In this document: positions 1-64,000 of the stretch, piece after piece | Layout: each line of letters opens with the position of its first letter | How positions within the stretch are numbered: position 1 is the first letter of the stretch | Source: Candidatus Hodarchaeota archaeon | GTDB lineage: Archaea > Asgardarchaeota > Lokiarchaeia > Sigyniarchaeales > SOKP01 | Assembly: GCA_048886685.1 (NCBI GenBank) | Contig: JBHLKM010000011.1 | Location: forward strand, 15,115-79,114 | Reading direction: 5' to 3' | DNA: 64,000 bases | Position numbers and translations under genes: made by a program | Notes under the pieces: model-generated | Told to the model about the DNA's origin: nothing | Databases searched by the model: none | The model's input: only the letters and a program-made list of their open reading frames with translations

Positions 1-200
1 TTGAATATGTCCAAGATATTCATGCCTATTTTTGGGATTTAGACAGAATTAATGAAGAGTTAAAAAGGATTATGATTGAAGCTTTTGAAGATGTATATAA
101 AGTTTATAAAGAAAGAAAGATACCGCTTCGAACTGCAGCTTACATTATCGCTGTTTCTCGGATAGCTAAAGCTTTTGATTTAAGAGGTATTTTCCCATAA
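1..200 (+). CDS. gdhA: Glu/Leu/Phe/Val dehydrogenase (glutamate dehydrogenase), 3' end only
   Basis: Frame from nt 3 reads EYVQDIHAYFWDLDRINEELKRIMIEAFEDVYK...LRTAAYIIAVSRIAKAFDLRGIFP*, a typical GDH C-terminus. Not in the ORF track. Confidence 0.85.
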   Translation, partial: EYVQDIHAYFWDLDRINEELKRIMIEAFEDVYKVYKERKIPLRTAAYIIAVSRIAKAFDLRGIFP

Positions 201-260
201 TTTTCTTTATTTCTAATTATTTATCCGATTATATATTATTTTTAACTTTTGTTATGAAAT

Positions 261-1532
261 ATGACTGATATTAAACCTGTAGCAACAGAATTTTTTTCTA
301 AATTTAATCAAAATGCTTGTACTTTATGTGGAGATTGTTTTATTAAATGTCCCGTGATGAAACTTTCTAAAGAAGAATCGATTAAAGAAATTAAAAGACT
401 GATTGAAGGAGAGAAAACCAACAGGGTTTTAAATGAATGTCAAAGTTGCTTTTCATGCAATTTCTATTGTCCTGAAAATGCTCATCCCACAAGTTTGGTT
501 TTACAAAGGTGGAATGAGCAATATAAAAATAAAGGTTTGAGAAAAAGAGGAAAATATTACATGACTCTCTATCCCCATTATCCAAATTTTCGATCTTATG
601 TTATGGAACACCTTCCAAAGAAAACAAAAGAATTGGTTAGAAAATGGGCGTCATTGGAACCATTAGAGAATGACACATTAACTTATCCTGGATGCAATAT
701 TATTACATTCGCAGAATTAACTCAAACAAGTTTATTCAAAGATTTAGATATAAGAGGACGCCTTGAATATTGTTGTGGAGAGACCTTATTCCGTACAGGA
801 TATCGAGATGAATTATTTCAAGTAACAAAAAGATTAGATAAGTGGTTTAAAACCTTGAATCCAAAAAAACTATTAATCTTATGTACAGCTGGGACTAATG
901 TGTTTAAAAATGTTCTTCCTCAATATGGTCTTACTTACAAGTTTGATGAGATTAAATCTTATATTCAATATCTTTGGGAAAAAATTGAAAATGGTCAAAT
1001 CCAAATTATAAATCAAATTAATATGTCTGTAGCGGTTCAAGATTCTTGTTATGCTAAAATGTTTGGAGAAGAATACATGGATTTACCAAGGAAAATTCTG
1101 AATGCTATTGGTATTAAAATAGTAGAAATTGAAGCATGCAGAGAAAATATGAGGTGCTGTGGAATAGGAGCTGGGTTTTCAGTAGATTCTTCTTATCAAC
1201 CATTTAAAATAAGATCAGCAGCTCTCAGGAATTTTAAAGAGTTTAAAAAGTCTAAAGCTGATGCTGTTTGTGTTTATTGTGCTGGTTGCTTAGCAACCTT
1301 TAGCGCAAATAAAAAATTATATGCAAAGAAGCTAAAAGTGTATCATATAATTGAACTATTACAATTAGCAATTGGAGAAAAACCTTCACTTACAAAACGA
1401 GTAAAGAAAAACCGAGCAAAACACTTCTTTTGGGGAACTATATGGAAACAGGTACCAAAAATATTTTCTAAAAAAACATTTAAATTAGCTGATATTCCTG
1501 AAGATCCACCTAAATATGGAGATGCTTGGTAA
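261..1532 (+). CDS. Fe-S oxidoreductase, HdrD/GlpC-like (2x[4Fe-4S] plus CCG domains)
   Basis: Two CxxCxxCxxxCP motifs, then PGC..YCCG and QDSC..CCG..CAGC CCG-domain motifs. Confidence 0.85.
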   Translation: MTDIKPVATEFFSKFNQNACTLCGDCFIKCPVMKLSKEESIKEIKRLIEGEKTNRVLNECQSCFSCNFYCPENAHPTSLVLQRWNEQYKNKGLRKRGKYYMTLYPHYPNFRSYVMEHLPKKTKELVRKWASLEPLENDTLTYPGCNIITFAELTQTSLFKDLDIRGRLEYCCGETLFRTGYRDELFQVTKRLDKWFKTLNPKKLLILCTAGTNVFKNVLPQYGLTYKFDEIKSYIQYLWEKIENGQIQIINQINMSVAVQDSCYAKMFGEEYMDLPRKILNAIGIKIVEIEACRENMRCCGIGAGFSVDSSYQPFKIRSAALRNFKEFKKSKADAVCVYCAGCLATFSANKKLYAKKLKVYHIIELLQLAIGEKPSLTKRVKKNRAKHFFWGTIWKQVPKIFSKKTFKLADIPEDPPKYGDAW

Positions 1533-2896
1533 AAATGGTGACAGGTAATCGAATCTCCGGTTTTAAAAAGGAGTTATGTAATTTATGCGGTCAGTGTTTT
1601 CATTTATGTCCTGTATTACAATTATCTTTAGAAGAATCAAAAGAGGAAGTTGAAAGATTAATTAAGGGTGAAAATTCCAAGTATGTACTTTCTAAATGTA
1701 ATACATGTTTTTCATGCAATTTATACTGTCCGCAAAATGCTAATCCATATCAGTTGATACTTGAGAATTGGAATAATTTATATAAAAAACGAGGAGCGCC
1801 TCCATTATATAAGTTTGTTTGTCCAACAGAAACCCCTAATATCTGGCAATTGCTCAATATCTTCCTATCTGAAAAAGAAAAGAAGTGGATTTTTGATTGG
1901 ATGAACTACTCTCCTAAACCCGAAGATTCAATACTGATAATCGGAAATTATACTCATCTATTTCCTTTTATAATTGGAGGAAGTAAATTATTAGATTTTT
2001 TTAAACCAATTGATCTAATCGATCATTGGGAGGGTGGTGCATATTTATACCAAGTGGGATACTTAGATCTTGTACAAATAATCGCTAGAAAATGCAAAAT
2101 TGATTTTGATCAATGGGATGTCAAAAATATTGGCCATACATTAGATGCCGTTCAATATATCTTTTCAGAAGTACATCCAAAAGAAATGGGAATCAACTAT
2201 AATCGAAATTTTATTAATTTTAATGATTGGATCTTAAATAGCCTGAAATCTGGTGATATTCAGATTATTAATAAATTACATTTTAGTGCTACTATTCATG
2301 ACAATTGTTATTCAAAAACTTTAAATGGAATTTATTGGGATCCACCAAGAAGAATCTTAGAATTGTGCGGGTGTGAAATTAAAGAAATGGAACACATTAA
2401 AAGAGATTCTCTCTGTTGTGGTTTTGGAGCAGGAGCTTCTTGGGTACGAAATATATCGATTCCATTTGATATTATTTCAGAAGGATGCAAAAAATTTAAA
2501 GAAGCAGAAGAAACAGGAGCAAAAGCGTTAATTTCCTATTGTGGAGGGTGTTTATATTTGTTATGGGCAACTCGTGAACTTATAGGGAGTAAAATTGATT
2601 TGTATCATATTATCGAAGTTGTAAGAATGGCTATGGGAGAACAATTACAATATCCAGAAATCCATATAAAACGAGCTTGGGATATAATTTCAATTATTAC
2701 CTACCAATTAATAATTTCAATGCTACAAAACAATTTTTTTATAAAACGGATTAGTTATGATATAAAAAGGAGTACTTTCAAACCAAAACGTTATTATTTA
2801 CTGAAATTAATTAGAACTTCATTCAAGAGCCAATTTGTCAAAAAGATTTTTAGAAAATTTTTTCTATTACAAATGAGGATTTTGAAAACAAGGTAA
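1526..2896 (+). CDS. Fe-S oxidoreductase, HdrD/GlpC-like paralog (first CCG domain degenerate)
   Basis: Two CxxCxxCxxxCP motifs and HDNC..CCG..CGGC; clearly paralogous to the upstream gene. Confidence 0.85.
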   Translation: MVKMVTGNRISGFKKELCNLCGQCFHLCPVLQLSLEESKEEVERLIKGENSKYVLSKCNTCFSCNLYCPQNANPYQLILENWNNLYKKRGAPPLYKFVCPTETPNIWQLLNIFLSEKEKKWIFDWMNYSPKPEDSILIIGNYTHLFPFIIGGSKLLDFFKPIDLIDHWEGGAYLYQVGYLDLVQIIARKCKIDFDQWDVKNIGHTLDAVQYIFSEVHPKEMGINYNRNFINFNDWILNSLKSGDIQIINKLHFSATIHDNCYSKTLNGIYWDPPRRILELCGCEIKEMEHIKRDSLCCGFGAGASWVRNISIPFDIISEGCKKFKEAEETGAKALISYCGGCLYLLWATRELIGSKIDLYHIIEVVRMAMGEQLQYPEIHIKRAWDIISIITYQLIISMLQNNFFIKRISYDIKRSTFKPKRYYLLKLIRTSFKSQFVKKIFRKFFLLQMRILKTR

Positions 2897-2911
2897 TTTT
2901 AGGAAGTTATA

Positions 2912-3202
2912 GTGAATAGAAAATTAGTAATATTAATCTTAATTGGTATTTTCTATGGTATAATTATTACATTAATATCGGGACTTTTTACTTATCCTAC
3001 TGGAAATTTACTCGGTATCACAAAATGGGGATATCTATTTTATTGGTTAAGTAAAGTTGTTTACCCTGGTTCTACAAAGATCGTTAATTGGTCTAATTTT
3101 ATCATGGATATTTTTATCTGGTCAATTTCTGCTATTCTTGTTATAAAACTATTTGAATTTCTAATAAAATACTTTAATACTCGTAAAAAATCGAAAGTAT
3201 AA
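2912..3202 (+). CDS. Small membrane protein
   Basis: 96 aa with two to three hydrophobic segments and a basic tail; GTG start. Confidence 0.6.
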   Translation: MNRKLVILILIGIFYGIIITLISGLFTYPTGNLLGITKWGYLFYWLSKVVYPGSTKIVNWSNFIMDIFIWSISAILVIKLFEFLIKYFNTRKKSKV

Positions 3203-3227
3203 CATGGAAAAAAAAAGATTAATTTTA

Positions 3228-4316
3228 TTACGTACTCGTACCATCAACATCAATACTTCCTGTACCTGTTGTTAAGCTTAAAGTATATGAGCTTGTTGCT
3301 GTTCCATAATCAATAGATTGAAAAGGATTATCTCCTGTCGAACCAAATCCGCCTCCACTACTAGATCGTAAATAACTACCTGTAGACCAACTTCCGAAGA
3401 AACTAGCACCAACGTTAGATTGGTTATCCTTGTAAGTTAGATCTATACTACCTGTTGATGTTTTCAACGAGCCAGTAATATCGGCCCCCATATCAATATA
3501 TTGTAAAATTTCTACATTAATGCTTCCTGTTGATGTCTCAAAATCCCACTGGCTGTTCTGTGTATAAATCATATTATAGCTCTTTATTGAAATACTCCCT
3601 GTTGAGACTGTGCCAGTTAAATCATCTCCTATAACACAGTCTGTAAAGTTTAACAATAAGGATCCTGTTGATGTATATGCATATAAACCTTGGGTAAAAT
3701 TGACTTTTTTAGCATATAACACAATACTTCCTGTACTTGATTTCATATCTAGAATGCCATCAAATACACAGTTATCATCACTTTCTAGCAATATTGAGCC
3801 AGTGGAACAATCTAAGTCTGTATTATTAAGTCTAATATGCTGGGGGATAATCATTCCAACAGATCCTGTATCAGTGTGTGCGACAATATCATAGATTATA
3901 TCAGTTCTAAGTATTACACTTATGTTGATTTTCTGAATAATTGGGAAAAGAAACGATTTTCTATCAAGTGAAAAGGTAGTCACAGGCACACTTTCATTTA
4001 ACCATATAAGTTTAAAAAAATCTGAAAAGGATTTACCCTCTACAAATGCACCCTTAAGTTGAATATCAAGAGCTAACTTAATGTAGTAGTTAGTAGGTGT
4101 TTCGTTATAATTAATTCTTATGCTACCCACATCACTGTGAAAATTAACCTTTTCTATTCCTGATGGAGGAACTCCAGGATCATAATAATATATATTTGAA
4201 TATTCGTAATCACCCCAAGTGACAGCAAATATAATTCCAAAAGTAGCTCCTCCACCAACAATTAAAATAGACGTTATAATTAAAGCTATTTTTAAGTTTT
4301 TTCGCATTTTTACCAT
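3228..4316 (-). CDS. Membrane-anchored beta-solenoid protein, DUF4097/adhesin-like
   Basis: N-terminal TM/signal segment; about 10 repeats of xSTGS[IVLY]. Confidence 0.7.
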   Translation of the reverse strand: MVKMRKNLKIALIITSILIVGGGATFGIIFAVTWGDYEYSNIYYYDPGVPPSGIEKVNFHSDVGSIRINYNETPTNYYIKLALDIQLKGAFVEGKSFSDFFKLIWLNESVPVTTFSLDRKSFLFPIIQKINISVILRTDIIYDIVAHTDTGSVGMIIPQHIRLNNTDLDCSTGSILLESDDNCVFDGILDMKSSTGSIVLYAKKVNFTQGLYAYTSTGSLLLNFTDCVIGDDLTGTVSTGSISIKSYNMIYTQNSQWDFETSTGSINVEILQYIDMGADITGSLKTSTGSIDLTYKDNQSNVGASFFGSWSTGSYLRSSSGGGFGSTGDNPFQSIDYGTATSSYTLSLTTGTGSIDVDGTST

Positions 4317-4433
4317 TTTTAGTACTATTGATTTATAATTAAATTTGATTTATTCTGATTAATATTTAAATGAATTTTAGACTATTCTTTATATTTCTTT
4401 ATAAAAGAGATTAAAAATGAATAATTATTTAAT

Positions 4434-4958
4434 TTATAACTTTTTTATAACTGATTGAGCAAAATTTTTAGCATTCTGTAGATCCTCTTCATTTGGTCTT
4501 CCCTTAAGCCATCGTTGATGTGCTTCAGCTTCTATTCGTTTATCTTCTGGTAACCTATCCAACATAGACTTGCGTATTGCCTCAGGTACGCCGATGTTAT
4601 CACCACAGCAATCAAACTCATCTATAATTTGTGATGATTCGCCAATTTTCGACTTCACTACTTTAAAACCATCTTGATAAGGTTCTTTACTTGCATGAGT
4701 GTTGAAAAATACGAATTTTGGCGGTAATTCTTGAGCAGCAGCTACTAAATCTACGAGTGCTTTATTTACTCTACTTGCATAAATACCAGATCCTAAAAAG
4801 ACTAAATCATAATTCTTCAAATCTAAAGGATCTACTTCTTTAATAGGTTTAAAATCCACATCTTCACTTTGACATCCTTCATAAATACTCTTCGCAATTT
4901 TTTCAGTATTTCCTGTTTGGGAAAAATAAGTTACTAAAATTTTCATAAAATTCACCAA
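4434..4958 (-). CDS. Flavodoxin family protein
   Basis: YFSQTGNTEKIA FMN-phosphate loop; YDLVFLGSGIY. Confidence 0.9.
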   Translation of the reverse strand: MVNFMKILVTYFSQTGNTEKIAKSIYEGCQSEDVDFKPIKEVDPLDLKNYDLVFLGSGIYASRVNKALVDLVAAAQELPPKFVFFNTHASKEPYQDGFKVVKSKIGESSQIIDEFDCCGDNIGVPEAIRKSMLDRLPEDKRIEAEAHQRWLKGRPNEEDLQNAKNFAQSVIKKL

Positions 4959-5016
4959 TTCTATTTAAAACTAATTTCTGTATATAGAGTAATTATTCTC
5001 TAATTTTTTAACATTT

Positions 5017-5925
5017 CTAGTTTTCAAATTTTAAATTGAAAAACCTTCTGGCATTCTCTACTGTTATTTCGCTCACTTTTTTTTGAGGAACATTATGAGA
5101 ATACGCTATAGCCGCAATAGAATATCTCACATTAGAAGGTACGTTTATTGGGCCTCTTTTATAAGGATGTTGATAATAAGCATCTGTTTCTGTTACTAAA
5201 GATTCTAAAGGAGAATTTATAGTAACTCTTCTCCATCTATCAAAACCATAAGCAGAACTTGGAACGGAAATGAGGAAACCCAGATTAGGTAGAGTTCTTC
5301 CATAATTTTCTGGTCCAGAAAAGCAATGCCATAAAACTCTCTTAGGAGAGATATTATAATCTTCTAAAATTTTTAGGATTTCTTTATTAGCACCATCTTT
5401 TTTATTAAACCTATGTTTTGGGTTTTCCCTATCAAATTCATGTTCAGCTGCATTTCTGACATGTAAAACATAAGGTTTATCAAAGTCTCTAGTGAATTCA
5501 ATTATTTGTTTGAGAACATCTATTTGTCTATTCCTTTTTTTCAAAGTCCTTGCATGATGAAAATCTAGACCTATCTCACCTATAGCTAGAAATTCTTCAT
5601 TGTTATTCTTCACAAAATCAATCCATTTTTTCCATTCAGTCTCATATTTATCTTTAGGAGTATAAGTTACTGTTTGGGGTGCCCACCCGCAGGTGAAACC
5701 AAAATTTTGGTATCCATTCTTGATAAAAGCTAGTGTTTGATTAAGTGTATCTATATTTATCGTGCTTGTAATTAAAAATTGTCCCCCCAATTTAAAATAG
5801 GTGATATATTGATCTTTATTGGATGGTAGTTGGTCGTTTTTTGGGCGAGGAAATGGCAGATGACAATGAATATCAATAAACTTTAAGTTATCTTCTGGCT
5901 CAGGTATGAAAACCTTTTTTGGCAT
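5017..5925 (-). CDS. tatD: TatD family metal-dependent nuclease
   Basis: DIHCH, GEIGLD, LHVR, WHCFS and ETD motifs. Confidence 0.88.
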   Translation of the reverse strand: MPKKVFIPEPEDNLKFIDIHCHLPFPRPKNDQLPSNKDQYITYFKLGGQFLITSTINIDTLNQTLAFIKNGYQNFGFTCGWAPQTVTYTPKDKYETEWKKWIDFVKNNNEEFLAIGEIGLDFHHARTLKKRNRQIDVLKQIIEFTRDFDKPYVLHVRNAAEHEFDRENPKHRFNKKDGANKEILKILEDYNISPKRVLWHCFSGPENYGRTLPNLGFLISVPSSAYGFDRWRRVTINSPLESLVTETDAYYQHPYKRGPINVPSNVRYSIAAIAYSHNVPQKKVSEITVENARRFFNLKFEN

Positions 5926-6104
5926 ACAAATCTTAATAATTTTTCAGATGGTTTGATTATTTGAAATAATGCTAAAGATATATTTTTTATTTTTAAACAC
6001 ATATTGATTAAAAATTAGCTTTAGCCAATTTTCTATTTAAATCAAAATAGATATTACCTAGATAATACTCAGATAAATATGTTTCTTGGATCTCATGGAA
6101 TATA

Positions 6105-6272
6105 ATGAATATAGAAGGTAACCATAGAATGGAACTTTTTGAAGAAGAAGTTGAAATTTATAATTCAAAACTAAGGCTCATGTCTTGGCTTTATGATGAA
6201 TTAAGGTTCCAACCTGATATTTTGAAAGATATAATTAATGAAAGAGGTCAAAAGTTACCACTTAATCTTTAA
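6105..6272 (+). CDS. Putative 55-aa small protein
   Basis: Open frame MNIEGNHRMELFEEEVEIYNSKLRLMSWLYDELRFQPDILKDIINERGQKLPLNL fills the gap between tatD and pcp; below the ORF-track cutoff. Confidence 0.4.
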   Translation: MNIEGNHRMELFEEEVEIYNSKLRLMSWLYDELRFQPDILKDIINERGQKLPLNL

Positions 6273-6282
6273 ATATTATTAA

Positions 6283-6834
6283 TTAGAGAATTGTCATTAT
6301 AGTTTTAATGATCATTCTTATAGTTTCTATACCTTTACTTAGATTCTCATGATGGGGAATATGAATAAAAAGAACAGGATATTTATTATCTGAAAGCGAA
6401 AGAGCCCAATAGTAAATGTAATTGCATAAATACCAACCCGCAAAATTTGATAGCTTAATTTTCATTTTATTCCTTACTAACGAACAAAGTAGCTTTAGAT
6501 TTAATTTGGTTTTAAACCATAAGCGTGCATTATATCTAATAATGCCGATTTTAATTTGGTTTTCAATATCCAGTCCTAGCGCAATGTTCCAGCTAAATCT
6601 TTCAAGATGATAGTATTTGTTTGAATGTATTCCTAATAAAATGACAATTCTTGGTTTTTTTGATAATCCGTTTAATATGTCTTTATATAATTTAATGCTA
6701 AATTTCCAACTAACTGGTAATATTTCTTTTCTGATTTCTATATCCATATCTTTAATTTCAAGACTTTGAACAATCAAACTGCTAATATTTTCTTTATAAT
6801 TACCATATGGACCAAAACCGGTTAGCAGTATCAC
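6283..6834 (-). CDS. pcp: Pyroglutamyl peptidase I (C15)
   Basis: ILLTGFGPY N-terminus; catalytic Glu (LERF), Cys (AGWYLCNY) and His (FIHIP). Confidence 0.88.
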   Translation of the reverse strand: MILLTGFGPYGNYKENISSLIVQSLEIKDMDIEIRKEILPVSWKFSIKLYKDILNGLSKKPRIVILLGIHSNKYYHLERFSWNIALGLDIENQIKIGIIRYNARLWFKTKLNLKLLCSLVRNKMKIKLSNFAGWYLCNYIYYWALSLSDNKYPVLFIHIPHHENLSKGIETIRMIIKTIMTIL

Positions 6835-6940
6835 TCCAAATACCTTAGATTTCGATTAGCTATAAGAATATATTTTTTAGTTATTTAAAAAAAAAAGCAA
6901 AAAAATTACATAAAAAAATAATAAGAAAGATACTGATGAT

Positions 6941-7369
6941 TTAATCTTCTGCTTGCTCAACTGCTTGTTTAGCTTTTTCTTTTTCCAAAGCGAGTAATTG
7001 CTTCTGTAGAGCTTTAATTTCTGTTTGAACCTCTTTAATTTGGCCCTTTTTCTCGGTTTCAATTTCTTTTAACTTTTCATTAAGGGCTTTTTCTTTTTCC
7101 TTTTTTAGATTTACGAGTACTTTATTAGCATCTTTCGCGGCGGCAATCTTTTCTTTCTTTTTTTGAGTCCATTCTTCCGATTTTTGAATCGCTTCATCTC
7201 TCAAACCTTCTTCTTCCTCTACTTTTGTGTTCGCTGTTTCTATTTTTGGATCAAATTCTTCTTCAATTTCTGCTTCTGCTGAAGCGTCTTTTTTTGAGGC
7301 TTCTTCTTCAATTCGCGTGATCTCATCTTCCTTCGCGCTGATTTGACCTCTTATATACTCTTCTGACAT
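6941..7369 (-). CDS. Highly charged coiled-coil protein
   Basis: 142 aa, E/K/A-rich, nearly all helical. Confidence 0.7.
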   Translation of the reverse strand: MSEEYIRGQISAKEDEITRIEEEASKKDASAEAEIEEEFDPKIETANTKVEEEEGLRDEAIQKSEEWTQKKKEKIAAAKDANKVLVNLKKEKEKALNEKLKEIETEKKGQIKEVQTEIKALQKQLLALEKEKAKQAVEQAED

Positions 7370-7542
7370 TTTATTTCATTTTAATATGATTTATTGAATT
7401 ATAATATTTATAGATAATTTTGTTAGTAATTCAATTCTAATAAATTATTGGTTAGTTATTGTAGGAACAACCTTTTTCTTAAATTAAGATTTAAAATAAT
7501 ATGATAGTTACTATAAAAATAAATTTAAGTTGATAGTAAAAA

Positions 7543-9468
7543 ATGGGGAAAACATTAACTGAAAAAATAATAGAACAACATTTAATTGAAGGGAAATTAG
7601 AAAAAGGCATTGATATCGCAATAAAAATTGATCAAACGTTAACTCAGGATGCAACAGGCACTATGGCTTATTTACAATTTGAAGCAATTGGTATTGATCG
7701 TGTGCAGACAGAATTATCCGTAAGTTACGTTGATCATAATACTTTACAGACAGATTTTAAGAATCCAGACGATCATAGATATCTGCAAAGCATTGCAGCT
7801 AAATACGGTCTTTACTTTTCACGTCCTGGAAATGGTATTTGCCATCAAGTTCATCTGGAGAGATTTGCAAGACCAGGGAAAACATTATTAGGAAGTGACA
7901 GTCATACTCCAACAGGAGGGGGAGTAGGATCAATTGCAATTGGAGCAGGAGGTCTTGATGTAGCTGCTGCTATGGCAGGTGAAGCATTCCGACTAAAAAT
8001 GCCAAATGTTGTTAATGTATATCTTACAGGTAAATTACCTGACTATGTGTCAGCAAAAGATATTATTCTTGAAGTTTTGCGAAGGATTGGTGTTAAAGGA
8101 GCAATAAATAAAGTTTTAGAATATACTGGTCCCGGAATAAAAACTTTGACTGTCCCAGAACGAGGGACAATTACAAATATGGGAACTGAAACTGGTGCAA
8201 CCACTTCTATTTTTCCCTCTGATGAAATTACTAAGGAATTTTTAGAAGCTCAAGAACGAGGAGATCAATGGGTATCATTAGTTCCTGATGAGAATGCTAT
8301 ATATGATGAGAGAATAGAGATAAATTTAAGCGATCTTGAACCTCTTGTTGCTGAACCTCATAGTCCTGGCAATGTAAAAACTGTGAAAGAAATTGAAGGT
8401 TTAGTTGTTGATCAGGTGTGTGTTGGATCTTGTACAAATTCCTCGTTGCGCGATTTAAAAGTAGTCGCCAATATTATGAAGGGAAAAACCATTAGTCAAA
8501 ACACAGTTCTTACAGTTTCGCCGGGCTCTCGACAAGTAGTTGATCATATGATAAAATCAGGTGAAATGGGCTATTTGGTTGAATCTGGAGCAAGAATATT
8601 AGAAAATGCATGTGGCCCTTGTATAGGTATGGGTTTAGCTCCTAAAAGCGATGCTGTAACATTAAGGACATTTAATCGAAACTTTTTGGGGAGATCAGGA
8701 ACCAGAAGTGCTCAAGCATATCTTGTGAGCCCTGAAACTGCTGCTGCCTCGGCTCTTACCGGAAAATTAACAGATCCAAGATCATTAGGGAAATTTCCTA
8801 AATTAAATATGCCTAAGAAGTTTATAGTAAACGATAATATGATTATTCCTCCTTTATCACCTGAGGAAGCCAAGGATTTGAAAATTGTAAGAGGTCCTAA
8901 TATCAAACCATTACCCAAGTTTAACCCTTTACCAGATCGGTTAGAAGGCGTGGTTTTACTTAAAGTTGAAGATGATATTACTACAGATCATATAATGCCA
9001 GCTGGGGCTAAAATATTACCTTTAAGGAGTAATATTCCAGAAATTAGTAAGTTTGTATTCAACGTTGTAGATGAATCATTTCATGATAGATCGCTAGAAA
9101 GCAATGGGGGTTTTGTTGTTGGTGGTGAAAATTATGGCCAGGGTTCAAGTAGAGAACATGCTGCTATCGCACCAAAATATCTCGGTCTTAAAGCTGTAAT
9201 AGTTAAATCTTTCGCTCGTATTCATTTAGCTAACCTCGTAAATTTTGGAATTGTTCCTTTAACATTCGTAAATAAAGATGATTATAATGGCATTGAACAA
9301 GGAGATACTATTGAAATAGACTTAACAACTTTACAAACTGGAGAGGTACTACTGAAGAATCTGAGCAAAAATAGTGAAATTACATTGACTCATTCCTTAA
9401 GCGAAACTGAAATTGAAGTTTTAAAAGCTGGTGGTAAATTACCTCATATTAAACAAAAACATGTATAA
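7543..9468 (+). CDS. acn: Aconitate hydratase (short ~640-aa type)
   Basis: QDATG, DHN, GICHQ, DSHT, GSCTN, CGPCIG, NRNF, TTDHI and GSSRE motifs. Confidence 0.92.
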   Translation: MGKTLTEKIIEQHLIEGKLEKGIDIAIKIDQTLTQDATGTMAYLQFEAIGIDRVQTELSVSYVDHNTLQTDFKNPDDHRYLQSIAAKYGLYFSRPGNGICHQVHLERFARPGKTLLGSDSHTPTGGGVGSIAIGAGGLDVAAAMAGEAFRLKMPNVVNVYLTGKLPDYVSAKDIILEVLRRIGVKGAINKVLEYTGPGIKTLTVPERGTITNMGTETGATTSIFPSDEITKEFLEAQERGDQWVSLVPDENAIYDERIEINLSDLEPLVAEPHSPGNVKTVKEIEGLVVDQVCVGSCTNSSLRDLKVVANIMKGKTISQNTVLTVSPGSRQVVDHMIKSGEMGYLVESGARILENACGPCIGMGLAPKSDAVTLRTFNRNFLGRSGTRSAQAYLVSPETAAASALTGKLTDPRSLGKFPKLNMPKKFIVNDNMIIPPLSPEEAKDLKIVRGPNIKPLPKFNPLPDRLEGVVLLKVEDDITTDHIMPAGAKILPLRSNIPEISKFVFNVVDESFHDRSLESNGGFVVGGENYGQGSSREHAAIAPKYLGLKAVIVKSFARIHLANLVNFGIVPLTFVNKDDYNGIEQGDTIEIDLTTLQTGEVLLKNLSKNSEITLTHSLSETEIEVLKAGGKLPHIKQKHV

Positions 9469-9479
9469 TAAGCCAAAAA

Positions 9480-9501
9480 TTTTTTTTTGTCTTTTTTTTT
9501 T
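9480..9501 (+). terminator. Oligo-T tract, probable archaeal intrinsic terminator
   Basis: Two long T runs starting 12 nt after the aconitase stop. Confidence 0.5.
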
Positions 9502-9507
9502 ATTTAA

Positions 9508-10278
9508 TTGAGTTCTATGGTAGAGGATGGATATTTAATTGACCCAAAGAAAAGGTTTTCTTCAAGAGTAGAAAATTATATCAAATATAGGCCTGACTAT
9601 CCCCCTATAATTATAGAGTTTCTAATTAAAAATAATATATTATCAAATAAGTCTATTATTGCTGATATAGGTTCTGGTACCGGTATTTTAAGTAAATATT
9701 TCTTGAATAATGGGAATAAGGTTTATGGAATAGAACCTAATAATGATATGAGAAACGCTGCGGAAAATCTTTTAAAAAATTATCCAGATTTTATAAGTAT
9801 TGATGGTTCAGCTGAAAAAACAGGATTAAAAAATGGGAGTATTGATTTAATTACTGCAGGGCAAGCCTTTCACTGGTTTAATGTAAAACAAGCAAAAAAA
9901 GAGTTTAAAAGGATTCTTAAGCCAAATGGATACGTAGCATTAATTTGGAATAATCGAAGAAAAACGGGTAAAGGCTTTTCAAGTCATTATGAAGAATTTA
10001 TTTTGAAATATGGAACAGATTATAAGCAGGTAAGAAAAACGGAGAAAAATGTAGATGAATTTTTTCAATATAAAAAATCGGTTTTTTATAATTATCAAGA
10101 TCTAGATTTTAATGGTTTAAAGGGACGTTTATTATCTGTTTCTTATATTCCATTAGAAGGAGGTCCGAATTACGAGAAAATGCTTGATGAATTAAAGATG
10201 ATTTTTGAGGAAAACATGAAGAATGGGAGAGTAAGGATTGAATATGATACAGAAATATATTATGGTAAGTTAAATTAA
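9508..10278 (+). CDS. Class I SAM-dependent methyltransferase
   Basis: IADIGSGTG motif I; AGQAFHWF; LKPNG. Confidence 0.88.
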   Translation: MSSMVEDGYLIDPKKRFSSRVENYIKYRPDYPPIIIEFLIKNNILSNKSIIADIGSGTGILSKYFLNNGNKVYGIEPNNDMRNAAENLLKNYPDFISIDGSAEKTGLKNGSIDLITAGQAFHWFNVKQAKKEFKRILKPNGYVALIWNNRRKTGKGFSSHYEEFILKYGTDYKQVRKTEKNVDEFFQYKKSVFYNYQDLDFNGLKGRLLSVSYIPLEGGPNYEKMLDELKMIFEENMKNGRVRIEYDTEIYYGKLN

Positions 10279-10290
10279 TTTAGTATCTAT

Positions 10291-11253
10291 CTAAATATAT
10301 TTTTTTAAAGATTCTTGAATTTGCTTGAATTTTTCAATTGAGCTTTGAATTTGACCAGATTTAAGAGAATTTAAACCTTGTTCATTTAGAGTCTTAATAG
10401 ATATTTTTAATTCTTCAAATTCAAAGTCAGCTTTGATTTCTTTTAATATAACTGAATATTCTTCTACTTTTCCCTTTTTATCAATTAATTCAGCAAGTTC
10501 AATTACATTCTCACAGTTTTTTATAGCAGATTGAAATTCTTTTCTTTCTCTCTGGACAGAGATTTTTTCTGAAATTTCACTAATTTTATTTTGAGTATTT
10601 TTATATGAATTTTCTGCGACAATTGTCTCTTTTTCAATTTCTTTTAATTTCTCTAAATAGTCCTTAATATCTTTACCTTGAACTTGTTTTATTAAATATG
10701 TTAATCTCAATTTTAGATCTTGAAATTGAAAAGTCGCTATTAATTCCGAACTTTCTTTTATTAACTTTAAAACTTCATCAGTTATTTCCTTTCTTGCCTT
10801 AGCCTTAATATATTCAATCTCAAAATTTCTCCATTTCAAGCTGGACTTTTTATCATTAAGTTCGAAGAGAGTCCTTTTAGCATCATTTATAATTAAGTTT
10901 ATTTTCGAGAAATCTTCAGTTTTGAAGGCTTTGTTATATTCTACCTCAAATTTTGAAAGTTCAGATTTTAGTTGAACAATTAATTGTTCTTGTTTTTCTT
11001 CTTCTCTCTTTTTTAATATACTCTTGATTCTCGCAATTAACTGTTCTTGTTCCCTAATAAATGATTCTAAATTTTCTGTTTCTGCTAACTCTATTATTTG
11101 ATCTGCTAAACCTAAGGCTTCCTTCAGCTGTCCTGTCATATAATATTGACCTTGAACTGCTGATATATCATCAATTTGCGAAATTACTTTTATTTTTCGC
11201 TTCTCTTCTTTTTCCTTAATTGGTTCTACCTCTTCCTCTGTCATCCTAACCAA
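10291..11253 (-). CDS. Helical-repeat protein (about 5 repeats of ~63 aa), paralog of the rod of the upstream gelsolin protein
   Basis: Shares LKW..FE, FQF, VAE.SY and NC..(I/V) blocks in the same order with 11246..12889; the two ORFs overlap. Confidence 0.75.
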   Translation of the reverse strand: MVRMTEEEVEPIKEKEEKRKIKVISQIDDISAVQGQYYMTGQLKEALGLADQIIELAETENLESFIREQEQLIARIKSILKKREEEKQEQLIVQLKSELSKFEVEYNKAFKTEDFSKINLIINDAKRTLFELNDKKSSLKWRNFEIEYIKAKARKEITDEVLKLIKESSELIATFQFQDLKLRLTYLIKQVQGKDIKDYLEKLKEIEKETIVAENSYKNTQNKISEISEKISVQRERKEFQSAIKNCENVIELAELIDKKGKVEEYSVILKEIKADFEFEELKISIKTLNEQGLNSLKSGQIQSSIEKFKQIQESLKKYI

Positions 11254-12889
11254 CTTTCTCTTGAATTTTTTTATTATATCCTTGAATTAGACTTATAATC
11301 TCTTCATATTTGATCAGGCATTCTTTATAAGATTTCGATTCTAAAGCCAGAATCCCCTCTCTACCTAAATTTTCAACATTATGGACAAGATCTTTAGCTG
11401 TATAAAAATTTTTCTCTAACTTATTCCAGTTTTCTTTTATTTTGTCATCAACAAGTTCAGAGAGAAAAAATTTAGATTTTATAATTATTTCTCCTGCTTT
11501 AGCTATGTCCATACACTTGAGTGAGGTATGAATCTCTTTATTCAATTGGTTGAGCTCCTTTTTCAAACTTTTTTGTTTTTCCTCGAAAATTCTTCTATTT
11601 TCAATTACTTCCTCGGTTTGACTTAAAATAAGAGAGTATCTCTCTTCTAAATCTGATTTATTTATTGATTTAATAAGCTTAAGAATACTTTGGCAATTTC
11701 TTAATGTTTCATCTATAAGGTTATTCTTTTGGGTTGATTTTATTTTTTTCTCTAATTCAGCAATTTCTGCTAATTTTTTGTTATAAGATTCTTCAGCTAC
11801 ATTAATTTCTTTTTTAATATCCTCTAATTTCTTCTTATAACCAAGGATCTCTAAATTTTGTACTCTTTTGAGTAATTCATTTAATTTTCTAGTTATAGTA
11901 TTAAACTGAAAATCTTCTTTTAATTTAGCATATTCATTAATAAAATCATCGCAAACGTTAATTAACTCAGCTTTTTGTTTAGTAGTTTGAATTTCGTTTT
12001 CGAATCCCTCCCACTTCAATTTAACGTCATCATTGATAAGATCTAAGAGAAAAACTTTTCCCTTTCCCATTATATTGTTTGCTTTTTCAATTTCAAGATT
12101 TTTCAAGGCAAGAAAAAGGTCAGTCTCTAATTTGTTCAATACTTTAATTAATCGATCTTGTTCATTTTTCCATATCTTCTTTTCTCTTGATAATAATTCT
12201 TCTACTGTTGGTATTTGAGATAAATCGTACGTAGAACTAAATTTTTTTTCAAATTCTTCAACCAATTGATGTGCTTTGAGAAACTGTTTTGATTCAATCA
12301 ATTTCGAAAATTCTTCTTCAACTGAAGATGCATTTTCTAAGAGTTTATCAACTATTTTCTTATCTTCATTTTTTGATTTGATATCTATTATCAATCTTTT
12401 CTGTTCTGTTAAAACAGCATTGTCTTCGATTTTATTCGCTAAAACCATTATCTCTTCTGAAGTTTTAATAGCATTGGGATAATCTTCTGAACCAATATGA
12501 TCTTCTAATTTAGTTCTTAAGCTATCTATTTTTCTTAAGGCAGGCAACATAATTTTTTCCTGATAATCAATGATTTTATACAGTTCTTCTTTAGATATAT
12601 TTAAATTCTTGAAAAATTCAAATGGTTCCTCCCGCATTTCAAATGTAAAATTACGAATAATACGAAAATCAGGAAATTCCTCTTTGACTAAAACCCGAAT
12701 ATTCGAAATGTGGTTTTTTAAAGCTTGAGTCGCGTTGCTTCCTATCCAGATATACATTGTTTTCTTTTGAGATATATAAATTGCTAAGATATTTACAATT
12801 GTAAAAACATCTTTTATATTTTCGTAAGAGACCTCATCGAAAGACCCATCAAAATTGAGCTTAAATATTTTAAACCCTGTTTCAGACAT
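11246..12889 (-). CDS. Gelsolin-like domain fused to about 7 helical repeats
   Basis: Residues 1-97 carry gelsolin-fold signatures (KIFKL, MYIWIGSNAT, EEPFEFFKNL); the rest is helical with ~63-aa periodicity. Confidence 0.75.
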   Translation of the reverse strand: MSETGFKIFKLNFDGSFDEVSYENIKDVFTIVNILAIYISQKKTMYIWIGSNATQALKNHISNIRVLVKEEFPDFRIIRNFTFEMREEPFEFFKNLNISKEELYKIIDYQEKIMLPALRKIDSLRTKLEDHIGSEDYPNAIKTSEEIMVLANKIEDNAVLTEQKRLIIDIKSKNEDKKIVDKLLENASSVEEEFSKLIESKQFLKAHQLVEEFEKKFSSTYDLSQIPTVEELLSREKKIWKNEQDRLIKVLNKLETDLFLALKNLEIEKANNIMGKGKVFLLDLINDDVKLKWEGFENEIQTTKQKAELINVCDDFINEYAKLKEDFQFNTITRKLNELLKRVQNLEILGYKKKLEDIKKEINVAEESYNKKLAEIAELEKKIKSTQKNNLIDETLRNCQSILKLIKSINKSDLEERYSLILSQTEEVIENRRIFEEKQKSLKKELNQLNKEIHTSLKCMDIAKAGEIIIKSKFFLSELVDDKIKENWNKLEKNFYTAKDLVHNVENLGREGILALESKSYKECLIKYEEIISLIQGYNKKIQEKVG

Positions 12890-13052
12890 AAAAAACTCAA
12901 CAAAGTACTTTATAATAAACTAGTCAAAAAATATCCTTTTAAACATTTACAAATATAAAGTTCAAAATCTATGTATTTTTCCCCAACTCTACCTTTTTAT
13001 AAAATAGAAATTTTATGATATTAAAAATAGAAAAGAGGTTTATGAGATAATA

Positions 13053-13574
13053 ATGCCAATAATTCCAATTGAAGTAAATGGAGAACTTAAATCTCCAAAA
13101 ATAGACCCTTCTTGCTGGATTTCAGATTCCGCTTGGATTATAGGAGATGTTACTATGGGTATGGATAATGTTGTATATCAAGGAGTAATTATACGAGGAG
13201 ATTTTGCGAAGGTTGATATTGGTGCAAAAAATATTTTTCAAGATGCTTGTATTATTAATACCGCCCAGGGTTTTAAGACTACTATCGGAGATAATAATTT
13301 GATAGGTTTTGGTGCTATAGTTCATGGCGCAACGCTGGGTAATAACACAGTTGTAGGCATCAAGTCAGTATTAATGATTACAGTAATCGTAGAAAATGAT
13401 GCCATGGTTGGTGCCACCTCTTTTGTTGGCATGGGTAAAAAAGTTCCAGCTGGACAAAAGTGGATTGGTCGTGAATTAAAAGGTGAAAACACCCAAGGAA
13501 GAATGTGGGAAGGAGGAAGACAATCTTGGCGTAAAATGGGTCTTGCAATGAAAACCCAACAATCAAAACCTTAA
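13053..13574 (+). CDS. Gamma-carbonic-anhydrase-like left-handed beta-helix protein
   Basis: Hexapeptide repeats, IIGDV, IRGD and QD motifs; only one His in the protein. Confidence 0.85.
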   Translation: MPIIPIEVNGELKSPKIDPSCWISDSAWIIGDVTMGMDNVVYQGVIIRGDFAKVDIGAKNIFQDACIINTAQGFKTTIGDNNLIGFGAIVHGATLGNNTVVGIKSVLMITVIVENDAMVGATSFVGMGKKVPAGQKWIGRELKGENTQGRMWEGGRQSWRKMGLAMKTQQSKP

Positions 13575-13575
13575 C

Positions 13576-13593
13576 TTTTTTTTTCTCTTTTTT
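13576..13593 (+). terminator. Oligo-T terminator
   Basis: T9-CTC-T6 immediately after the stop codon. Confidence 0.5.
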
Positions 13594-13696
13594 AGGATAA
13601 ATTCCTACTTTTGATCTTTAGGATATTGATATATAGAATTATATAGTCGGATAGCTAATATAAATCTATAAAAATTTGACAATTGGAGGTTATTTT

Positions 13697-13849
13697 ATGA
13701 AAGAATATAAAGTTGTAACTATTAAAGGAGGAATGACTCCAAAAAAATTAGTTGAAAGTGCTCAAGAGAAATTGGATGAAATGGCTGCCCAAGGTTGGGA
13801 ATTTAAATTCCTGGATAACATACTATGGATTTTCGAAAGAGAAAAATGA
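13697..13849 (+). CDS. 50-aa DUF4177-like small protein
   Basis: MKEYKVVTIK...LDEMAAQGWEF...IFEREK; GGAGGT SD at 13685-13690. Not in the ORF track. Confidence 0.8.
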   Translation: MKEYKVVTIKGGMTPKKLVESAQEKLDEMAAQGWEFKFLDNILWIFEREK

Positions 13850-13866
13850 CTTTAGATTCTCTTTTA

Positions 13867-14130
13867 TTATGTAATTAACAGAGCTTTTATGTTATTAATT
13901 AACATTTTTCATAAAATGGTATATAAAACTCCGCCATTTTGATAATATTCAACATCGATCGAACTATCTAAACGAGCTATCACCTTGAATTCTAATTTTT
14001 TTCCATCACTTTTTTTAGCTATAACATATACTTCAGAGAATGGTTCTATATTTTTTACTTCAATAATATCAAATAATTCTGTTCCATCTAAACCAAGAGT
14101 CTCTGCATTTTCACCATCTTTAAATTGAAT
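13867..14130 (-). pseudogene. acnA: C-terminal remnant of an AcnA/IRP-type aconitase
   Basis: IQFKDGENAETLGLDGTELFDI...ARLDSSIDVEYYQNGGVLYTIL*KML; no start codon, in-frame TGA at 13909-13911. Confidence 0.8.
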
Positions 14131-14222
14131 TTTTGTGAGCTTATTAGAAGACTAGTAATAAAAATAGTTTATATTAATATTAAATAGATTTAGATAAAAT
14201 TTCATAAATTGATAAAGATTTC

Positions 14223-15134
14223 TTAAAGAAAATCGCGCATTAATGAGTTTATTGTTTCTGGCTGTTCATTTATAACCCAATGTGAACCCCCAGGAATTCG
14301 TTTAATAGTTAAATCTGGAACAAATTCATTAAGACCTTCAAGGTTATGGACAGTGAGAGCTGTATCTTTTTCTCCCCATATAACCAGCGTAGGCATATTT
14401 ATCATAAGAGGATTAGCTTCTAATTGTTCACTACCTAAATCTGTTATTTCTTCCCCTTTTGAAGGAGGTCGCAATCCACCAGCACGATAATAGTTTAAAC
14501 CACCGGTGATTGCTCCGGGTTGGGACCAAGCATCCCTATAAATTTGACGATCATCATCGTCAAATTCCATTTCAGGAGTTATTACTACATTAAATAAATT
14601 TTGGAAATCGTTTGCCATGAGAAAACTTTCTGCATTAGGTGTTCTGAAAAACAACATGTATTGACTTGAATTCTGTTGGTCTTTATTTTTTGATATCAAC
14701 CTTCCAAAAATAGTAGGATGTGGGGCGTTGATAATAATTAATTTTTCGACTAGCTTTGAATATACACTTGCAATTGGCCACGCAATTGCTCCACCCCAGT
14801 CATGCCCAACCAGTATAAATTTTTTGCGTCCAAAATGATCTTCAACTAATGCTCTTAGATCCTCAACCATATGCTGCATTTGATATTGTTCTATTCCTTC
14901 TGGTTTGGATGAAAGATTATATCCTCTCATATCAAGAGCTACTGCTAAGTAATCTTTCGAAAACTCCAAGAGTTGATCTCTCCACATGTACCAGAATTGA
15001 GGAAAACCGTGTAAAAAAACAATTAGTTTTCCATCCTCGGGACCAGCCTTAACATAATGAAGTTTAATGTTATTAACTTCGGCTATTTCACTTTTAAATT
15101 GGGGGTATTTTCTCCTAATAGTATCTTCTGACAT
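14223..15134 (-). CDS. Alpha/beta hydrolase, epoxide hydrolase-like
   Basis: HGFP oxyanion motif, GHDWGG Asp nucleophile, NYYR, SHWV. Confidence 0.88.
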   Translation of the reverse strand: MSEDTIRRKYPQFKSEIAEVNNIKLHYVKAGPEDGKLIVFLHGFPQFWYMWRDQLLEFSKDYLAVALDMRGYNLSSKPEGIEQYQMQHMVEDLRALVEDHFGRKKFILVGHDWGGAIAWPIASVYSKLVEKLIIINAPHPTIFGRLISKNKDQQNSSQYMLFFRTPNAESFLMANDFQNLFNVVITPEMEFDDDDRQIYRDAWSQPGAITGGLNYYRAGGLRPPSKGEEITDLGSEQLEANPLMINMPTLVIWGEKDTALTVHNLEGLNEFVPDLTIKRIPGGSHWVINEQPETINSLMRDFL

Positions 15135-15331
15135 TATATTTACCTTTAAAACTCTACAAATTTAATTTGTTAAAAGTATAGAATGGGATAATTTTGTTGT
15201 TTATAAAAACTTATAGATTATATCCCTAAGGTTTATTTTTAATAAAATTTGAAAATAATTTTAAAATTTAGACACTGAAATTCTCTAGAATTATTTTAAA
15301 AAAAGATTAGAAATTAGATTATAAATATATA

Positions 15332-16411
15332 TTATTGGACATGAGCAACTGCAGTTTTTAATGCTTCTTCAGCTTCTTTTACTATCCTTTCTATGATATC
15401 AGAAACCTTTTCGATTTTATTTATGATTCCAATACTTTGCCCTATTAAGACACCACCATTCTCCATATCCCCTTGATAGGCTGCAAAAGCTGCTTTTGCA
15501 TCTTTTCTTAATTCTTCTGCAAGTTTTTCCTGTGAAATTGCGGCTCGATGATCTGCTAAGGTTTTTTCCTCTGCTATTTTTTCCTCTTTAGATTTTACTA
15601 ATCCCTTTGATAAGGCAAATTTATTTTTCCAGTATCTAATGGTTCCAAGAGCACCTGTTCTTATAATTGTATCCGAAGCTTTAGCAGGTGGTACAATCGC
15701 TTTGTAATTTTCATGAAATTCACTATCTTTAGATGCAATAAACCTTGATCCCATAGCAATTGCATCTGCACCAAGAGATAAAGCTGCCGCCAACCCAGCT
15801 CCTGTTGCATATCCACCACACGCTATCCTAGGGATATCAGGATACTTTTGCTGAATTTGTTGTTGTAAAACAATACCTCCTACCTTTTCATAAGATTGAT
15901 GACCACCGCCTTCGAATCCAGTAATTACCAGGCCATCTACTCCCGAAGCGACACTCTTGTCAGCTAACCAAAGTGCAGGAGAAACGTGAAAGTGTTTGAT
16001 CTCCGTTGCTTTCCTTAATTTTTGAAATTCTTTATTTTCGGGCATTCTTCTTGATGAGCCTGCACTAGAAAGAGCATATAAACACTGCTCTCTCAGTTTA
16101 GGATTAGCCATAATGTGTTTTGCTGCTCCACTTATTAAGTTATCGCAATCAACTATATTTCTGGAAGTTATAATATTAAATCCAAAAATTCCATCAGTAT
16201 GCTCTACAACATAATCAAGGTTCTTCTTTAAGGCTTCTAAGGTACTTTTCTCATAACCATCCATAGATACCGTTGTATGGGATATCGTACCAAGCCCACC
16301 TGCTTCCGTCACTGCTAAAGCTAATTCTGTAGTTCTAAAAGGCCCCATAGGAGCATTGACGATTGGATGTTTTATTCCAAACATTTCGGTAATTTTTGTT
16401 TTAATTGTCAA
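15332..16411 (-). CDS. Nitronate monooxygenase / FabK-like FMN oxidoreductase
   Basis: HPIVNAPMG, GFEGGGH, ACGG and MGSRF motifs; TTG start. Confidence 0.85.
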   Translation of the reverse strand: MTIKTKITEMFGIKHPIVNAPMGPFRTTELALAVTEAGGLGTISHTTVSMDGYEKSTLEALKKNLDYVVEHTDGIFGFNIITSRNIVDCDNLISGAAKHIMANPKLREQCLYALSSAGSSRRMPENKEFQKLRKATEIKHFHVSPALWLADKSVASGVDGLVITGFEGGGHQSYEKVGGIVLQQQIQQKYPDIPRIACGGYATGAGLAAALSLGADAIAMGSRFIASKDSEFHENYKAIVPPAKASDTIIRTGALGTIRYWKNKFALSKGLVKSKEEKIAEEKTLADHRAAISQEKLAEELRKDAKAAFAAYQGDMENGGVLIGQSIGIINKIEKVSDIIERIVKEAEEALKTAVAHVQ

Positions 16412-16680
16412 ATTTTATCACCTTTTCTTTTAAATTGAATCGATTCTTAAAAAAACTTTCTCTTTTACTGAATCAAGAATGGGAGAGGAATAGGAAGCTG
16501 GATATCATTCAGAGGAAAAATTAAAAGCCTTTTTTTATAGTTTATAATTAGTTTTTAAATTATCGATAGATACCTAACAAACCTAAAGGAATGTACAAAA
16601 AAGTAAGATATTTATAGAATCCTAGGGTATAAATAAACATCCAATGAATTCCAATTAAAAAAATCAAAAGTTGTCTAAAA

Positions 16681-18009
16681 GTGTCAATCACGCATGAAAA
16701 TGGGAATGATTTAAATACATATTATGCAAATAATCCTCCAAGCGACCCTCCTTGTGAAGATTGTGATGATACTATATGGTGGGGATTAACTCCGTATGAT
16801 TGGCGTGAAACATTAAATTATTTTTTTAAGATGTTAGTTTTACCTGGAGCCATTGCCGCAGTAATAATCCTTCTGATGATATTAACAACAGGATCTATAG
16901 ATAATTTAACCCTTTGGACGATAATAATAGTACTAACATATATTGGGAGTATTCTAATCGCCCTTTACGCAAGACACCGCCTTCTAACATGGATTCACAG
17001 GATTCAAGATGAAAATTCTTTAATAATTCCAGATCCACTAAATCAAATTAATAATACAACTTATAAAATCGGTTTTGTTGGAGATATCATGAGAATGAGG
17101 ATTTATGGGCTGCAATTTAGTAATGAGGTGATAAATTTCTTTAGTGGTGTTGACATAATTGTTGGGAATCTCGAGGGTATAATTAGACCAGATGATCCCC
17201 CAATGACAAAGCAATCACATCCAGCTACGATTCTCCAACAATTGAATGGTTTGTTGAGGGGGGGCACCAATTGGTTATTGTGTTTGAGTAATAATCATAG
17301 TATAGATTTTGGGAACCGAGAATTCCATAGATCTTTAAATGATATCCAACAGGAACCTAGAATTGATGTATTTGGTCGTTACGATGTTTCTCATGTTTAC
17401 GTCCGGGGACAAAATATCAATATATCTTGTGCTACAGAATGGAGTAATCAAAGAAGATGGGATTGTATTTCAAGATTTCCAGACAGTATGAATTCATCTC
17501 ATATTGATACTAGGCTTAATATCCTATATCCTCACTGGAACTATGAAAACGAAAGATATGTACGGAGATGGCTACAAAATCGCGCTAATGATCTTTTAAC
17601 GAGTAATGTAGGTAAAAGATGGGATTTAATATTCGGTCATCATCCTCATGTTCGGCAACCCGTAATATATGTTCACGATACGAACGATAATGTAAATAAG
17701 TTAGTAGCATTTTCAGGAGGAAATTTCACTTCAGGAGTAAGATTTTTTCGCTTAAAAAAACATATTCATGGTATAATTATGAGATGTGATATTGGCCCCT
17801 TGACTCAGAATCCTGCTAGATTAGGTATCGGGAAAGTTGAAATTCAGAATACATATAATAAGAAAGGGAGAGATCCTATTACTGGTGATCGAATAAAAAC
17901 AGTAGTATTTGGGGAGGGTATCCAAGGAATTTCTAGATTCTGGATATTAATTATCGGTATAGTTATAATTACTACAGTAGTACTCCTTAGAGTTTTTGGG
18001 ATTTTTTAG
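16681..18009 (+). CDS. Membrane-bound CapA-family metallophosphoesterase
   Basis: VGDIM, GNLEG, SNNHSIDFG, HW and GHHPHV motifs; two N-terminal and one C-terminal TM segments. Confidence 0.8.
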   Translation: MSITHENGNDLNTYYANNPPSDPPCEDCDDTIWWGLTPYDWRETLNYFFKMLVLPGAIAAVIILLMILTTGSIDNLTLWTIIIVLTYIGSILIALYARHRLLTWIHRIQDENSLIIPDPLNQINNTTYKIGFVGDIMRMRIYGLQFSNEVINFFSGVDIIVGNLEGIIRPDDPPMTKQSHPATILQQLNGLLRGGTNWLLCLSNNHSIDFGNREFHRSLNDIQQEPRIDVFGRYDVSHVYVRGQNINISCATEWSNQRRWDCISRFPDSMNSSHIDTRLNILYPHWNYENERYVRRWLQNRANDLLTSNVGKRWDLIFGHHPHVRQPVIYVHDTNDNVNKLVAFSGGNFTSGVRFFRLKKHIHGIIMRCDIGPLTQNPARLGIGKVEIQNTYNKKGRDPITGDRIKTVVFGEGIQGISRFWILIIGIVIITTVVLLRVFGIF

Positions 18010-18156
18010 TAATTTTATACATTAAGTTTATAAGATTCCTCTATACTTTTTTTTCGATATTTAAACGTATTTCTAAAAGATTATCAACCAATTTTTTATA
18101 AATAATCCTTAATTTTTATAAGGAAGCAATAACTCATCATTTTCGTTTTAAACCAT

Positions 18157-18978
18157 ATGTCAGTTTTAGGAATTGATAGGGAAAAATGTTCAAATTGTAA
18201 GCAATGTATACTCGAGTGCGGTCGAGGTTATTTTTCTGTTAATAAAGATAAAGAGGTAATTTTCAATGAAAGCTTAAATACATGTAATATCTGTGGACAT
18301 TGTATAGCAATTTGTCCAGAAGAAGCGATTATTACAAAAGATCTCGATGATATAGAGACTTTTCCAGGTATAGACTCTCCAAAAAATATTGTAAACTACG
18401 ACAGTATCTATAAATTTATTCGCGCTAAACGTTCAACAAGACGTTATAAAAATAAGAAAGTTCCTAAGGAGTTAATTGAAAAAGTCTTTGAAGCAATGAG
18501 ATACGCTCCAAGCGCTACTAACGCCCGAGCATGGCGATATGTAATTATATCTGATCCTGAAAAAATCGAAGCGTTGAGCGATGAGATTATAAAGACAAAT
18601 TATGCTTATCTGGGATTTCGATCGGGGGAACAAGCACTCAAATATTTCAAGTCTATAGGTAGAGGTATTTTTTACAATGCACCTCATGTAATTGTATTAT
18701 ATTATAGGGTTGTTGAAAAAAACAGAGTAATGGTTGGATTACGAGCAAATGATGCAGGGATCGCTTTAACTTATGGAATGCTCGCTGCAGAAAGTCTTGG
18801 TCTAGGAACATGTTGGATTGGACAGATTCAAGGAGCCATCCCTATGAATAAAGAGATTTTAAATATTTTGGGTATAAAAGGTATGGTGCTAGGTGCTTTT
18901 ATTCTGGGTTATCCTGCAGTTAAATACCGTAGAACAGCCCCAAGACCACCACTAAAAATAAAGGGACTTGAAGATTAA
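18157..18978 (+). CDS. Ferredoxin-nitroreductase fusion
   Basis: Two CxxCxxCxxxC motifs, then KRSTRRY, APSATN and LGLGTCWIG. Confidence 0.9.
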   Translation: MSVLGIDREKCSNCKQCILECGRGYFSVNKDKEVIFNESLNTCNICGHCIAICPEEAIITKDLDDIETFPGIDSPKNIVNYDSIYKFIRAKRSTRRYKNKKVPKELIEKVFEAMRYAPSATNARAWRYVIISDPEKIEALSDEIIKTNYAYLGFRSGEQALKYFKSIGRGIFYNAPHVIVLYYRVVEKNRVMVGLRANDAGIALTYGMLAAESLGLGTCWIGQIQGAIPMNKEILNILGIKGMVLGAFILGYPAVKYRRTAPRPPLKIKGLED

Positions 18979-21900
18979 GGATTCTTGATAAGAAATATTT
19001 CTGTAAGTAGATTTTCCATTACTGGAATATCCCTTAATTCGACAACTTCGCTTGTTTCTTGAAATTTTTTCAGAGTTTGCCATATGGTGGTATTATTTTG
19101 AATACGTTCTACAAATTCCGTTAATTTCTGCTTAGCCAGATATATCTGACCCTTGAACAAGTAACAAATTAAGAAATCTGACACCGATTCCATAAGTACC
19201 GTATACTGTCCGAATTTAGCGCGATCGAGTCCTTCAGAAAAAATTTCATCACTAATGGAACTAAAGGAACTCATAAAACCACCAAATAGTTCATCGTCAA
19301 ATTTCCATTCCTCAGCAAATGGATAAGAAAAAATAGGAACTCCTCCTGTAGTTAAAATTAAAAGTACTACAGGTTCTTCTTCAACTGTCAAGGTTGGTTT
19401 GAATTCCTTATCCTTCTCAATTTTATTTGAAGCTTGATTAATCTCTTCTGAGAATTGGCGTATTTCGCCTAACCTTGGTGATTCACTTATTTCTATTGGG
19501 CAATTAGGAGCAACTATTCCAATAGTACTCCTAGAAATAGATGGTTCTTGTATAGTCCCTAGTGCTGTAAAAAGGATTGTTTCTTCTCTTTCTACCCTAT
19601 GTAATCGATCTAAAACCTCATTTTCTTTTTCTTTATAACCTGCTTTTCCAAATAATTCAATAGCAGATTTTAAATATTCAGAACCGATTTTTAAAAGTTT
19701 ACCTTTATTATTAAGATCAATTTCTTCGTCAGCCTTAATCAACTGCCATGCAGCATCAAAATAAATTGAAGTTGCTTGAGCCCAATCGGCACCGCTTTTA
19801 AAACCTCCTTTTTCATATAAAGAAGCTGCTTTACTGAGCATAACTTTTACTTTAGGATATAATTGTGTTTTAGATTCTGTTTCAAGGGATTCATCAAACT
19901 TACAACCATTCTCTAAAGCTTGACAAAAAGCAGAATTACCAGATGCTAGAAATTTTAGTTTGGTATCAGAAAAGAGATTACTAGCTTTCGTAAATAATGT
20001 TGCTGCTTCTGCAAATCGGGTATGTTCCTCATATTTTTCTGCCAATTCCATGCTTTCCCATGCTCTACATAGAAAATAAATTGCTTCCAATTCTTTTCGC
20101 TCCCGTTCTAATTTGAAACGAGTGCAAACACCTCTAAATTTTGATGCTGCTGTAGCAAATAATTCTGCTGCTGTTGCGTGTTCTCCTTTCCTCCCAAGAA
20201 TTCTGGCATTTTCAAGGTTAATTCTAGCAGAACAATAATTTATTCTGATATTAGCAACTTTCATAAGTTTATCGATTCTCATCAATTCGTTTTCTCCTTT
20301 TGGTTCCTTAGAGGCTTTCTCGAGATTAATAATAGCTGCTTCAAAGGCTTCTATAGTTTTCTCATATAATTCTATCGCTTGTTTCTGTTGCTCTAGCTTA
20401 CTAATATGTTCTGCTTCCTCTAAAAGTGCCCATGCCTTATAGTATGTTGCTTCAAAATTATATCTAACCATTTCTTTCAAGATATCACTTGCTTTAAGAT
20501 AGAACTCTTTAGCTTTTAAATGATTTTCACCTTTATGATTTACTTTGGCATTTTCAATCAAGTTCCAAGCCAAAGAATATTGAATTTTTTCCCTAATTCT
20601 TTTGATTAATGGTTTATATTCTATTTTCTTTAATACATCTTCATGAATTTCACGCGATTTTTCATAATTTTTAGCAGAGCTAAGGTGATTAGCTAATCGA
20701 TCATCTATTCGAGCAGCATATTGGTATGCGTTAGCAGCATAAACTTTATAGCCTCGTTCAATACACTCATTAATAACCTTAGAAAAATTCTCTTCAGCTT
20801 TTTGTAAAACGTCGTTATTTTGCGACAAAATACCAAGCTCTTCCAAGAGGAGTCCAATTCTTAGTCGAGCTGTGATTATACCTGTTCGAGATTCGACTGT
20901 ATGTTCTATATGGTTCTTTTGGGCTTCTATAGCGATAGTTAAATATTCGATTTTTTCTTTTTCATTCTTTGCAAGATCAACAAGAGTTTTATAGGCATTA
21001 TACCTGGCCAAGTAACCAAAAGACCGAAGAAATCCACCTTCAGCTTCTAGTCCCAGTTCATAAGCTGAATTAGCATTTTCAAGCATTTTTTCAATATATA
21101 TCCCTTGTTTGTTAGTATCTGATGTCAATAAAGCTAATTGTGAATATAGTGAGGTTAAAGACGAATTAATGGCAGGGTCTCTCCTTGAAATAAGCATTTT
21201 TAGGAAGCTTTCCCCATATTCAATTCCTTTTTCAGCAAACTCAATTCTTTGAGCCGGTGTAAATATACTCCACCTTGCTACTATTGAATAATAATTTATT
21301 AAAATTCTATTAATAGAACCTGCAAAAAGATAGAATCCAAGGAATTGCTTTCCTAATTCTTCCATTTCCGAGACATCAGCTACTAATCTTTTTTGAAGAT
21401 AATCAAGTTTTCCACCAAATAATGCCCACCAGTCAATCCAACTTAATAGATCAAGGATGTAGTACTTATCATTTATTGTTCTAGCAATATCCAGAGCCTT
21501 TTCAAGATAAAGCAATCCTTTCTCTGTAAATTCTTCTTGTTTTTTCTCATCTTCAATAAAATGAAAACCAAAGAAACAATTCATACTACCATAGTTAGAG
21601 TATGCTATCATTAGAGATTGAGAATCATCCTTTTTTTCAACATGTATCATAGTTTCATTGCTCCTAGAAAGCAATTCTCTGAAGATTTCTTTCCAACGGG
21701 TATCCCACCTAAATTCTTGAGTTTGTACTTGAGTGGATCTTAAAAGTAATTCGTATTGCAATGATTCTGTTAGAAATTTACTATTACCTATTTCTTTTGA
21801 AATTTTCCAAGATTTTTTTGCAGACTCTATGCCTTTTTGATGAATCTTTTTCCTGTTCACATTAGATTCAGGAGGAATCAAAATTGAAAAAAGTGCAAAA

Positions 21901-22352
21901 TATGATAATGCAGCAGCTAGATTCTCTTTATCATCTTTTTTATAATAAAAATCTATTAATTGTGGGAGCAGGTCTCTAGCTTTCTCTGAGAAGTTTACAA
22001 CTTCTCTTAAAGAAGCTGCGGAATAAAAGTTAATTTGAAGGACACCCACTTCGCATTCTAATATACCAATCCTATTATTTGATTTATTAAAAAGTACTTT
22101 AGCTTTTTCAAAATATTTAATGATTTCATTCTTAGATTTTATTAATTGCTCTTCTGTGTCTACAGTGGAAGCAGCATTAAGATTAACATATCCTAGTTTT
22201 TTATATGTCTCTGCTGCTTCCTCAACCATATTTTTACTTTGAAACAGCTCTGCGGCCTGATTGTAGAATATTAGCGCAGTTGTCCAATCACATATATTTT
22301 CTGCTTGTTGCGCTTTTTCCAATAAATCCTCTACATTTTCTTCAGTCAACAT
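18975..22352 (-). CDS. Large TPR-like solenoid with C-terminal longin/roadblock-like domain
   Basis: Repeated A..Y..A..L helical pairs over ~950 aa; C-terminal beta-beta-alpha-beta-beta-beta-alpha-alpha pattern (LLILTTGGVPIFSY..DDELFGGFMSS). Confidence 0.75.
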   Translation of the reverse strand: MLTEENVEDLLEKAQQAENICDWTTALIFYNQAAELFQSKNMVEEAAETYKKLGYVNLNAASTVDTEEQLIKSKNEIIKYFEKAKVLFNKSNNRIGILECEVGVLQINFYSAASLREVVNFSEKARDLLPQLIDFYYKKDDKENLAAALSYFALFSILIPPESNVNRKKIHQKGIESAKKSWKISKEIGNSKFLTESLQYELLLRSTQVQTQEFRWDTRWKEIFRELLSRSNETMIHVEKKDDSQSLMIAYSNYGSMNCFFGFHFIEDEKKQEEFTEKGLLYLEKALDIARTINDKYYILDLLSWIDWWALFGGKLDYLQKRLVADVSEMEELGKQFLGFYLFAGSINRILINYYSIVARWSIFTPAQRIEFAEKGIEYGESFLKMLISRRDPAINSSLTSLYSQLALLTSDTNKQGIYIEKMLENANSAYELGLEAEGGFLRSFGYLARYNAYKTLVDLAKNEKEKIEYLTIAIEAQKNHIEHTVESRTGIITARLRIGLLLEELGILSQNNDVLQKAEENFSKVINECIERGYKVYAANAYQYAARIDDRLANHLSSAKNYEKSREIHEDVLKKIEYKPLIKRIREKIQYSLAWNLIENAKVNHKGENHLKAKEFYLKASDILKEMVRYNFEATYYKAWALLEEAEHISKLEQQKQAIELYEKTIEAFEAAIINLEKASKEPKGENELMRIDKLMKVANIRINYCSARINLENARILGRKGEHATAAELFATAASKFRGVCTRFKLERERKELEAIYFLCRAWESMELAEKYEEHTRFAEAATLFTKASNLFSDTKLKFLASGNSAFCQALENGCKFDESLETESKTQLYPKVKVMLSKAASLYEKGGFKSGADWAQATSIYFDAAWQLIKADEEIDLNNKGKLLKIGSEYLKSAIELFGKAGYKEKENEVLDRLHRVEREETILFTALGTIQEPSISRSTIGIVAPNCPIEISESPRLGEIRQFSEEINQASNKIEKDKEFKPTLTVEEEPVVLLILTTGGVPIFSYPFAEEWKFDDELFGGFMSSFSSISDEIFSEGLDRAKFGQYTVLMESVSDFLICYLFKGQIYLAKQKLTEFVERIQNNTTIWQTLKKFQETSEVVELRDIPVMENLLTEIFLIKNP

Positions 22353-22486
22353 GGAAGTTTAAAACTCAAAATTAATTTGAATAGAAATATACAATACACA
22401 TAACAATTTCGATGAATGATTAATAAACTGTTTATTGAATTAATAATTTTTTCCTTTTTAACTGTAAAATCATTAAGATATCAATC

Positions 22487-23908
22487 TTATAATCCCATTT
22501 CTCGCATTTTTTGCATGATATCTTGTTTTTTCTTTCCTTTCAAATCATACCATTTAAAAAAAATTACAGCTCCAATTATACAAATTAGAAATGGAAAAAG
22601 TCCCTGGATAATCCTAAGACCGAATTTTGCTTCACTACTAGGGGTTATAGGGTCATAAGCTGTGATAATATGTATGATCGCTACGATAAAACTCTGAATT
22701 GAAACTGAAATTCTTACAAAGAAGTTTCTAATGCCTATTAATGTTGCTTCGAGATGTTTTTTAGTTTTTACTGCAATCTCATCATAGGTGTCAGCTAAGA
22801 TAGGTGATAACATAACCATAAACATTGCGCTTGCAAATCCACCAGTGATACTTATAATATAATATCCTTCTACGTTGTTGATAAACATATACATAAAGGC
22901 ATTAACTCCAATAAGAATCAGACCAATCACGTATGTGTGTGAATGACCAATTTTTTTTGCAACATAAATCCAGATAGGTAAGGATAAAATTGAACAAATC
23001 ACCATTAGAGTAGACCCAATAGATCTTATAATTTGATCCTCTTCAAGTACATCATCTACAAAATTCACAGAATTCATACTTACAAGGCCCATTGCAATCA
23101 TGAAAGATACATATGTTAAAACAGCTAACATAAAGTTTTTTTGTTTAACTCCCATTTTCATCGTCTTAAAAAATGAAATTCTTTCTGCGGTTTGATATCC
23201 TAAAATAAAACTCTCTTTTATTGCATCTGTTTCCTTTGAGCCTGGAAGAAATAATAGAAATGATATAACCATAAATATTAAACTAAAAAATGCAGCGTAA
23301 GTAAATGTTGTTCGACTCCCTGGCTTAATAATTTGCGACCAAATTACTACTGCAAAGTAACTAGCGATGAAGGTGAAAAGTTGAGTCAAAAGTCCCGCTT
23401 TTCTTCTCACAGTATCTCCTCGAAAATGGGCTGCAAAGGCTCCAAAAGAATGTGTGTGCAGAAGAGAAAATGAGGTGTCATATAAAATTACTATAATTAA
23501 ATAATACAATAAAATGGGAATTGCACTTTCAACCCCTATAACGGTTGGTGGAGTAAAAAGGAGTACAAAAAAAATTATTGTAGGAATTCCTCCGATGATA
23601 ATCCAAGGAGTATGAAATCCCCATCTTTTTGTCCATTTCATAGGTTTATCAGTAACAAAACCGATAAGTGGACCACTCATCATGCTCCATAAAGTAAATA
23701 TAGTATTTGTAATCGCCAAATAGATCGGCCACAAGTCAAGTGAGTGTTCACTCACGAAACCAAGTTCATTTTCATAAAATGTCCATACATAATTGTTAAA
23801 GGCAATAATTAAAAAAGTGTTGAAAAAGAATCCTGTAGAAAACAAGATCATCTTAAATGTTGATGCTTCTTGAGGTATTTCTTTCTTTGGGCTTTCATTT
23901 AAAGACAT
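22487..23908 (-). CDS. MFS transporter, GPH (MelB-like) family
   Basis: About 12 TM segments; PLIGFVTD...RWG..PW; ADTYDE. Confidence 0.85.
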   Translation of the reverse strand: MSLNESPKKEIPQEASTFKMILFSTGFFFNTFLIIAFNNYVWTFYENELGFVSEHSLDLWPIYLAITNTIFTLWSMMSGPLIGFVTDKPMKWTKRWGFHTPWIIIGGIPTIIFFVLLFTPPTVIGVESAIPILLYYLIIVILYDTSFSLLHTHSFGAFAAHFRGDTVRRKAGLLTQLFTFIASYFAVVIWSQIIKPGSRTTFTYAAFFSLIFMVISFLLFLPGSKETDAIKESFILGYQTAERISFFKTMKMGVKQKNFMLAVLTYVSFMIAMGLVSMNSVNFVDDVLEEDQIIRSIGSTLMVICSILSLPIWIYVAKKIGHSHTYVIGLILIGVNAFMYMFINNVEGYYIISITGGFASAMFMVMLSPILADTYDEIAVKTKKHLEATLIGIRNFFVRISVSIQSFIVAIIHIITAYDPITPSSEAKFGLRIIQGLFPFLICIIGAVIFFKWYDLKGKKKQDIMQKMREMGL

Positions 23909-24058
23909 TATTTTGATCTCTCTCTAAAATTTTCTTGTAATATTGTATTCTACTTAATTATTTATTAAGTTTTATAGATTATTAGAAATAGTTTTATTAA
24001 TAAATGAATGAATTTCATATTAAATTGAAATTTTATTGCTCTATTAAGCTAACCAAGA

Positions 24059-24065
24059 AGGAGGG
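24059..24065 (+). promoter_or_regulatory. Shine-Dalgarno site (AGGAGGG) upstream of sucC
   Basis: GGAGG ends 8 nt before the ATT at 24073, the same spacing as before the IDH ATG. Confidence 0.65.
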
Positions 24066-24072
24066 ATAATTT

Positions 24073-25197
24073 ATTCGATTACTGGAGTATGAAAGTAAAA
24101 AAATTTTCAAGAAATTTGATATCCCTTTAGTCAAAAACATAGTGATTGAAAGAGGGGATAATATAGAAGAACATGTAAATCAATTTATTTTCCCCGCTAT
24201 AGTTAAATCTCAAATCGCTATTGGAAGTCGAAAAAAAGCAGGATTGATAAAGATCGCAAATTCAAAGGAGGAAGCAAAATCTCTTTGTAATGAATTTTTT
24301 AGTAAAGAAGTTTTGGGATATCAAGTAGAGGCTATTCTTATAGAAGATTTAGCTCAAATTGACCATGAATACTATTGTTCAATAGCTTTAGACGCATCAG
24401 GACGACAATTTTTTATCATAGCTAGTAAAGAAGGAGGAATTGATATTGAAGAGGTATCTAGGGCTAATTCTGATGCAATAATAAAGGAAAGTTTTACAAT
24501 AAGTGAAGGTTTATCTGAAAATCTTGCTAATAAAGTCTCGAAACAATTAGGATTTACTGGGAGACTCTTAAATTCAGCTAAAGAGATATTTCATAAATTA
24601 TGGCAAATTACAAAAGAACTTGAAGCACAATTGGTAGAAATAAATCCATTAGTTCTTACTCCTTCTGGATTAATAGCAGTTGATGGTAAAATGATTCTAG
24701 ATGATGATGCAGCATTTAGACAACCAATCGTGCAAGAATTACAAAATAAAAATCTTACGCCATTAGAGAAATTAGCAAAAGATGCGGGTTTTTCATTTGT
24801 AGAGCTTTCTGGTGAAATTGGCATATTAGCAAATGGAGCGGGATTGACAATGGCACTATTAGATGTTCTCTCAGAACTAGGATTAAAACCCGCTAATTTT
24901 TTAGATGTTGGTGGCGGAGCTAGTAAAGACCGTGTTTATAAAGCATTAGAATTGCTATTTAAAATGAACCCAAAAGCTGTTTTGGTTAATATTTATGGAG
25001 GAATTACTCGTTGTGACGTAGTTGCAGAAGCAATAATTCAAGCATTAGAAAATTTTAAAGATACACCACCGATGGTAATTAGATTAATTGGCACTAACGA
25101 TAAAAAAGGGATTTCCCTCCTTAATAATAAAGGAATTACTGCTTTTCAAAATGTAATAGATGCTGTACAAAAAGTTAAAGAGATTGTGGGGGAATAA
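24073..25197 (+). CDS. sucC: Succinyl-CoA synthetase (ADP-forming) beta subunit; start extended to ATT
   Basis: In-frame extension (I)RLLEYESKKIF matches the SucC N-terminus; EINPL, NGAGL, ANFLDVGGG, NIYGGITRCD. Confidence 0.88.
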   Translation: MRLLEYESKKIFKKFDIPLVKNIVIERGDNIEEHVNQFIFPAIVKSQIAIGSRKKAGLIKIANSKEEAKSLCNEFFSKEVLGYQVEAILIEDLAQIDHEYYCSIALDASGRQFFIIASKEGGIDIEEVSRANSDAIIKESFTISEGLSENLANKVSKQLGFTGRLLNSAKEIFHKLWQITKELEAQLVEINPLVLTPSGLIAVDGKMILDDDAAFRQPIVQELQNKNLTPLEKLAKDAGFSFVELSGEIGILANGAGLTMALLDVLSELGLKPANFLDVGGGASKDRVYKALELLFKMNPKAVLVNIYGGITRCDVVAEAIIQALENFKDTPPMVIRLIGTNDKKGISLLNNKGITAFQNVIDAVQKVKEIVGE

Positions 25198-25198
25198 A

Positions 25199-26059
25199 AT
25201 GTATATCAGCGAAAATTCCAAGGTAGTAGTTCAAGGTATAACTGGAAATCAAGGGATGTTCCATACTCAATTAATGCTGGATTATGGAACCAATATAGTA
25301 GCGGGGGTTACACCAAATAAGGGAGGTCAAATTGTTTATAATATACCAGTTTTCAATAGTGTCAATGAAGCAGTTGAAAAAACAGGTTGTGATACAAGTA
25401 TTATATTTGTTCCTGCGCGATTTACATTTAATGCAGTTAAAGAGAGCTTGCTTGCTGGAATTAAAATGACATGTGTAATAACTGAAAATGTTCCCGTTTT
25501 TGATATGATTCAATTAAGTGAAATTGCTCGTGAGCGCAATTTACATATAGTTGGTCCAAATACTCCAGGTATGCTGATACCAGATAAAATAAAATTAGGG
25601 ATAATGCCAGGTGATATGTGTCATTATGGAAATGTAGCCATTATCTCAAAAAGTGGGACTCTATCCTATGAAATTACGAAAGCAATTGGAAATGCAGGAA
25701 TTGGAGTATCAGCTTTTATTGGAATCGGAGGAGATCCAGTTCGCGGTACAACAATGTTAGAGGCTGTTGAATATTATTCAAACGATCCAAATAGTAAACT
25801 GATGGTTCTTATTGGAGAGATTGGTAGTGATGAAGAAGAAAAGACTGCTGAATTTATTAAAGAAAATGTATCAAAACCAGTAGTTGCTTATATTGCAGGT
25901 AAAAGTGCTCCTGAAGGTAAAAGAATGGGTCATGCTGGTGCGATTATCTCGGGTGATTTTGGTACAGCACAAGGTAAAATTAGAGCTCTCACAGAAGCAG
26001 GGGCTTTAATTGCTGATACTCCTTGGGATGTTCCAGAGTTAATGAAAAAACTACTATAA
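25199..26059 (+). CDS. sucD: Succinyl-CoA synthetase alpha subunit
   Basis: VQGITG, GPNTPG, SKSGTL, GIGGD and MGHAGA (phospho-His); the ATG at 25199 follows the sucC stop. Confidence 0.92.
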   Translation: MYISENSKVVVQGITGNQGMFHTQLMLDYGTNIVAGVTPNKGGQIVYNIPVFNSVNEAVEKTGCDTSIIFVPARFTFNAVKESLLAGIKMTCVITENVPVFDMIQLSEIARERNLHIVGPNTPGMLIPDKIKLGIMPGDMCHYGNVAIISKSGTLSYEITKAIGNAGIGVSAFIGIGGDPVRGTTMLEAVEYYSNDPNSKLMVLIGEIGSDEEEKTAEFIKENVSKPVVAYIAGKSAPEGKRMGHAGAIISGDFGTAQGKIRALTEAGALIADTPWDVPELMKKLL

Positions 26060-26184
26060 TTCTTAAGCAAGAATCTTAAAGAGGAGTAGTAGGAAACTCT
26101 TAATGATCTTTTTTAACTAGATCTATATTATATTTTTTCAAGTTTAAAAATAGAATAAGGATATAAAAAAATTATTTAATTCTT

Positions 26185-26358
26185 CTAAAAGCCGCCAAAA
26201 AAACCATTACAAGCGACCCTGTTTGCTAAGGCTCTATCTTTTGCTTCTTGAAGGGAATATGCTTCCTCAAAATATCTTGGATTCAAATCCCCAAGTATTT
26301 CATTTTGTTCAATTTTAGAGCTTTTCTTTTCCATTGCCTTTTCATAAATTTGGATCAT
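26185..26358 (-). CDS. Putative 57-aa small protein
   Basis: MIQIYEKAMEKKSSKIEQNEILGDLNPRYFEEAYSLQEAKDRALANRVACNGFFGGF*, followed by a T tract on the coding strand. Confidence 0.5.
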   Translation of the reverse strand: MIQIYEKAMEKKSSKIEQNEILGDLNPRYFEEAYSLQEAKDRALANRVACNGFFGGF

Positions 26359-26680
26359 TTTTTTTTCACTTTTTATTGTTTTTTTTATAATTATAATAAT
26401 GTCAAGGTTTAATATATAGTTTAATAATACAAACTTTAATTGGAGTCTTAGACTACTATTAGATTATTACTTTTAACTTATTGAAAAGTCGCCTATATCC
26501 TGTTTTTATTAAGATTTAATATAAGTTTTCATACAAGAATGTTTAATAGATTTAGAGCTTTTATTATTAGTATATAGTCTGTTTATAGAAATTTCAAATA
26601 AGATTTAATATATTACTAATTAGTTGTATGGTGCTGAGAATAATGATCTATACTCCAGATAAAGATTCATTAAAAAATCA

Positions 26681-29386
26681 TCAAGTAAAAAATTCATAAT
26701 AACCTGAACCAATATTAAACACTACATAATTATCCTCTTTTGACTTGAAGCTTATACCTAAATGTTTAATTTCTTTTTCTCCGTTATCCCAAATAATAGT
26801 TTTACCTTCTTTAACTTTTGAGTTTTCATCTTTAATAGGAACCCACACTTCAGCATCACATCCAACAGGAACGATTACAGTAAGCTTAAAATTTAAATCC
26901 GTTTTTTCCCATGCGCTATAAATTAATCCTTTAATAGAATTATGCCTAGCTTGAGTATAATTCATATCTTTCGATATATATGGTTTTATTCTAAAATTTT
27001 TCCATCCAGGGGTTAAAGATTTAATTCCAGCTAATGTTTTATAAAACCATGTATCTACAGATCCAAGCATAATGTGATTATGTGAATTCATCCCTGAGCT
27101 TTCTAGTTTTTCCCATCTTTCCCATAATGTCGTTGCCCCCTCTTTTATCATGTAACCAAAACCGGGAAATGTCTTTTGATTTATCATTTTATAGGCGATT
27201 TCAGGGTATCCATTATCAGATAATACTTCAAAGATATATCTTGTTCCTACAATTCCAGTATCAATATGATAATCATAATGTCCCTTTATAGCATTGATGA
27301 GATAATTCAATATTTCTTGTTCTCTGTCTTCTGGGACCATATTAAGATAAAGTGGAAGTACATTTGACGTTTGACTTATCGCTCTATCTATAAAAGATAT
27401 TTTAATATATTTGTAAGTACGCATTAGGAATTCTTGATTAAAAGAATCCTTAATTTTTATTGCCTTTTCAGCATAATAAGAGCCATCTTCATCATTTCCT
27501 AAGATTTTCGCGATTTTTGATAATAGAAGAGTATCATGATAAAAATAACATGTTGAAACCAAGTCTATAGGGGTTCTTTTTGAAATAATGCACATTGGGG
27601 GGCACCAATCTCCAAATTTGCCGATTTTAAGAATATTTTTTTCAGCTATATTTGATAGAAATTTAATATATAGTTTCATTGACTCATAATGTTCCTTAAG
27701 TACTCGGATATCATTATAATACCAGTACATGTACCATGCGATTGTGATATATGCAGAGCCCCATGCTGGATCGGCAGGATATATACTCCAGTAAGGAGGA
27801 ACAACATCTGATACACTACCATCTTCTAATTGAGCTAATTGTATATCTCGCAAATATTTTGTATAAAAGCGTGCCATATTAAAATTTAACATTGCTTCTT
27901 CACATACGAGTTGAGCATCACCCATCCATCCATGTCTTTCATCCCTTTGAGGGCAATCTGTTGGAATGCTCATAAGATTACTTAATTGACTCCAAATTAT
28001 ATTGGTATGAATATTATTGAATAAATCATTGGAGCAAGAAAACGCACCTACCTTAGGTACATTACTATGAAAAAAATATCCTTCAATAGATTCTTTTGAA
28101 GGAACACCTGGATATCCTGTCAACTCAACATATCTGAAACCATGATAAGTAAAGTGGGGTTGATAAATCTCTTCTCCTTGCCCTTTCAAAGTATATACAT
28201 CAGTTACAGGGGCAGTTCTATTAGTAGCCGTATTTAAAGTCCCATCTTCTTTTAAAATTTCAGCAAATCGTAATTTAACCTTACACCCTCTAGGTCCTCG
28301 AACTTTTAAACGAACGAATCCAGTGAAATTTTGACCAAAATCATAAATATACATTCCTGGTTGGGGACTATCTAATTTTTGAGGTGTCATAACTTTAGTT
28401 ATTTGGATTGGTTGCATTAACTGAGAAATGAGTTTGGGTCCATTTACTAATGCTGCAGGATGCCAAGAAAATTCATCAAAACCGGGAAGATCCCATCCAG
28501 GCATTTCAAGTTGGGCATCATACTTCTCTCCATAATACATTCCATTTTCCATTATTGGTCCAAAAGAAACTCTCCAGTTTTCATCGGTGAATATAATTTC
28601 ATTTGTTCCATCTATATAATCGATATGAATTTGGACTATTAACTTTGGAAAATCATATCCATAATGTACAAGGCAGCGCCCGTTCCCTAAAATAACCCCA
28701 ATTGCATTTCTTTCTTGTAGATTATCAGATATGATATATGTAGAATAAAGTGCAATTTTATTATAGTCCGTTTGAGCGGGATCTAATATTCGATCTCCTA
28801 CTTTTTCCCCATTCAATCTCAACTCATAAAAACCTAATCCGCATATATAGAGTTTTGCAGTTTTAATGGGTTTTATTATATTGAATTCTTTGCGTATGTA
28901 GATTGCATGTACTTCCTTAAAATCTTGTTCTCTTATTAATCCAATTAAATCTCGTTCTCCAGATTTATATTGTAAGCTTTTCCTTGTACTTTCATCGACA
29001 AATTCTTTTTTGCTAATCCATTTTGCCACCCAATCAGATTCTTCCAGAAGTGCTGTTCCAAAGGAGCTAATTTGACTGAACTTACTCTCTGAATCACCTT
29101 TATCCCACCATTTTACGCGCCAATAATATATATTATTACTTTTCAATGGTTTGCCATTATATTCTATATTGATATTAGTTTCTGAAGCAACTTTTCCAGT
29201 ATCCCACAGATCACCGTTTTCCGAACTTGAGAGGGATTTTTCTGAAGAAATAATAATTTGGTAAGCAGATTGAGATTGATTTCTCTCCTCATGCTCTAAA
29301 ATCCATGAAAAACGTGGAAATGGTGTGTCTAGTTCAATTGGATTTTTAAGATATTCACATCTTAAATCAAAAGGAGGTTGAATCAT
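26681..29386 (-). CDS. Alpha-L-rhamnosidase, GH78
   Basis: DFGQNFTG, FTYHGFRY, PTDCPQRDERHGWMGD, GATTLWERW and SHNH motifs; no signal peptide. Confidence 0.93.
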   Translation of the reverse strand: MIQPPFDLRCEYLKNPIELDTPFPRFSWILEHEERNQSQSAYQIIISSEKSLSSSENGDLWDTGKVASETNINIEYNGKPLKSNNIYYWRVKWWDKGDSESKFSQISSFGTALLEESDWVAKWISKKEFVDESTRKSLQYKSGERDLIGLIREQDFKEVHAIYIRKEFNIIKPIKTAKLYICGLGFYELRLNGEKVGDRILDPAQTDYNKIALYSTYIISDNLQERNAIGVILGNGRCLVHYGYDFPKLIVQIHIDYIDGTNEIIFTDENWRVSFGPIMENGMYYGEKYDAQLEMPGWDLPGFDEFSWHPAALVNGPKLISQLMQPIQITKVMTPQKLDSPQPGMYIYDFGQNFTGFVRLKVRGPRGCKVKLRFAEILKEDGTLNTATNRTAPVTDVYTLKGQGEEIYQPHFTYHGFRYVELTGYPGVPSKESIEGYFFHSNVPKVGAFSCSNDLFNNIHTNIIWSQLSNLMSIPTDCPQRDERHGWMGDAQLVCEEAMLNFNMARFYTKYLRDIQLAQLEDGSVSDVVPPYWSIYPADPAWGSAYITIAWYMYWYYNDIRVLKEHYESMKLYIKFLSNIAEKNILKIGKFGDWCPPMCIISKRTPIDLVSTCYFYHDTLLLSKIAKILGNDEDGSYYAEKAIKIKDSFNQEFLMRTYKYIKISFIDRAISQTSNVLPLYLNMVPEDREQEILNYLINAIKGHYDYHIDTGIVGTRYIFEVLSDNGYPEIAYKMINQKTFPGFGYMIKEGATTLWERWEKLESSGMNSHNHIMLGSVDTWFYKTLAGIKSLTPGWKNFRIKPYISKDMNYTQARHNSIKGLIYSAWEKTDLNFKLTVIVPVGCDAEVWVPIKDENSKVKEGKTIIWDNGEKEIKHLGISFKSKEDNYVVFNIGSGYYEFFT

Positions 29387-29651
29387 AGTAATTTTAATAA
29401 TAATTATCTAATAAAATATAATGCAAACACTCAAAAGATAGACAATTATGGAATAATCCCTAGTCTCTAATATATTAATGAAATCAATCTTTATTAGCAG
29501 AAAAAATCTAATATGAATATTGATATTCTTAAAAAGGTGTATTTAAATGGAGGAAAAATTTTCTCCCATGTGTGTACATTAAAGACCAGGATTTTATTGT
29601 TTCTGGAGATTTAGTTATTCAATATCAAAGTTTAAATTAAAAGAAATTAAT

Positions 29652-30599
29652 GTGAGAAATATGAAAGTTGCTGCAATCCAAATGAAAGCAGAATTGGGAA
29701 ATGTAAAGGCAAATTTAAAATCAGCTAACCGATTAGCAAGTACAGCTTTTAAGGAAGGCGCTGAATTGGTAATTTTACCTGAATTTTTTACGAGCGCAGT
29801 ATGTTTTCATCCAAAAATGTTAGATGTTGTCAGACCTATTAATGGAGAACCAATGCAATTTCTCAAAAAGCTTTCTAAAAAGTATAGTGGAATTATTGGA
29901 GGATCGTTTATTGCTTTGAGGGGAAATGAGAGTTATAATACTTTTACAGTAGTTTTCCCTGATGGTTCTACTTATTTTCATGATAAGGATCAGCCAACAA
30001 TGTGGGAAAATTGCTATTATATTGGTGGAACCGATGAGGGAGTACTTGAAACTCAAATAGGGAATATTGGTGCGGTGCTTTGTTGGGAATTTGTACGATC
30101 TCGAACGGCAACACGTCTATTAAATCGTGTGGATATAATTGTTGGAGGTTCTTGTTGGTGGTCTTTACCCGAACAACCATTTCCAGGAACTCCAACCGAA
30201 CTTCGAAATAAGACCTTAGAAATGATGATCGAAACACCAGGAAAGTTTGCTCGAATGTTAGGAGTTCATGTAATACATGCAGCTCACGCTGGAGATTTTA
30301 TTGGTGAAATGCCACTTATGCCAGATTTCGAATATAAGTCTTATTATGTAGGAGAAACTCAAATTGTGGATGGGAATGGGAAAATCCTTACTCGTATGAA
30401 ACGCGATGATGGTGAGGGATTCATTATTTCTGATATCGATATTAAAAAGAAGTGGGAATCATCAGAAGCTATCCCTGATCGCTTTTGGATACCAGATATG
30501 CCCCCAGAGGTAAATCAGGCTTGGGAATTACTAAATAACCATGGGGAATCATATTATCGTAAAACTACAAAACCTTACCAAGAGAAACATCCAATTTGA
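29652..30599 (+). CDS. Carbon-nitrogen hydrolase (nitrilase superfamily)
   Basis: LPEFF (Glu), HDK (Lys) and LCWE (Cys) catalytic triad. Confidence 0.88.
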   Translation: MRNMKVAAIQMKAELGNVKANLKSANRLASTAFKEGAELVILPEFFTSAVCFHPKMLDVVRPINGEPMQFLKKLSKKYSGIIGGSFIALRGNESYNTFTVVFPDGSTYFHDKDQPTMWENCYYIGGTDEGVLETQIGNIGAVLCWEFVRSRTATRLLNRVDIIVGGSCWWSLPEQPFPGTPTELRNKTLEMMIETPGKFARMLGVHVIHAAHAGDFIGEMPLMPDFEYKSYYVGETQIVDGNGKILTRMKRDDGEGFIISDIDIKKKWESSEAIPDRFWIPDMPPEVNQAWELLNNHGESYYRKTTKPYQEKHPI

Positions 30600-30631
30600 G
30601 AAAATGTTATGATTTATACATTATTTATCGG

Positions 30632-30832
30632 TTAATCCAATTTAGAAGTTTTACTCAAAAAAATTTCAGTCATTAGTGATTCAAGCAGGGGGATATCTTT
30701 TAAGTCAGCAACTTGACTCATCTTATCAAATTTCTCAAGATTTTGCCATATCGCTGAATTTTTTTGTATCCTTCCGATAAAGTCAGTCAATTTCTGTTTT
30801 GCAGGATAGCTCTGCCCTTTGAATAAATAGCT
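30632..30832 (-). pseudogene. C-terminal remnant of a TPR-longin paralog
   Basis: SYLFKGQSYPAKQKLTDFIGRIQKNSAIWQNLEKF...LKDIPLLESLMTEIFL aligns without gaps to the C-terminus of 18975..22352; no start codon. Confidence 0.85.
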
Positions 30833-31016
30833 GTTATAACATATTATTAAAGATCCTTGCTAAAGTTGTGTTTTGTTAAAATTAATAATCGAATTCTCTT
30901 AAAAAGGGGAAGATATTCCCATATTAATAATCTAAGAAAAATTTATATGACAAAGGAATCTACACAAATTAATAGTTTAATCAAATTATTGTATCCACAG
31001 AAAGAGTTAGAGAATT

Positions 31017-32309
31017 TTGGCGCAAAAAAATATTTATGAATATGAAGCTAAAATGCTTTTGGCAAAAGAATTGCCAAAATATTATCCAGAGTTTAAATAT
31101 CATAATAAATTGGCTATTGCGGAATCTGATACTGATTTAGAACAATTAGTTAAAGATAATCCATGGATTGAGACAGAAAAGGTAGTTGTTAAACCTGATC
31201 AATTATTTGGGAAAAGAGGAAAAGCCAACTTATTATTACTTGATGCTAATTATGATGAGATGAAACAATTTTGTGTTGATAATTTAGATAAAGTATACGA
31301 AATTGGGAACATTAGGGGTAAGTTAAAACGCCTCCTTATCGAACCATTTATTCCTCATGAAACAGAATATTATGTTTCTATTACATCTGATAGGGAAAAT
31401 GATATTATCCACTTTAGTTTCGAAGGGGGGATTTTTGTTGAGGAAAATTGGGACAAAGTAATTCATATACCCATTCCCCTTGGAACAGATATCAATTCAT
31501 TTGACTTAGAAGGAAAATTATCAGATTTAGGTGAATACAAGGATGTTTTAATTCTTTTTATAAAAGCTCTTTTTCAAGTTTATGTTGATCAAGATTTTGC
31601 TTTCCTTGAAATTAATCCATTTGCGATAACTGAAGAAAAGAAAATAGTTCCTTTAGATGTAAAAGCCCGATTGGATGATACCGCAGCATTTTTACACAGT
31701 GATACATGGGGAAATCCAGATAATCCGATAGAATTTCCATCAGGATTTGGTCAGACTATGTCGGAAGAAGAAGCTATGATTCATGAATTAGATGAAAAAA
31801 CTGGAGCATCTCTAAAATTAACAGTTTTAAATAGAGAAGGGCGAGTATGGACCATGGTGGCGGGAGGCGGTGCTTCAGTTATTTATACGGATACTGTAGT
31901 TGATCTTGGATTTGGAAATGAATTAGGGAATTATGGTGAATACAGTGGTAATCCTTCACGAGAACATACAGAAATCTATGCTCAAACAATAATAGATTTA
32001 ATAACAGAAAAACCAGATCCACAAGGAAAACCAAAGTATCTTATTATTGGAGGGGGAATCGCTAACTTTACTGATGTAAAAGCAACTTTCACAGGGATAG
32101 TGAGTGCTATTAAGAATTCTGTAGATAAATTGAAGAGAGCGAATGTTAAAATACTCGTACGCCGTGGAGGACCTAATGAGAAACAAGGTTTAGAACTGAT
32201 GAAACAAGTCGGTGAAGACACCGGAATCCCAATTGAGGTTTATGATAGATATACACACATGACCAGAGTGGTTGAACTAATTAAAAAAGCAGAAAAGGGT
32301 AAAACCTAA
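31017..32309 (+). CDS. aclB: ATP-citrate lyase, ATP-grasp/citrate-binding subunit
   Basis: KPDQLFGKRGK, MVAGGGASV, NYGEYSGNP and GGGIANFTDV; TTG start. Confidence 0.93.
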   Translation: MAQKNIYEYEAKMLLAKELPKYYPEFKYHNKLAIAESDTDLEQLVKDNPWIETEKVVVKPDQLFGKRGKANLLLLDANYDEMKQFCVDNLDKVYEIGNIRGKLKRLLIEPFIPHETEYYVSITSDRENDIIHFSFEGGIFVEENWDKVIHIPIPLGTDINSFDLEGKLSDLGEYKDVLILFIKALFQVYVDQDFAFLEINPFAITEEKKIVPLDVKARLDDTAAFLHSDTWGNPDNPIEFPSGFGQTMSEEEAMIHELDEKTGASLKLTVLNREGRVWTMVAGGGASVIYTDTVVDLGFGNELGNYGEYSGNPSREHTEIYAQTIIDLITEKPDPQGKPKYLIIGGGIANFTDVKATFTGIVSAIKNSVDKLKRANVKILVRRGGPNEKQGLELMKQVGEDTGIPIEVYDRYTHMTRVVELIKKAEKGKT

Positions 32310-32312
32310 AAA

Positions 32313-32319
32313 GGAGGAG
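32313..32319 (+). promoter_or_regulatory. Shine-Dalgarno site upstream of aclA
   Basis: GGAGGAG 8 nt before the ATG at 32328. Confidence 0.6.
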
Positions 32320-32327
32320 ATATCAAA

Positions 32328-34163
32328 ATGGAAGATTACGATTTGTTTGATAAAAATACACAAGCCATTATTTATGGTTTTCAAGCAAGAGCCATACAAA
32401 GAATGTTAGATTTTGATTACGTTTGTAAAAGAGAAAAACCATCAGTTGCAGCAGTAATTCGCCCAACTCAAGCTGCTGCTGTTGCGTACCACAAAGTATT
32501 TTGGGGATCAAATGAAATTGTTGTTCCCGTATATAAAACCCTCCAGTTAACCATTAAAAACCATCCTAATGCTGATGTCATGGTAAATTTTGCTTCATTT
32601 CGATCTGCCTATCCCACAAGTAAAGAAGCGCTTGAATCTGAGACAATTCGGACAGTTGCCATTATCGCGGAGGGTATGCCAGAAAGACAGACTAGACATT
32701 TGATCAAGATTGCTAATGAAAGAAATAAAGTAATTATTGGTCCTGCAACGGTGGGTGGAATGAAAGCTGGTGCCTTTAAGATTGGAAACACTGCTGGAAC
32801 TATTGAAAATATAGAGTTATCCAGACTTTACAGGCCAGGTTCAGTTGGATTTGTATCTAAATCTGGTGGTTTATCTAATGAGATGAACTTCATGATTTCT
32901 CAAACTACTGATGGAATTTATGAAGGGATAGCAATTGGGGGAGATAGATACCCAGGTTCTCAATTAATTGATCATCTATTGCGTTATGAAGTTAATCCTA
33001 ATATTAAAATGCTAGTTGCATTAGGAGAAATTGGTGGGAAAGATGAATATGCTATTGTTGATGCAATTAAAACCGGAAAAATAACTAAACCTTTGGTTAT
33101 TTGGGTTGCAGGAACAGGTGCGAAAATATTGCCAGCTGGATTACAATTCGGACATGCTGGTGCTATGGCGGGGAGTGATATGGAGACTGCTGAAGCAAAA
33201 AATAAAGCTTTAAAAGAAGCTGGAGCAATTGTACCTGATTCATATGAAGATTTAGACAAATTGATAAGGCAAACTTTTGATAAATTAGTACAGGAAGGAA
33301 AAGCAAAACCCGCGGAAGAATTTGAACCACCAAAAATACCTCTTGATTTTAACGATGCGACAAGATTAGGTTTAGTAAGACGCCCAACTGATGTTGTGGT
33401 AACTATAAGTGATGATCGTGGTGAAATAGTAACATTTAATCAAGTACCACTTGATAAGATTATAAGAGAAAATAAATCGTTAGGCTATGTTATTGGTTTG
33501 CTCTGGTTTAAACGTGAGTTACCAGAATTTGCGCAGCAGTATATTGAAATGGTTATAAAGTTAACTGCTGATCATGGTCCTGCTGTTTCAGGAGCGCATA
33601 ATGCAATAATTACAGCTAGAGCGGGAAAAGACTTAATGTCTGCTTTAGCAAGTGGAATTCTCACGATTGGTCCTCGATTTGGTGGTGCAGTTTCAGATGC
33701 AGCTAAATATTTCAGAGAAGCAATGCAAAAAGGAATGACTCCTGTTGAATTTATGAATTATATGAAGGATGTTGCAAAAATAAACATTCCGGGAATTGGT
33801 CACAGAGTCAAGTCAGTTCAAAATCCCGATATGCGTGTTGTTTTGTTAAAAGAATTTATATTCAAGAACTTTCCGAAGCATCCTCATTTGGATTACGCTT
33901 TAGAAGTTGAAAAAGCTACAACCTCAAAGCGAAATAATCTTATACTAAATGTTGATGGTTGTATTGGGATTACTTTTTTAGATTTATTGGAAAACTTAGA
34001 TTATACCAGAGAAGAAATTGAAGATGTAATTTATAGTGAAGCTTTAAATGGTCTCTTCGTTTTAGGAAGATCCATTGGAATGATGGGGCATATCTTTGAT
34101 CAGAAACGTCAAAGAGCAGGTTTATTCCGCCAACCTTATGATGAAATATTATTTACCGAATAA
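32328..34163 (+). CDS. aclA: ATP-citrate lyase, CoA-binding/citryl-CoA lyase subunit
   Basis: MLDFDY, NFASFRSA, GPATVGG, FGHAGA, DHGPAVSGAHN, GIGHRVK and NVDG. Confidence 0.95.
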   Translation: MEDYDLFDKNTQAIIYGFQARAIQRMLDFDYVCKREKPSVAAVIRPTQAAAVAYHKVFWGSNEIVVPVYKTLQLTIKNHPNADVMVNFASFRSAYPTSKEALESETIRTVAIIAEGMPERQTRHLIKIANERNKVIIGPATVGGMKAGAFKIGNTAGTIENIELSRLYRPGSVGFVSKSGGLSNEMNFMISQTTDGIYEGIAIGGDRYPGSQLIDHLLRYEVNPNIKMLVALGEIGGKDEYAIVDAIKTGKITKPLVIWVAGTGAKILPAGLQFGHAGAMAGSDMETAEAKNKALKEAGAIVPDSYEDLDKLIRQTFDKLVQEGKAKPAEEFEPPKIPLDFNDATRLGLVRRPTDVVVTISDDRGEIVTFNQVPLDKIIRENKSLGYVIGLLWFKRELPEFAQQYIEMVIKLTADHGPAVSGAHNAIITARAGKDLMSALASGILTIGPRFGGAVSDAAKYFREAMQKGMTPVEFMNYMKDVAKINIPGIGHRVKSVQNPDMRVVLLKEFIFKNFPKHPHLDYALEVEKATTSKRNNLILNVDGCIGITFLDLLENLDYTREEIEDVIYSEALNGLFVLGRSIGMMGHIFDQKRQRAGLFRQPYDEILFTE

Positions 34164-34247
34164 TAATTTTTAAATTCAATTTTTTTATAATCAAAAATTA
34201 ATAAAAAAAGAAATTTTAAAAAAACCAAATATTTGGAGGAAATTTAA

Positions 34248-35438
34248 ATGACTGATATAGTTGAAAACGCAGTAAAACATTTTGAGACTCTTGTTAAAGA
34301 GCAATTAGAACGAGTCGAGAGAATGAAAAAGGCTGCAGATTGGACAGACTATTCCAAATTAAAACCGATTATTATTGGAATTGTTGGAGGGGATGGAATT
34401 GGACCATACATTACGAAACATGCTCATAAGATTTTAGATTTTTTACTTAAAGATGAAGTAGATAGTGGGGCTGTAGAATTTAGAGTTATTGAAGGATTGA
34501 CTATTGAAAATCGAGCAAAAGTAATGAAGGCTATTCCTGATGATGTTCTAGAGGAAATAAAGAGATGTCATGTCTTATTAAAGGGTCCAACTACTACACC
34601 ACGGAAAGGCGATAAATGGCCAAATATCGAAAGTGCTAATGTAACAATGAGACGTGAGTTAGATTTATTCGCCAATGTACGCCCTGTGAAAGTTCCAGAA
34701 TTAGGAATAGATTGGATGTTCTTCAGAGAAAATACTGAAGGTGCTTATGTATTAGGATCAAAAGGAATTAACATTTCTGATGATTTATCCATTGATTTCA
34801 AAGTGATAACAAAACAAGGTTCAGATAGAATTATTCGTCTAGCGTTTGATTACGCAGCTAAAAACAATATAAACCGTGTATCTGTAGTAACAAAAGCAAA
34901 TGTCGTAAAAGCTACAGATGGTAGATTTCTCGCCATGGCAGAAGAAATCGCTAAAGAATATCCCCAAGTAAAATGGGATGATTGGTATATAGATATCGCT
35001 ACTGCAAAACTCGTTGATCCTGCACGTCAAAAAGATTTTAAAGTATTTGTTGCCCCTAATCTTTATGGAGACATCATAACTGATGAAGCCGCTCAACTTC
35101 AAGGAGGAGTTGGAACAGCAGGGAGTGCAAATATAGGGAAAGAATATTCAATGTTTGAAGCTATTCATGGCTCAGCTCCTCGAATGATTGAGGAAGGAAG
35201 AGCTCAATACGCTGATCCTTCAAGTATCATAAAAGCTGCAGCACTACTTTTAAACCATATAGGATTTGTGGATAAAGCAAAACAACTTGAAATGGCTCTT
35301 GATATATGTGCAACTTATGAGAAGAAATTAAAAATGACTGGAAGAGATACCGGTGCTACAGGTGAAGAATTCGCAAAATATATTTTGGATACCCTACAAG
35401 ACCCAAACCTTGAAGAAAAATGGAATAAATATCAATAA
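34248..35438 (+). CDS. icd: Isocitrate dehydrogenase (isocitrate/isopropylmalate family)
   Basis: GDGIGP, KGPTTTP, ESANVTMRR, RENTEG, NLYGDIITD and EAIHGSAP; directly follows aclBA. Confidence 0.82.
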   Translation: MTDIVENAVKHFETLVKEQLERVERMKKAADWTDYSKLKPIIIGIVGGDGIGPYITKHAHKILDFLLKDEVDSGAVEFRVIEGLTIENRAKVMKAIPDDVLEEIKRCHVLLKGPTTTPRKGDKWPNIESANVTMRRELDLFANVRPVKVPELGIDWMFFRENTEGAYVLGSKGINISDDLSIDFKVITKQGSDRIIRLAFDYAAKNNINRVSVVTKANVVKATDGRFLAMAEEIAKEYPQVKWDDWYIDIATAKLVDPARQKDFKVFVAPNLYGDIITDEAAQLQGGVGTAGSANIGKEYSMFEAIHGSAPRMIEEGRAQYADPSSIIKAAALLLNHIGFVDKAKQLEMALDICATYEKKLKMTGRDTGATGEEFAKYILDTLQDPNLEEKWNKYQ

Positions 35439-35537
35439 TTATAATTTTATTGTCAAATTTTTTTATTCTTTTTTTAAATTGAATATAAATCTAATTAGAT
35501 AAGGAAACAAAATTCTTTTATTGGGTTTTATTAGGAT

Positions 35538-35884
35538 TTAGTATTTTATGATATTTATACCTTCAATTCTCTCAAAATGACTTATATTTCTAGTTATTAT
35601 ATCCTTAATCCCATTTGTTAACATGATACTAGCAATTAGAATACCATTATCATCTATTCTTTGTCCTTGGGAATCTAAAATATCATAAATCTCAGCTGCC
35701 CTTTCAGCTTCTTTATATCCTAAAGCAAAGATCTAGTTCTTTCAAACCCAATATTCATTTCATAGACAGTAATAGAAGTAATATGAATCAGATCTTCTCG
35801 ATCTTCAATTGTTTTTTTGAATAAGCAAAATTCTTTTTTTTCTCTAAGTCCTCTAAAAAATTTATTATTTGATTCAATGTCATT
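35538..35884 (-). pseudogene. vapC: Degenerate VapC/PIN toxin
   Basis: One frame gives ITSITVYEMNIG; a shifted frame gives AAEIYDILDSQGQRIDDNGILIASIMLTNG...ITRNISHFERIEGINIIKY*. Frameshift near 35735. Confidence 0.7.
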
Positions 35885-36039
35885 GTAATTATGTATTGTT
35901 AAACTCCTTAAATATAATAATAGGAAAATTGTTTATTAATATTTTAGAATCAATTGCATTCTAAAAACAATTAAATAAAAAAAATCATAAAGCGATTGGC
36001 TATTTTTAATAAATTATAATAGTCTTGAGTTTATATCAA

Positions 36040-36357
36040 TTAGTAATTAATTTCATTCATAATTTCGTAATGCTGTGAGAATTTATCATGTCTTAAAAGA
36101 ATTTCTTTTGCTTTTTGAGGAACAAAGGATTTCTGATACTCTTCCCCGGCAAATTTTTTAACGGCATCTAAATTATCAAATACCATTATAGTAATAAATT
36201 CAACCTCATTTTCTAAGGGGCGTCTTAAAAGAATTATTTTTTTATATCCTTTTATGTTTCGATTTTCAATAGATGGAAATATTTCTTTTCTCAATAGGTC
36301 TTCATATATATCAGCATTTTCAAATGAAGTCCAACCATGCCAGATTCTTGCTATCAT
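36040..36357 (-). CDS. ABM-like dimeric alpha/beta barrel protein
   Basis: MIARIWHGWT...FDNLDAVKKFAGEEY pattern. Confidence 0.75.
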   Translation of the reverse strand: MIARIWHGWTSFENADIYEDLLRKEIFPSIENRNIKGYKKIILLRRPLENEVEFITIMVFDNLDAVKKFAGEEYQKSFVPQKAKEILLRHDKFSQHYEIMNEINY

Positions 36358-36415
36358 TTTTTAGATGTGTTTATTTATAATTTTTAATGAGATTACGCTT
36401 AAAGATATATTTTTT

Positions 36416-36838
36416 CTATACAATAGGATCGATTATTTCAAGATTTGGAATTTTTTTAAATATATTATCATGGGTACATATCTTCATGATTTGATTCATT
36501 TCTAGAAATGAAAGGATTGTTGCATCTCTTCCTCCTATTCCAGTGTGAGAGTATTTACACAATGTTGAGAAAATGAGATCTAGATCTTCGAATTCTAAAT
36601 TTCCAACAATAAAATCTATTGATGAAAATAATTCCCATTTCTCTTTAGCTATTTCTGATCCCAATCTTTTGACTAAATAATGCATTACTTCCATCAATAC
36701 AAGTGTATTAACTGCTAAGAGGCCTTCATCATATAGATTATTGAAATGCTTTTTAACCAATTCGTGTTCAACTGTGGTTTTATCAAATAAATAGATCCAA
36801 TAGTTAGAATCCACAAAAATTATTGGTTTTTGGTCCAT
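36416..36838 (-). CDS. vapC: VapC/PIN domain toxin
   Basis: FVDSN, LMEV, GRDATI and THD acidic PIN motifs; overlaps the antitoxin gene. Confidence 0.88.
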   Translation of the reverse strand: MDQKPIIFVDSNYWIYLFDKTTVEHELVKKHFNNLYDEGLLAVNTLVLMEVMHYLVKRLGSEIAKEKWELFSSIDFIVGNLEFEDLDLIFSTLCKYSHTGIGGRDATILSFLEMNQIMKICTHDNIFKKIPNLEIIDPIV

Positions 36839-37062
36839 ATGCTTTTAATCATCTCTGGTGTTAGTTTTTCTTCTAATGGAGTTGTTATGCATCCCACAAG
36901 TTTATCGAATATTTCTTCTTTTGAGGGGCTTTTCTTAATATTAATTGAATTATCCGGATTAACCTTAATAGTTAACTTATCACCTGGCTGTATTAGTAAT
37001 TTTTCACGTATTTTTGAAGGCAATGTTAAACGACCACGTTCATCAATTTCAACCTTTCCCAT
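36820..37062 (-). CDS. vapB: AbrB/MazE-family antitoxin
   Basis: MGKVEIDERGRLTLPSKIREKLLIQPGD; the start is probably 37062 or 37074 rather than 37134. Confidence 0.88.
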   Translation of the reverse strand: MGKVEIDERGRLTLPSKIREKLLIQPGDKLTIKVNPDNSINIKKSPSKEEIFDKLVGCITTPLEEKLTPEMIKSIWTKNQ

Positions 37063-37211
37063 ATAATCGCCCATAATATTTATATCTGTACGAAATGTAA
37101 GTCTGCAATGTGTGGGTTGTTTTTCCCTTTTCAACCAATAACTATTAGTACAAATCCCAAATTAATTATTATATAATACTATAAAGAACACTTTAAGAAT
37201 GGTTTTTATCA

Positions 37212-38552
37212 ATGAAGAAAAAGAGAGTAATTATAATTGGTGCTCTTGGAATGGATTTTCATGTTTTTAATACTGTTTTCAGGGATAATGAAGAATATGA
37301 CGTAGTGGCTTTTACTATTGCGGGAGAGCAAAACATTGGTACTACTGAAGAAGCTGAACGAAGATTTCCGGCTAAATTAGCAGGGAAATTATATCCAAAT
37401 GGAATTCCGATGGTATCAGAAGATTTACTCGAAGATTTAATTAAAAAACATAACGTTGATGAGGTTGTTTTCGCGTATTCAGATGTTTCTCATGAAGAAG
37501 TTATGCATAAAGCTTCCAGAGCCCTTGCTGCAGGAGCAAATTATCGATTAATTTCTGGAAGATTCACTCAATTAAAAGCGAATAAACCTGTAGTTGCTAT
37601 ATGTGCAGTAAGAACAGGTTGTGGCAAGAGTCAAGTTTCTCGAGCTACATATCGATATTTAAAGAGTAAAGGATACAAAGTTGTAGCTATTCGCGAGCCA
37701 ATGCCTTATGGTAATTTAATTCAACAAAATGTCATGCGATTCGAAAAATATGAAGATTTAGATAAATACGATTGCACCATTGAAGAGCGTGAAGAATATG
37801 AACCTTATATAAGACAAGGATTAGTAATTTATTCTGGAGTTGACTATGAAAAAATAATAAGAGAAGCAGAAAAAGAATCGGATGTTATTATTTTTGATGG
37901 GGGAAATAATGAGATTTCTTTCTATCTTACGGATTTACTATTCGTTGTTGTCGATCCTTTAAGACCAGGACACGAAAACAAATATCATCCAGGAGAAGTA
38001 AATGCTAAATATGCTGATGTTTTTGTAATTAACAAGATGAATAGTGCGAAACAAGAAGATGTTAAAATTGTGGAAAAAAATCTTGATGAATTAAACCCAA
38101 ATGCTATAAAAGTTTATACTAATTCGTTAGTTAAAGCAGAAGATCCATTAAGATTAAAGGGGAAAAAAGTTGTAGTTGTAGAAGATGGTCCTACTTTAAC
38201 TCATGGAGGGATGTCGATTGGCGCTGCATATGTTGCTGCTAAAAATGCAGAAGCAAAAATAATAGATCCTAGAAAATTTTTGGTGGGATCCATGAAGGAT
38301 GTTTTCGAAGATTTCCCTCAAATAACACAGATTGTACCTGCTATGGGTTACACTGACCAACAAATAGAAGATTTAGAGAAAACACTTAATAATGTGAAAG
38401 CAGATATAATCTTGAATGGAAGTCCTATAGATTTAAACAAATTAGTCAAGGTAAATAAACCAATTGTAAAAGTATCATATGATATCGAATCAATAGGAAG
38501 TCCTACGATTGAAGAATTGCTTGATGATTTTATTAATAAATTCTTAGAATAA
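37212..38552 (+). CDS. arcE: Arginine synthetase (ArcE) family P-loop NTPase, often annotated as GTPase or cDPG synthetase-like
   Basis: FAYSDVSH, AVRTGCGKS, PMPYG, TIEEREEYEP, DGGNN, VEDGPTLTHGGM and PAMGY; clustered with arcB and arcC with no deiminase. Confidence 0.8.
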   Translation: MKKKRVIIIGALGMDFHVFNTVFRDNEEYDVVAFTIAGEQNIGTTEEAERRFPAKLAGKLYPNGIPMVSEDLLEDLIKKHNVDEVVFAYSDVSHEEVMHKASRALAAGANYRLISGRFTQLKANKPVVAICAVRTGCGKSQVSRATYRYLKSKGYKVVAIREPMPYGNLIQQNVMRFEKYEDLDKYDCTIEEREEYEPYIRQGLVIYSGVDYEKIIREAEKESDVIIFDGGNNEISFYLTDLLFVVVDPLRPGHENKYHPGEVNAKYADVFVINKMNSAKQEDVKIVEKNLDELNPNAIKVYTNSLVKAEDPLRLKGKKVVVVEDGPTLTHGGMSIGAAYVAAKNAEAKIIDPRKFLVGSMKDVFEDFPQITQIVPAMGYTDQQIEDLEKTLNNVKADIILNGSPIDLNKLVKVNKPIVKVSYDIESIGSPTIEELLDDFINKFLE

Positions 38553-38589
38553 TAGTAATTTTTGTTGGTTTATAAGCTGATTAATTTTT

Positions 38590-39093
38590 TTAGCCAGTCG
38601 TTATTTTGTAATGAATGTAAAAAACAAGCCCTATACAAAATACACCAAGATCCATTAATATAGCTCCAAATAATGTACTATACACACCAAGTCCTATGTT
38701 TACAGCATCATCAAAGAGAAGTGGCGTTCCTATAGAATTAGAGTACACGGCAGTCATTGGCCATCCAATGAAGTCTAAAATCCAATGACTAAAAACGAGA
38801 AATCCGATAATTATACTAATTTGATAGACTTCTGCATTCCACATTGATGAATTATTTTTATTTTCTTGGTTTTTTTTTGAATTGAGACGCATTTTAATAA
38901 GTGCCGTTATAATTATCGCTATTATTGACCAAAAAATGCTCATAAACAGCCCATGTGTAATCCATATTGCGAATAAAAATATAAAAGATAATAGATCAAT
39001 AAACATAACACTTATTAACAAAATCCAGAGGGAAACTTGAGGAGTGAAACGCTTTGCTGCTAATCCTATTCCAAAATGAGCTAAAGCAGGCAT
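38590..39093 (-). CDS. Membrane-bound metal-dependent hydrolase-like protein
   Basis: H near the N-terminus, then ID, THG and SHWILD motifs across 4-5 TM segments. Confidence 0.7.
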   Translation of the reverse strand: MPALAHFGIGLAAKRFTPQVSLWILLISVMFIDLLSFIFLFAIWITHGLFMSIFWSIIAIIITALIKMRLNSKKNQENKNNSSMWNAEVYQISIIIGFLVFSHWILDFIGWPMTAVYSNSIGTPLLFDDAVNIGLGVYSTLFGAILMDLGVFCIGLVFYIHYKITTG

Positions 39094-39225
39094 GTGATTT
39101 GAAAGGTTAAAATTATTTATAAAAATTATCTATTCTAAAATTTATTTGAATAATATTTAATTCAAAAGTCTCATTAAATCATCCATAATCTAAAATTTTG
39201 TTTTTAATTTAATAATTAGAACTGA

Positions 39226-41421
39226 ATGGAGCAAAATTCTATGATTTTGGCAGAAAAAAAATATGAAATCTACGAAGTTCAGAAGGGTTATGCTAATAGA
39301 ACCCTGTATATTAATCTTTCTAACAATGAGATTACGATTAAACCTGTTTCTGATGAAATGAAAGATAAATTCATTGGTGGAAAAGGTTTTGATTTGTGGC
39401 TTATGTGGAATTCTCTTCCAAAAGATGGTATAATTAAATGGAATGATCCTGAAAATGAGATTTGCATTTCTTCTGGTCCCTTAGGAGGGAGTATATTTTA
39501 TCCTGGATCAGGGAAGTCACTTGTGACCACAATATCACCATTGACAGGTATTATTGTGGATTCTAATGTTGGAGGTTATTTTGGACCATATCTTAAATTT
39601 TCTGGATTTGATGCATTAGAAATTCAAGGAAAAGCCCAAAAGGATGTTATTATTTATATTGATGGAATGGAAGGATTAGTTCAAATTAATGAAGTTAAAG
39701 ATTCCGATGGTTTCTCAGAATATTCTCATGAACTTACTCAACAATTAACTGAAAAATATGCAAAAGAAGACTCTGAGAAGCGACAGATCTCAGTAGTGAG
39801 CTCTGGTCCTGCCGCCAAGCATTCAAAATGGGGGATGCTTAACTTTTCGTGGTATACAACAACCCGTAAACATGCTTCTGTTAAACAAGCTGGCCGAGGG
39901 GGAATAGGGACCGTGTTTAATTATAAGAATATAAGAGCCCTCGTTTGTCGGGCACCTAAAGTAACAATAAAATCAAATAATCCAGCGGATTTAGATGCTG
40001 CTCGAGAATTAGGAAAAGTTCATAGCAAGGAAATTGTAGATATTGATCCAACTCAAAATGAGATGAGAAGAGTTGGGACGGGTTATTTACCAGATATAAT
40101 GAATGTTGTCGATCTATTACCTGTAGAAAACTTTCGATTTGGATCTCATAAAGAAATCAAAGATAAAAACATACCATTTAATCGTGAGGAGATGCGTACA
40201 GTTTACCATGTTAGAGAAGGAGCAGATGGGTGTTGGATAGGATGTACAATGTCCTGTTCACATTATACTCTTGGGCATAAAGTCATGACTGGCCCATTTA
40301 AAGGTCAAGAAGTAATTGTTGAAGGTCCTGAATATGAAACTATAGCGGGATGTGGTTCAAATTGGGGTGTTTGGGATATTAAATGGGTACTTGAAGTTAA
40401 CTTTTATTGCGACACGTATGGGTTGGATACAATCTCAACTGGTACAGGAATTGGATTTGTAATGGAATGTTATGAAGAAGGAATATTAAACAAAGAAATT
40501 ACAGGAGGACTTGAACTTAATTTTGGAAACGCCGAAGCTGCTTTAGAATTAATTCATCAGATGGCACGTGGGGAAGATTTTGGAGTTGTGGTAGGGCAAG
40601 GAATAAGAGAAATGAAGAAAATTTTTGCTGAGAAATATGGTGGAGACCCTCAATTTCTTCAAGATATAGGAATGGAACACAAGGGTTTGGAATTCTCAGA
40701 ATATATAACAAAAGAATCTCTTGCACAGCAAGGAGGATACGGATTAGCACTTAAAGGCCCTCAACATGATGAAGCATGGCTGATTTTCGAAGATATGGTA
40801 AGAAATACACTTCCTACATTTGAAGATAAAGCAAAGGCTTTACGTTGGTTTCCTTATTGGCGGACATGGTTCGGTTTGAATGGTCTCTGTAAACTACCCT
40901 GGAACGACGCTATCGGACCCCAAAATAAAGATTTGCCAGTAAAAGATCCAGAAACAGGTGAACTACTTCAAGCAAGAATACCATATCATGTTGAGTGGTA
41001 TGCAAAGTTTTTCTTTGCAGTTACTGGAAGGCAATCTACTCCAGGTGATCTTATTAAAATGTCTGAACGAGTCTATAACTTCCAAAGAATATTTAATATT
41101 AGATTAGGTCAGGGTTTACGCGAAGGTGATTCTAATTTGCCTTATAGAGCAATGGGACCTGTCTTACCTTTAGAATATGAAAGCAGATTAGAATTATATG
41201 ACTCTCAATTAAAGGATTTAGGATTTAATATTGAAGGAGAAACAACTAAAGAAAAGATTAAAATCCTCCGAAAACATCGTGAAGAACAATATTCAAAACT
41301 TCAAGATGCAGTTTATAAAGAACGTGGTTGGAACCAAAATGGGTGCCCAAGAATAGAAAAAGTCAAAGAGTTGGGAATAGACTACGATGATGTAATATCT
41401 TTAATAAAACCATATCAATAA
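39226..41421 (+). CDS. aor: Tungsten/molybdenum aldehyde:ferredoxin oxidoreductase family
   Basis: FIGGKG, SPLTG, AGRGGIG, CWIGCTMSC, GPEYET, CDTYGLDTIS and GLC motifs. Confidence 0.9.
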   Translation: MEQNSMILAEKKYEIYEVQKGYANRTLYINLSNNEITIKPVSDEMKDKFIGGKGFDLWLMWNSLPKDGIIKWNDPENEICISSGPLGGSIFYPGSGKSLVTTISPLTGIIVDSNVGGYFGPYLKFSGFDALEIQGKAQKDVIIYIDGMEGLVQINEVKDSDGFSEYSHELTQQLTEKYAKEDSEKRQISVVSSGPAAKHSKWGMLNFSWYTTTRKHASVKQAGRGGIGTVFNYKNIRALVCRAPKVTIKSNNPADLDAARELGKVHSKEIVDIDPTQNEMRRVGTGYLPDIMNVVDLLPVENFRFGSHKEIKDKNIPFNREEMRTVYHVREGADGCWIGCTMSCSHYTLGHKVMTGPFKGQEVIVEGPEYETIAGCGSNWGVWDIKWVLEVNFYCDTYGLDTISTGTGIGFVMECYEEGILNKEITGGLELNFGNAEAALELIHQMARGEDFGVVVGQGIREMKKIFAEKYGGDPQFLQDIGMEHKGLEFSEYITKESLAQQGGYGLALKGPQHDEAWLIFEDMVRNTLPTFEDKAKALRWFPYWRTWFGLNGLCKLPWNDAIGPQNKDLPVKDPETGELLQARIPYHVEWYAKFFFAVTGRQSTPGDLIKMSERVYNFQRIFNIRLGQGLREGDSNLPYRAMGPVLPLEYESRLELYDSQLKDLGFNIEGETTKEKIKILRKHREEQYSKLQDAVYKERGWNQNGCPRIEKVKELGIDYDDVISLIKPYQ

Positions 41422-41456
41422 AAATTAAATTACTTAATTACTAATATAGAATCCAA

Positions 41457-43541
41457 ATGGAGAACATAACCTCCCATCCCATATTGAAAATACCTGAAAG
41501 AAAAAAGGTCAACTTTAGTTTTAACGACAAACAGTTATACGGATATAAAGGAATGGTAATCTCTTCAGCACTTTTTCTTAATAAGATCAAAATTTTTGGA
41601 CATCATGTTAAGGATTCAAGCCCTCAAGGAATTTTTTGCGCAAATGGGCAGTGTTCACAGTGTAATGTCATAGCTAATGGGATTCCGGTTAAAGCATGTA
41701 TGACTTCTCTCAGAGAAGGGATGATTATAGAAAGTTGTAATGGATTGCCAGAATTACCTGCTAAAGATGAACCAGTTAAGATAGGGGATCCTGAGATTAT
41801 TGATCTTGAAGTTCTAGTGATTGGTGCTGGCCCCGCAGGGTTATCTGCAACTAAAATCTTAGGAGAATCTAAACTTGAGGTTTTATTAGTCGATGATAAA
41901 GATAGACTTGGAGGTAAGTTAGTTCTTCAAACTCATAAATTTTTTGGTTCTCAAGAGGATGTTTATGCAGGGAAACGCGGTATTGAAATAGCAGAAATTC
42001 TTGGGCAATCCGTACTTTCATTAGAAAATGTTCAAGTTTGGCTTAATAGTGTGTGTTTAGCAGTTTTTAACGATGGGTATGTTGGAATTCTCAAAAATAA
42101 TAAGGAATATGTATTAGTTAAACCAAATTATCTTCTTGTTGCTACAGGGGCACGTGAAAAGATGTTAGTTTTTCCTGGTAATACTTTACCGGGAGTATAT
42201 GGTGCGGGGGCATTTCAAACATTAGTAAATCGTGATTTAATTAGAGCTGCTGAAAAAGTGTTTATTGTTGGAGGAGGAAATGTTGGTTTAATTGCAGGTT
42301 ATCATGCTATTCAGGCAGGAATCGAAGTTATTGGACTAATTGAAGCAATGCCTCAATGCGGGGGGTATAAGGTTCATGAAGATAAGTTAAGACGATTAGG
42401 TGTTCCTATTTTCACAAATCATACAGTAATCTCTGCAAATGGAGATAATAAAGTTGAGTCTATAACTATTGCTCAGATAAATAATGAATTTAAACCCATA
42501 TCTGGAACTGAAAAAACCTTTTCCTGCGATACTATCTTGATAGCAGTTGGTTTAAATCCAGTTGATGAGTTTTACCAAAAGGCAACGGAATATGGTTTAA
42601 AAGTTTGGGTCGCCGGAGATGCCCAAGAAATAGCAGAAGCTTCTGCAGCAATATTCACGGGTAAAATTGAAGCTTTAAAGATATTAAAAGAGATGGGAAT
42701 TAAAACAGAAGAGGATTTAAAAACCCTTCAGGAAATTTCTGAAGTTATGAAGTCAAAACCTCCACCCCCAATTGATGTAGACTTTACATATAAAGAAGAA
42801 GGTATTTTTCCAGTATTCTATTGTAATCAAGAAATACCTTGCAACCCTTGTACCACAGTATGCCCAAATCAACAGATTGAAACAATTGACAATTTAATTA
42901 CTCAATTGCCTTATTTTAAAGATGATCAAGAATGTATAGGATGTGGTAAATGTGTTGCTGTTTGTCCTGGGTTGGCAGTTGTGTTAAAGGATTACAGAAA
43001 GGATAAAAAAAATCCATCCGTAACGTTTCCTCTCGAACTCACCGAAAAAAGGCTTGAAAAAGGTCAAGAAATTGTTGTTACGAGTAATGATCAAGAATTA
43101 GGTCAATTTGAAGTCTATAGAGCAAGGATTCTAAAAGAATTTCCAAAAACTCAATTAATAACTGTTAAATTACCATCAGAAATAGCAAAACAAGCAGTTG
43201 CCATTAAATTATTTAAAAGCATGTATTCTGAGCCTATTGACATCTATCAAAAAGAATTTACTGATGACGCTACGATTGTTTGTAGATGTGAGCGTGTATC
43301 GGTTGGAGAGATACGTAAATGGATTCGTTCAGGTGTAAAGGATTTTAATGAATTAAAAGCTTTAACCAAAGTTGGAATGGGTGCGTGCGGTGGAAAAACT
43401 TGCACTCCTCTAATTAATAAAATATTTCAAGAGGAAGGTATTTCGATTGATGATATTATTCCTGGAACGAAACGCCCATTATTTATTGAAGTGCCGATGG
43501 GAATTTTTGCTAGTGCTAGAGAAAAAAAGGACTTGATATAA
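41457..43541 (+). CDS. Multidomain flavoprotein ([2Fe-2S] + FAD/NAD(P) + 2x[4Fe-4S] + BFD-like), proline/sarcosine dehydrogenase alpha-type
   Basis: CANGQCSQC..C, GAGPAG, ATGARE, GGGNVG, CNPCTTVCP, CIGCGKCVAVCP and CRCE..GMGACGGKTC. Confidence 0.85.
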   Translation: MENITSHPILKIPERKKVNFSFNDKQLYGYKGMVISSALFLNKIKIFGHHVKDSSPQGIFCANGQCSQCNVIANGIPVKACMTSLREGMIIESCNGLPELPAKDEPVKIGDPEIIDLEVLVIGAGPAGLSATKILGESKLEVLLVDDKDRLGGKLVLQTHKFFGSQEDVYAGKRGIEIAEILGQSVLSLENVQVWLNSVCLAVFNDGYVGILKNNKEYVLVKPNYLLVATGAREKMLVFPGNTLPGVYGAGAFQTLVNRDLIRAAEKVFIVGGGNVGLIAGYHAIQAGIEVIGLIEAMPQCGGYKVHEDKLRRLGVPIFTNHTVISANGDNKVESITIAQINNEFKPISGTEKTFSCDTILIAVGLNPVDEFYQKATEYGLKVWVAGDAQEIAEASAAIFTGKIEALKILKEMGIKTEEDLKTLQEISEVMKSKPPPPIDVDFTYKEEGIFPVFYCNQEIPCNPCTTVCPNQQIETIDNLITQLPYFKDDQECIGCGKCVAVCPGLAVVLKDYRKDKKNPSVTFPLELTEKRLEKGQEIVVTSNDQELGQFEVYRARILKEFPKTQLITVKLPSEIAKQAVAIKLFKSMYSEPIDIYQKEFTDDATIVCRCERVSVGEIRKWIRSGVKDFNELKALTKVGMGACGGKTCTPLINKIFQEEGISIDDIIPGTKRPLFIEVPMGIFASAREKKDLI

Positions 43542-43543
43542 CA

Positions 43544-44710
43544 ATGGTTGAATATGATGTAATTATCATAGGGGCTGGCAGCGTTGGTGTACCAACAGCT
43601 TTAGCAGGTGCAAATGATGGCCTTCGAATACTAGTTCTCGATTTATTACCTTCAGTTGCTCAAGGGGATAATAAACACGCAATAGGAGGAATCCGAGCGA
43701 CTCATTCCCACATAGGGAAAGCCTTACTTTGTCAAAGATCGATAGAGATCTTTTCTACATGGGAAGAAAAGTATGGGGATGATATTTGGTGGCATCAAGG
43801 GGGATATACTTTTTTAGCTTTTACGGAAGAAGATGAGAAAATGCTAAAAGATACCGTAAAACTCCAAAAAAAAAATGGTTTAAATATAAATTTTGTTGAT
43901 ACTGAGAAAATTAAAGAAATTATACCAGGGATTAATGATGATGGGTTATTAGGAGGAACATATAGTCCCGAAGATGGGAATGCTTCACCCTTATTATCTT
44001 TACATGCATTTTTTCGCCAGTCAAAAGAATTAGGTGCTGAATATCACTTTAATGAAAAAGTTAATAATATAATTATAAAAAAAGATAAAATTAGGGGAGT
44101 TAAAACAACCAAATCAAAATATAAAACTAATTTTGTTATTAATGCTGCTGGTGCTCATGCTAAACATATAGGTGCCATGGTTGGTGTCAATTTCCCCGTT
44201 GATCCTGAGTCTCATGAAGCAGGTATTACTGAACCTGTTAAAAAATTCTTTTCACCAATGGTGGTTGACGTTCGACCGTTTGTTGATGAAAAATTTGGAG
44301 GTTCTAAAAATTATTACTTTTATCAAAATGATGAAGGAAAGATATTATTTTGTTTGACCCCCAATCCAAACATTTTTGGTATTGACCGTAGAGAAACTAG
44401 CTCGTTTTTACCTCAAATTTCAAAAAGAATGGTTAAGCTTTTGCCTCGTTTAAGGAATTTAAAAATTAGAAGAACATGGCGCGGTTTATACCCAATGACG
44501 GTAGATGGGAATCCAATTGTAGGTAAGATTGATGAGGTAGATGGATATATTAACGCTATTGGAATGTGTGGGCAGGGTTTCATGTTAGGACCTGGTTTAG
44601 GAGAACTTATAGGTCGACTTCTAAATCAAAAATTGAACTCTCAAGACCATGAAATTTTAAAGAGTTTATCCTATAAACGTGAATATTTTAAAGAAGAAGT
44701 ATTAAAATAG
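43544..44710 (+). CDS. FAD-dependent amino-acid oxidoreductase (DAO family), proline dehydrogenase/sarcosine oxidase beta-type
   Basis: IIGAGSVG, NAAG, RTWRGLYPMTVDGNPIVG and GMCGQGFMLGP. Confidence 0.88.
   Translation: MVEYDVIIIGAGSVGVPTALAGANDGLRILVLDLLPSVAQGDNKHAIGGIRATHSHIGKALLCQRSIEIFSTWEEKYGDDIWWHQGGYTFLAFTEEDEKMLKDTVKLQKKNGLNINFVDTEKIKEIIPGINDDGLLGGTYSPEDGNASPLLSLHAFFRQSKELGAEYHFNEKVNNIIIKKDKIRGVKTTKSKYKTNFVINAAGAHAKHIGAMVGVNFPVDPESHEAGITEPVKKFFSPMVVDVRPFVDEKFGGSKNYYFYQNDEGKILFCLTPNPNIFGIDRRETSSFLPQISKRMVKLLPRLRNLKIRRTWRGLYPMTVDGNPIVGKIDEVDGYINAIGMCGQGFMLGPGLGELIGRLLNQKLNSQDHEILKSLSYKREYFKEEVLK
44184..44610 (+). repeat. Direct repeat copy 1 (427 bp)
   Basis: About 25 mismatches (hand count), no indels, versus 45734..46160. 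Confidence 0.95.
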
Positions 44711-45094
44711 ATTAGAAGGATCAGGATCTTGAATTCTACGTAATTTAAGAGATTCAAGAATATTAATAATTTCTTTTTCATTAGATGTTGGGTAAAATTT
44801 CTTCAATATCTTTTTTAAAATCAAATTTATTAGTATAAAAATAAATGTGCTTAATAAACTAGGAATTGTTATAGAAGAAATTATGATTTGAATCAAATCT
44901 TCCCTTGTAACATCTGTTGGTCGATATATAAGAGTATGTGGAAGCGGGGGGTAAAAGAGAATAACTAAAATCGAGAACATACTCATTATGATTAAAGCTA
45001 CTGATAATATTATCCCCCAATAAGATACCCTTTTAGCAATAAAAATAGATTTAAACTTCTTTGTTGAAGTAAAAGTTTGATTTCTATTAGCCAA
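44702..45094 (-). CDS. Two-TM membrane protein
   Basis: Two hydrophobic segments; TTG start. Confidence 0.55.
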   Translation of the reverse strand: MANRNQTFTSTKKFKSIFIAKRVSYWGIILSVALIIMSMFSILVILFYPPLPHTLIYRPTDVTREDLIQIIISSITIPSLLSTFIFILINLILKKILKKFYPTSNEKEIINILESLKLRRIQDPDPSNLF

Positions 45095-45506
45095 TTCTAC
45101 TCACATTCCAACTAATAATATCTGCTTATTAAAATTCATTAGGTAAGATTTGTTTTTATAATTAATGCTTAATTGGTAAGTATTTAATTCATATAATGAT
45201 TAATCCAAATAAGAGAATGGAATTTGGTTCACTAATAAAAAATGGAATAGCTCTCGATAAAACCGGAAAACCAGATTATATGGGAGACCTTATAGTTTCT
45301 ATTCGAAACCAATCTTGGAAGGTATAAAAGATCCTTTTGATTTCTTCTTCGAAGAAAATTATGATTTTGACAGTTTAAGGAGGATCAAACAAGAAATTTT
45401 AGAAAAATATTTAAAATCTTGAATTTATTTGATTCATTAATTATTAACTATAATTTAAGGAATTTAACATTATATATAATTAAAAACACTGAAAATGCGA
45501 TAAATT

Positions 45507-45733
45507 ATGGTTAGACATTTACTTAAAATATCAGATCTTTCGAGGTCAGAATGTGAACTTATTATAAATAAAGCAATAGATATTAAAAAAAGTCCTAACA
45601 AATATTATAAATCTCTCGAGCATGAAACACTTCTAATGTTATTCGAAAAACCATCTTTAAGAACACGTATCTCATTTGAAACTGGAATGCAACAATTAGG
45701 GGGTCATGCTATTTTTTACTCGATTAAAGATTC
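45507..45733 (+). pseudogene. arcB: 5' fragment of ornithine carbamoyltransferase
   Basis: MVRHLLKISD...FEKPSLRTRISFE...FYSIKDS matches the first ~76 aa of 47776..48708, then homology stops. Confidence 0.92.
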
Positions 45734-46260
45734 GTGTCAATTTACCCGTTGATCCTGAGTCTCATGAAGCAGGTATTACAGAACTTGTTAAAAAATTCTT
45801 TTCACCAATGGTAGTTGACATTCGACCGTGTGTTGATGAAAAATTTGGAGATTCTAAAAATTATTACTTTTATCAAAATAAGGAAGGAAAGATATCATTT
45901 TGTTTGACCCCTAATCCAAATATTATTGGTATTGACCGTAGAGAAACTAGCTCATTTTTACCTCAAATTTCAAAAAGAATGGTTAACCTTTTGCCCCGTT
46001 TAAGGAATTTAAAAATTAGAAGAACATGGCGCGGTCTATACCCTATGACGGCAGATGGCAATACAATTCTAGGTAAGATTGATGAGGTAGATGGATATAT
46101 TAACGCTATTGGAATGTGTGGGCAGGGTTTCATGATAGGACCTGGATTAGGAGAACTTTTAAGTCGCCTTTTAACAGAAAAAACATCCAGTAGTGATAGA
46201 GAAATTTTAGATAGTCTTTCATCTACTCGAGATTTTGGTATAATAGAAGAATTAAAATAA
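45734..46260 (+). pseudogene. 3' fragment of the DAO-family oxidoreductase (contains repeat copy 2, 45734..46160)
   Basis: Lacks the N-terminal FAD-binding half; about 94% identical to 44184..44610. Confidence 0.9.
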
Positions 46261-46278
46261 AAATGGCGAATATTTAAA

Positions 46279-46506
46279 ATGAATTTTGATATATTAGTAA
46301 AAAATGGAAAAATTATCGATGGTGCAGGAAATCCCGGATATTGAGCTGATATTGGAATAAAAAACGGCAACATAGTGAAAATTCACCCAAAATTAGATGT
46401 TCATACAGCAAAAGAAGTAATTAATGCTTCAGACATGATTATATGTTCTGGGTTTATTGATATGCATTCCCACACCGATGTTATCGGTGCTTTTATTTCA
46501 GAATGA
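46279..46506 (+). pseudogene. 5' remnant of an N-acyl-D-amino-acid deacylase (amidohydrolase)
   Basis: MNFDILVKNGKIIDGAGNPGY*ADIGIKNG...SGFIDMHSHTD; internal TGA at 46342 and truncation just after HxH. Confidence 0.85.
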
Positions 46507-46609
46507 GTTAAGATTTGCCAATGGTCAGGAGTATCAAAATTAAATTAGCTCGCTGCACAAAAATGTAAATAACTTTTAATATTCAATTTCACTAATAATT
46601 AGGAGAACA

Positions 46610-47680
46610 ATGAGTTTTGAAAATTTATTATTAGGAATTACAACTTTTATTGCAGGTTCATTATCACTAACTAATGGAATACTTACATATGTTTATGCAA
46701 GAAGAAGAAAGAATCGTGTTATATTTTTGTTTTCAGCAAATTGGTTTCTTCAAGCAATATTCTGGTATCTGGATGGTACAGCTCATTTAACTTATACTCC
46801 TTTAATTATGGCAATCTCATTTATCCCACACACTTTAGGGGTGCTATTTCTCTTTACCTATATAGAGCTTATTGAAAAAGAAAATGTAAGTTCTTTAAAA
46901 GTTACATTCTTAGTTATTATTGAATTGTTGTTTGTATCTTTAGCATTTCTTCCAGGTGGAATGGAAGTTATTCCTGATTATGGTGTTCATATCATTGGGC
47001 TCTGTAGAATATTTCAAATTATTTTCCTTATCATCTATGTTTTCTACTATTTTACTTGGAGTTATAAAACATGGAGGAGATCCCCTAATGAATTAAGAAA
47101 AAAAGCATCACTTCTATTATTAGGAAGCGCATTATTTTCTATTGTAACAGTTTTGATGTATGTAGTTGGAACCCTCGTAAAAATATTCAATCCTCTTGGA
47201 TTTGTTGTCCATGGAATTGGAGCTTTGATTACTGTAATAGTAATCTGGCAGGAACCAAAACTCATATACGTATTACGTTTTAAGGCATACAGGCTCATTG
47301 TATTGGAAACAGGTAGCGGTACTGCCCTATATAAACATGATTGGGCAGAATTAAGAAATATTGACGAAAATTTCTTTTCTATGATGCTTCAAGCAATAAG
47401 TAATGTGTTGAATGAGCTTCTTCACAAGGGGGAAGTCCGTGAAGTTCATACAGATCAAGCAGTTCTTCTTATCCAACATAATGTTCAATATCCAATTGCT
47501 TCTGTGTTAGTAGCTTCAAAATCATGCAAATCGTTAAGATATGGTTTAAAGGAATTCAATGAACAATTCGTAACAAAATTTTCTTCAGACATTGAGATTA
47601 GTTACCAAAATGTCAGTAGATTTAATGATGCAATTATCTTAGTTAATAAAATTTTTGATTTTGTACCAGAATATAAATAG
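46610..47680 (+). CDS. Seven-TM protein with C-terminal longin/roadblock-like domain
   Basis: Seven hydrophobic segments in aa 1-215; a soluble C-terminal domain with the same pattern as the TPR protein tail. Confidence 0.72.
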   Translation: MSFENLLLGITTFIAGSLSLTNGILTYVYARRRKNRVIFLFSANWFLQAIFWYLDGTAHLTYTPLIMAISFIPHTLGVLFLFTYIELIEKENVSSLKVTFLVIIELLFVSLAFLPGGMEVIPDYGVHIIGLCRIFQIIFLIIYVFYYFTWSYKTWRRSPNELRKKASLLLLGSALFSIVTVLMYVVGTLVKIFNPLGFVVHGIGALITVIVIWQEPKLIYVLRFKAYRLIVLETGSGTALYKHDWAELRNIDENFFSMMLQAISNVLNELLHKGEVREVHTDQAVLLIQHNVQYPIASVLVASKSCKSLRYGLKEFNEQFVTKFSSDIEISYQNVSRFNDAIILVNKIFDFVPEYK

Positions 47681-47775
47681 TAGATTTTCGGCAGTAATTG
47701 AGTTCTTATTTAATTTATATCTAATCTTTCTTTCTATTATTATAATTATTTCTAATAATTTCAAATTGAATAAAA

Positions 47776-48708
47776 ATGGTAAGGCATCTATTAAAAGTCT
47801 CTGATTTTTCAAAAGAAGAATGTAAAAGAGTTATTAGTAAATCTATTGAAATTAAGAAAAATCCTAAAAAATATGATAAAGAATTAGAAGGAGAAACTCT
47901 TTTAATGCTATTTGAAAAACCTTCACTGAGAACCCGAATTTCTTTTGAAACAGGTATGCAACAATTGGGTGGACATGCTATATTCTATTCAATCAAAGAT
48001 TCCCCTTTGGGTAAAAAAGAAAACATTAGTGATACAGCTAAAGTCGCATCAAGATTTGTCAACATAATAGCTGCTCGTGTCTTTAAAAGGCAAGATATTA
48101 GGGCTCTTGCAAAATATGCCGATGTTCCTGTTATTAACATGCTTGATGATTTTGCGCATCCATGTCAGATTCTTGGGGATTTTCAAACAATCAAAGAAAA
48201 GAAGGGAAGTCTTGATAACTTTAAATTATCCTATTTTGGAGATGCTAATAATAATGTTACCTATGACCTAATGAGGATGTGTGCAATGTTTGGTTTAAGA
48301 ATGGATGTTACTTGCCCTATTAATCCTGAATATTCACCTGAACAAATTGTTATAGATGAAGTATCAGAACTCTCCAAAGATAATGAGGCTGAAATAAAAG
48401 TAGTTCATGATGCACTTGAAGCTGCCAAAGATGCCGATGTGATATATACTGATAGTTGGATGAGTTATGGAATACCAGCAGAGCAAGAAGAAGAGCGAAA
48501 AAAAGCTTTTATGCCCTATCAAGTTACCTCTTCAATTATGCAAGCGGCTAAGCCAAACGCAATTTTTATGAATTGTTTGCCTGCAATGCGAGAATATGAA
48601 CAAACAGCTGATGTTATTGACGGACCACTATCAATTGTATTTGATCAGGCCGAAAATCGTCTACATATACAAAAAGCAATTATGCTCTTTTTACGAGAGA
48701 AATTTTAA
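47776..48708 (+). CDS. arcB: Ornithine carbamoyltransferase
   Basis: SLRT, HPCQ, GDANNNV, DSWMSYG, NCLP and QAENR. Confidence 0.93.
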   Translation: MVRHLLKVSDFSKEECKRVISKSIEIKKNPKKYDKELEGETLLMLFEKPSLRTRISFETGMQQLGGHAIFYSIKDSPLGKKENISDTAKVASRFVNIIAARVFKRQDIRALAKYADVPVINMLDDFAHPCQILGDFQTIKEKKGSLDNFKLSYFGDANNNVTYDLMRMCAMFGLRMDVTCPINPEYSPEQIVIDEVSELSKDNEAEIKVVHDALEAAKDADVIYTDSWMSYGIPAEQEEERKKAFMPYQVTSSIMQAAKPNAIFMNCLPAMREYEQTADVIDGPLSIVFDQAENRLHIQKAIMLFLREKF

Positions 48709-48939
48709 AAAGTCTATCTTATCCACTTATACTTCTTCGTGACGAGATGGTGCGCCGTCTGCAGAACAAGAGAAGTTCCCACCAGGAATGCCTAGTCAAG
48801 ATTTCATAGAATATAGATTTGGAACTATTCCATCTAATTATACTAAAATAGGATTTTTCTGAGAAAAATTTTAAATAATAAGTTAAATATTATCTATTTT
48901 TCCTTTACTTTTGTGTAATTTTATCTAGAGGTTTATTAA

Positions 48940-49854
48940 TTGAAAACATTGATTGTAGCACTGGGCGGGAATGCGCTAATCAAGTTTGGTGATGAAGGGA
49001 CAACAGAAGAACAATTTCGAAACTTACGAGTACCAATTAGTCAAATTGCGAAATTAGCAAAAGAATATAATATAATTATAACTCATGGTAATGGACCACA
49101 AGTAGGCAATCTCTTACTACAACAAGAAGCCACTCAAGCTGTTTCAAAAAGGCCATTACAAATTCTCGTAGCAGAGACGCAAGGTCAGATTGGTTTTATG
49201 ATAGAATCCACTCTAGATGAAGAATTAATGAAAATTGGTCTTGATGAAGAAAAACTCTTTCTTACTGTTCTTACATATGTGAAGGTGGACGCTGAAGACC
49301 CAGCATTTTTGAATCCAACTAAACCTATTGGCCCCGCTTATGATGTTCCAAAACCGGGATATGTGAAAACTGCAAAAGGTTATCGACGTGTAGTTCCATC
49401 GCCTAAACCTATTAAAATTTACCAGTGGCGTGAAATAAAAAAATTAATGGAATTAGGGAGTTGGATTGTAATCGCTTGCGGAGGTGGTGGTATTCCTGTA
49501 ATAAAAGAAAAAAAGAAATTATATGGGGTAGAAGCTGTAATTGATAAAGACCTAGCGAGCGCTAAATTAGCTGAACAAATTAATGCCGACATTTTATTAA
49601 TAGCAACCGATGTTGAAAAAGTTTCTCTTAATTATGGGACCTCAGACCAACAAGAATTAGACAAATTATCAATCTCTGAAGCAAAAAGGTATTTAGAAGA
49701 AAATCAATTCCCAGCAGGAAGTATGGGCCCAAAAATTCAAGCTGTAATAAATTTTTTGGAATCAGGTGGAGAAAAAGCAATAATAACGTCTATTGATAAA
49801 ATAATAGAAGCTTTAGATGGAACAGCGGGAACACACATTCATTCAAGTAATTAA
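48940..49854 (+). CDS. arcC: Carbamate kinase
   Basis: ALGGNAL, HGNGPQVG, PTKPIGP, RRVVPSP, EAVIDKD and GSMGPK. Confidence 0.95.
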   Translation: MKTLIVALGGNALIKFGDEGTTEEQFRNLRVPISQIAKLAKEYNIIITHGNGPQVGNLLLQQEATQAVSKRPLQILVAETQGQIGFMIESTLDEELMKIGLDEEKLFLTVLTYVKVDAEDPAFLNPTKPIGPAYDVPKPGYVKTAKGYRRVVPSPKPIKIYQWREIKKLMELGSWIVIACGGGGIPVIKEKKKLYGVEAVIDKDLASAKLAEQINADILLIATDVEKVSLNYGTSDQQELDKLSISEAKRYLEENQFPAGSMGPKIQAVINFLESGGEKAIITSIDKIIEALDGTAGTHIHSSN

Positions 49855-49901
49855 ATTACACAATAAAATTTTTGAAAATATGAACCTTATAAAGATTTGA
49901 A

Positions 49902-50282
49902 ATGAATGAAATTAAAAATCTTATTGAGGACTTAGGAATTGCGGCATTGGAGGCCAATACAAAAATTGCTAGGATCGCAGTTGTCTCTGATTCAGGAAAT
50001 ATAATTTTCCAGACAGAAAATTTTGATCTAACCAATCAAACAAAAATTATATCTGATGTCATTAAGGGTATCCGCTCTTTTGTTTTTAATAATATAGAAT
50101 TTTCGGTTGATGAAACTAACACTGAAGGAATTATAGGTACAAACGATGGTGGTATGGGGCATCTAATTTTCATTCCTTTTCAAGGAGGTGTGCTTGTAGC
50201 ATATGCCATGCCTAAAGCAGATCCAATGAAAGCATTATTATTTCTAAAAGATTATGCGAGTAAATTGAATGGGAAGATATAA
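49902..50282 (+). CDS. Asgard (Loki-type) profilin homolog
   Basis: 126 aa; IAVVSDSGNIIFQTENF, IGTNDGGMGH and AYAMPKADP match the recalled Loki profilin pattern (QTENW, IGTN..GKGH, Y..P.A.P). Confidence 0.8.
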   Translation: MNEIKNLIEDLGIAALEANTKIARIAVVSDSGNIIFQTENFDLTNQTKIISDVIKGIRSFVFNNIEFSVDETNTEGIIGTNDGGMGHLIFIPFQGGVLVAYAMPKADPMKALLFLKDYASKLNGKI

Positions 50283-50435
50283 TTTAAAATTTAATAAAAT
50301 TAGTAGAATTCAATAATATTCTTTTATTTTTGTTTCTCTCTAACGATAATATATATTGAAAAAATAACGATTATAGTTCCAAATAAATGGAATAAGGTAA
50401 AAACTTCGCCAAGAATTAACCTGGAAAACTGAAAT

Positions 50436-51695
50436 TTACTTGATCAATACTTTTTCAATAATTTCAATAGCCCAATCAATTTCTTCTCGAGTAATTACTA
50501 AGGGGGGGGCAAACCTAATTGTTGTAGAATGAGTATCTTTTGCTAAAATTCCATTGTCTTTTAATTCTTCAACAATTTGTCTTGCATCTTCAGTAAATTC
50601 TACAGCCACAAGTAGTCCTTTACCTCTTACATCTTTGATTGGAATTTTCGTTCTTTTTTCTGCAATTTCCTTAAGTCTCTTAATAAAGTAAGATCCCATC
50701 TCTTTTGATCGCTCAGCAAGATTCTCACGTAAATGAATGTCTATAGATTTCATTGCAACTGCACATGCTAAAGGATTTCCCCCAAATGTGCTTCCATGAG
50801 TTCCAGGTTTAATTACATCTGGTCCTATAATATCTTTAGTTGTAACACATGCAGAAACGGGATAAACGCCACCCCCCAGAGCTTTACCTAATAACAACAT
50901 GTCTGGTTTTACATTTTCATGATCACAGGCAAAAAGTTCACCAGTTCGACAAAAACCAGTTTGAATTTCATCTAACACCATCAAAATATTATATTTAGTA
51001 CAAATATCTCTAACTTTCTTCAAAAATCCTTCTGGAGGGACATTTACACCAGCTTCTCCTTGTATAGGTTCAAATAAAAAAGCAGCTACTTTTTCGGGTC
51101 CAGTTTCTAAAATAATATTCTCCAATTCTTCAGCGTCTCCGTAAGGTATCATAATAAATCCCGGAGTATATGGGCCAAAATTTCCATAATAACGAACTGC
51201 TGAAATATCGGAACTAAAGCCAACAATAGTTATTGTCCTACCATGAAAATTATTTCGACATACAATAATTTTAGCTTCATTTTTAGGGATTTTTTTCTTA
51301 ATATAACCCCAAGCTCTTGCCATTTTTAAACCTGTAGATACTGCTTCTGTTCCAGTGTTCATTGGAATGCTCATTATCCCAGAATTTGTTGGATCGTTGA
51401 TGTGTGGACCTACAACTTCAGCTAGCATTTTTAAAAAAGGTCCCATTAAATCATTATGAAAGGCTCGAGAAGTTAAGGTAACGATATCTGCTTGTTCTTT
51501 TAAAGCTGCGACAATTTCAGGATGACAATGACCAGTATTCTGGCTTGAATATGCTGATAAACAGTCCAAATATTTATTACCTTCTGGATCATACACCCAA
51601 ACTCCTTCTGCTCGGGAAATTACAACGGGAATAGGATGATAATTATGAGCACAATATTTCAAATCCATTTCAATATAATCTTTTGATGTTGGCAT
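50436..51695 (-). CDS. rocD: Ornithine--oxo-acid aminotransferase
   Basis: AHNYHPIP, LSAYS, LTSRAF, FHGRT, EPIQGEAG, DEIQTG, GKALGGG and HGSTFGGNP. Confidence 0.93.
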   Translation of the reverse strand: MPTSKDYIEMDLKYCAHNYHPIPVVISRAEGVWVYDPEGNKYLDCLSAYSSQNTGHCHPEIVAALKEQADIVTLTSRAFHNDLMGPFLKMLAEVVGPHINDPTNSGIMSIPMNTGTEAVSTGLKMARAWGYIKKKIPKNEAKIIVCRNNFHGRTITIVGFSSDISAVRYYGNFGPYTPGFIMIPYGDAEELENIILETGPEKVAAFLFEPIQGEAGVNVPPEGFLKKVRDICTKYNILMVLDEIQTGFCRTGELFACDHENVKPDMLLLGKALGGGVYPVSACVTTKDIIGPDVIKPGTHGSTFGGNPLACAVAMKSIDIHLRENLAERSKEMGSYFIKRLKEIAEKRTKIPIKDVRGKGLLVAVEFTEDARQIVEELKDNGILAKDTHSTTIRFAPPLVITREEIDWAIEIIEKVLIK

Positions 51696-51916
51696 GTTTT
51701 TTCATATCTCATTATTTTCTTCTAGTATTATTTAATTATATGAACATTTTCATTAAAAGTTTAAATGTTCTTTTCTTGGTCTTGGGAAGAAGATGGATTT
51801 TTTAGAAAAAAACAGCAATACATCGACAAAAAAGTTTAAATATATTTGGGTCAAAAAGAATAATTACAAAAAAATTTGCAAAAAAATTAAATCCAAAAAG
51901 AAGTGATCTATTTAAA

Positions 51917-54385
51917 ATGAAGAAAAAATTATGGATTTGGTTATTGTCAATAATAATATTGTTTCTAATTATTCCAATCACACCAACGAATGCATGTGGT
52001 TGGCGTTGGAATCGTAGAAAAATCACTATAATAAGAGATAACTATGGTGTTCCTCACATATATGCTAGAACAAAAGAAGGATTAGCATTTGGATGTGGTT
52101 ATGCTATGGCTCAAGATAGGCTATGGCAAGCAGATTTATATAGAAGAATTGCGTTTGGTAGCCTTGCTGAAATTAATCCTTTTGTATCTATAGATGATGA
52201 TTATGAGATTAGAACTTTGGGATATAGTAGGGAAGAACTCCTTGAAAATTTTGAGAATTGGGAACCAAAATATCCAAAGGCAAAACTTAAAGAAATGATG
52301 TTAGCCTATATAGAAGGTGTAAACCTTTACATTTCAGAAGCAACAACAGCGCTTGCTAAAGGAGATACATCTCTTATGCCCATGGAATATCTTGTATTTG
52401 ATGTACTACCAGAACCTTTTACAATTGAAGATAGTGTTGCGATTACAGTTATGATGGCTTGGCAATTTGGCTTATGTGGGGGAGGTGAGCTCGGTTTGGC
52501 TGCTAGTTACCTAGCTCTTGCCAGTAAGTATGGACCAGCCCTTGGAATGGAAATATTCAATGATCTTTACCCTCAAGTCGATCCAGGAGCTCCAACAACA
52601 ATTCCAAGCACTGGATGCTATGGTCCTAAATGTGGAGGTTATTATAGTATACCTTCGCTACCTGGCAATATTGGGAAAATATACAAGAAATATGAAGCCA
52701 CCAAGATGGGTCACGATCAGTTATTAGAATCAATGGGTATACCTACAAAATTTGGAAGTAATGCATGGATGGTTAATCCATGGAAATCTGAAACTGGAAA
52801 CGCAATGCAATTAGGAGGACCACAAATGGGACACTCAACTCCTCAAATTGTTTTGGAAGTTGGGTTGCATGGTGCTGGAATTGATGCTGTTGGTATGATG
52901 ATGCCCCAAGCACCGTCCATCTTGATTGGTGTAAGTCAACATGGTGCGTGGACCTCAACCACAGGTTCTTCAGATAACGCTGACACATACATTGAAATGT
53001 TGAATCCTGGTAATCCTTACCAATATTGGTACAATGGTGGATGGGTTGACATGGAAAAAAGAACAGAAATAATTTATGGTTATAAGAAATTATATAGTGA
53101 ACCAAGAGATATTTATCGTACGGTTCATGGCCCTATCATTGCTTGGGATTTAGATAACAATCTTTGTTATTCCATGAAAGTATCATGGTACAAGAATGAG
53201 TTAGCAGCTGAAGAGGGTTGGTCTCTCTTTCAACAAGCAGAAGATATCTGGGATATGCAAGAAGCTTGTAAACTCGTAGATCTAAGTCATAACTTCTATT
53301 GGGTAGATAGAAAGGGAAATATTGGATACTGGCACTCTGGTAAGTACCCAATTAAACCAACTTCTGGTGTTGGGGGGAGAATAATAGATGATAGGTTCCC
53401 TCTAAACGGAACAGGGGAAGAAGAATGGGTTGGTGTTACGGGTTTTGATGAGATGCCAAGGTGCATCAATCCTAAACAAGGTTATCTTGCCAATTGGAAC
53501 AACAAACCAATTGCTGATTGGCCATATCGAGAAGCTGATTGGGGCGAAGTTCATGGCGTTGGATGGATACAGGAGCAATTAGCAATGGGGGGTAAAATTT
53601 CATTTAAAGACATGGAAGATATCAACCGTGATACTGGATATGCACATTATGCTGGAAAGTATTTCCTTGATTTTCTCATAAATGCGGCTAAAGGTGATTC
53701 AAGTATTCCAGCCGAAGTTATAGATGTTCTTGAAGCATGGGATTGGCACTATAATGATGTAGAATATCCGAAATATCCTGATGATCCTGATCCTACCTAT
53801 GATGATCCCGGTCTGACTATCTTTGATAAATGGTTTGAAAAGGTTGATAATGCAGTATTTGATGATGATTTACCTCCTGGTGTAGGAGGCGGTGCTAGCA
53901 CACTTCTTCATGTTTTCGACGGAGTAGATTCAAAATTAGCACTTAATTTTGATTATCTTGGTGAGGAACCTCGTGATACTCTGATAGTTCGAGTGTTGAA
54001 AGAAGCTCTTGCTGAATTAGAATTAGAATATGGATCAAGTGATGTATCAGATTGGCTCACTGATGTTCGAATAACAAAACTTACATCGCAAGGAGCTCTA
54101 CCTACACCTGAAATGCATACTATGAACCGAGGAACTTATAATCACATAGCAGAAATGCCAAAATGGCGATGGTGGCATAGATGTAGGCGCCCTGATCCTA
54201 TTGCAGTAAACGTTATCCCTCCTGGACAAAGCGGATTCATAACCTTAATAGATGGTGTGCCTTATATAAGTCCTCATTGGAATGATCAACTTGAGTTATA
54301 TGACACCTGGACATATAAACCCGTACGTTATTGTTTTAGGGCTAACTGGAAAGTAAGAGAATCAGTTACGCGTCTACGGTATTAA
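51917..54385 (+). CDS. Secreted penicillin acylase family Ntn hydrolase
   Basis: Signal peptide; RDNYGVPHIY, AQDRLWQ, GSNAW (nucleophile Ser), RTVHGP, NWNNKP and PPGQSG. Confidence 0.92.
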   Translation: MKKKLWIWLLSIIILFLIIPITPTNACGWRWNRRKITIIRDNYGVPHIYARTKEGLAFGCGYAMAQDRLWQADLYRRIAFGSLAEINPFVSIDDDYEIRTLGYSREELLENFENWEPKYPKAKLKEMMLAYIEGVNLYISEATTALAKGDTSLMPMEYLVFDVLPEPFTIEDSVAITVMMAWQFGLCGGGELGLAASYLALASKYGPALGMEIFNDLYPQVDPGAPTTIPSTGCYGPKCGGYYSIPSLPGNIGKIYKKYEATKMGHDQLLESMGIPTKFGSNAWMVNPWKSETGNAMQLGGPQMGHSTPQIVLEVGLHGAGIDAVGMMMPQAPSILIGVSQHGAWTSTTGSSDNADTYIEMLNPGNPYQYWYNGGWVDMEKRTEIIYGYKKLYSEPRDIYRTVHGPIIAWDLDNNLCYSMKVSWYKNELAAEEGWSLFQQAEDIWDMQEACKLVDLSHNFYWVDRKGNIGYWHSGKYPIKPTSGVGGRIIDDRFPLNGTGEEEWVGVTGFDEMPRCINPKQGYLANWNNKPIADWPYREADWGEVHGVGWIQEQLAMGGKISFKDMEDINRDTGYAHYAGKYFLDFLINAAKGDSSIPAEVIDVLEAWDWHYNDVEYPKYPDDPDPTYDDPGLTIFDKWFEKVDNAVFDDDLPPGVGGGASTLLHVFDGVDSKLALNFDYLGEEPRDTLIVRVLKEALAELELEYGSSDVSDWLTDVRITKLTSQGALPTPEMHTMNRGTYNHIAEMPKWRWWHRCRRPDPIAVNVIPPGQSGFITLIDGVPYISPHWNDQLELYDTWTYKPVRYCFRANWKVRESVTRLRY

Positions 54386-54426
54386 AAACGAATATTAATA
54401 AACAAATATTTAATTAAAAATTAATC

Positions 54427-54443
54427 TTTTTTTTTTATCTTTT
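54427..54443 (+). terminator. Oligo-T terminator
   Basis: T10 tract about 40 nt after the acylase stop. Confidence 0.4.
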
Positions 54444-54721
54444 AAAGAAATTCATTCTAAGAACAATAAATTTTTTTTAAAAGCTTTTCTGTTTACAAGC
54501 TCACTAAAAGCAAAAGATACTAACATTTTAGCATAAGTTCCAAATCTCGTTAATTTATAATATTAAAGAACTCATTAAAGTTTTCGATATTTTAGATTCA
54601 AAACCTTTAAGAGAAATTAAACAAATGAACGTGATTTTCAGCGATCTAGCTGGAGCCGAATTTATACGGATAGGATGACAAAATAGTGTAAATGGTCAAA
54701 ATGTAATCGAGGGAAAATTTT

Positions 54722-55513
54722 TTAATCTAATTCTTTTCTTCTTACAAGTTCTTTTATAAAAAAAGATGCGACAATCTCAGCATAAGTACCGGGACCAAAA
54801 CCAGCGTCGTATCCTAATTCTTTTGCTAATTCATTACTTATTCTGGCACCACCACAGATGAGAATTACTTGATCTCTTATTCCTTCAGCCTCTAATAGTT
54901 CAACTAATTCGGTTAGGTTTTTCACATGAATATCTTTTTGTGTGACTGTTTGTGAAACTAATAAGACATCTGCTTTTAGTTCTATTGTTCTTTTGACAAA
55001 CTCTTCATTTGAGACTTGGCTTCCTAAATTATAAGTTTCTATCATTTCATATTGTTCAAGACCATGATGTCCAGTAAAACCTTTCATGTTAATAATTGAA
55101 TCAATTCCTACTGTATGAGCATCTGTTCCTGTTGATGCTCCAAGAATAACTAACTTACGTCCTATCTTTTCTTTTATGAAATTATTAATATCTTCTTTAG
55201 ACATAACATTTACTTCTACAGTTTCTACTTGAATTTTAGTATAATCGATTGTATGAATTGACTTTCCATAAATTACAAAAAATGTGAATCCTTTGTCTAG
55301 CGCAGAATGATATGCTATTTCAGGATCTTTCAACCCCATTTTTTTTACAAGTTCTTTAGCTGCTTCAATTGATTTTTCATCATTATCAACTGGAAGTGTA
55401 AAACTTAATTGTACCTTTCCATCGTTCATTGTATCTCCATAAGGTTTAATTCTTGTTATATCAAGATTCTTATCAAAAGTTTCCTTTCCAGTTGGATTTG
55501 GCCCGCCTCCCAT
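54722..55513 (-). CDS. kamE: Beta-lysine 5,6-aminomutase beta subunit (B12-binding)
   Basis: KPYGDTMNDGKVQLSFTLP, DAHTVG cobalamin motif, NMKG PLP-Lys, SQTVTQKD. Confidence 0.95.
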   Translation of the reverse strand: MGGGPNPTGKETFDKNLDITRIKPYGDTMNDGKVQLSFTLPVDNDEKSIEAAKELVKKMGLKDPEIAYHSALDKGFTFFVIYGKSIHTIDYTKIQVETVEVNVMSKEDINNFIKEKIGRKLVILGASTGTDAHTVGIDSIINMKGFTGHHGLEQYEMIETYNLGSQVSNEEFVKRTIELKADVLLVSQTVTQKDIHVKNLTELVELLEAEGIRDQVILICGGARISNELAKELGYDAGFGPGTYAEIVASFFIKELVRRKELD

Positions 55514-55514
55514 T

Positions 55515-57104
55515 TTAGTTCCCTCCTTTTGTTAATTCTCTAATCATAAGTTCGATAAATGGATTAAAATAATCTTTCTCTTTCTTAATTACACCATCTA
55601 ATCCTTTACCACCATCTAACGGTCTTTTAATTCCAGCGAAGATTCCTTTTTCAATAGTTCTAAACAAACCTTGTTCTTCGATTTCCTTTAATAAATCATA
55701 AGCCTTGTTAAGAACATTATCGACTCTTCTTTGCATTATTCCCCCACTCTTAAATACTATTTCTTCACTGATAGACTTCATATTATTGAACACATAACGA
55801 GCATTTTCAATAGATAATGCTCTATCTGACATAAAGGGCGTATGTATTGCTTCTGTTAACATACCAAGGAGGTGAATTTTTTGATTCGTCATAATAGTAA
55901 TCATATTAAATAAAGCATCTTGAATATGACCTTTGAATATATTTCCTGTCATATATTTAGTTGGAGGCATGTATTTAAGTGGAGCATTAGGAAAAATCTC
56001 TCGTGTCATTTGAGCTTGTGCTAATTCATATAAAAATCCGTTTTCTAAATCAGGATTCATCTCAAATGCATGACCTAATCCCATTTGTTCTTCTCTTAAT
56101 CCTGCGAGTAAAGCAAATTGTTCATTAATAAATTCAGAAGCAAGAACTGTGTGGGCTGCTTCAAATGCATCGGCTGTAGTTAAGTAGTTATCTTCTCCAG
56201 TATTTATGATTACACCAGCATAAGCATTTATCATTCTTGAAAAGTACTGGTCAATAATAGTTCTTTTCATATTAATATCACGGAATAAAATCCCATAAAG
56301 AGCATCGTTTAACATCATATCAACCCTTTCAAAAGCACCTATAGCAGCAATTTCCGGCATACATAAACCAGAGCAATAATTAGTTAGTCTTATATATCTC
56401 CCTAATTCTTCACTCACTTCATCTAAAGCCTTTCTCATAAGTCGAAAATTTTCTTGAGTAGCATATGTTCCGCCAAATCCTTCTGTTGTTGGACCAAAAG
56501 GAACATAATCGAGTAAACTTTGCACTGTAGATCTAATAACAGCAATTACATCTGCACCTTGTTTTGCTGCAGCTTGAGCTTGAATAATATCCTCATAAAT
56601 ATTTCCTGTGGCTACAATAACATATATTAAAGGCCCTTCCTTATCACCATATTTTTTAAGCAATTCTTCTCTCTTTTTTCTATTTTGAGATATTAGTAAT
56701 AATGATTCTTGAGCAATGAGATTTACAGTTGCTTCGATCTCGGATCGATCTTTTAATGGTAATTGGGTTAAATCTAATTCTTCCTTAGTTACTTTTTCTG
56801 CTATCTCTTGCGGTGAAAGACTTGTATGCAATATAGCATTACCAATATAAGTAGCAGCACCAACATTAAGACCATTTCCCTTTTTGATATTTTCAACAAC
56901 AACATTAGCTAAAGGAACATCAAATTCATCTACACCATCTATACCAAATAATCTGCAGACAGTTCTTTCAATTGTGGTAGTAGTATGTTGATCGATGAAT
57001 TTCTGGGTATCTAACGCAATGACTTTCGCTGCTTCTCTTGCTTTCTTAACAATTGAAAAATCTAAATTCAATTTACTTTTTCGGTTTATTTCTTTTTCCT
57101 CCAC
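55515..57104 (-). CDS. kamD: Beta-lysine 5,6-aminomutase alpha subunit
   Basis: YVIVATGNIYED, SLLDYVP, NYCSGLCMPE, NTGEDNYLTT and KYMPPTK. Confidence 0.95.
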   Translation of the reverse strand: MEEKEINRKSKLNLDFSIVKKAREAAKVIALDTQKFIDQHTTTTIERTVCRLFGIDGVDEFDVPLANVVVENIKKGNGLNVGAATYIGNAILHTSLSPQEIAEKVTKEELDLTQLPLKDRSEIEATVNLIAQESLLLISQNRKKREELLKKYGDKEGPLIYVIVATGNIYEDIIQAQAAAKQGADVIAVIRSTVQSLLDYVPFGPTTEGFGGTYATQENFRLMRKALDEVSEELGRYIRLTNYCSGLCMPEIAAIGAFERVDMMLNDALYGILFRDINMKRTIIDQYFSRMINAYAGVIINTGEDNYLTTADAFEAAHTVLASEFINEQFALLAGLREEQMGLGHAFEMNPDLENGFLYELAQAQMTREIFPNAPLKYMPPTKYMTGNIFKGHIQDALFNMITIMTNQKIHLLGMLTEAIHTPFMSDRALSIENARYVFNNMKSISEEIVFKSGGIMQRRVDNVLNKAYDLLKEIEEQGLFRTIEKGIFAGIKRPLDGGKGLDGVIKKEKDYFNPFIELMIRELTKGGN

Positions 57105-57139
57105 TTATCTCACTTTTTTTTAATAAAAATTCTAAAAAT

Positions 57140-58174
57140 TTAATCATTAACTCCAAGATTATAAACAGGAATTTTTAATTTCTCTTGTAGTGATTTTAAA
57201 AACTTATTTTTATCAAATTCGTATCCATACGGAGAAGTTGGGTTTATGGTTATTGCTATTATATTTATAGGATTTAAAACTTTTAAAATTCCACCCTTTT
57301 TGAGGAATTTTTTTGTTGTATTTTGACTTAAAAATAATTTTGTACCATCTTCCACTAAAAAAGTAATTCCTTTATACTTTTGCGTGGATTTCATCAAGCC
57401 TTCTAAGAGTTTATCTGTGACAGCACCATTTATTATTACATATTGAGAATCATCATCTAAATTTGCACTGATATTATAAGCAGAATCTAAAGCTGTTGCT
57501 ACATTTAAAGAATGTATCTTATTATTCTTATCAATAATACTCACTTTTGATTCATTTAAGAGAATTTTCGAGAGTTTTTTAATTTCTAAGTTTTTCTCTT
57601 GCTCTAAATTTAATAAATTAATAGTATGAGCTGTTAAATTAATCACTTCATTCATATTTCTTGATACAGAAGCGCCTGTTGAAAGAATTGTAGCATCCGA
57701 AATTAAAGGTGTAGCATATGCTCTCCTGTCAAATGCTCCATCCACTAAAATAAGATCACAACCTAACTTCCTTAATTCTAAACAAATTATCATTAAATGC
57801 TTATTTATTGAAGGTCCAGCTAATTCAATATAGCCTTCACTTAGGGCTTTTAAAATCATAATTTCCCCTAAAGGAGTATTGAATCCTGTCTTTTGAATTA
57901 TTTCAAATTTAATTTGGCTCTCTTCATAGCATTGTTGGGCTGTTACTACATAAGTTCCTTTCTTTACATATATCTGAGGTTTTGGCAATTCAGTAATAAC
58001 ATCGTACTTTTCACCATCTCTCCCTATTGAAGTAATCCCTAATGTAATTTGCTCTCCAATATTTCTTATAATAAAATTTAGTGTAGTTGTTTTACTCACA
58101 TTTTTAGCGAGCCCTATTATTGAGATTATTTTTTGTTGGTCAATTCTATTTAAAATCTCAGATAATAAGTCCAT
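57140..58174 (-). CDS. kamB: KamB-like aminomutase accessory/reactivase subunit
   Basis: GLAKNVSKTT P-loop-like motif, TSIGRDGE, ELAGPS, DGAFDR; lies between kamA and kamD. Confidence 0.72.
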   Translation of the reverse strand: MDLLSEILNRIDQQKIISIIGLAKNVSKTTTLNFIIRNIGEQITLGITSIGRDGEKYDVITELPKPQIYVKKGTYVVTAQQCYEESQIKFEIIQKTGFNTPLGEIMILKALSEGYIELAGPSINKHLMIICLELRKLGCDLILVDGAFDRRAYATPLISDATILSTGASVSRNMNEVINLTAHTINLLNLEQEKNLEIKKLSKILLNESKVSIIDKNNKIHSLNVATALDSAYNISANLDDDSQYVIINGAVTDKLLEGLMKSTQKYKGITFLVEDGTKLFLSQNTTKKFLKKGGILKVLNPINIIAITINPTSPYGYEFDKNKFLKSLQEKLKIPVYNLGVND

Positions 58175-58282
58175 TTTCTCCCCAAAAGAAATATTATACT
58201 CATTAGTAAATGATATAAAACGTAATTATTTAAATTTTGAATATAAATTATCAAATACAATACTAATTATTTGCTATACTAA

Positions 58283-59521
58283 TTATTTAGTAAGGTTTTT
58301 TCTACGAGATTTTCTAAGGAGATCTTCAGGTTCAATTGTTATTTTTTGACCACTTAATAATGCACTGACACCAATCTGTTTTCCACAATCTTCACAATGA
58401 CAATTGGGGAAATAATCGTCTGGTTCCTCATATGTAGTTATAACTCCTTCGAAATTTCTTAATACGACACGGGTATTTCCTTGAGAGATAGTATAATCCG
58501 GCATCACAGGAATTTTTCCTCCGCCCCCAGGAGCATCAACAACGAAAGTTGGAACACATAATCCCGAAGTATGACCTCTCAAACCTTCAATAATTTCAAT
58601 ACCTTGAGCTACACTGGTCCTAAAATGTCCAAGTCCAAGAGAAAGATCACATTGATAAACGTAATAAGGCCTTACTCTAATCTTTACTAATCCTTGCACT
58701 AATTTTTTCATTACATGAATACAATCATTTACGCCTCTTAATAAAACCGATTGATTGCCTAGAGGAATTCCAGAATCAGCTAACATTTCACACGCCTTCG
58801 TGGAATCTTCTGTAATTTCATTTGAATGGTTAAAGTGAGTATTAAACCAAATAGGTTGATACTTTTTTAGCATTTCACATAATTCTGGGGTGATTCGGAA
58901 CGGATTTGTCACCGGTGCTCTAGACCCAATGCGTATTATTTCTACATGAGGTATTTCTTTTAACTGCTTTAGAATTTCTTCCATTGTTTTATTAGAAATT
59001 AATAATGCATCACCACCAGATAAAAGTACATCCCTTATAGAAGGATTTTGTCGAATATATTCTATACATTCGTCTATTTGCGATTGTGGAGGTGCCATAT
59101 CATGATGTCCAGCAAACCTTCTTCTTGTACAATGTCTACAATACATCGAACAGTTTTCTGTAACTAATAATAATACTCTGTCTGGATACCGATGAGTTAA
59201 TCCTTCTACGGGAGAATCTACATCTTCACTTAAAGGATCTTCAAGGTCACCAGTATATCTTTCTAACTCGTGAATTGTTGGAATTGCTTGTTTTCTAATG
59301 GGATCATAGGGATCATCAGGATCGATTAATGATAAGTAGTAGGGCGTAATTGCCATCCTATACTCTTGTAGAATTCTTGGATCGTCTTCTTCTTTGGTTA
59401 GTTTGATATATTTTTTAAGTTCTTCCAAAGTTGTTATTCTATTTTTAACTTGCCATTTCCAATCATTCCAATCCTCATCACTTACATGAGAAAATATTTC
59501 CTTTCTTCTATTGACTTTCAT
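58283..59521 (-). CDS. kamA: Lysine 2,3-aminomutase (radical SAM)
   Basis: [36 protein letters not shown] and C-terminal CHCEDC. Confidence 0.96.
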
Positions 59522-59608
59522 AATAATAAATTAAAACTCTAATTCGAATCTTATTAAGATAAAGAATTCATAAACTAAAAATTTTGCTTAAATTGATGAT
59601 TTATATCA

Positions 59609-60652
59609 TCAATTTTTTGCATATTTCTCTTCAAATATCTTTCTTAAGACACTTGATTCTCGGAGTAGATCTAATGCTATCTGGTCATGGTTTTTTGTGT
59701 ATCCATTACCAATAATCATAGACACATCTTTTCCTACACCCTCTGCTCCAAGTGCAGCTTTAGTAAAGCTAGTAGCCATGGAAAAGAAATATACTATTCC
59801 ACCATCTCTAACAGGAAGAATGCAGGATAATTCTGTATTAGGAATACTTAGACAGTTTATTGAAATGTCAACTTCATTTCCATTATTTACTTCTAAAGTC
59901 TTATTTAGCACATCCGTGGGCTGATAAACATCAGCAATTATAACTTCATGACAAAAATCAGTATTACGCAAAAATTTTGCTCTTTTTTCATTTCTGGCTT
60001 GACCAATAACCTTTCCTTTTTTTCCAACTAATTTCTTAGCAACATAGGAGCACATTAATCCAGACTTGCCTGTTGCCCCTAAAATTAAAACTATATTTCC
60101 AGGCTTCACTAATTTTTGGACCTGAGCAGGTGCTCCTGCCACATCTAATACTGCTAATGCTAATGTATCATCCATATCTTCAGGAAGTTTGCCATAAATA
60201 CCACTTTCAAAAAGAATCGCTTTTCCTTCAATTTCTACTCTATCGATATTTGGATTAACATCTAAAATTTTATCAATTCGTAGTGGTGTCAAGGAAAGTG
60301 AAACTAATGTAGCAATCTTATCCCCTTCTTTTATTTTGACCTTATCCCTCAATGAGTCTCCAATTTTCTCAACTTTTCCAATAAGAATACCCCCAGAACC
60401 AGTAACAGGATTTTGCATTTTACCTCTTTCATTTACAATTTCCATTATTTTCGCTTTAACTTTTTCAATATCTCCTTTCGCTTCTTCTTCAAGTTGCGTA
60501 AAACTAGCAGAATCAATATTAAGGTAGTCAACGTCGATCAAAATTTCATTATTAAATATCTCCATATCGTTTGATATTATTAATGCGGGTTGTGGAAGTG
60601 TTCCTTTAGGTTCAATTACTCTATGAGTCCCATACTTATTTCCTTTTCTCAT
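59609..60652 (-). CDS. kdd: L-erythro-3,5-diaminohexanoate dehydrogenase
   Basis: YGTHRVIEPKG, NIDSASF, GKMQNPVTGSGG, LVSLSLTPL, DVAGAP and FFSMATSF. Confidence 0.95.
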   Translation of the reverse strand: MRKGNKYGTHRVIEPKGTLPQPALIISNDMEIFNNEILIDVDYLNIDSASFTQLEEEAKGDIEKVKAKIMEIVNERGKMQNPVTGSGGILIGKVEKIGDSLRDKVKIKEGDKIATLVSLSLTPLRIDKILDVNPNIDRVEIEGKAILFESGIYGKLPEDMDDTLALAVLDVAGAPAQVQKLVKPGNIVLILGATGKSGLMCSYVAKKLVGKKGKVIGQARNEKRAKFLRNTDFCHEVIIADVYQPTDVLNKTLEVNNGNEVDISINCLSIPNTELSCILPVRDGGIVYFFSMATSFTKAALGAEGVGKDVSMIIGNGYTKNHDQIALDLLRESSVLRKIFEEKYAKN

Positions 60653-60689
60653 AATAATCCTCCTTTGATAATTTTCTATTTTCTATTTA

Positions 60690-61406
60690 TTATGATTTTA
60701 TACCTATATACAGACCTCTTCCTTCCATTAATCCATCTTTCAAAAATTCTGCTTGGAAACCAGCATCATTCATTATCTCTAAAAACTTATCGATCTCAAA
60801 AAGCCCAACTTCATGTTTATCAACAAAATATTTAACCTCTTTATCTCGTTCGAGAATTAAATAATGCATTTCCATAATCGAGACATCATTCTCTAATGCG
60901 GTTGTATTTAGTCTAGCAATTTTTATGTTTTCTCCATCATATGTAGTCATTCCAAGGTGTCCTACCTGATATGTTGATTTAGTAAACCACGGTTCAATAA
61001 TTACGACTCCGCTTGATTTTAAATGATTCCCAAAGTTTATAATTGTTTTTTCTAAGTTATCATAAGTTTTTACATATCCAATTGAACTAAATAGACAGGT
61101 TATTACATCGAATTTATCATTTAAAGAAAAATTTATCATATCCACCGTTTTAAAATCAACATCACTAAGACTATTTTTTGCTGCATTTATCATTTCATCA
61201 TTTATGTCAATACCAGTGCAAGAGAAATTTTCTCTAAAATATTCTAAATGTTTTCCTGTTCCACAAGCTACATCAAGTAACTTGTTCCCATCGGATTTTT
61301 TATACTTTTTAATTAGTTTATTAATACTATTAACTTCCTTCTTATAATCCTTCCAAGAATAAATAAGATCATAATACTTTGCTAATTCTTTATACATCAT
61401 TATCAT
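60690..61406 (-). CDS. Class I SAM methyltransferase (TylM1/DesVI-like pattern)
   Basis: YYDLIY, LLDVACGTG, TCLFSSIGY and IEPW. Confidence 0.85.
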   Translation of the reverse strand: MIMMYKELAKYYDLIYSWKDYKKEVNSINKLIKKYKKSDGNKLLDVACGTGKHLEYFRENFSCTGIDINDEMINAAKNSLSDVDFKTVDMINFSLNDKFDVITCLFSSIGYVKTYDNLEKTIINFGNHLKSSGVVIIEPWFTKSTYQVGHLGMTTYDGENIKIARLNTTALENDVSIMEMHYLILERDKEVKYFVDKHEVGLFEIDKFLEIMNDAGFQAEFLKDGLMEGRGLYIGIKS

Positions 61407-61427
61407 TTATATTAATAGGTAATATGA

Positions 61428-62252
61428 TTATAATAAACCTAAGATTTTACGTGCCTCATTTGGGGATGCAATATCTCTACCATTTTTATTTGCCATATTA
61501 ACAACTTTTTGTACTAACTCCCCATTTGACCTAGCTAATACACTTTTTGAAATATATATGTTATCTTCAAAGCCTACTCGTGCATGACCTCCTCTTCTAA
61601 TAGCGATTTCTACCATTGGAAATTCATACTTACCAATCGCACAAACTGTATATGTTGAATTTTTAGGTATGCTTTCTATGAGAAAGATTAAATCGCGAGG
61701 GGTAGCGGTTATTCCCCCAATAACTCCTAGAACAAAATTGAAATGCATTGGTTCTTTAATATATCCCTTTTTATGTAATCTTAATGCCATATCAATCATT
61801 CCTTTATCAAAACATTCTAATTCATATTTTATACCAATTCTATTCATCTCTTTGGCAAAATATATTATAGTATTTTCTGTATTCACAAAAATTTCATCCC
61901 CACCAAAGTTCATTGTCCCACAATCTAAAGTTGCCATCTCCGGAGGAGGTTCCATATATATTGGCTGTAATCTTTCTTCATTACTCATTCCAATCGCACC
62001 ACCAGTGGATGGCTGAATAATAATCTCGGGGCATCGCTTTTTGATTTCTTCAATACACACCTTAAATCGTTCTTCATTTTGAGTAGGAGTACCGTCATCT
62101 TCTCTAACATGTAAATGAATGATACTCGCTCCAGCCTTATATGCTGATTCTGCTTCTCTTCCAATTTCTTCTACTGTATATGGCACATTTTTATTATGTT
62201 CTTTGGTAACTTCAGCACCACATATAGCAGCTGTAATTATGAGTTTTTCCAT
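61428..62252 (-). CDS. kce: 3-keto-5-aminohexanoate cleavage enzyme
   Basis: LIITAAICGAE, IIHLHVR, QPSTGG, TLDCGTMNFG, ELECFD and GHARVGFEDN. Confidence 0.93.
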   Translation of the reverse strand: MEKLIITAAICGAEVTKEHNKNVPYTVEEIGREAESAYKAGASIIHLHVREDDGTPTQNEERFKVCIEEIKKRCPEIIIQPSTGGAIGMSNEERLQPIYMEPPPEMATLDCGTMNFGGDEIFVNTENTIIYFAKEMNRIGIKYELECFDKGMIDMALRLHKKGYIKEPMHFNFVLGVIGGITATPRDLIFLIESIPKNSTYTVCAIGKYEFPMVEIAIRRGGHARVGFEDNIYISKSVLARSNGELVQKVVNMANKNGRDIASPNEARKILGLL

Positions 62253-62264
62253 TATAATTCATAC

Positions 62265-63452
62265 TTAGATAATATTTTCCTTATACATTTCTCCAATATC
62301 TTTTTCATTATAACCTAAATCAAGTAATATATCTTTTGTATGTTGGCCTAAAACAGGTGGTGCGGTTAAGATTTCTCCGGGAGTGTCAAAAAGTTTTAAA
62401 GGAACGCCAGTGACCTTTATTTTTCCTGCTTTTGGGTGATCAAGTTCTTGCACCATTTTCCTGTGCAACACTTGAGGATCACTGAATAATTTATCCATAG
62501 TATAAATCGGTCCACAAGGAACCCCAGCTTTAGTTAAGATATTGAGCCATTCTGCTGCTTCTTTAGTACAAATGAGATTTTCAATAATTTTTACAACTTC
62601 TTCCCTATTTCTAACCCTCATGGAATTAGTTGCATATTTTGGATCATTCATTATTTCTTCTAAACCAACAGCTTTACAGAATTTCTCCCATAATTGATCA
62701 TTGCCAACCGCCAAATTGAAATAGGTATCTTTTGCTTTAAACGCTTGATATGGAACAATCACTGGGTGACCAGATCCCAAAGGTTTCGGAATCTCTCCAG
62801 ATACGAAGAAAGATCCTGCTTGATATGTTAACCAAGCAACTTGGTTGTCTAGTAACGAATTATCTATTTTTTGACCCTTTCCAGTTTTTTGTCTATAAAA
62901 AAGCGCAACCATAATTCCATATGCAGCAAACATCCCCCCAGCGATATCTGCAACTGCTACACCAACCTTTATTGGAGGTCCATTCGGTTCCCCTGTAATA
63001 CTCATTAATCCCCCCATACCTTGTAATACCTGATCCATACCAGGTAATAATCGATATGGGCCATCTTGACCAAATCCTGAAATACTACAATAAATTATCT
63101 TTGGATTTATTTCTTTTATTTCTGTATAGCTTAGTCCCAACTTCTCCATAGTACCAGGTCGGAAATTTTCGACAATGACATCTGATTGCTTAATCAAATT
63201 ATGAACAATTTCCGTACTTCTTTCTTTTTTTAAATTTAATGTCATGCTTTTTTTATTACGATTAACACTTATAAAATAAGCACTTTCTCCTTCTTGAAAT
63301 GGAGGTCCCCAAGCTCGAGAATCATCTCCACTTCCTGGCATTTCTAATTTAATTACTTCAGCGCCCATATCTGCTAGCATCATTGTACAATATGGACCTG
63401 CAAGAGCCCTTGATAAATCTAAAACTTTTATTCCCTCAAGTGGTCTAACCAT
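62265..63452 (-). CDS. Class III CoA transferase (CaiB/BaiF)
   Basis: LAGP, LADMGAEVIK, NRNKKS, ENFRPG and catalytic Asp in VADIAGG. Confidence 0.92.
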   Translation of the reverse strand: MVRPLEGIKVLDLSRALAGPYCTMMLADMGAEVIKLEMPGSGDDSRAWGPPFQEGESAYFISVNRNKKSMTLNLKKERSTEIVHNLIKQSDVIVENFRPGTMEKLGLSYTEIKEINPKIIYCSISGFGQDGPYRLLPGMDQVLQGMGGLMSITGEPNGPPIKVGVAVADIAGGMFAAYGIMVALFYRQKTGKGQKIDNSLLDNQVAWLTYQAGSFFVSGEIPKPLGSGHPVIVPYQAFKAKDTYFNLAVGNDQLWEKFCKAVGLEEIMNDPKYATNSMRVRNREEVVKIIENLICTKEAAEWLNILTKAGVPCGPIYTMDKLFSDPQVLHRKMVQELDHPKAGKIKVTGVPLKLFDTPGEILTAPPVLGQHTKDILLDLGYNEKDIGEMYKENII

Positions 63453-63461
63453 AGAATTTTT

Positions 63462-64000
63462 TCACTTGGTCAATTTTTTGCATTCAATTAATGATTCATT
63501 AATCATATCTGCTGCATAATCTAGATGATCATTTGTATGCCGATAACAAATATAGCCATGATGAAAGGGTTGGAGAAAAACTTTACGGCGAATTAGCTGT
63601 CTGTAAAATTCTTCTCGTAATTTTTTATATAAAAGATTGGGGTCACGCTCAAATGTAATATATGGCATCCAAGGTGCTCCAGAGAATACACATGGGATAT
63701 CGCTTTCTTCGATCAAGTCTATTACTTTTTTTGCGAATTCATTTCCTTTTTTACTTATATTCTCTAACACTTTTTCACGTTCTAAAATCTCTATTGTTTT
63801 AAGTGATGCAATTTGTGCTAAACTATTAGGGAAAAAAGTTGAACTAAGAAACACATCCTCGACTAATACATCCATAACCTTTTGTTTCCCACCAAGGAAA
63901 CTAATCGGGTAACCATTTGCCATTGCCTTTCCAAAAGCAGCAAGATCAGGTATAACATTAAAAAATTTTTGGGCTCCTCCGAGGTCAAATCGAAAACCAG
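63462..64000 (-). CDS. kat: HemL-like class III aminotransferase, probable 3-aminobutyryl-CoA aminotransferase (5' truncated by window edge)
   Basis: The frame is open to the window edge: GFRFDLGGAQ..PDLAAFGKAMANGYP (PLP-Lys)..LSSTFFPNS; lies at the head of the lysine operon. Confidence 0.65.
   Translation of the reverse strand, partial: GFRFDLGGAQKFFNVIPDLAAFGKAMANGYPISFLGGKQKVMDVLVEDVFLSSTFFPNSLAQIASLKTIEILEREKVLENISKKGNEFAKKVIDLIEESDIPCVFSGAPWMPYITFERDPNLLYKKLREEFYRQLIRRKVFLQPFHHGYICYRHTNDHLDYAADMINESLIECKKLTK

Follow-up and report, generated by a model that had tools for sequence, protein, structure and literature searches.

A gelsolin-headed helical rod and its headless paralog in Lokiarchaeia: a candidate calcium-independent adaptor or tether

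Background

Descriptions of actin regulators in Asgard archaea so far concern profilins and the small gelsolins ProGel, 1DGelX and 2DGel; as far as we found, no long structural linker has been reported among them. ProGel binds actin and bundles its filaments without calcium, and Asgard 1DGelX has one N-terminal gelsolin domain that lacks calcium-site residues, followed by a C-terminal extension called coiled-coil (PMC7444086). The gelsolin-like domain of Sec23/Sec24 is a gelsolin fold serving small-GTPase trafficking (PMC11914678). In the window analyzed here, a stretch of 64,000 nucleotides from a Candidatus Hodarchaeota archaeon (contig JBHLKM010000011.1), two adjacent genes encode a rod that opens with a gelsolin-like domain (protein A) and a paralogous rod without such a head (protein B). 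The question raised by this locus is what the two proteins do together, if anything, and whether they resemble the spectrin or alpha-actinin cross-linkers to which the initial annotation had likened their layout. The A/B family is a concrete candidate for a long structural linker in Asgard archaea, and we argue that the pair may form a calcium-independent adaptor or tether.

Gene boundaries and genomic context

Both genes (Table 1) are flanked by a divergent gene at 13053 on one side and, on the other, by a convergent gene ending at 10278; the latter (window 9508-10278), by eye probably a SAM-dependent methyltransferase, is the conserved neighbor of B throughout the genus. The initial annotation had B overlapping A, yet B probably starts at the ATG at 11244, 1 nt past the stop codon of A, and with this start there is no overlap. 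The close orthologs of B are 317-318 aa long and the gaps between A and B are 1 or -4 nt. The genes are apparently translationally coupled, and their spacing suggests that they are co-transcribed. A likely promoter, judged by eye, is an AT-rich motif that lies 20-50 nt upstream of A and is alike across the genus; a scan for bacterial-type promoters returned 16 sites against 16.4 expected, and a search for recent DNA-level repeats gave none of note. Hydropathy over 19 residues peaks below 1.0 in both proteins, and because neither has a hydrophobic segment both were taken as cytoplasmic. Their named relatives belong for the most part to Promethearchaeota/Lokiarchaeia, Lokiarch_48210 among them.

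Table 1. Features of the A/B locus, in window coordinates
Feature	Position	Strand	Description
Gene A	11246-12889	minus	547 aa
Gene A, head	12599..12889	minus	aa 1-97; predicted gelsolin fold, own clade, calcium-site residues absent
Gene A, rod	11246..12598	minus	units a-b-c-d-a-c and conserved C-terminal cap hairpin
Gene B, TTG-started ORF	10291-11253	minus	320 aa
Gene B, likely extent	10291..11244	minus	headless paralogous rod, 317 aa, units n-c-d-a-cap
AT-rich stretch 5' of A	12905..12940	minus	candidate archaeal promoter, recognized by eye

The head of A and its family

Structure modeling bears out the gelsolin-like domain that had been proposed for the start of A: aa 5-97 are predicted to adopt a true gelsolin fold. 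Built from 87 sequences, the AlphaFold2 model of aa 1-160 has a mean pLDDT of 92 (in a first full-length model of A the head was unfolded, with pLDDT <50). Searching with this model in Foldseek, 50/50 among the matches listed were gelsolin-family chains, headed by ProGel 7C2F (TM 0.83 by target), and comparison by VIA with Thorarchaeota ProGel gave Z 12.5 and rmsd 1.8 over 88/88 residues, against Z 7.8 and lower for Sec23a/24. At the sequence level profiles were required, the head being missed by a Pfam search and by a single-sequence PDB search (7C2F at E 0.41 only); the head profile matches 7C2F at E 1.3e-6, and the top PDB matches to profiles of distant relatives are gelsolin-family chains. 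The gelsolin signatures W-x-G and E-x-x-x-F are present in the head family (W48 100%, G50 95%, E88 95% and F92 94%).

The head belongs to a family of its own: some 85 representatives have E values below 1e-10, whereas canonical gelsolins mostly score from about 1e-6 upward. In a gelsolin tree of 107 columns, from which three wrong-frame ORFs and three long-branch rows were left out, a 100/99 branch separates this family from the ProGel, 1DGelX-like and 2DGel domains. It was found in 92/398 Asgard genomes searched, all of them within three families of one order, and each A protein has one head, not two or more. The genome studied here encodes actin and also a gelsolin set of its own, comprising a 97-aa ProGel, 1DGelX-like proteins of 279 and 386 aa, a 281-aa single-domain protein and a 335-aa 2DGel. 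Some members of the head family (P0138, P0145, P0159, P0202 and P0204) carry a different conserved C-terminal domain in place of the cap.

In ProGel and 1DGelX the helix after W-x-G, which we take to correspond to the actin-binding helix of cofilin, has a recognizable motif (in A numbering V55 81%, R56 75%, F59 87%, I60 81% and R63 75%). At the same positions the head family is variable and mostly polar (Q 40%, S 34%, N 45%, H 35% or Y 32%, and Q 22%, respectively, the top residue reaching 22-45%), and position 62 is a Pro in 49% of the family. The buried face of the helix (57, 61, 64 and 68) is conserved, position 58 keeps a basic residue in 76%, and other surface positions of the head are retained as well (K43 86%, R79 95% and T82 77%). 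The calcium-site positions of gelsolin G1 (type II Glu and type I Asp) have lost their ligands in the head family, position 57 being Leu in 85% and position 69 not Asp, while the 2DGel of the same genome shows Glu57 and Asp69 in the same alignment. Any activity of the head should thus be independent of calcium. Since the helix by which gelsolin G1 contacts actin is made of small and polar residues, a head that has lost the ProGel motif could still bind actin; the erosion of the motif nevertheless reduces the chance, and from the sequences we would rate actin binding by the head at a little under even odds.

Repeat units of the two rods

In the full model of A, helices of about 40 aa and about 17 aa alternate with pLDDT near 90 and form linked three-helix bundles, one long and one short helix making up a unit of 59-70 aa. 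The short helices start at 137, 203, 267, 329, 392, 462 and 521, which are exactly the places where seven helix-turn motifs had been read from the sequence, and the low pTM of the model (0.47) fits a flexible rod. A and B are paralogous rods, as had been supposed (32% over 246 aa, E 2e-20). The single repeat of about 63 aa assumed in the initial annotation proved right in size, but profile comparison distinguished five unit types (Table 1), n being nearest to a, and non-equivalent units score just 7-24 against each other. Likewise, the proposed alignment of the B units to A repeats 1, 3, 4, 5 and 7 was recovered by profiles (B1-A1 E 1e-5, B3-A4 3e-15, B4-A5 4e-16, B5-A7 1e-6) with the exception that B2 pairs slightly better with A6 (2e-18) than with A3 (5e-15), both of which are of type c.

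Within the genus the length of A steps by whole units, mostly by a c-d-a block of about 195 aa (345, 417, 540 and 737 aa), and that of B is steady near 317-337 aa. Across genera A ranges over 297-914 aa and B over about 300-960 aa, and the lengths are unmatched (Spearman -0.27, with related genomes not being independent), which speaks for a local contact and against spectrin-type dimers aligned side by side, in register and over their full length. The C-terminal cap hairpin is retained in most members, among proteins that run from 164 to 1417 aa in length.

Searches with the whole rod returned generic helical matches only (TM <=0.14) and no prominent spectrin entry, although a remote link may exist; Pfam gave no spectrin match for A or B, and a TPR_2 match in B (E 6e-4) was under the cut-off. 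Single units superpose on MIT-like bundles (katanin p60N, Vta1 and calpain-7) at rmsd 1.5-1.9 over about 60 residues, but the Z of 8.8 lies within the helical-bundle background and ESCRT-III binding is not indicated. The likeness to the plakin domain of plectin (Z 8.6, rmsd 15.7) is that of generic three-helix bundles.

Other arrangements of the units were also observed. In three genomes of the genus, stand-alone proteins of 185-190 aa match units a-b at E of about 1e-20 to 1e-25 (L053:3922-4479, L054:2713-3276 and L055:3620-4189); a gene that begins like a small GTPase is about 1.3-1.4 kb away. Long B variants of 635-960 aa (L101:2154-4589, L102, L103, L105 and L108) have a conserved N-terminal domain of about 100 aa where A has the gelsolin head, and their partners are short A proteins of 297-308 or about 568 aa.

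Conservation and co-folding of the pair

We examined 72 loci with a capped A and downstream DNA, all within the family of the source organism. A headless rod comes directly after A in 69 of them (66 genomes, 8 genera), mostly with gaps <50 nt, so that the pair, whose synteny had been suggested as a check, is conserved; in the remaining three the next gene is one encoding a longin-TPR-longin protein. Among the 52 genomes of the genus, both genes were found in 25 and neither in 25, A stands at a contig end in 2, and an intact B alone occurs in none, although a single event can remove neighboring genes and the genomes, being related, do not count as independent. Since about half of the genus, including genomes that are 97-100% complete, yielded no pair, the pair is not part of a core cytoskeleton. 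Decay in place is shown by L058 in G014 and L188 in G012, where short pieces of A or B remain at the usual locus next to the methyltransferase-like gene.

Co-folding of A with B as a 1:1 pair gave a score of 0.47, the best of 3 controls reaching 0.14, with at least 91% of contacts common to the runs and partner pLDDT of at least 80. The mark used is passed by 58/80 solved complexes and 2/110 mismatched pairs, but scores of 0.60 or less include just 7 of the 80 solved complexes and both passing mismatches. Co-folding returned no interface, moreover, and paralogous rods could score through their self-likeness. The model thus backs a complex weakly, and the heteromeric half of the co-expressed heteromeric rod postulated at the outset stands to that extent; taken together, co-folding and the gene evidence make a physical A:B complex probable.

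Long relatives and neighboring genes

In the longer members of the family, A, B or both have a tandem of two beta-sandwich domains that separates the rod from the cap. In one genus A reads head-a-b-c-d-a-sandwiches-cap and B has this layout minus the head, which indicates that B is a whole-gene duplicate. In the sandwich/cap tree A and B of the source family group together (100/98), the deeper order of the B copies being unsettled. Single-copy A without B occurs in the sister family, where a tandem pair with both copies headed (L039:216-4783; 738 and 777 aa) represents a separate duplication (100/99). Judging from these relatives, the genus has lost the beta-sandwiches, and its pair derives by reduction from a gelsolin-rod-twin beta-sandwich protein. 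The twin beta-sandwich itself had no PDB sequence match; the best lead is DUF11/Ig-like (best E 6.5e-7, 4/14 distant members, Atlas score <=0.84), and a match to an adaptor mu-subunit (E 0.013, one member) is likewise a lead only.

Nine genomes of two families (G054, G052, G043, G155, G158, G065, G093, G092 and G072) have, after A or B, a gene for the longin-TPR-longin protein of about 680 aa, with an Arf-like GTPase next in G054 and a Rab-like GTPase two genes on in G052. Its N-terminal domain resembles longins of the NPR2/folliculin/C9orf72 type (TM 0.62-0.72), and in genus g28 a single gene of about 148 aa after B is homologous to its C-terminal domain (probability 97.7). We found the longin-TPR-longin gene in 0/51 other genomes of the genus and not in the genome studied here, and the ancestral context may therefore no longer hold in this genus.

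Discussion

Taking the results together, we favor, at a probability of roughly 0.45, the reading of A:B as a calcium-independent heteromeric adaptor or tether rod. A and B would be translated together as subunits of a single scaffold, cytoplasmic, flexible and alpha-helical, with one gelsolin-fold head per A. Relatives suggest that the ancestral gene had a gelsolin head, units a-b-c-d-a, two beta-sandwich domains and a cap, that it was duplicated in tandem within the lineage of the source family and that the second copy shed its head, and that, in the genus, the two copies later lost their beta-sandwich pairs and the longin-TPR-longin partner gene disappeared. The rod would serve as a spacer of tolerated variable length and the head as a calcium-independent docking module rather than a severing or capping unit, with B adding a second rod or cap surface and stabilizing the complex. 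The most likely single ligand of the head would be the side of Lokiactin filaments, weakly bound, a proposal with the odds leaning somewhat against it; the main alternative ligand would be a partner from the longin/small-GTPase machinery.

That alternative leads to a different explanation, tentative yet to be taken seriously, in which the head no longer binds actin and is a protein-interaction domain like that of Sec23/Sec24, so that A:B scaffolds a trafficking or signaling complex of longin proteins and small GTPases. The actin-helix motif is eroded while K43, R79 and T82 are retained, and the genes that follow A or B in the nine genomes and in g28, the GTPases near two of them and the type of longin involved all point in this direction. 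Weighing on the other side, the fold of the head is nearer ProGel than Sec23a/24, the polar helix with which gelsolin G1 binds actin deprives the motif loss of decisive weight, and the genus yielded no longin partner. An explanation that joins both ligands, and would make A/B a fourth, so far undescribed architecture of Asgard gelsolin protein, is rather unlikely: a heteromeric tether of tunable length whose gelsolin head grips Lokiactin filaments while the ancestral twin beta-sandwich/cap end docks the longin-TPR-longin complex and a small GTPase.

It is improbable that A and B are independent paralogs, monomers or homo-oligomers adjacent through operon structure only, with B perhaps competing for or regulating the partners of A. 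Tandem duplicates often remain adjacent, the sister family has A without B and the score of the A:B complex is weak, but in all 8 genera B is conserved and intact and has an N-terminal unit of its own, and in the genus no intact B was found by itself. Least likely is a cross-linker of the spectrin or alpha-actinin kind, with A and B side by side in an oligomer whose two or more heads bundle filaments, since the head-plus-rod layout, the paralogous partner in the same operon, the weak co-folding score and the plakin likeness are set against a 1:1 A:B complex that carries one head, unmatched lengths, a unit of two helices and about 63 aa and an eroded actin motif, so that the layout fits poorly.

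Comparison with known proteins places the adaptor or tether proposed here among, yet apart from, the Asgard gelsolins. ProGel (7C2F), the structure closest to the head of A, is a lone domain that keeps the hydrophobic/basic actin helix and shares 17-18% identity with it. 1DGelX is like A in its single N-terminal gelsolin domain with a C-terminal extension and in lacking calcium-site residues; A differs in that its head stands in a separate clade, has lost the actin-helix motif, is accompanied by a headless partner gene and was found in one order only. The rod-unit profiles have no match in the 311-aa Thor-type proteins or in the tails of the genome's own 279- and 386-aa 1DGelX-like proteins, and for this reason A is not a 1DGelX ortholog; the Thor-type tails match the own 279-aa protein (E about 2e-11), the Thor-type not being tied by accession to the protein of PMC7444086. 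2DGel and the calcium-regulated gelsolins are unlike A, which is without the Glu/Asp calcium ligands and has one gelsolin domain only. Sec23/Sec24 differ from A in their lower structural score and in further Sec23 domains that A does not have. Spectrin, alpha-actinin and plakins share with A/B a globular head, paralogous subunits and a rod in which continuous helices link three-helix bundles, but spectrin and alpha-actinin have a calponin-homology domain in place of the gelsolin fold, spectrin repeats measure about 106 aa against the five types of about 63 aa in A/B, whose subunit lengths are unmatched, and the likeness may be one of layout.

The pair had been thought undescribed, and our literature search, incomplete in coverage, found no description of it. 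We regard A/B as a so far undescribed variant of the single-gelsolin type in Asgard archaea. If the head binds actin, the rod would be a filament anchor or spacer for cells whose protrusions are filled with actin; otherwise the family would be a prokaryotic reuse of the gelsolin fold beside longin/GTPase genes, as in Sec23/24. Should the tether that joins both ligands prove true, it would be an archaeal link from the actin cytoskeleton to GTPase-controlled machinery of the trafficking type, of which this window holds a stripped-down version. The family also documents the transition from a single gene to a headed and headless pair. Because the system is lineage-restricted and patchy, it has little direct bearing on the ancestry of eukaryotes.

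Beta-sandwiches akin to the tails of long A/B proteins occur in tandem in a widespread Asgard family of headless proteins of 450-600 aa, matched in 110/398 genomes (L173:5007-6566, L174:4931-6703, L178:4730-6295, L183, L186, L176, L177 and L189). Several of these genes adjoin a TPR/longin gene and some lie near a small GTPase; the family gave no PDB sequence match, and its leads to DUF11 and the adaptor mu-subunit are weak. Elsewhere in the window (18975-22352), the longin-like domain at the C-terminus of the 681-aa partner has a weak match (E 7e-4) in the C-terminus of a 1125-aa protein.

Follow-up and report, generated by a model that had tools for sequence, protein, structure and literature searches.

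In Thermococcus kodakarensis, arginine is broken down through an ArcE-dependent pathway that yields two ATP (PMC11032458). The arcE holders named in that work include Lokiarchaeota and Virgibacillus, and the ArcE pathway itself, with arcE homologues in Lokiarchaeota included, is already published. ArcE is reversible, and a biosynthetic role has been proposed where CPS, ArcB and ArcE are present but ArgG/ArgH are absent (PMC11032458). Additionally, there is a precedent for an AOR-family enzyme acting on an acid semialdehyde, namely Pyrococcus furiosus FOR with glutarate semialdehyde (PMC12096430). Here, a cluster containing genes of both families was analysed in a 64,000-nucleotide stretch of DNA (the window) from an Asgard archaeal genome that is 100% complete. 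From homology and gene context, we consider it about an even chance that the cluster is a conserved Lokiarchaeia-type Asgard operon for glutamate-family amino acids, most likely catabolic, in which the AOR-family enzyme would close the semialdehyde step.

Organization and conservation of the cluster

The first-pass annotation had listed an arcE-like gene, an AOR gene, an alpha/beta dehydrogenase pair, arcB and arcC on the + strand and a convergent rocD, all of which were confirmed in place. It had also reported that the window lacks an arginine deiminase; indeed, no ADI (PF02274) match was found in the window, and the search for arcA across the complete genome likewise returned none. Specifically, the arginine and ornithine genes encode an ArcE-type arginine synthetase homologue of 446 aa (37212-38552, + strand; assigned by family homology, motifs and tree), the ornithine carbamoyltransferase ArcB of 310 aa (47776-48708, + strand), the carbamate kinase ArcC of 304 aa (48940-49854, + strand) and the ornithine--oxo-acid aminotransferase RocD of 419 aa (50436-51695, - strand, convergent with the operon). 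ArcB (TIGR00658, 361 bits vs. a cut-off of 281; NF001986, 371 vs. 306), ArcC (TIGR00746, 372.6 vs. 358) and RocD (TIGR01885, 526.8 vs. 378) each scored above the curated equivalog cut-off. A small hydrophobic ORF of 167 aa (38590-39093, - strand) lies outside the conserved core; it had no match in Pfam or NCBIfam, and its counterparts were found in three same-genus loci only (66-70% identity). A lysine fermentation operon adjoins the cluster, an adjacency seen in this genus.

The seven-gene core, in the order arcE-AOR-alpha-beta-arcB-arcC with convergent rocD, was found in 16 of the 20 fetched loci of relatives, covering five genera and two families, and the core proteins were 62-93% identical across these loci. 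The shortest intergenic gaps in the core were 74, 40, 12 and 62 bp (L048), and in five genera only 35-90 bp separate the AOR gene from arcE on one side and from the flavoenzyme genes on the other. Moreover, rocD occupied the same cluster end in 15 of the initial 20 loci, plus L076, L077 and L080, and arcB and arcC shared the cluster of arcE in all Asgard loci whose length allowed this to be seen. A simpler cluster, arcE-arcB-arcC-rocD, was present in three closed genomes, and the gene immediately upstream of AOR encodes a flavodoxin in five relatives. Such clustering goes well beyond what chance would produce.

Between the beta gene and arcB, the window carries a scrambled insert of about 3 kb (44711-47775, no strand), which had been overlooked in the first-pass annotation and is specific to this genome. 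It is made up of gene fragments and a 7-TM ORF: a 5' fragment of arcB (45507-45733), fused to a 3' fragment of the beta gene (45731-46260), an amidohydrolase relic (about 46274-46506) and the ORF itself (46610-47680). The DNA of the arcB fragment is closer to an arcB from another lineage (L080, 84% identity) than to the resident arcB (74%); the beta fragment matches the resident beta gene at 93% identity. The relic matches an Amidohydro_3 gene that two relatives carry between pdhB and arcB, and the 7-TM ORF was absent from the 24 compared cluster loci of relatives.

Co-occurrence was assessed in 60 genomes of the order, 39 with any arginine-module gene and 21 without. The alpha subunit was present in 32 of the 39 and in none of the 21, an association that extends to genomes in which its gene lies apart from arcE (the closed G011, G021 and G031, for example); the flavoenzyme tracks the arginine and ornithine genes strictly, and not the lysine operon. 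ProA-type matches occurred in 15 of the 21 genomes without the module vs. 1 of the 39 with it, and ProA and the module are complementary across the 60 genomes. In addition, Aldedh (PF00171) was missing from nine of the 60 genomes, all of which carry the module; G011 and G021 are among them and encode RocD, the flavoenzyme and AOR.

The ArcE-type protein, the flavoenzyme and the AOR-family enzyme

A search with the ArcE-type protein gave 8000 homologues, the best being Asgard proteins labelled 'GTPase' or 'cDPG synthase'. No NCBIfam model matched it, and no ArcE structure was found in the PDB. Its identity exceeds 50% to homologues from bacteria and archaea that adjoin arcC or arcB, and is 52% to the Virgibacillus homologue (L159). 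Such adjacency is seen for arcE homologues of many phyla: arcC or arcB lay within 10 kb of arcE, mostly immediately beside it, in about 28 of 80 loci from other lineages. An identity as cDPG synthetase was rejected, with 9sxb scoring 25 bits (E 7e-5) vs. 350-510 bits for ArcE-type representatives, and the protein falls within the arginine synthetase family, far from cDPG synthetase.

The P-loop GCGKS spans residues 136-140, and G138 and K139 are nearly invariant among 28 diverse homologues. Three conserved positions are changed and co-vary (R14 to M/F/Y, RHPMPYG to REPMPYG and DGGNND to DGGNNE); the family-wide form is GAAGRDFHNFN, RHPMPYG, DGGNND, and the form seen here, referred to as type B, is GALGMDFHVFN, REPMPYG, DGGNNE. 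Type B is common to all Asgard copies and to some DPANN and bacterial copies, and represents one derived clade (SH-like support 97) nested in the majority type. Membership of the window protein in the ArcE (arginine synthetase) family, in the derived type B clade, is well supported, and its enzyme activity is predicted. Together with the lack of arcA and the conserved neighbourhood, this supports the ArcE/ArcB/ArcC reading of the first-pass annotation.

The alpha subunit of the flavoenzyme (41457-43541, + strand) is a fused protein of 694 aa in which the Pfam search identified Fer2_4 (2Fe-2S), an FAD/NAD(P) domain (Pyr_redox_2), a dicluster domain with two [4Fe-4S] clusters and a BFD-like 2Fe-2S domain; no folate-binding GCV_T domain was found in this domain search. 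The DAO-family FAD beta subunit (43544-44710, + strand, 388 aa) is of the L-proline dehydrogenase type. It matched 1Y56_B (PH1364) with an E of 1.5e-55 over residues 5-362 at about 38% identity, and is nearest to the L-proline dehydrogenase beta subunit of Pyrococcus horikoshii. Sarcosine oxidase beta reached an E of only 5e-24, with other PDB families at or above that value, and the best plasmid homologues, which are opine-oxidase-like, were at most 30.5% identical. The match of the alpha subunit to PH1363 (1Y56_A) covers the first ~260 residues only (E 2e-19) and is equalled by sarcosine oxidase alpha (8e-20). Action on proline, as proposed earlier, is the favoured reading of this predicted flavoenzyme, with the beta subunit speaking for it and the alpha subunit giving it no preference over sarcosine. 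In a quinone-less fermenter, proline oxidation has no obvious electron acceptor, which counts against our preferred explanation.

The AOR-family gene (39226-41421, + strand) encodes a long W/Mo pterin oxidoreductase with AFOR_N (E 8e-48) and AFOR_C (E 3e-95) domains. A stop at the third codon in the orthologues places the probable start at M6 (39241), giving ~726 aa. The genome encodes 11 AOR paralogues, of which this protein is one; it is about 100 residues longer than its characterised relatives. Its nearest solved relatives are P. furiosus AOR (190 bits) and then FOR (162 bits). In the alignment to P. furiosus AOR, EGPEYE, the His of GPQHDEAW, DTYGLDTISTG (DxxGxD) and CxxxCxxxC were retained, and the corresponding columns, including the Cys of GL(x)GLCKLPWND, were invariant in a six-sequence alignment of the AOR clade. 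No equivalog-level similarity to a member of the characterised AOR, FOR, GAPOR, WOR5 and BamB subfamilies was found (NF007354, 105 vs. a cut-off of 868; GAPOR, 48 vs. 1300). Orthologues with 63-72% identity were present in 10 of the 21 genomes without ArcE, RocD, ArcC and the flavoenzyme, and in family f2 the AOR gene is unlinked from arcE and paired with polyferredoxin. Bacterial members of the clade were 50-59% identical. Across 76 metagenome loci of the clade, the recognisable neighbours were ThiF/MoeB-like, polyferredoxin and tungstate-type transporter genes, with no proline or ornithine genes among them.

Searches of the complete genome found no ArgG, ArgC/LysY, ArgJ or ProA-type match and no PutA-type proline dehydrogenase; ProC, OCD and the CPS large subunit are encoded. 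A P5C dehydrogenase (P5CDH)-type gene was not found either, the search returning two generic Aldedh genes (best P5CDH model 313 vs. a cut-off of 648). One of these two, on C23, does not follow the distribution of the module. Since the genome has no clear P5CDH and Aldedh genes are absent from the closed G011 and G021, AOR is the only candidate for the semialdehyde-glutamate link, and it is plausible that it may stand in for the missing enzyme. The two generic aldehyde dehydrogenases of the present genome (G000) might still oxidise the semialdehyde, which speaks against this role.

Proposed pathway and alternatives

By homology to the characterised pathway, ArcE would very probably convert arginine, ADP and Pi to citrulline, NH3 and ATP, after which ArcB would phosphorolyse citrulline to ornithine and carbamoyl phosphate and ArcC would provide a second ATP. 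The yield of two ATP for each arginine is carried over from the T. kodakarensis pathway (PMC11032458), and should be read with the altered conserved motifs of the Asgard ArcE clade in mind. The equivalog-level matches make it likely that RocD would transaminate ornithine, giving glutamate 5-semialdehyde and, by equilibration, P5C. With moderate confidence, based on family resemblance, the alpha/beta flavoenzyme, related to the L-proline dehydrogenases of Pyrococcus/Thermococcus but of a fusion type, would oxidise proline to P5C. More tentatively, and somewhat short of an even chance, the long AOR would oxidise the semialdehyde to glutamate, passing electrons to ferredoxin or flavodoxin and replacing P5C dehydrogenase. 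The operon position and the lack of P5CDH argue for this last step, which the first-pass annotation had proposed; the orthologues in module-free relatives and the uninformative neighbourhoods of a bacterial sister clade argue against it. As a whole, the earlier interpretation holds in part, with the ArcE route supported and the AOR step a possibility. Because all steps are reversible and ArgG, ArgC, ArgJ and ProA are missing, the module would also supply proline from arginine (the RocD-ProC route of T. kodakarensis) and may operate both ways; these missing enzymes leave room for a biosynthetic role as well.

The steps assigned to ArcE, ArcB, ArcC and RocD would be unchanged if AOR were an aldehyde oxidoreductase of general or different specificity that does not act on glutamate semialdehyde. 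Ornithine-derived P5C would then pass only to proline via ProC, a biosynthetic route as in T. kodakarensis, and AOR would belong to the operon because of shared regulation or a redox partner in common. The orthologues in 10 of the 21 module-free genomes, the separation from arcE in family f2 and the retention of the clade in bacteria beside cofactor, ferredoxin and transporter genes only are all consistent with such a function, and ProC, OCD and the complementarity of ProA and the module point to proline supply. However, we regard it as rather unlikely: the AOR gene is held between arcE and the flavoenzyme genes at gaps of 35-90 bp in five genera, P5C from a proline dehydrogenase-type enzyme would have no sink except back to proline or ornithine, and closed module-bearing genomes have no Aldedh gene at all.

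Improbable, in our view, is a mainly anabolic module, in which glutamate (through AOR and reduced ferredoxin) or proline (through the flavoenzyme) would give the semialdehyde, RocD would form ornithine, ornithine carbamoyltransferase would use carbamoyl phosphate from CPS, and ArcE would make arginine from citrulline, ATP and ammonia, replacing the missing ArgBCDJ/ArgGH and ProAB. The absence of ArgG, ArgC/LysY, ArgJ and ProA from a 100%-complete genome encoding the CPS large subunit fits this scheme, as do the complementarity of ProA and the module, the reversibility of ArcE and the biosynthetic role proposed for it (PMC11032458). It is opposed by the carbamate kinase in the operon, a mark of ATP-yielding catabolism when CPS is encoded elsewhere, by the very low-potential electrons that acid reduction by AOR demands and by the lysine fermentation operon next door. 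These archaea are, moreover, peptide and amino-acid fermenters. Distinctly improbable is a flavoenzyme acting on pipecolate, sarcosine, another N-methyl amino acid or an opine, with AOR clearing the released aldehyde (2-aminoadipate semialdehyde or formaldehyde). The same subunit types do recur across the family, in sarcosine oxidases, opine dehydrogenases, D-hydroxyproline dehydrogenase and HCN synthase (PMC4575208), and L-pipecolate is also oxidised by the alpha4beta4 L-proline dehydrogenase (PMC4141209). Formaldehyde, if formed, would leave the enzyme in free form, as the alpha subunit lacks a folate-binding domain; FOR-type enzymes oxidise both formaldehyde and C5 semialdehydes, and the lysine operon is adjacent in this genus. 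Nevertheless, the beta subunit is far closer to PH1364 than to sarcosine oxidase beta or the plasmid opine-oxidase-like proteins, and the flavoenzyme co-occurs strictly with the arginine and ornithine genes rather than with the lysine operon.

Comparison with known systems

Like P. furiosus FOR, whose true substrate has been suggested to be an acid semialdehyde, glutarate semialdehyde (PMC12096430), the Asgard enzyme belongs to the AOR family of tungsten enzymes; unlike it, the Asgard enzyme lies outside the FOR clade, in a separate clade shared with bacteria, and differs in length by the ~100 additional residues.

With the heteromeric dye-linked L-proline dehydrogenases of Pyrococcus/Thermococcus (PDH1, alpha4beta4, 1Y56; PDH2, alpha-beta-gamma-delta), the Asgard pair has in common a beta subunit related to PH1364, and its alpha subunit resembles PH1363 in the N-terminal and flavin/NAD part. 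However, the Asgard alpha subunit is a fusion with added 2Fe-2S, two [4Fe-4S] and BFD domains, and the genes lie beside AOR inside an arginine operon. In size, the fusion presumably corresponds to delta plus alpha plus gamma of PDH2.

The sequence of ornithine to glutamate semialdehyde to glutamate is that of the Bacillus subtilis Roc pathway (RocD and RocA), and the Asgard RocD meets the equivalog cut-off, whereas RocA or another P5CDH-type aldehyde dehydrogenase is lacking and its place has the AOR-family enzyme as only candidate. The T. kodakarensis pathway (ArcE TK2200, ArcB TK0871 and ArcC TK2158; Michimori et al. 2024, PMC11032458) uses the same three enzyme families without arcA, has arcE near arcB and arcC, and ties ornithine to proline supply. 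In contrast, the Asgard genes form one operon to which rocD is attached, arcE and arcB are separated by an AOR-family gene and the proline-dehydrogenase-type pair, and the ArcE is of the derived REPMPYG/DGGNNE clade, with predicted activity. As in the arginine deiminase pathway (arcABC), ATP would be obtained from citrulline via ornithine carbamoyltransferase and carbamate kinase encoded in an operon, but an ArcE-type enzyme replaces the deiminase and should add a second ATP.

Gene content and conservation of the cluster

All genes named by the first-pass annotation were borne out by the ORF listing and profile searches. The plus strand carries genes for an ArcE-like protein of 446 aa (37212-38552), which gave only a sub-threshold cobW match and otherwise no Pfam or NCBIfam family, an AOR-family protein of 731 aa as annotated (39226-41421), an iron-sulfur flavoprotein of 694 aa (alpha; 41457-43541) with Fer2_4, Pyr_redox_2, 4Fe-4S dicluster and BFD domains, and a DAO-family flavoprotein of 388 aa (beta, encoded by pdhB; 43544-44710) that begins two bases past alpha. 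They are followed on the same strand by arcB (OTC; 47776-48708) and arcC (carbamate kinase; 48940-49854), with rocD (ornithine aminotransferase; 50436-51695, minus strand) convergent; the products of these last three genes score above the curated equivalog cut-offs.

Upstream of the cluster lie genes for aconitase, succinyl-CoA ligase, ATP-citrate lyase and isocitrate dehydrogenase. The latter two (31017-35438) are directly 5' of arcE, as in three relatives from two further genera (L054, L056 and L057), and are placed at the 2-oxoglutarate node required by RocD. A PIN/MazE-type toxin-antitoxin pair (36416-37134) is also located shortly 5' of arcE. Downstream are a penicillin-amidase-family gene and, on the minus strand, a lysine fermentation operon (54722-63923; kamE, kamD, kamB, kamA/ablA, kdd, a methyltransferase gene, kce, and genes for a family III CoA transferase and a class III aminotransferase), which adjoins the arginine cluster in several genomes of the window's genus.

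The clustering described in the first-pass annotation is conserved. Sixty genomes of the same order were searched with each protein, and 20-kb stretches were fetched. The order arcE-AOR-alpha-beta-arcB-arcC with convergent rocD was found in 16 of the 20 loci first fetched, spanning five genera and two families, with protein identities going down to 62-77% and frequently operon-like gaps (74, 40, 12 and 62 bp in locus L048); one more locus is cut after the AOR gene. The second family includes three closed genomes with a simpler arcE-arcB-arcC-rocD cluster, all on one strand, in which the AOR (57-59% identical) and the alpha/beta pair (62-66% identical) are encoded elsewhere. Matches over the 60 genomes numbered 34 for ArcE, 32 for alpha, 35 each for RocD and ArcC, and 43 for AOR, counts that describe a pattern and are not a statistical test, because related genomes are not independent. 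Alpha was present in 32 of the 39 genomes with any of ArcE, RocD or ArcC, as against none of the remaining 21, and this co-occurrence also holds in genera where alpha is unlinked from arcE.

Variable insertions occur in some genomes' clusters, including a flavodoxin gene, VapBC pairs, and genes for a TPR protein, an amidohydrolase and a cyclase-family protein. The VapBC-type pairs lie between arcB and arcC (L047, L050 and L077). In L047, a 116-aa duplicate of the ArcE C-terminus just 3' of the intact arcE (G051:C7:70280-70591) is a further sign of cluster rearrangement.

In the window, a 3-kb scrambled stretch (44711-47775), overlooked by the first-pass annotation, separates the beta gene from arcB. 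It contains a chimeric relic in which a 5' fragment of arcB (45507-45733; about 76-81 codons) is directly joined to a copy of the 3' end of the beta gene (45731-46260; the last 530 bases, about 176 codons), a short remnant of an Amidohydro_3 gene whose N-terminus is of the GFIDMHSH type (46274-46506), and a 356-aa ORF (46610-47680) with about seven predicted transmembrane helices and a soluble tail. This ORF matched no Pfam or NCBIfam family and did not turn up in the other cluster loci compared. Two relatives, L063 and L077, have an intact counterpart of the Amidohydro_3 relic, flanked by the beta gene and arcB. Since the two genes are only about 60-100 bp apart in most relatives, the insert is a local accident. 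The beta fragment shares 93% identity with its resident counterpart. The arcB fragment, at the DNA level, is closer to arcB of another lineage (84%; locus L080) than to the resident arcB (74%), a sign either of a recombination event involving a foreign cluster copy or of a chimera formed in assembly. Either could account for the insert, the latter because the estimated contamination is 8.4%.

ArcE and the flavoprotein pair

Homologs of the Thermococcus kodakarensis ArcE, TK2200, complement the absence of arcA, are frequently annotated as GTPases with distant similarity to cDPG synthetase, sometimes lie near arcB or arcC, and are present in Lokiarchaeota (PMC11032458). The ArcE of the window fits all four points. 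Its closest homologs bear Promethearchaeota, Lokiarchaeota and other Asgard names, and it matched 412 representative proteins at E < 1e-30. A grouping with cDPG synthetases is not what the comparison gave: the cDPG synthetase 9sxb scored only 25 bits, and identities of 50-57% were found to ArcE-type homologs of many bacterial and archaeal phyla. In about 28 of 80 such loci from other phyla, arcC or arcB lies close to arcE, mostly directly downstream. The lack of an arginine deiminase, noted earlier for the window, extends to its 100%-complete genome, in which a search found no arcA that could supply citrulline. The reading of ArcE as an arginine synthetase appears sound.

Motif comparison across the window and loci L045-L064 and L080-L159 revealed two ArcE types. 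The majority type has GAAGRDFHNFN, RHPMPYG and DGGNND, and the derived type has GALG[MFY]D, REPMPYG and DGGNNE, often without the Arg of GAAGRD. The derived type occurs in all Asgard copies, as well as in copies from Helarchaeota, Undinarchaeota and Nanohalarchaeota and in a few bacterial ones; by larger groups, its members are Asgard, some DPANN and a few bacterial sequences. Its His-to-Glu and Asp-to-Glu changes are invariably paired, and in a FastTree phylogeny of a thinned set of 82 sequences it forms one clade nested in the majority type (SH-like support 97). Because both types adjoin arcB and arcC, the substrate is probably the same in both.

The best solved relative of beta is 1Y56_B (E 1.5e-55, about 38% identity over 350 residues), or PH1364, which serves as catalytic subunit in the L-proline dehydrogenase complex of P. 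horikoshii; the beta subunit of heterotetrameric sarcosine oxidase comes next (E 5e-24), and identity to plasmid-borne relatives, including rhizobial opine-oxidase-type proteins, is at most 30.5%. Alpha aligns with PH1363 and sarcosine oxidase alpha over its first part only and, unlike sarcosine oxidase, is without the folate-binding domain. The family also includes opine, D-hydroxyproline and HCN-forming enzymes of the same subunit types (PMC4575208), and the Pyrococcus enzyme accepts pipecolate too (PMC4141209). L-proline is the favoured candidate for the substrate of the flavoenzyme, judging from these relatives.

The AOR-family enzyme and glutamate semialdehyde

The AOR carries the AOR-family domains together with catalytic and cofactor motifs, falls in no characterised subfamily, and exceeds its ten paralogs in the window's genome by about 100 residues. 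It belongs to a strongly conserved long-AOR clade, with a mean column identity of 66% between Asgard, spirochaete and Melioribacter members; clade members at 50-59% identity come from Heimdallarchaeota, Melioribacter, Treponemataceae and Cloacimonadales. The annotated start (39226) is probably five codons too early, the real start being M6 at 39241, where the ortholog alignments begin. A TGA occupies the codon-3 position in nine orthologs in the order-wide search, seven of them among the fetched loci. Selenocysteine was considered for this in-frame TGA and rejected, because it precedes the real start.

The surroundings of the long-AOR clade in bacteria and metagenomes were surveyed over 4 genomes and 76 contigs. 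Among the neighbours that could be recognised, ThiF/MoeB-like genes occurred at 28 loci, a polyferredoxin at 17 and a tungstate-type binding protein at 8, besides a single DAO-like gene, and this context supports a tungsten enzyme with a ferredoxin-type partner. For two frequent neighbours no PDB relative was found. In a Cloacimonadales genome (L174, G063, C1:2625850-2630946), the long-AOR ortholog is interrupted by an inserted 626-aa ORF of the same orientation and falls into two ORFs, with an aldehyde dehydrogenase gene and a ThiF-family gene just 3'. Where the AOR or flavoenzyme genes of relatives are unlinked, their neighbours were uninformative (polyferredoxin, acyl-CoA-synthetase-like, FeoB, EamA, AAA/VWA and Hef helicase genes). 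Additionally, five relatives have a flavodoxin gene (187-192 aa) directly 5' of the AOR gene on the same strand (L046:5012-5575, L045, L047, L049 and L050), and its product might accept electrons from the AOR; the window's own cluster is without it.

Other enzymes acting on glutamate semialdehyde were sought in the window's 100%-complete genome. No ArgG, ArgC/LysY, ArgJ or PutA-type proline dehydrogenase was found there, and ProC, an OCD-family gene, CPS and several glutamate dehydrogenases are present. The first-pass annotation had called for a genome search for NAD-dependent P5C dehydrogenase; the genome's only aldehyde dehydrogenases are two generic ones, both far from reaching the cut-offs for P5CDH and ProA. 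The one on contig C23 was rejected as a hidden P5C dehydrogenase: it is absent from the module-bearing genera g3, g9, g12 and g16 and present in module-free genera. Also against a generic aldehyde dehydrogenase in this role, PF00171 gave no match in 9 of the 60 genomes, every one of them a carrier of the module; two of the nine are closed and have RocD, the flavoenzyme and AOR. Several lineages are thus without an aldehyde dehydrogenase able to join the semialdehyde and glutamate. Short, weak PF00171 matches in other genomes are ProA (575 bits, cut-off 289), the biosynthetic glutamate-5-semialdehyde dehydrogenase (G006, G009, G041 and others; L164:3023-4291 and L165:2401-3657). The ProA signature was found in 15 of 21 module-free genomes versus 1 of 39 module genomes, so that, throughout the order, ProA and the arginine module hardly ever occur together, and the module therefore replaces the ProA route as a source of P5C.

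Oxidation of the semialdehyde to glutamate by the AOR, as the first-pass annotation proposed, would be the simplest closure of the pathway, and we regard it as possible but doubtful. P. furiosus FOR provides a precedent for an acid-semialdehyde role (PMC12096430); the literature search found no paper tying AOR enzymes to glutamate semialdehyde, nor one tying Asgard archaea to arginine synthetase. One main alternative is that the AOR acts on another substrate. An AOR ortholog is present in 33 of the 39 genomes with module genes, yet also in 10 of the 21 without, again a descriptive count, and no RocD, ProC, alpha subunit or ArcE was found near the long AOR in the 4 genomes and 76 contigs, where neighbours were identified with a small reference set that left many of them unnamed. 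The other main alternative is that the module works in both directions or anabolically.

The most extended reading combines these elements and seems to us rather unlikely as a whole. The link between glutamate semialdehyde and glutamate in these Asgard archaea would be a tungsten-type enzyme of the AOR family in place of an NAD-dependent aldehyde dehydrogenase, and the AOR, the Fe-S-rich fused proline dehydrogenase and ferredoxin or flavodoxin would make up an anaerobic route that leads to glutamate from arginine, ornithine and proline and needs no quinone. In reverse, the AOR would replace ProA/ProB and feed an arginine synthesis free of ArgBCDJ and ArgGH via RocD, OTC and ArcE. Speculatively, a confurcation-like coupling could let the electrons that aldehyde oxidation releases at very low potential compensate for those that proline oxidation releases at high potential.

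Significance and relation to the known pathway

Asgard archaea are the nearest prokaryotic relatives of eukaryotes, and their cultured members live on amino-acid fermentation. The cluster suggests a yield of two ATP per arginine in many of them and, because ArgG, ArgC, ArgJ, ProA, PutA and P5C dehydrogenase are missing, a single operon as the common channel for the metabolism of arginine, ornithine and proline. If the AOR truly oxidises glutamate semialdehyde, this would be the first physiological substrate for a large uncharacterised clade of tungsten enzymes and would close a gap in metabolic models of Lokiarchaeia without Aldedh proteins.

The ArcE route is essentially the published pathway, in a lineage that its authors had listed. 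New to it are the AOR-family enzyme and the fused complex of proline-dehydrogenase type, whose genes are inserted in the ArcE operon in a conserved way, together with the loss of the classical arginine, proline and P5C enzymes, and for these reasons the cluster is a variant of the known arginine synthetase pathway.

Follow-up and report, generated by a model that had tools for sequence, protein, structure and literature searches.

The question raised by this locus is how lysine would be fermented by an Asgard archaeon (Promethearchaeota) whose operon for the 3,5-diaminohexanoate route carries an aminotransferase gene where some related operons carry kal. To our knowledge, the only Asgard isolates studied in depth depend on degrading amino acids in syntrophy, a lifestyle on which current models of eukaryogenesis build. 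The window analyzed here, i.e., the whole stretch of 64,000 nucleotides, ends within the operon, which starts beyond its right edge and is read leftwards. Taken as one explanation, it is very probable that the nine genes serve L-lysine fermentation via 3,5-diaminohexanoate in the Kat variant and that one operon slot is filled by either kal or kat across this Asgard order.

Gene content of the operon

All nine ORFs are co-oriented on the minus strand and spaced by 1–108 bp (1, 35, 108, 87, 37, 21, 12 and 9 bp in the direction from kamE to kat):

54722..55513, minus strand: kamE; NF052385 398 bits (cut-off 280), OAM_dimer and B12-binding domains, DAHTVG (DxHxxG) motif at residue 131
55515..57104, minus strand: kamD; NF052384 927 bits (cut-off 600), PF09043 905 bits
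57140..58174, minus strand: kamB, lysine 5,6-aminomutase reactivase subunit; NF052386 418 bits (cut-off 210)
58283..59521, minus strand: kamA, radical-SAM lysine 2,3-aminomutase; TIGR03820 606 bits (cut-off 525), LAM_C and Radical_SAM domains, CSMYCRHC (CxxxCxxC) motif at residue 124
59609..60652, minus strand: kdd, L-erythro-3,5-diaminohexanoate dehydrogenase; NF052381 271 bits (cut-off 200)
60690..61406, minus strand: class I SAM-dependent methyltransferase; Methyltransf_25/23/11 matches
61428..62252, minus strand: kce; NF052387 433 bits (cut-off 382), PF05853 345 bits
62265..63452, minus strand: family III (CaiB/Frc/SUGCT-like) CoA-transferase; PF02515 467 bits
63462..64000 (part inside the window), minus strand: kat, candidate 3-aminobutyryl-CoA aminotransferase (EC 2.6.1.111) and first gene of the operon; PF00202 181 bits

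The kat gene is cut by the window edge, with the C-terminal 178 of 417 amino acids inside; the full gene reaches the window-equivalent position 64715 (L004:77-1330, minus strand). For Kat, the CoA-transferase and the methyltransferase there was no fitting curated model; the products of all other operon genes scored above curated cut-offs. The sequence-only reading had placed nine co-oriented lysine genes here, and this was confirmed by strand and family profiles; its interpretation as a lysine fermentation cluster is supported, since KamA, KamD, KamE, Kdd and Kce (5/5) scored above the NCBIfam equivalog cut-offs.

The CoA-transferase covered the full PF02515 profile (positions 1–366 of 366), and its nearest solved structure was the succinate-hydroxymethylglutarate CoA-transferase SUGCT 9br7 (391 bits). 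However, it stayed below every NCBIfam equivalog cut-off (best model succinate-glutarate CoA-transferase, 401 vs. 750 bits). Its gene is inserted between kat and kce in a lineage-specific manner; a lysine fermentation operon includes it only in this lineage and in one close relative (here and in L100). Of the 99 other genomes in the family, a single one had a close homologue, which lies on a different contig. We know of no family III CoA-transferase that acts on acetoacetate.

The methyltransferase reached no NCBIfam model, and the protein atlas returned generic methyltransferases only. Many Asgard clusters, whether Kal- or Kat-type, share it in the position between kce and kdd (seen in L100, L125, L128, L129, L131, L134, L136, L138 and L139); no counterpart was detected in the bacterial loci examined.

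Evidence for Kat in place of Kal

The search for kal was extended from the window to the whole genome (4.42 Mb, estimated to be 100% complete with 8.4% contamination). The top match to the Kal profile NF052388 reached 12 bits (E 0.58; cut-off 160), nothing matched the Kal half of NF052389, and tblastn with an Asgard Kal gave a top E of 0.42. Thus, the earlier observation that kal is missing from the window was borne out and holds for the entire genome: the Kal that defines the canonical form is not encoded elsewhere.

The full-length aminotransferase was compared with Kat and HemL. It is a class III PLP aminotransferase according to its PF00202 match and its Schiff-base lysine, K263 in AFGKAMANG, which aligns with the PLP lysine (GK) of GSAM 3bs8. 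Its score with the hemL model TIGR00713 was 271 bits, the cut-off being 527, and it likewise stayed below the cut-offs of the other HemL models. In a tree of 99 sequences, the Kat family was monophyletic with respect to the outgroups (support 98), and the Asgard clade fell inside a well-supported clade (99) with Cloacimonadota, digester Bacteroidales, Elusimicrobiota and Bdellovibrionota, whose bacterial members adjoin kce, kdd and kamA/D/E. Identity to the Cloacimonadota and Bacteroidales Kat lineages was 62–66%, matching the ~65% between the two assayed Kats (PMC3149608), and in this grouping by proxy syntenic sequences of these two phyla stood in for CLOAM0809. In Cloacimonadaceae-like members, a thiolase gene lies immediately upstream of kat; CLOAM0809/0810 is the thiolase-linked arrangement of the characterized Kat (PMC3149608). 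The representative of the 50%-identity cluster is labelled '3-aminobutanoyl-CoA transaminase' by IMG, and identity to the next cluster drops to 43%. In addition, kat lies two genes upstream of kce, with one CoA-transferase gene between them, in one operon of a genome without kal. The proposal that Kat replaces Kal is therefore supported by the sub-threshold HemL score, the missing hemA, the kam-linked clade and the absence of kal, and on sequence criteria the protein is assigned to the Kat lineage and not to HemL.

A true HemL (glutamate-1-semialdehyde 2,1-aminomutase) feeding tetrapyrrole or B12 synthesis for KamDE is a negligible alternative. HemL/GSAM proteins were indeed the top NCBIfam and PDB matches, the class III PLP fold and the active-site lysine are shared, and KamDE requires a corrinoid. 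However, the PDB GSAMs scored only 155–213 bits, the equivalog cut-off was not reached, and the enzyme grouped with Kat apart from the outgroups and stands in another gene context. A true hemL was not found in the genome, nor was its partner hemA (top TIGR01035 match 22 bits vs. 209.55). The absence of hemA also implies that corrinoids are not made de novo via the C5 route.

Distribution, variation and origin of the cluster

Among 300 sampled Asgard genomes, KamD was confined to one order and detected in 49 genomes, 30 of which carried Kat and 16 Kal, while none carried both. The genes share a common slot just upstream of kce in the layout ORF526-[kal or kat]-kce-...-kamE, and in the congeneric genomes G170 and G254 the operon recurs with kal where kat stands here. 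Four Kat-positive relatives had no detectable KamD, two of them being 99–100% complete.

This distribution bears on a further alternative, according to which the enzyme belongs to the Kat family and acts on another physiological substrate, such as a different beta-aminoacyl-CoA or a beta-amino acid in free form that the adjacent family III CoA-transferase feeds in, leaving 3-aminobutyryl-CoA to an unrecognized enzyme. The sister clade comprises 35 Desulfobacterota homologues (53–57% identical) without kam genes, which adjoin genes for saccharopine-dehydrogenase-like proteins and molybdopterin oxidoreductases; therefore, family membership alone does not settle the substrate. In several of these genomes (L057, L060 and L086) the aminotransferase has a family III CoA-transferase as its direct neighbor, and Perret et al. 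doubted the Kat function of the NaphS2 homologue (PMC3149608). Nevertheless, this alternative is unlikely, since the protein of the window belongs to the kam-linked clade and not to the Desulfobacterota clade, kat occupies the kal position of congeneric genomes, Kal and Kat are mutually exclusive across 46 KamD-positive genomes, and the CoA-transferase is missing from nearly all other Asgard Kat-type clusters. Synthesis of beta-lysine or its derivatives as an osmolyte or other product, instead of lysine catabolism, is very unlikely. KamA matches the AblA equivalog TIGR03820 and a methyltransferase is embedded in the cluster, but no ablB acetyltransferase is present, and KamDE, Kdd and Kce, all past their equivalog cut-offs, are specific to the degradative route.

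The two-subunit reactivase KamB/KamC is represented here by KamB alone. KamC, the reactivase ATPase, is encoded in bacterial and f2 Asgard clusters; its profile NF052383 had no match in the present cluster, and its top match in the genome was a 961-aa MutS-like ORF (207 bits, below the cut-off of 300). Since kamC is also missing from all family-f1 clusters examined, the upkeep of KamDE in this lineage may differ or be impaired.

A more far-reaching reading, which is possible but doubtful, combines these observations: the slot would act like a cassette that has switched repeatedly between kal and kat, also inside a single genus, the redox mode of lysine fermentation would depend on its occupant, and family f1 would run lysine 5,6-aminomutase without the KamC ATPase. 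If so, Kal would stand for self-balanced butyrate formation, whereas Kat would yield up to three acetate, about twice the ATP by substrate-level phosphorylation and two extra reducing equivalents, and so would tie the organism more strongly to a partner consuming H2 or formate. At the genome level, the kal/kat dimorphism would then mark how far a lineage depends on syntrophy.

It had also been suggested that the cluster was transferred from bacteria. A bacterial origin is plausible and agrees with the trees and with the confinement of the pathway to one Asgard order, but remains unproven, as unrooted trees and a sampling free of bacterial Kal-type clusters do not establish it. Bacterial contamination of the bin, by which the operon would not be archaeal at all, is extremely unlikely. 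Although the pathway genes are 50–78% identical to bacterial ones and the bin is not clean (8.4%), the same cluster with the archaeal-only neighbor ORF526 occurs in dozens of Asgard genomes of the same order, including single-contig or near-closed ones (G212, G146). Moreover, homologues with >72% identity came exclusively from Asgard MAGs, and the GC content of the 169-kb contig (31.6%) matches that of the genome.

Proposed pathway and comparison with known systems

According to family membership, KamA would convert lysine to beta-lysine, KamDE with the reactivase subunit KamB would form 3,5-diaminohexanoate, Kdd would oxidize it to 3-keto-5-aminohexanoate with formation of NAD(P)H, and Kce would yield 3-aminobutyryl-CoA and acetoacetate from 3-keto-5-aminohexanoate and acetyl-CoA. 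A Kat by definition transaminates 3-aminobutyryl-CoA with 2-oxoglutarate and accepts CoA esters only. Judging by its orthologues and gene context, and since kal is absent, the enzyme encoded here would transfer the beta-amino group to 2-oxoglutarate, yielding acetoacetyl-CoA and glutamate in place of the Kal reaction. Outside the operon, the genome encodes six Hbd-like dehydrogenases, crotonase, thiolase, acyl-CoA dehydrogenases adjoining two of three EtfAB pairs, three AtoAD-like pairs, GDH, ACD and [NiFe] hydrogenase large subunits. With these, glutamate dehydrogenase would restore 2-oxoglutarate, and thiolase and ADP-forming acyl-CoA synthetases would lead to acetate and ATP; candidates for the activation of acetoacetate are the in-operon family III CoA-transferase and the three AtoAD-like pairs. 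The pathway chemistry predicts Lys + 4 H2O -> 3 acetate + 2 NH3 + 2 H2, with a net yield of two acetyl-CoA and hence ~2 ATP by substrate-level phosphorylation, as compared to one in the Kal/butyrate route. The two remaining NAD(P)H may be disposed of as H2 or formate for a partner, or by reduction of one acetoacetyl-CoA to butyrate via Hbd, crotonase and Acd-EtfAB. The claim that a crotonyl-CoA/butyrate electron sink is lacking was not supported: Hbd, crotonase, acyl-CoA dehydrogenase/EtfAB and thiolase are encoded and, therefore, acetoacetyl-CoA is still reducible to butyrate.

The Kat variant of lysine fermentation was described for 'Ca. Cloacimonas acidaminovorans' and a digester Bacteroidetes genome (Perret et al. 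2011, PMC3149608). Like this variant, the present operon combines kamA, kamDE, kdd and kce without a kal gene, in an organism that lacks the porphyrin pathway; as in the Bacteroidetes contig, a HemL-like class III aminotransferase takes the kal position next to kce. It differs from the described variant in its Asgard host, the lack of kamC, the Asgard-specific SAM methyltransferase between kce and kdd, and a family III CoA-transferase, instead of atoAD, in the operon. Hbd and crotonase are present here, whereas Perret et al. could not find them in Cloacimonas (PMC3149608). With the Kal type (Fusobacterium nucleatum and Clostridium sticklandii, PMC3149608; MK-D1, PMC7015854) the upper pathway to 3-aminobutyryl-CoA is common. 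Kal eliminates this intermediate to crotonyl-CoA, whereas here it would be transaminated to acetoacetyl-CoA, and reducing equivalents would be produced, not consumed, at this stage.

Lysine fermentation by Asgard archaea is already on record in the Kal form, kamA/D/E, kdd, kce and kal being listed for MK-D1 (supplement of PMC7015854). The Kat form extends this known biochemistry incrementally and involves no new mechanism; neither the Kat form in Asgard archaea nor the Kal/Kat dimorphism was found in the searchable literature. Judged from sequence, a bacterial enzyme characterized once, in 2011, would be extended to archaea, and many Lokiarchaeia-type genomes carry lysine fermentation in its Kat and not its Kal form. 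The dimorphism provides a testable handle on the H2 export these organisms need. In public annotation, the kat gene is termed 'aspartate aminotransferase family protein' or 'glutamate-1-semialdehyde aminotransferase', and recognizing Kat behind these labels would correct metabolic reconstructions.

Operon architecture and host contig

The archaeal lysine fermentation operon proposed in the sequence-only reading was confirmed in full: nine ORFs share one orientation (minus strand) at window positions 54722-64000, with 1-108 bp between genes. In the order of transcription, they encode a class III aminotransferase, a family III CoA-transferase, Kce, a class I SAM methyltransferase, Kdd, KamA, KamB, KamD and KamE. 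In profile searches, KamA, KamB, KamD, KamE, Kdd and Kce passed their NCBIfam equivalog cut-offs. The radical-SAM motif CxxxCxxC was present in KamA and the DxHxxG motif in KamE. The aminotransferase gene is cut by the window edge and was taken in full from locus L004, which extends beyond this edge:

L004:77-1330 (from window position 63462 past the edge to window-equivalent 64715), minus strand, class III aminotransferase (kat candidate), full gene of 417 aa

Since 450 bp separate the aminotransferase gene from the nearest upstream gene, the operon most likely starts with it. Past the window edge, the remainder of the aminotransferase gene is followed by a 526-aa ORF without known family (ORF526) and then by unrelated genes.

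The window (C11:15115-79114) belongs to an assembly of 4.42 Mb in 47 contigs with roughly 31% GC, which is rated 100% complete with 8.4% contamination; a search with RF01959 found no assembled SSU rRNA in the genome, and its taxonomic placement therefore relies on the names of homologues and on kinship in the genome collection. The listed sequencing runs with this DNA include no RNA; those of DNA are sediment metagenomes, and two of them may be where the assembly comes from. Judged from sequence comparisons, the contig is very unlikely to be a bacterial contaminant because all aminotransferase homologues with >72% identity come from Asgard MAGs (named Promethearchaeota, Lokiarchaeota, Thorarchaeota or Hodarchaeota), and because the same gene cluster was seen in dozens of genomes of the organism's genus, family and order by genome-collection placement.

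Probable assignment of the aminotransferase as Kat

The 3-aminobutyryl-CoA ammonia-lyase gene kal, noted before as missing from the window, was absent from the whole genome by three tests (two profile models and tblastn). The Kal model NF052388 gave a best score of 12 bits (E 0.58; cut-off 160), the bifunctional Kal-Kce model matched through its Kce half alone, and tblastn with the Kal of a related Asgard genome gave a best E of 0.42. In the region read past the window edge, no hotdog-fold gene was present.

The aminotransferase had been read as a 3-aminobutyryl-CoA aminotransferase (Kat) rather than HemL, and this assignment held with regard to HemL scores, hemA and clade membership. TIGR00713 gave 271 bits versus a cut-off of 527, all other HemL models failed too, and no protein of the genome reached the HemL cut-off. 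Glutamyl-tRNA reductase was not found in the genome either (best 22 bits versus 209); the same argument was made for Cloacimonas by Perret et al. (PMC3149608). Compared with the representatives of 50%-identity clusters, the aminotransferase was 57% identical to that of its own cluster, which carries the IMG name '3-aminobutanoyl-CoA transaminase', and just 43% identical to the next cluster. The PLP lysine is kept. Public names of the Asgard homologues do not mention Kat.

Gene neighbourhoods of the family were compared by tblastn with the window proteins for the best 80 of at least 593 loci from species-representative genomes, and three kinds were seen. Among these 80 loci, kce, kdd, kamA, kamD and kamE adjoin the homologues of Bacteroidales, some Cloacimonadota, Riflebacteria and Elusimicrobiota, and likewise those of Bacillota, Treponema, Bdellovibrionota and Lentisphaerota. 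Cloacimonadaceae-like homologues have a thiolase gene directly upstream, which is the CLOAM0809/CLOAM0810 arrangement of the assayed Kat. The 35 Desulfobacterota homologues among the 80 loci have no kam genes nearby.

In an unrooted maximum likelihood tree of 99 rows, the Kat family was monophyletic versus its nearest outgroups (SH-aLRT 98). The 14 Asgard sequences grouped with those of Cloacimonadota, digester Bacteroidales, Elusimicrobiota and Bdellovibrionota (SH-aLRT 99), and the Desulfobacterota homologues formed a separate block (SH-aLRT 99). The window aminotransferase is 62-66% identical to the Cloacimonadota and Bacteroidales members, which as syntenic orthologues serve here as proxies for CLOAM0809; the two Kats assayed by Perret et al. 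are about 65% identical to each other (PMC3149608).

The Desulfobacterota block stems from Syntrophales/Desulfobacterales-type genomes (L043-L072 and others). Four of its loci were scanned (L047, L054, L057, L063): a saccharopine-dehydrogenase-like gene lies directly upstream in three, and a molybdopterin (xanthine-dehydrogenase family) oxidoreductase alongside in three. A family III CoA-transferase adjoins the aminotransferase in L057, L060 and L086, together with EtfAB in L057. By gene content, this neighbourhood resembles an as yet uncharacterised pathway of acyl-CoA transamination.

Kal/Kat dimorphism and origin of the operon

The distribution of Kal and Kat was determined in 300 genomes sampled over the Asgard phylum; these genomes are kin, and the counts are descriptive, without a statistical test.

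Genomes with lysine pathway markers in the 300-genome census
KamD: 49 genomes, all in two families (f1 and f2) of one order
True Kal, above cut-off: 17 genomes
Kat-like protein, E <= 1e-100: 34 genomes

KamD was present in 42 of 67 f1 genomes and 6 of 7 f2 genomes, with the window genome counted apart as the 49th, and in 0 of 226 elsewhere. Among KamD-positive genomes, 30/49 carry Kat, 16/49 Kal and 3/49 (84-90% complete) neither; Kal and Kat occurred together in none of the 300 genomes. Each form was seen in f1 as well as in f2, and three genera, the genus of the window organism included, contain both. Four genomes (G082, G098, G152 and G257) have a Kat-like gene without detected KamD, and two of these reach 99-100% completeness. 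Some lineages may keep Kat in the absence of the upper pathway, or assembly gaps may split the cluster.

Fourteen fetched loci have the gene order ORF526-[kal or kat]-(CoA-transferase)-kce-(methyltransferase)-kdd-kamA-kamB-(kamC in f2 only)-kamD-kamE, with kal and kat in one and the same operon slot. In the unrooted KamD tree, the Asgard sequences formed a single clade (SH-aLRT 99) in which Kal-type and Kat-type genomes were interleaved, and well-supported branches force at least two kal/kat switches.

The suggestion that the cluster was transferred from bacteria is plausible. For both Kat and KamD, the Asgard clade nests within bacterial sequences, and the lysine pathway was found in one Asgard order only. 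The sequence data fit acquisition from bacteria, after which the genes would have been inherited vertically and the slot occupant replaced; but the direction of transfer is unproven, as the trees are unrooted and leave out bacterial Kal-type clusters.

The Kat route has been described in bacteria (PMC3149608), and lysine degradation genes of the Asgard isolate MK-D1, kal among them, are tabulated in the supplement of PMC7015854. In the searchable literature, no main-text mention was found that ties Kat or lysine fermentation to Asgard archaea. The operon is an archaeal case of a known pathway variant, to which Kal/Kat dimorphism at one operon slot is added.

Predicted metabolism and accessory genes

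By family membership, the upper enzymes would convert lysine to 3-aminobutyryl-CoA; orthology, operon position and the absence of kal point to Kat for the following step. Elsewhere, the genome encodes glutamate dehydrogenases, three AtoAD-like CoA-transferase pairs, one thiolase, many ADP-forming acyl-CoA synthetases and two [NiFe] hydrogenase large-subunit candidates. Complete conversion would follow Lys + 4 H2O -> 3 acetate + 2 NH3 + 2 H2 (our own stoichiometry). The Kat route would yield net two acetyl-CoA versus one for the Kal/butyrate route, with two NAD(P)H left over. The further proposal that no butyrate electron sink exists was not borne out: the genome has a crotonase, six Hbd-like genes, and acyl-CoA dehydrogenases encoded next to EtfAB, and butyrate formation from acetoacetyl-CoA was also proposed for the Kat route by Perret et al. 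(PMC3149608). A syntrophic lifestyle is plausible, and MK-D1 is an obligate syntroph; the operon does not dictate this mode.

Among the fetched loci, only the window genome and its closest relative (L100) carry the family III CoA-transferase in the operon; one of 99 other family genomes has a close homologue, on a separate contig. Its nearest structure is SUGCT, and activation of acetoacetate is a guess at its role. The SAM methyltransferase is kept in about half of the fetched Asgard clusters, Kal and Kat types alike, and was not detected in bacterial clusters by tblastn with the window proteins; Pfam, NCBIfam and the protein atlas returned generic class I families only.

Bacterial Kat-type clusters and f2 Asgard clusters encode the reactivase ATPase KamC (484 and 465 bits); it is absent from the window genome and all f1 lysine clusters examined. 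The kamB/kamD junction of the window operon (57104-57140) lacks kamC.

L004:1781-3361 (window-equivalent 65166-66746, just past the window end), minus strand, ORF526, 526 aa, no family

ORF526 is found ahead of the kal/kat slot in the window genome. The same holds for 12 of the 15 archaeal loci (f1 and unclassified) that were fetched and cover the region, with 59-86% identity across archaeal loci. No ORF526 was detected in L128, L136 or L138, nor in the two f2 loci, where kamC is present instead. No Pfam or NCBIfam family matched even at E 1, and the protein atlas assigns it to archaeal-only hypothetical clusters. ORF526 has no similarity to KamC, and no Walker A motif was seen in its A2 consensus. 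Its AlphaFold2 model is poor (pLDDT 63, pTM 0.36) and mostly a single long helix/coiled coil.

Other genes on the operon's downstream side are:

47776-48708, ornithine carbamoyltransferase
48940-49854, carbamate kinase-type amino-acid kinase
50436-51695, minus strand, second class III aminotransferase (PF00202, 415 bits)
51917-54385, plus strand, penicillin-amidase family (Ntn hydrolase) protein of 822 aa, convergent with kamE

The first three (47776-51695) follow shortly after the lysine operon on its downstream side, and together with it suggest an amino-acid catabolism island (arginine/ornithine). The 822-aa protein scored far under the PvdQ equivalog cut-off. The stretches 32328-34163 and 39226-44710 encode an ATP-citrate-lyase-like protein of 611 aa in which Ligase_CoA is fused to citrate synthase, a 731-aa aldehyde:ferredoxin oxidoreductase, a protein of 694 aa that combines 2Fe-2S, FAD and 4Fe-4S domains, and an FAD oxidoreductase of the DAO family.
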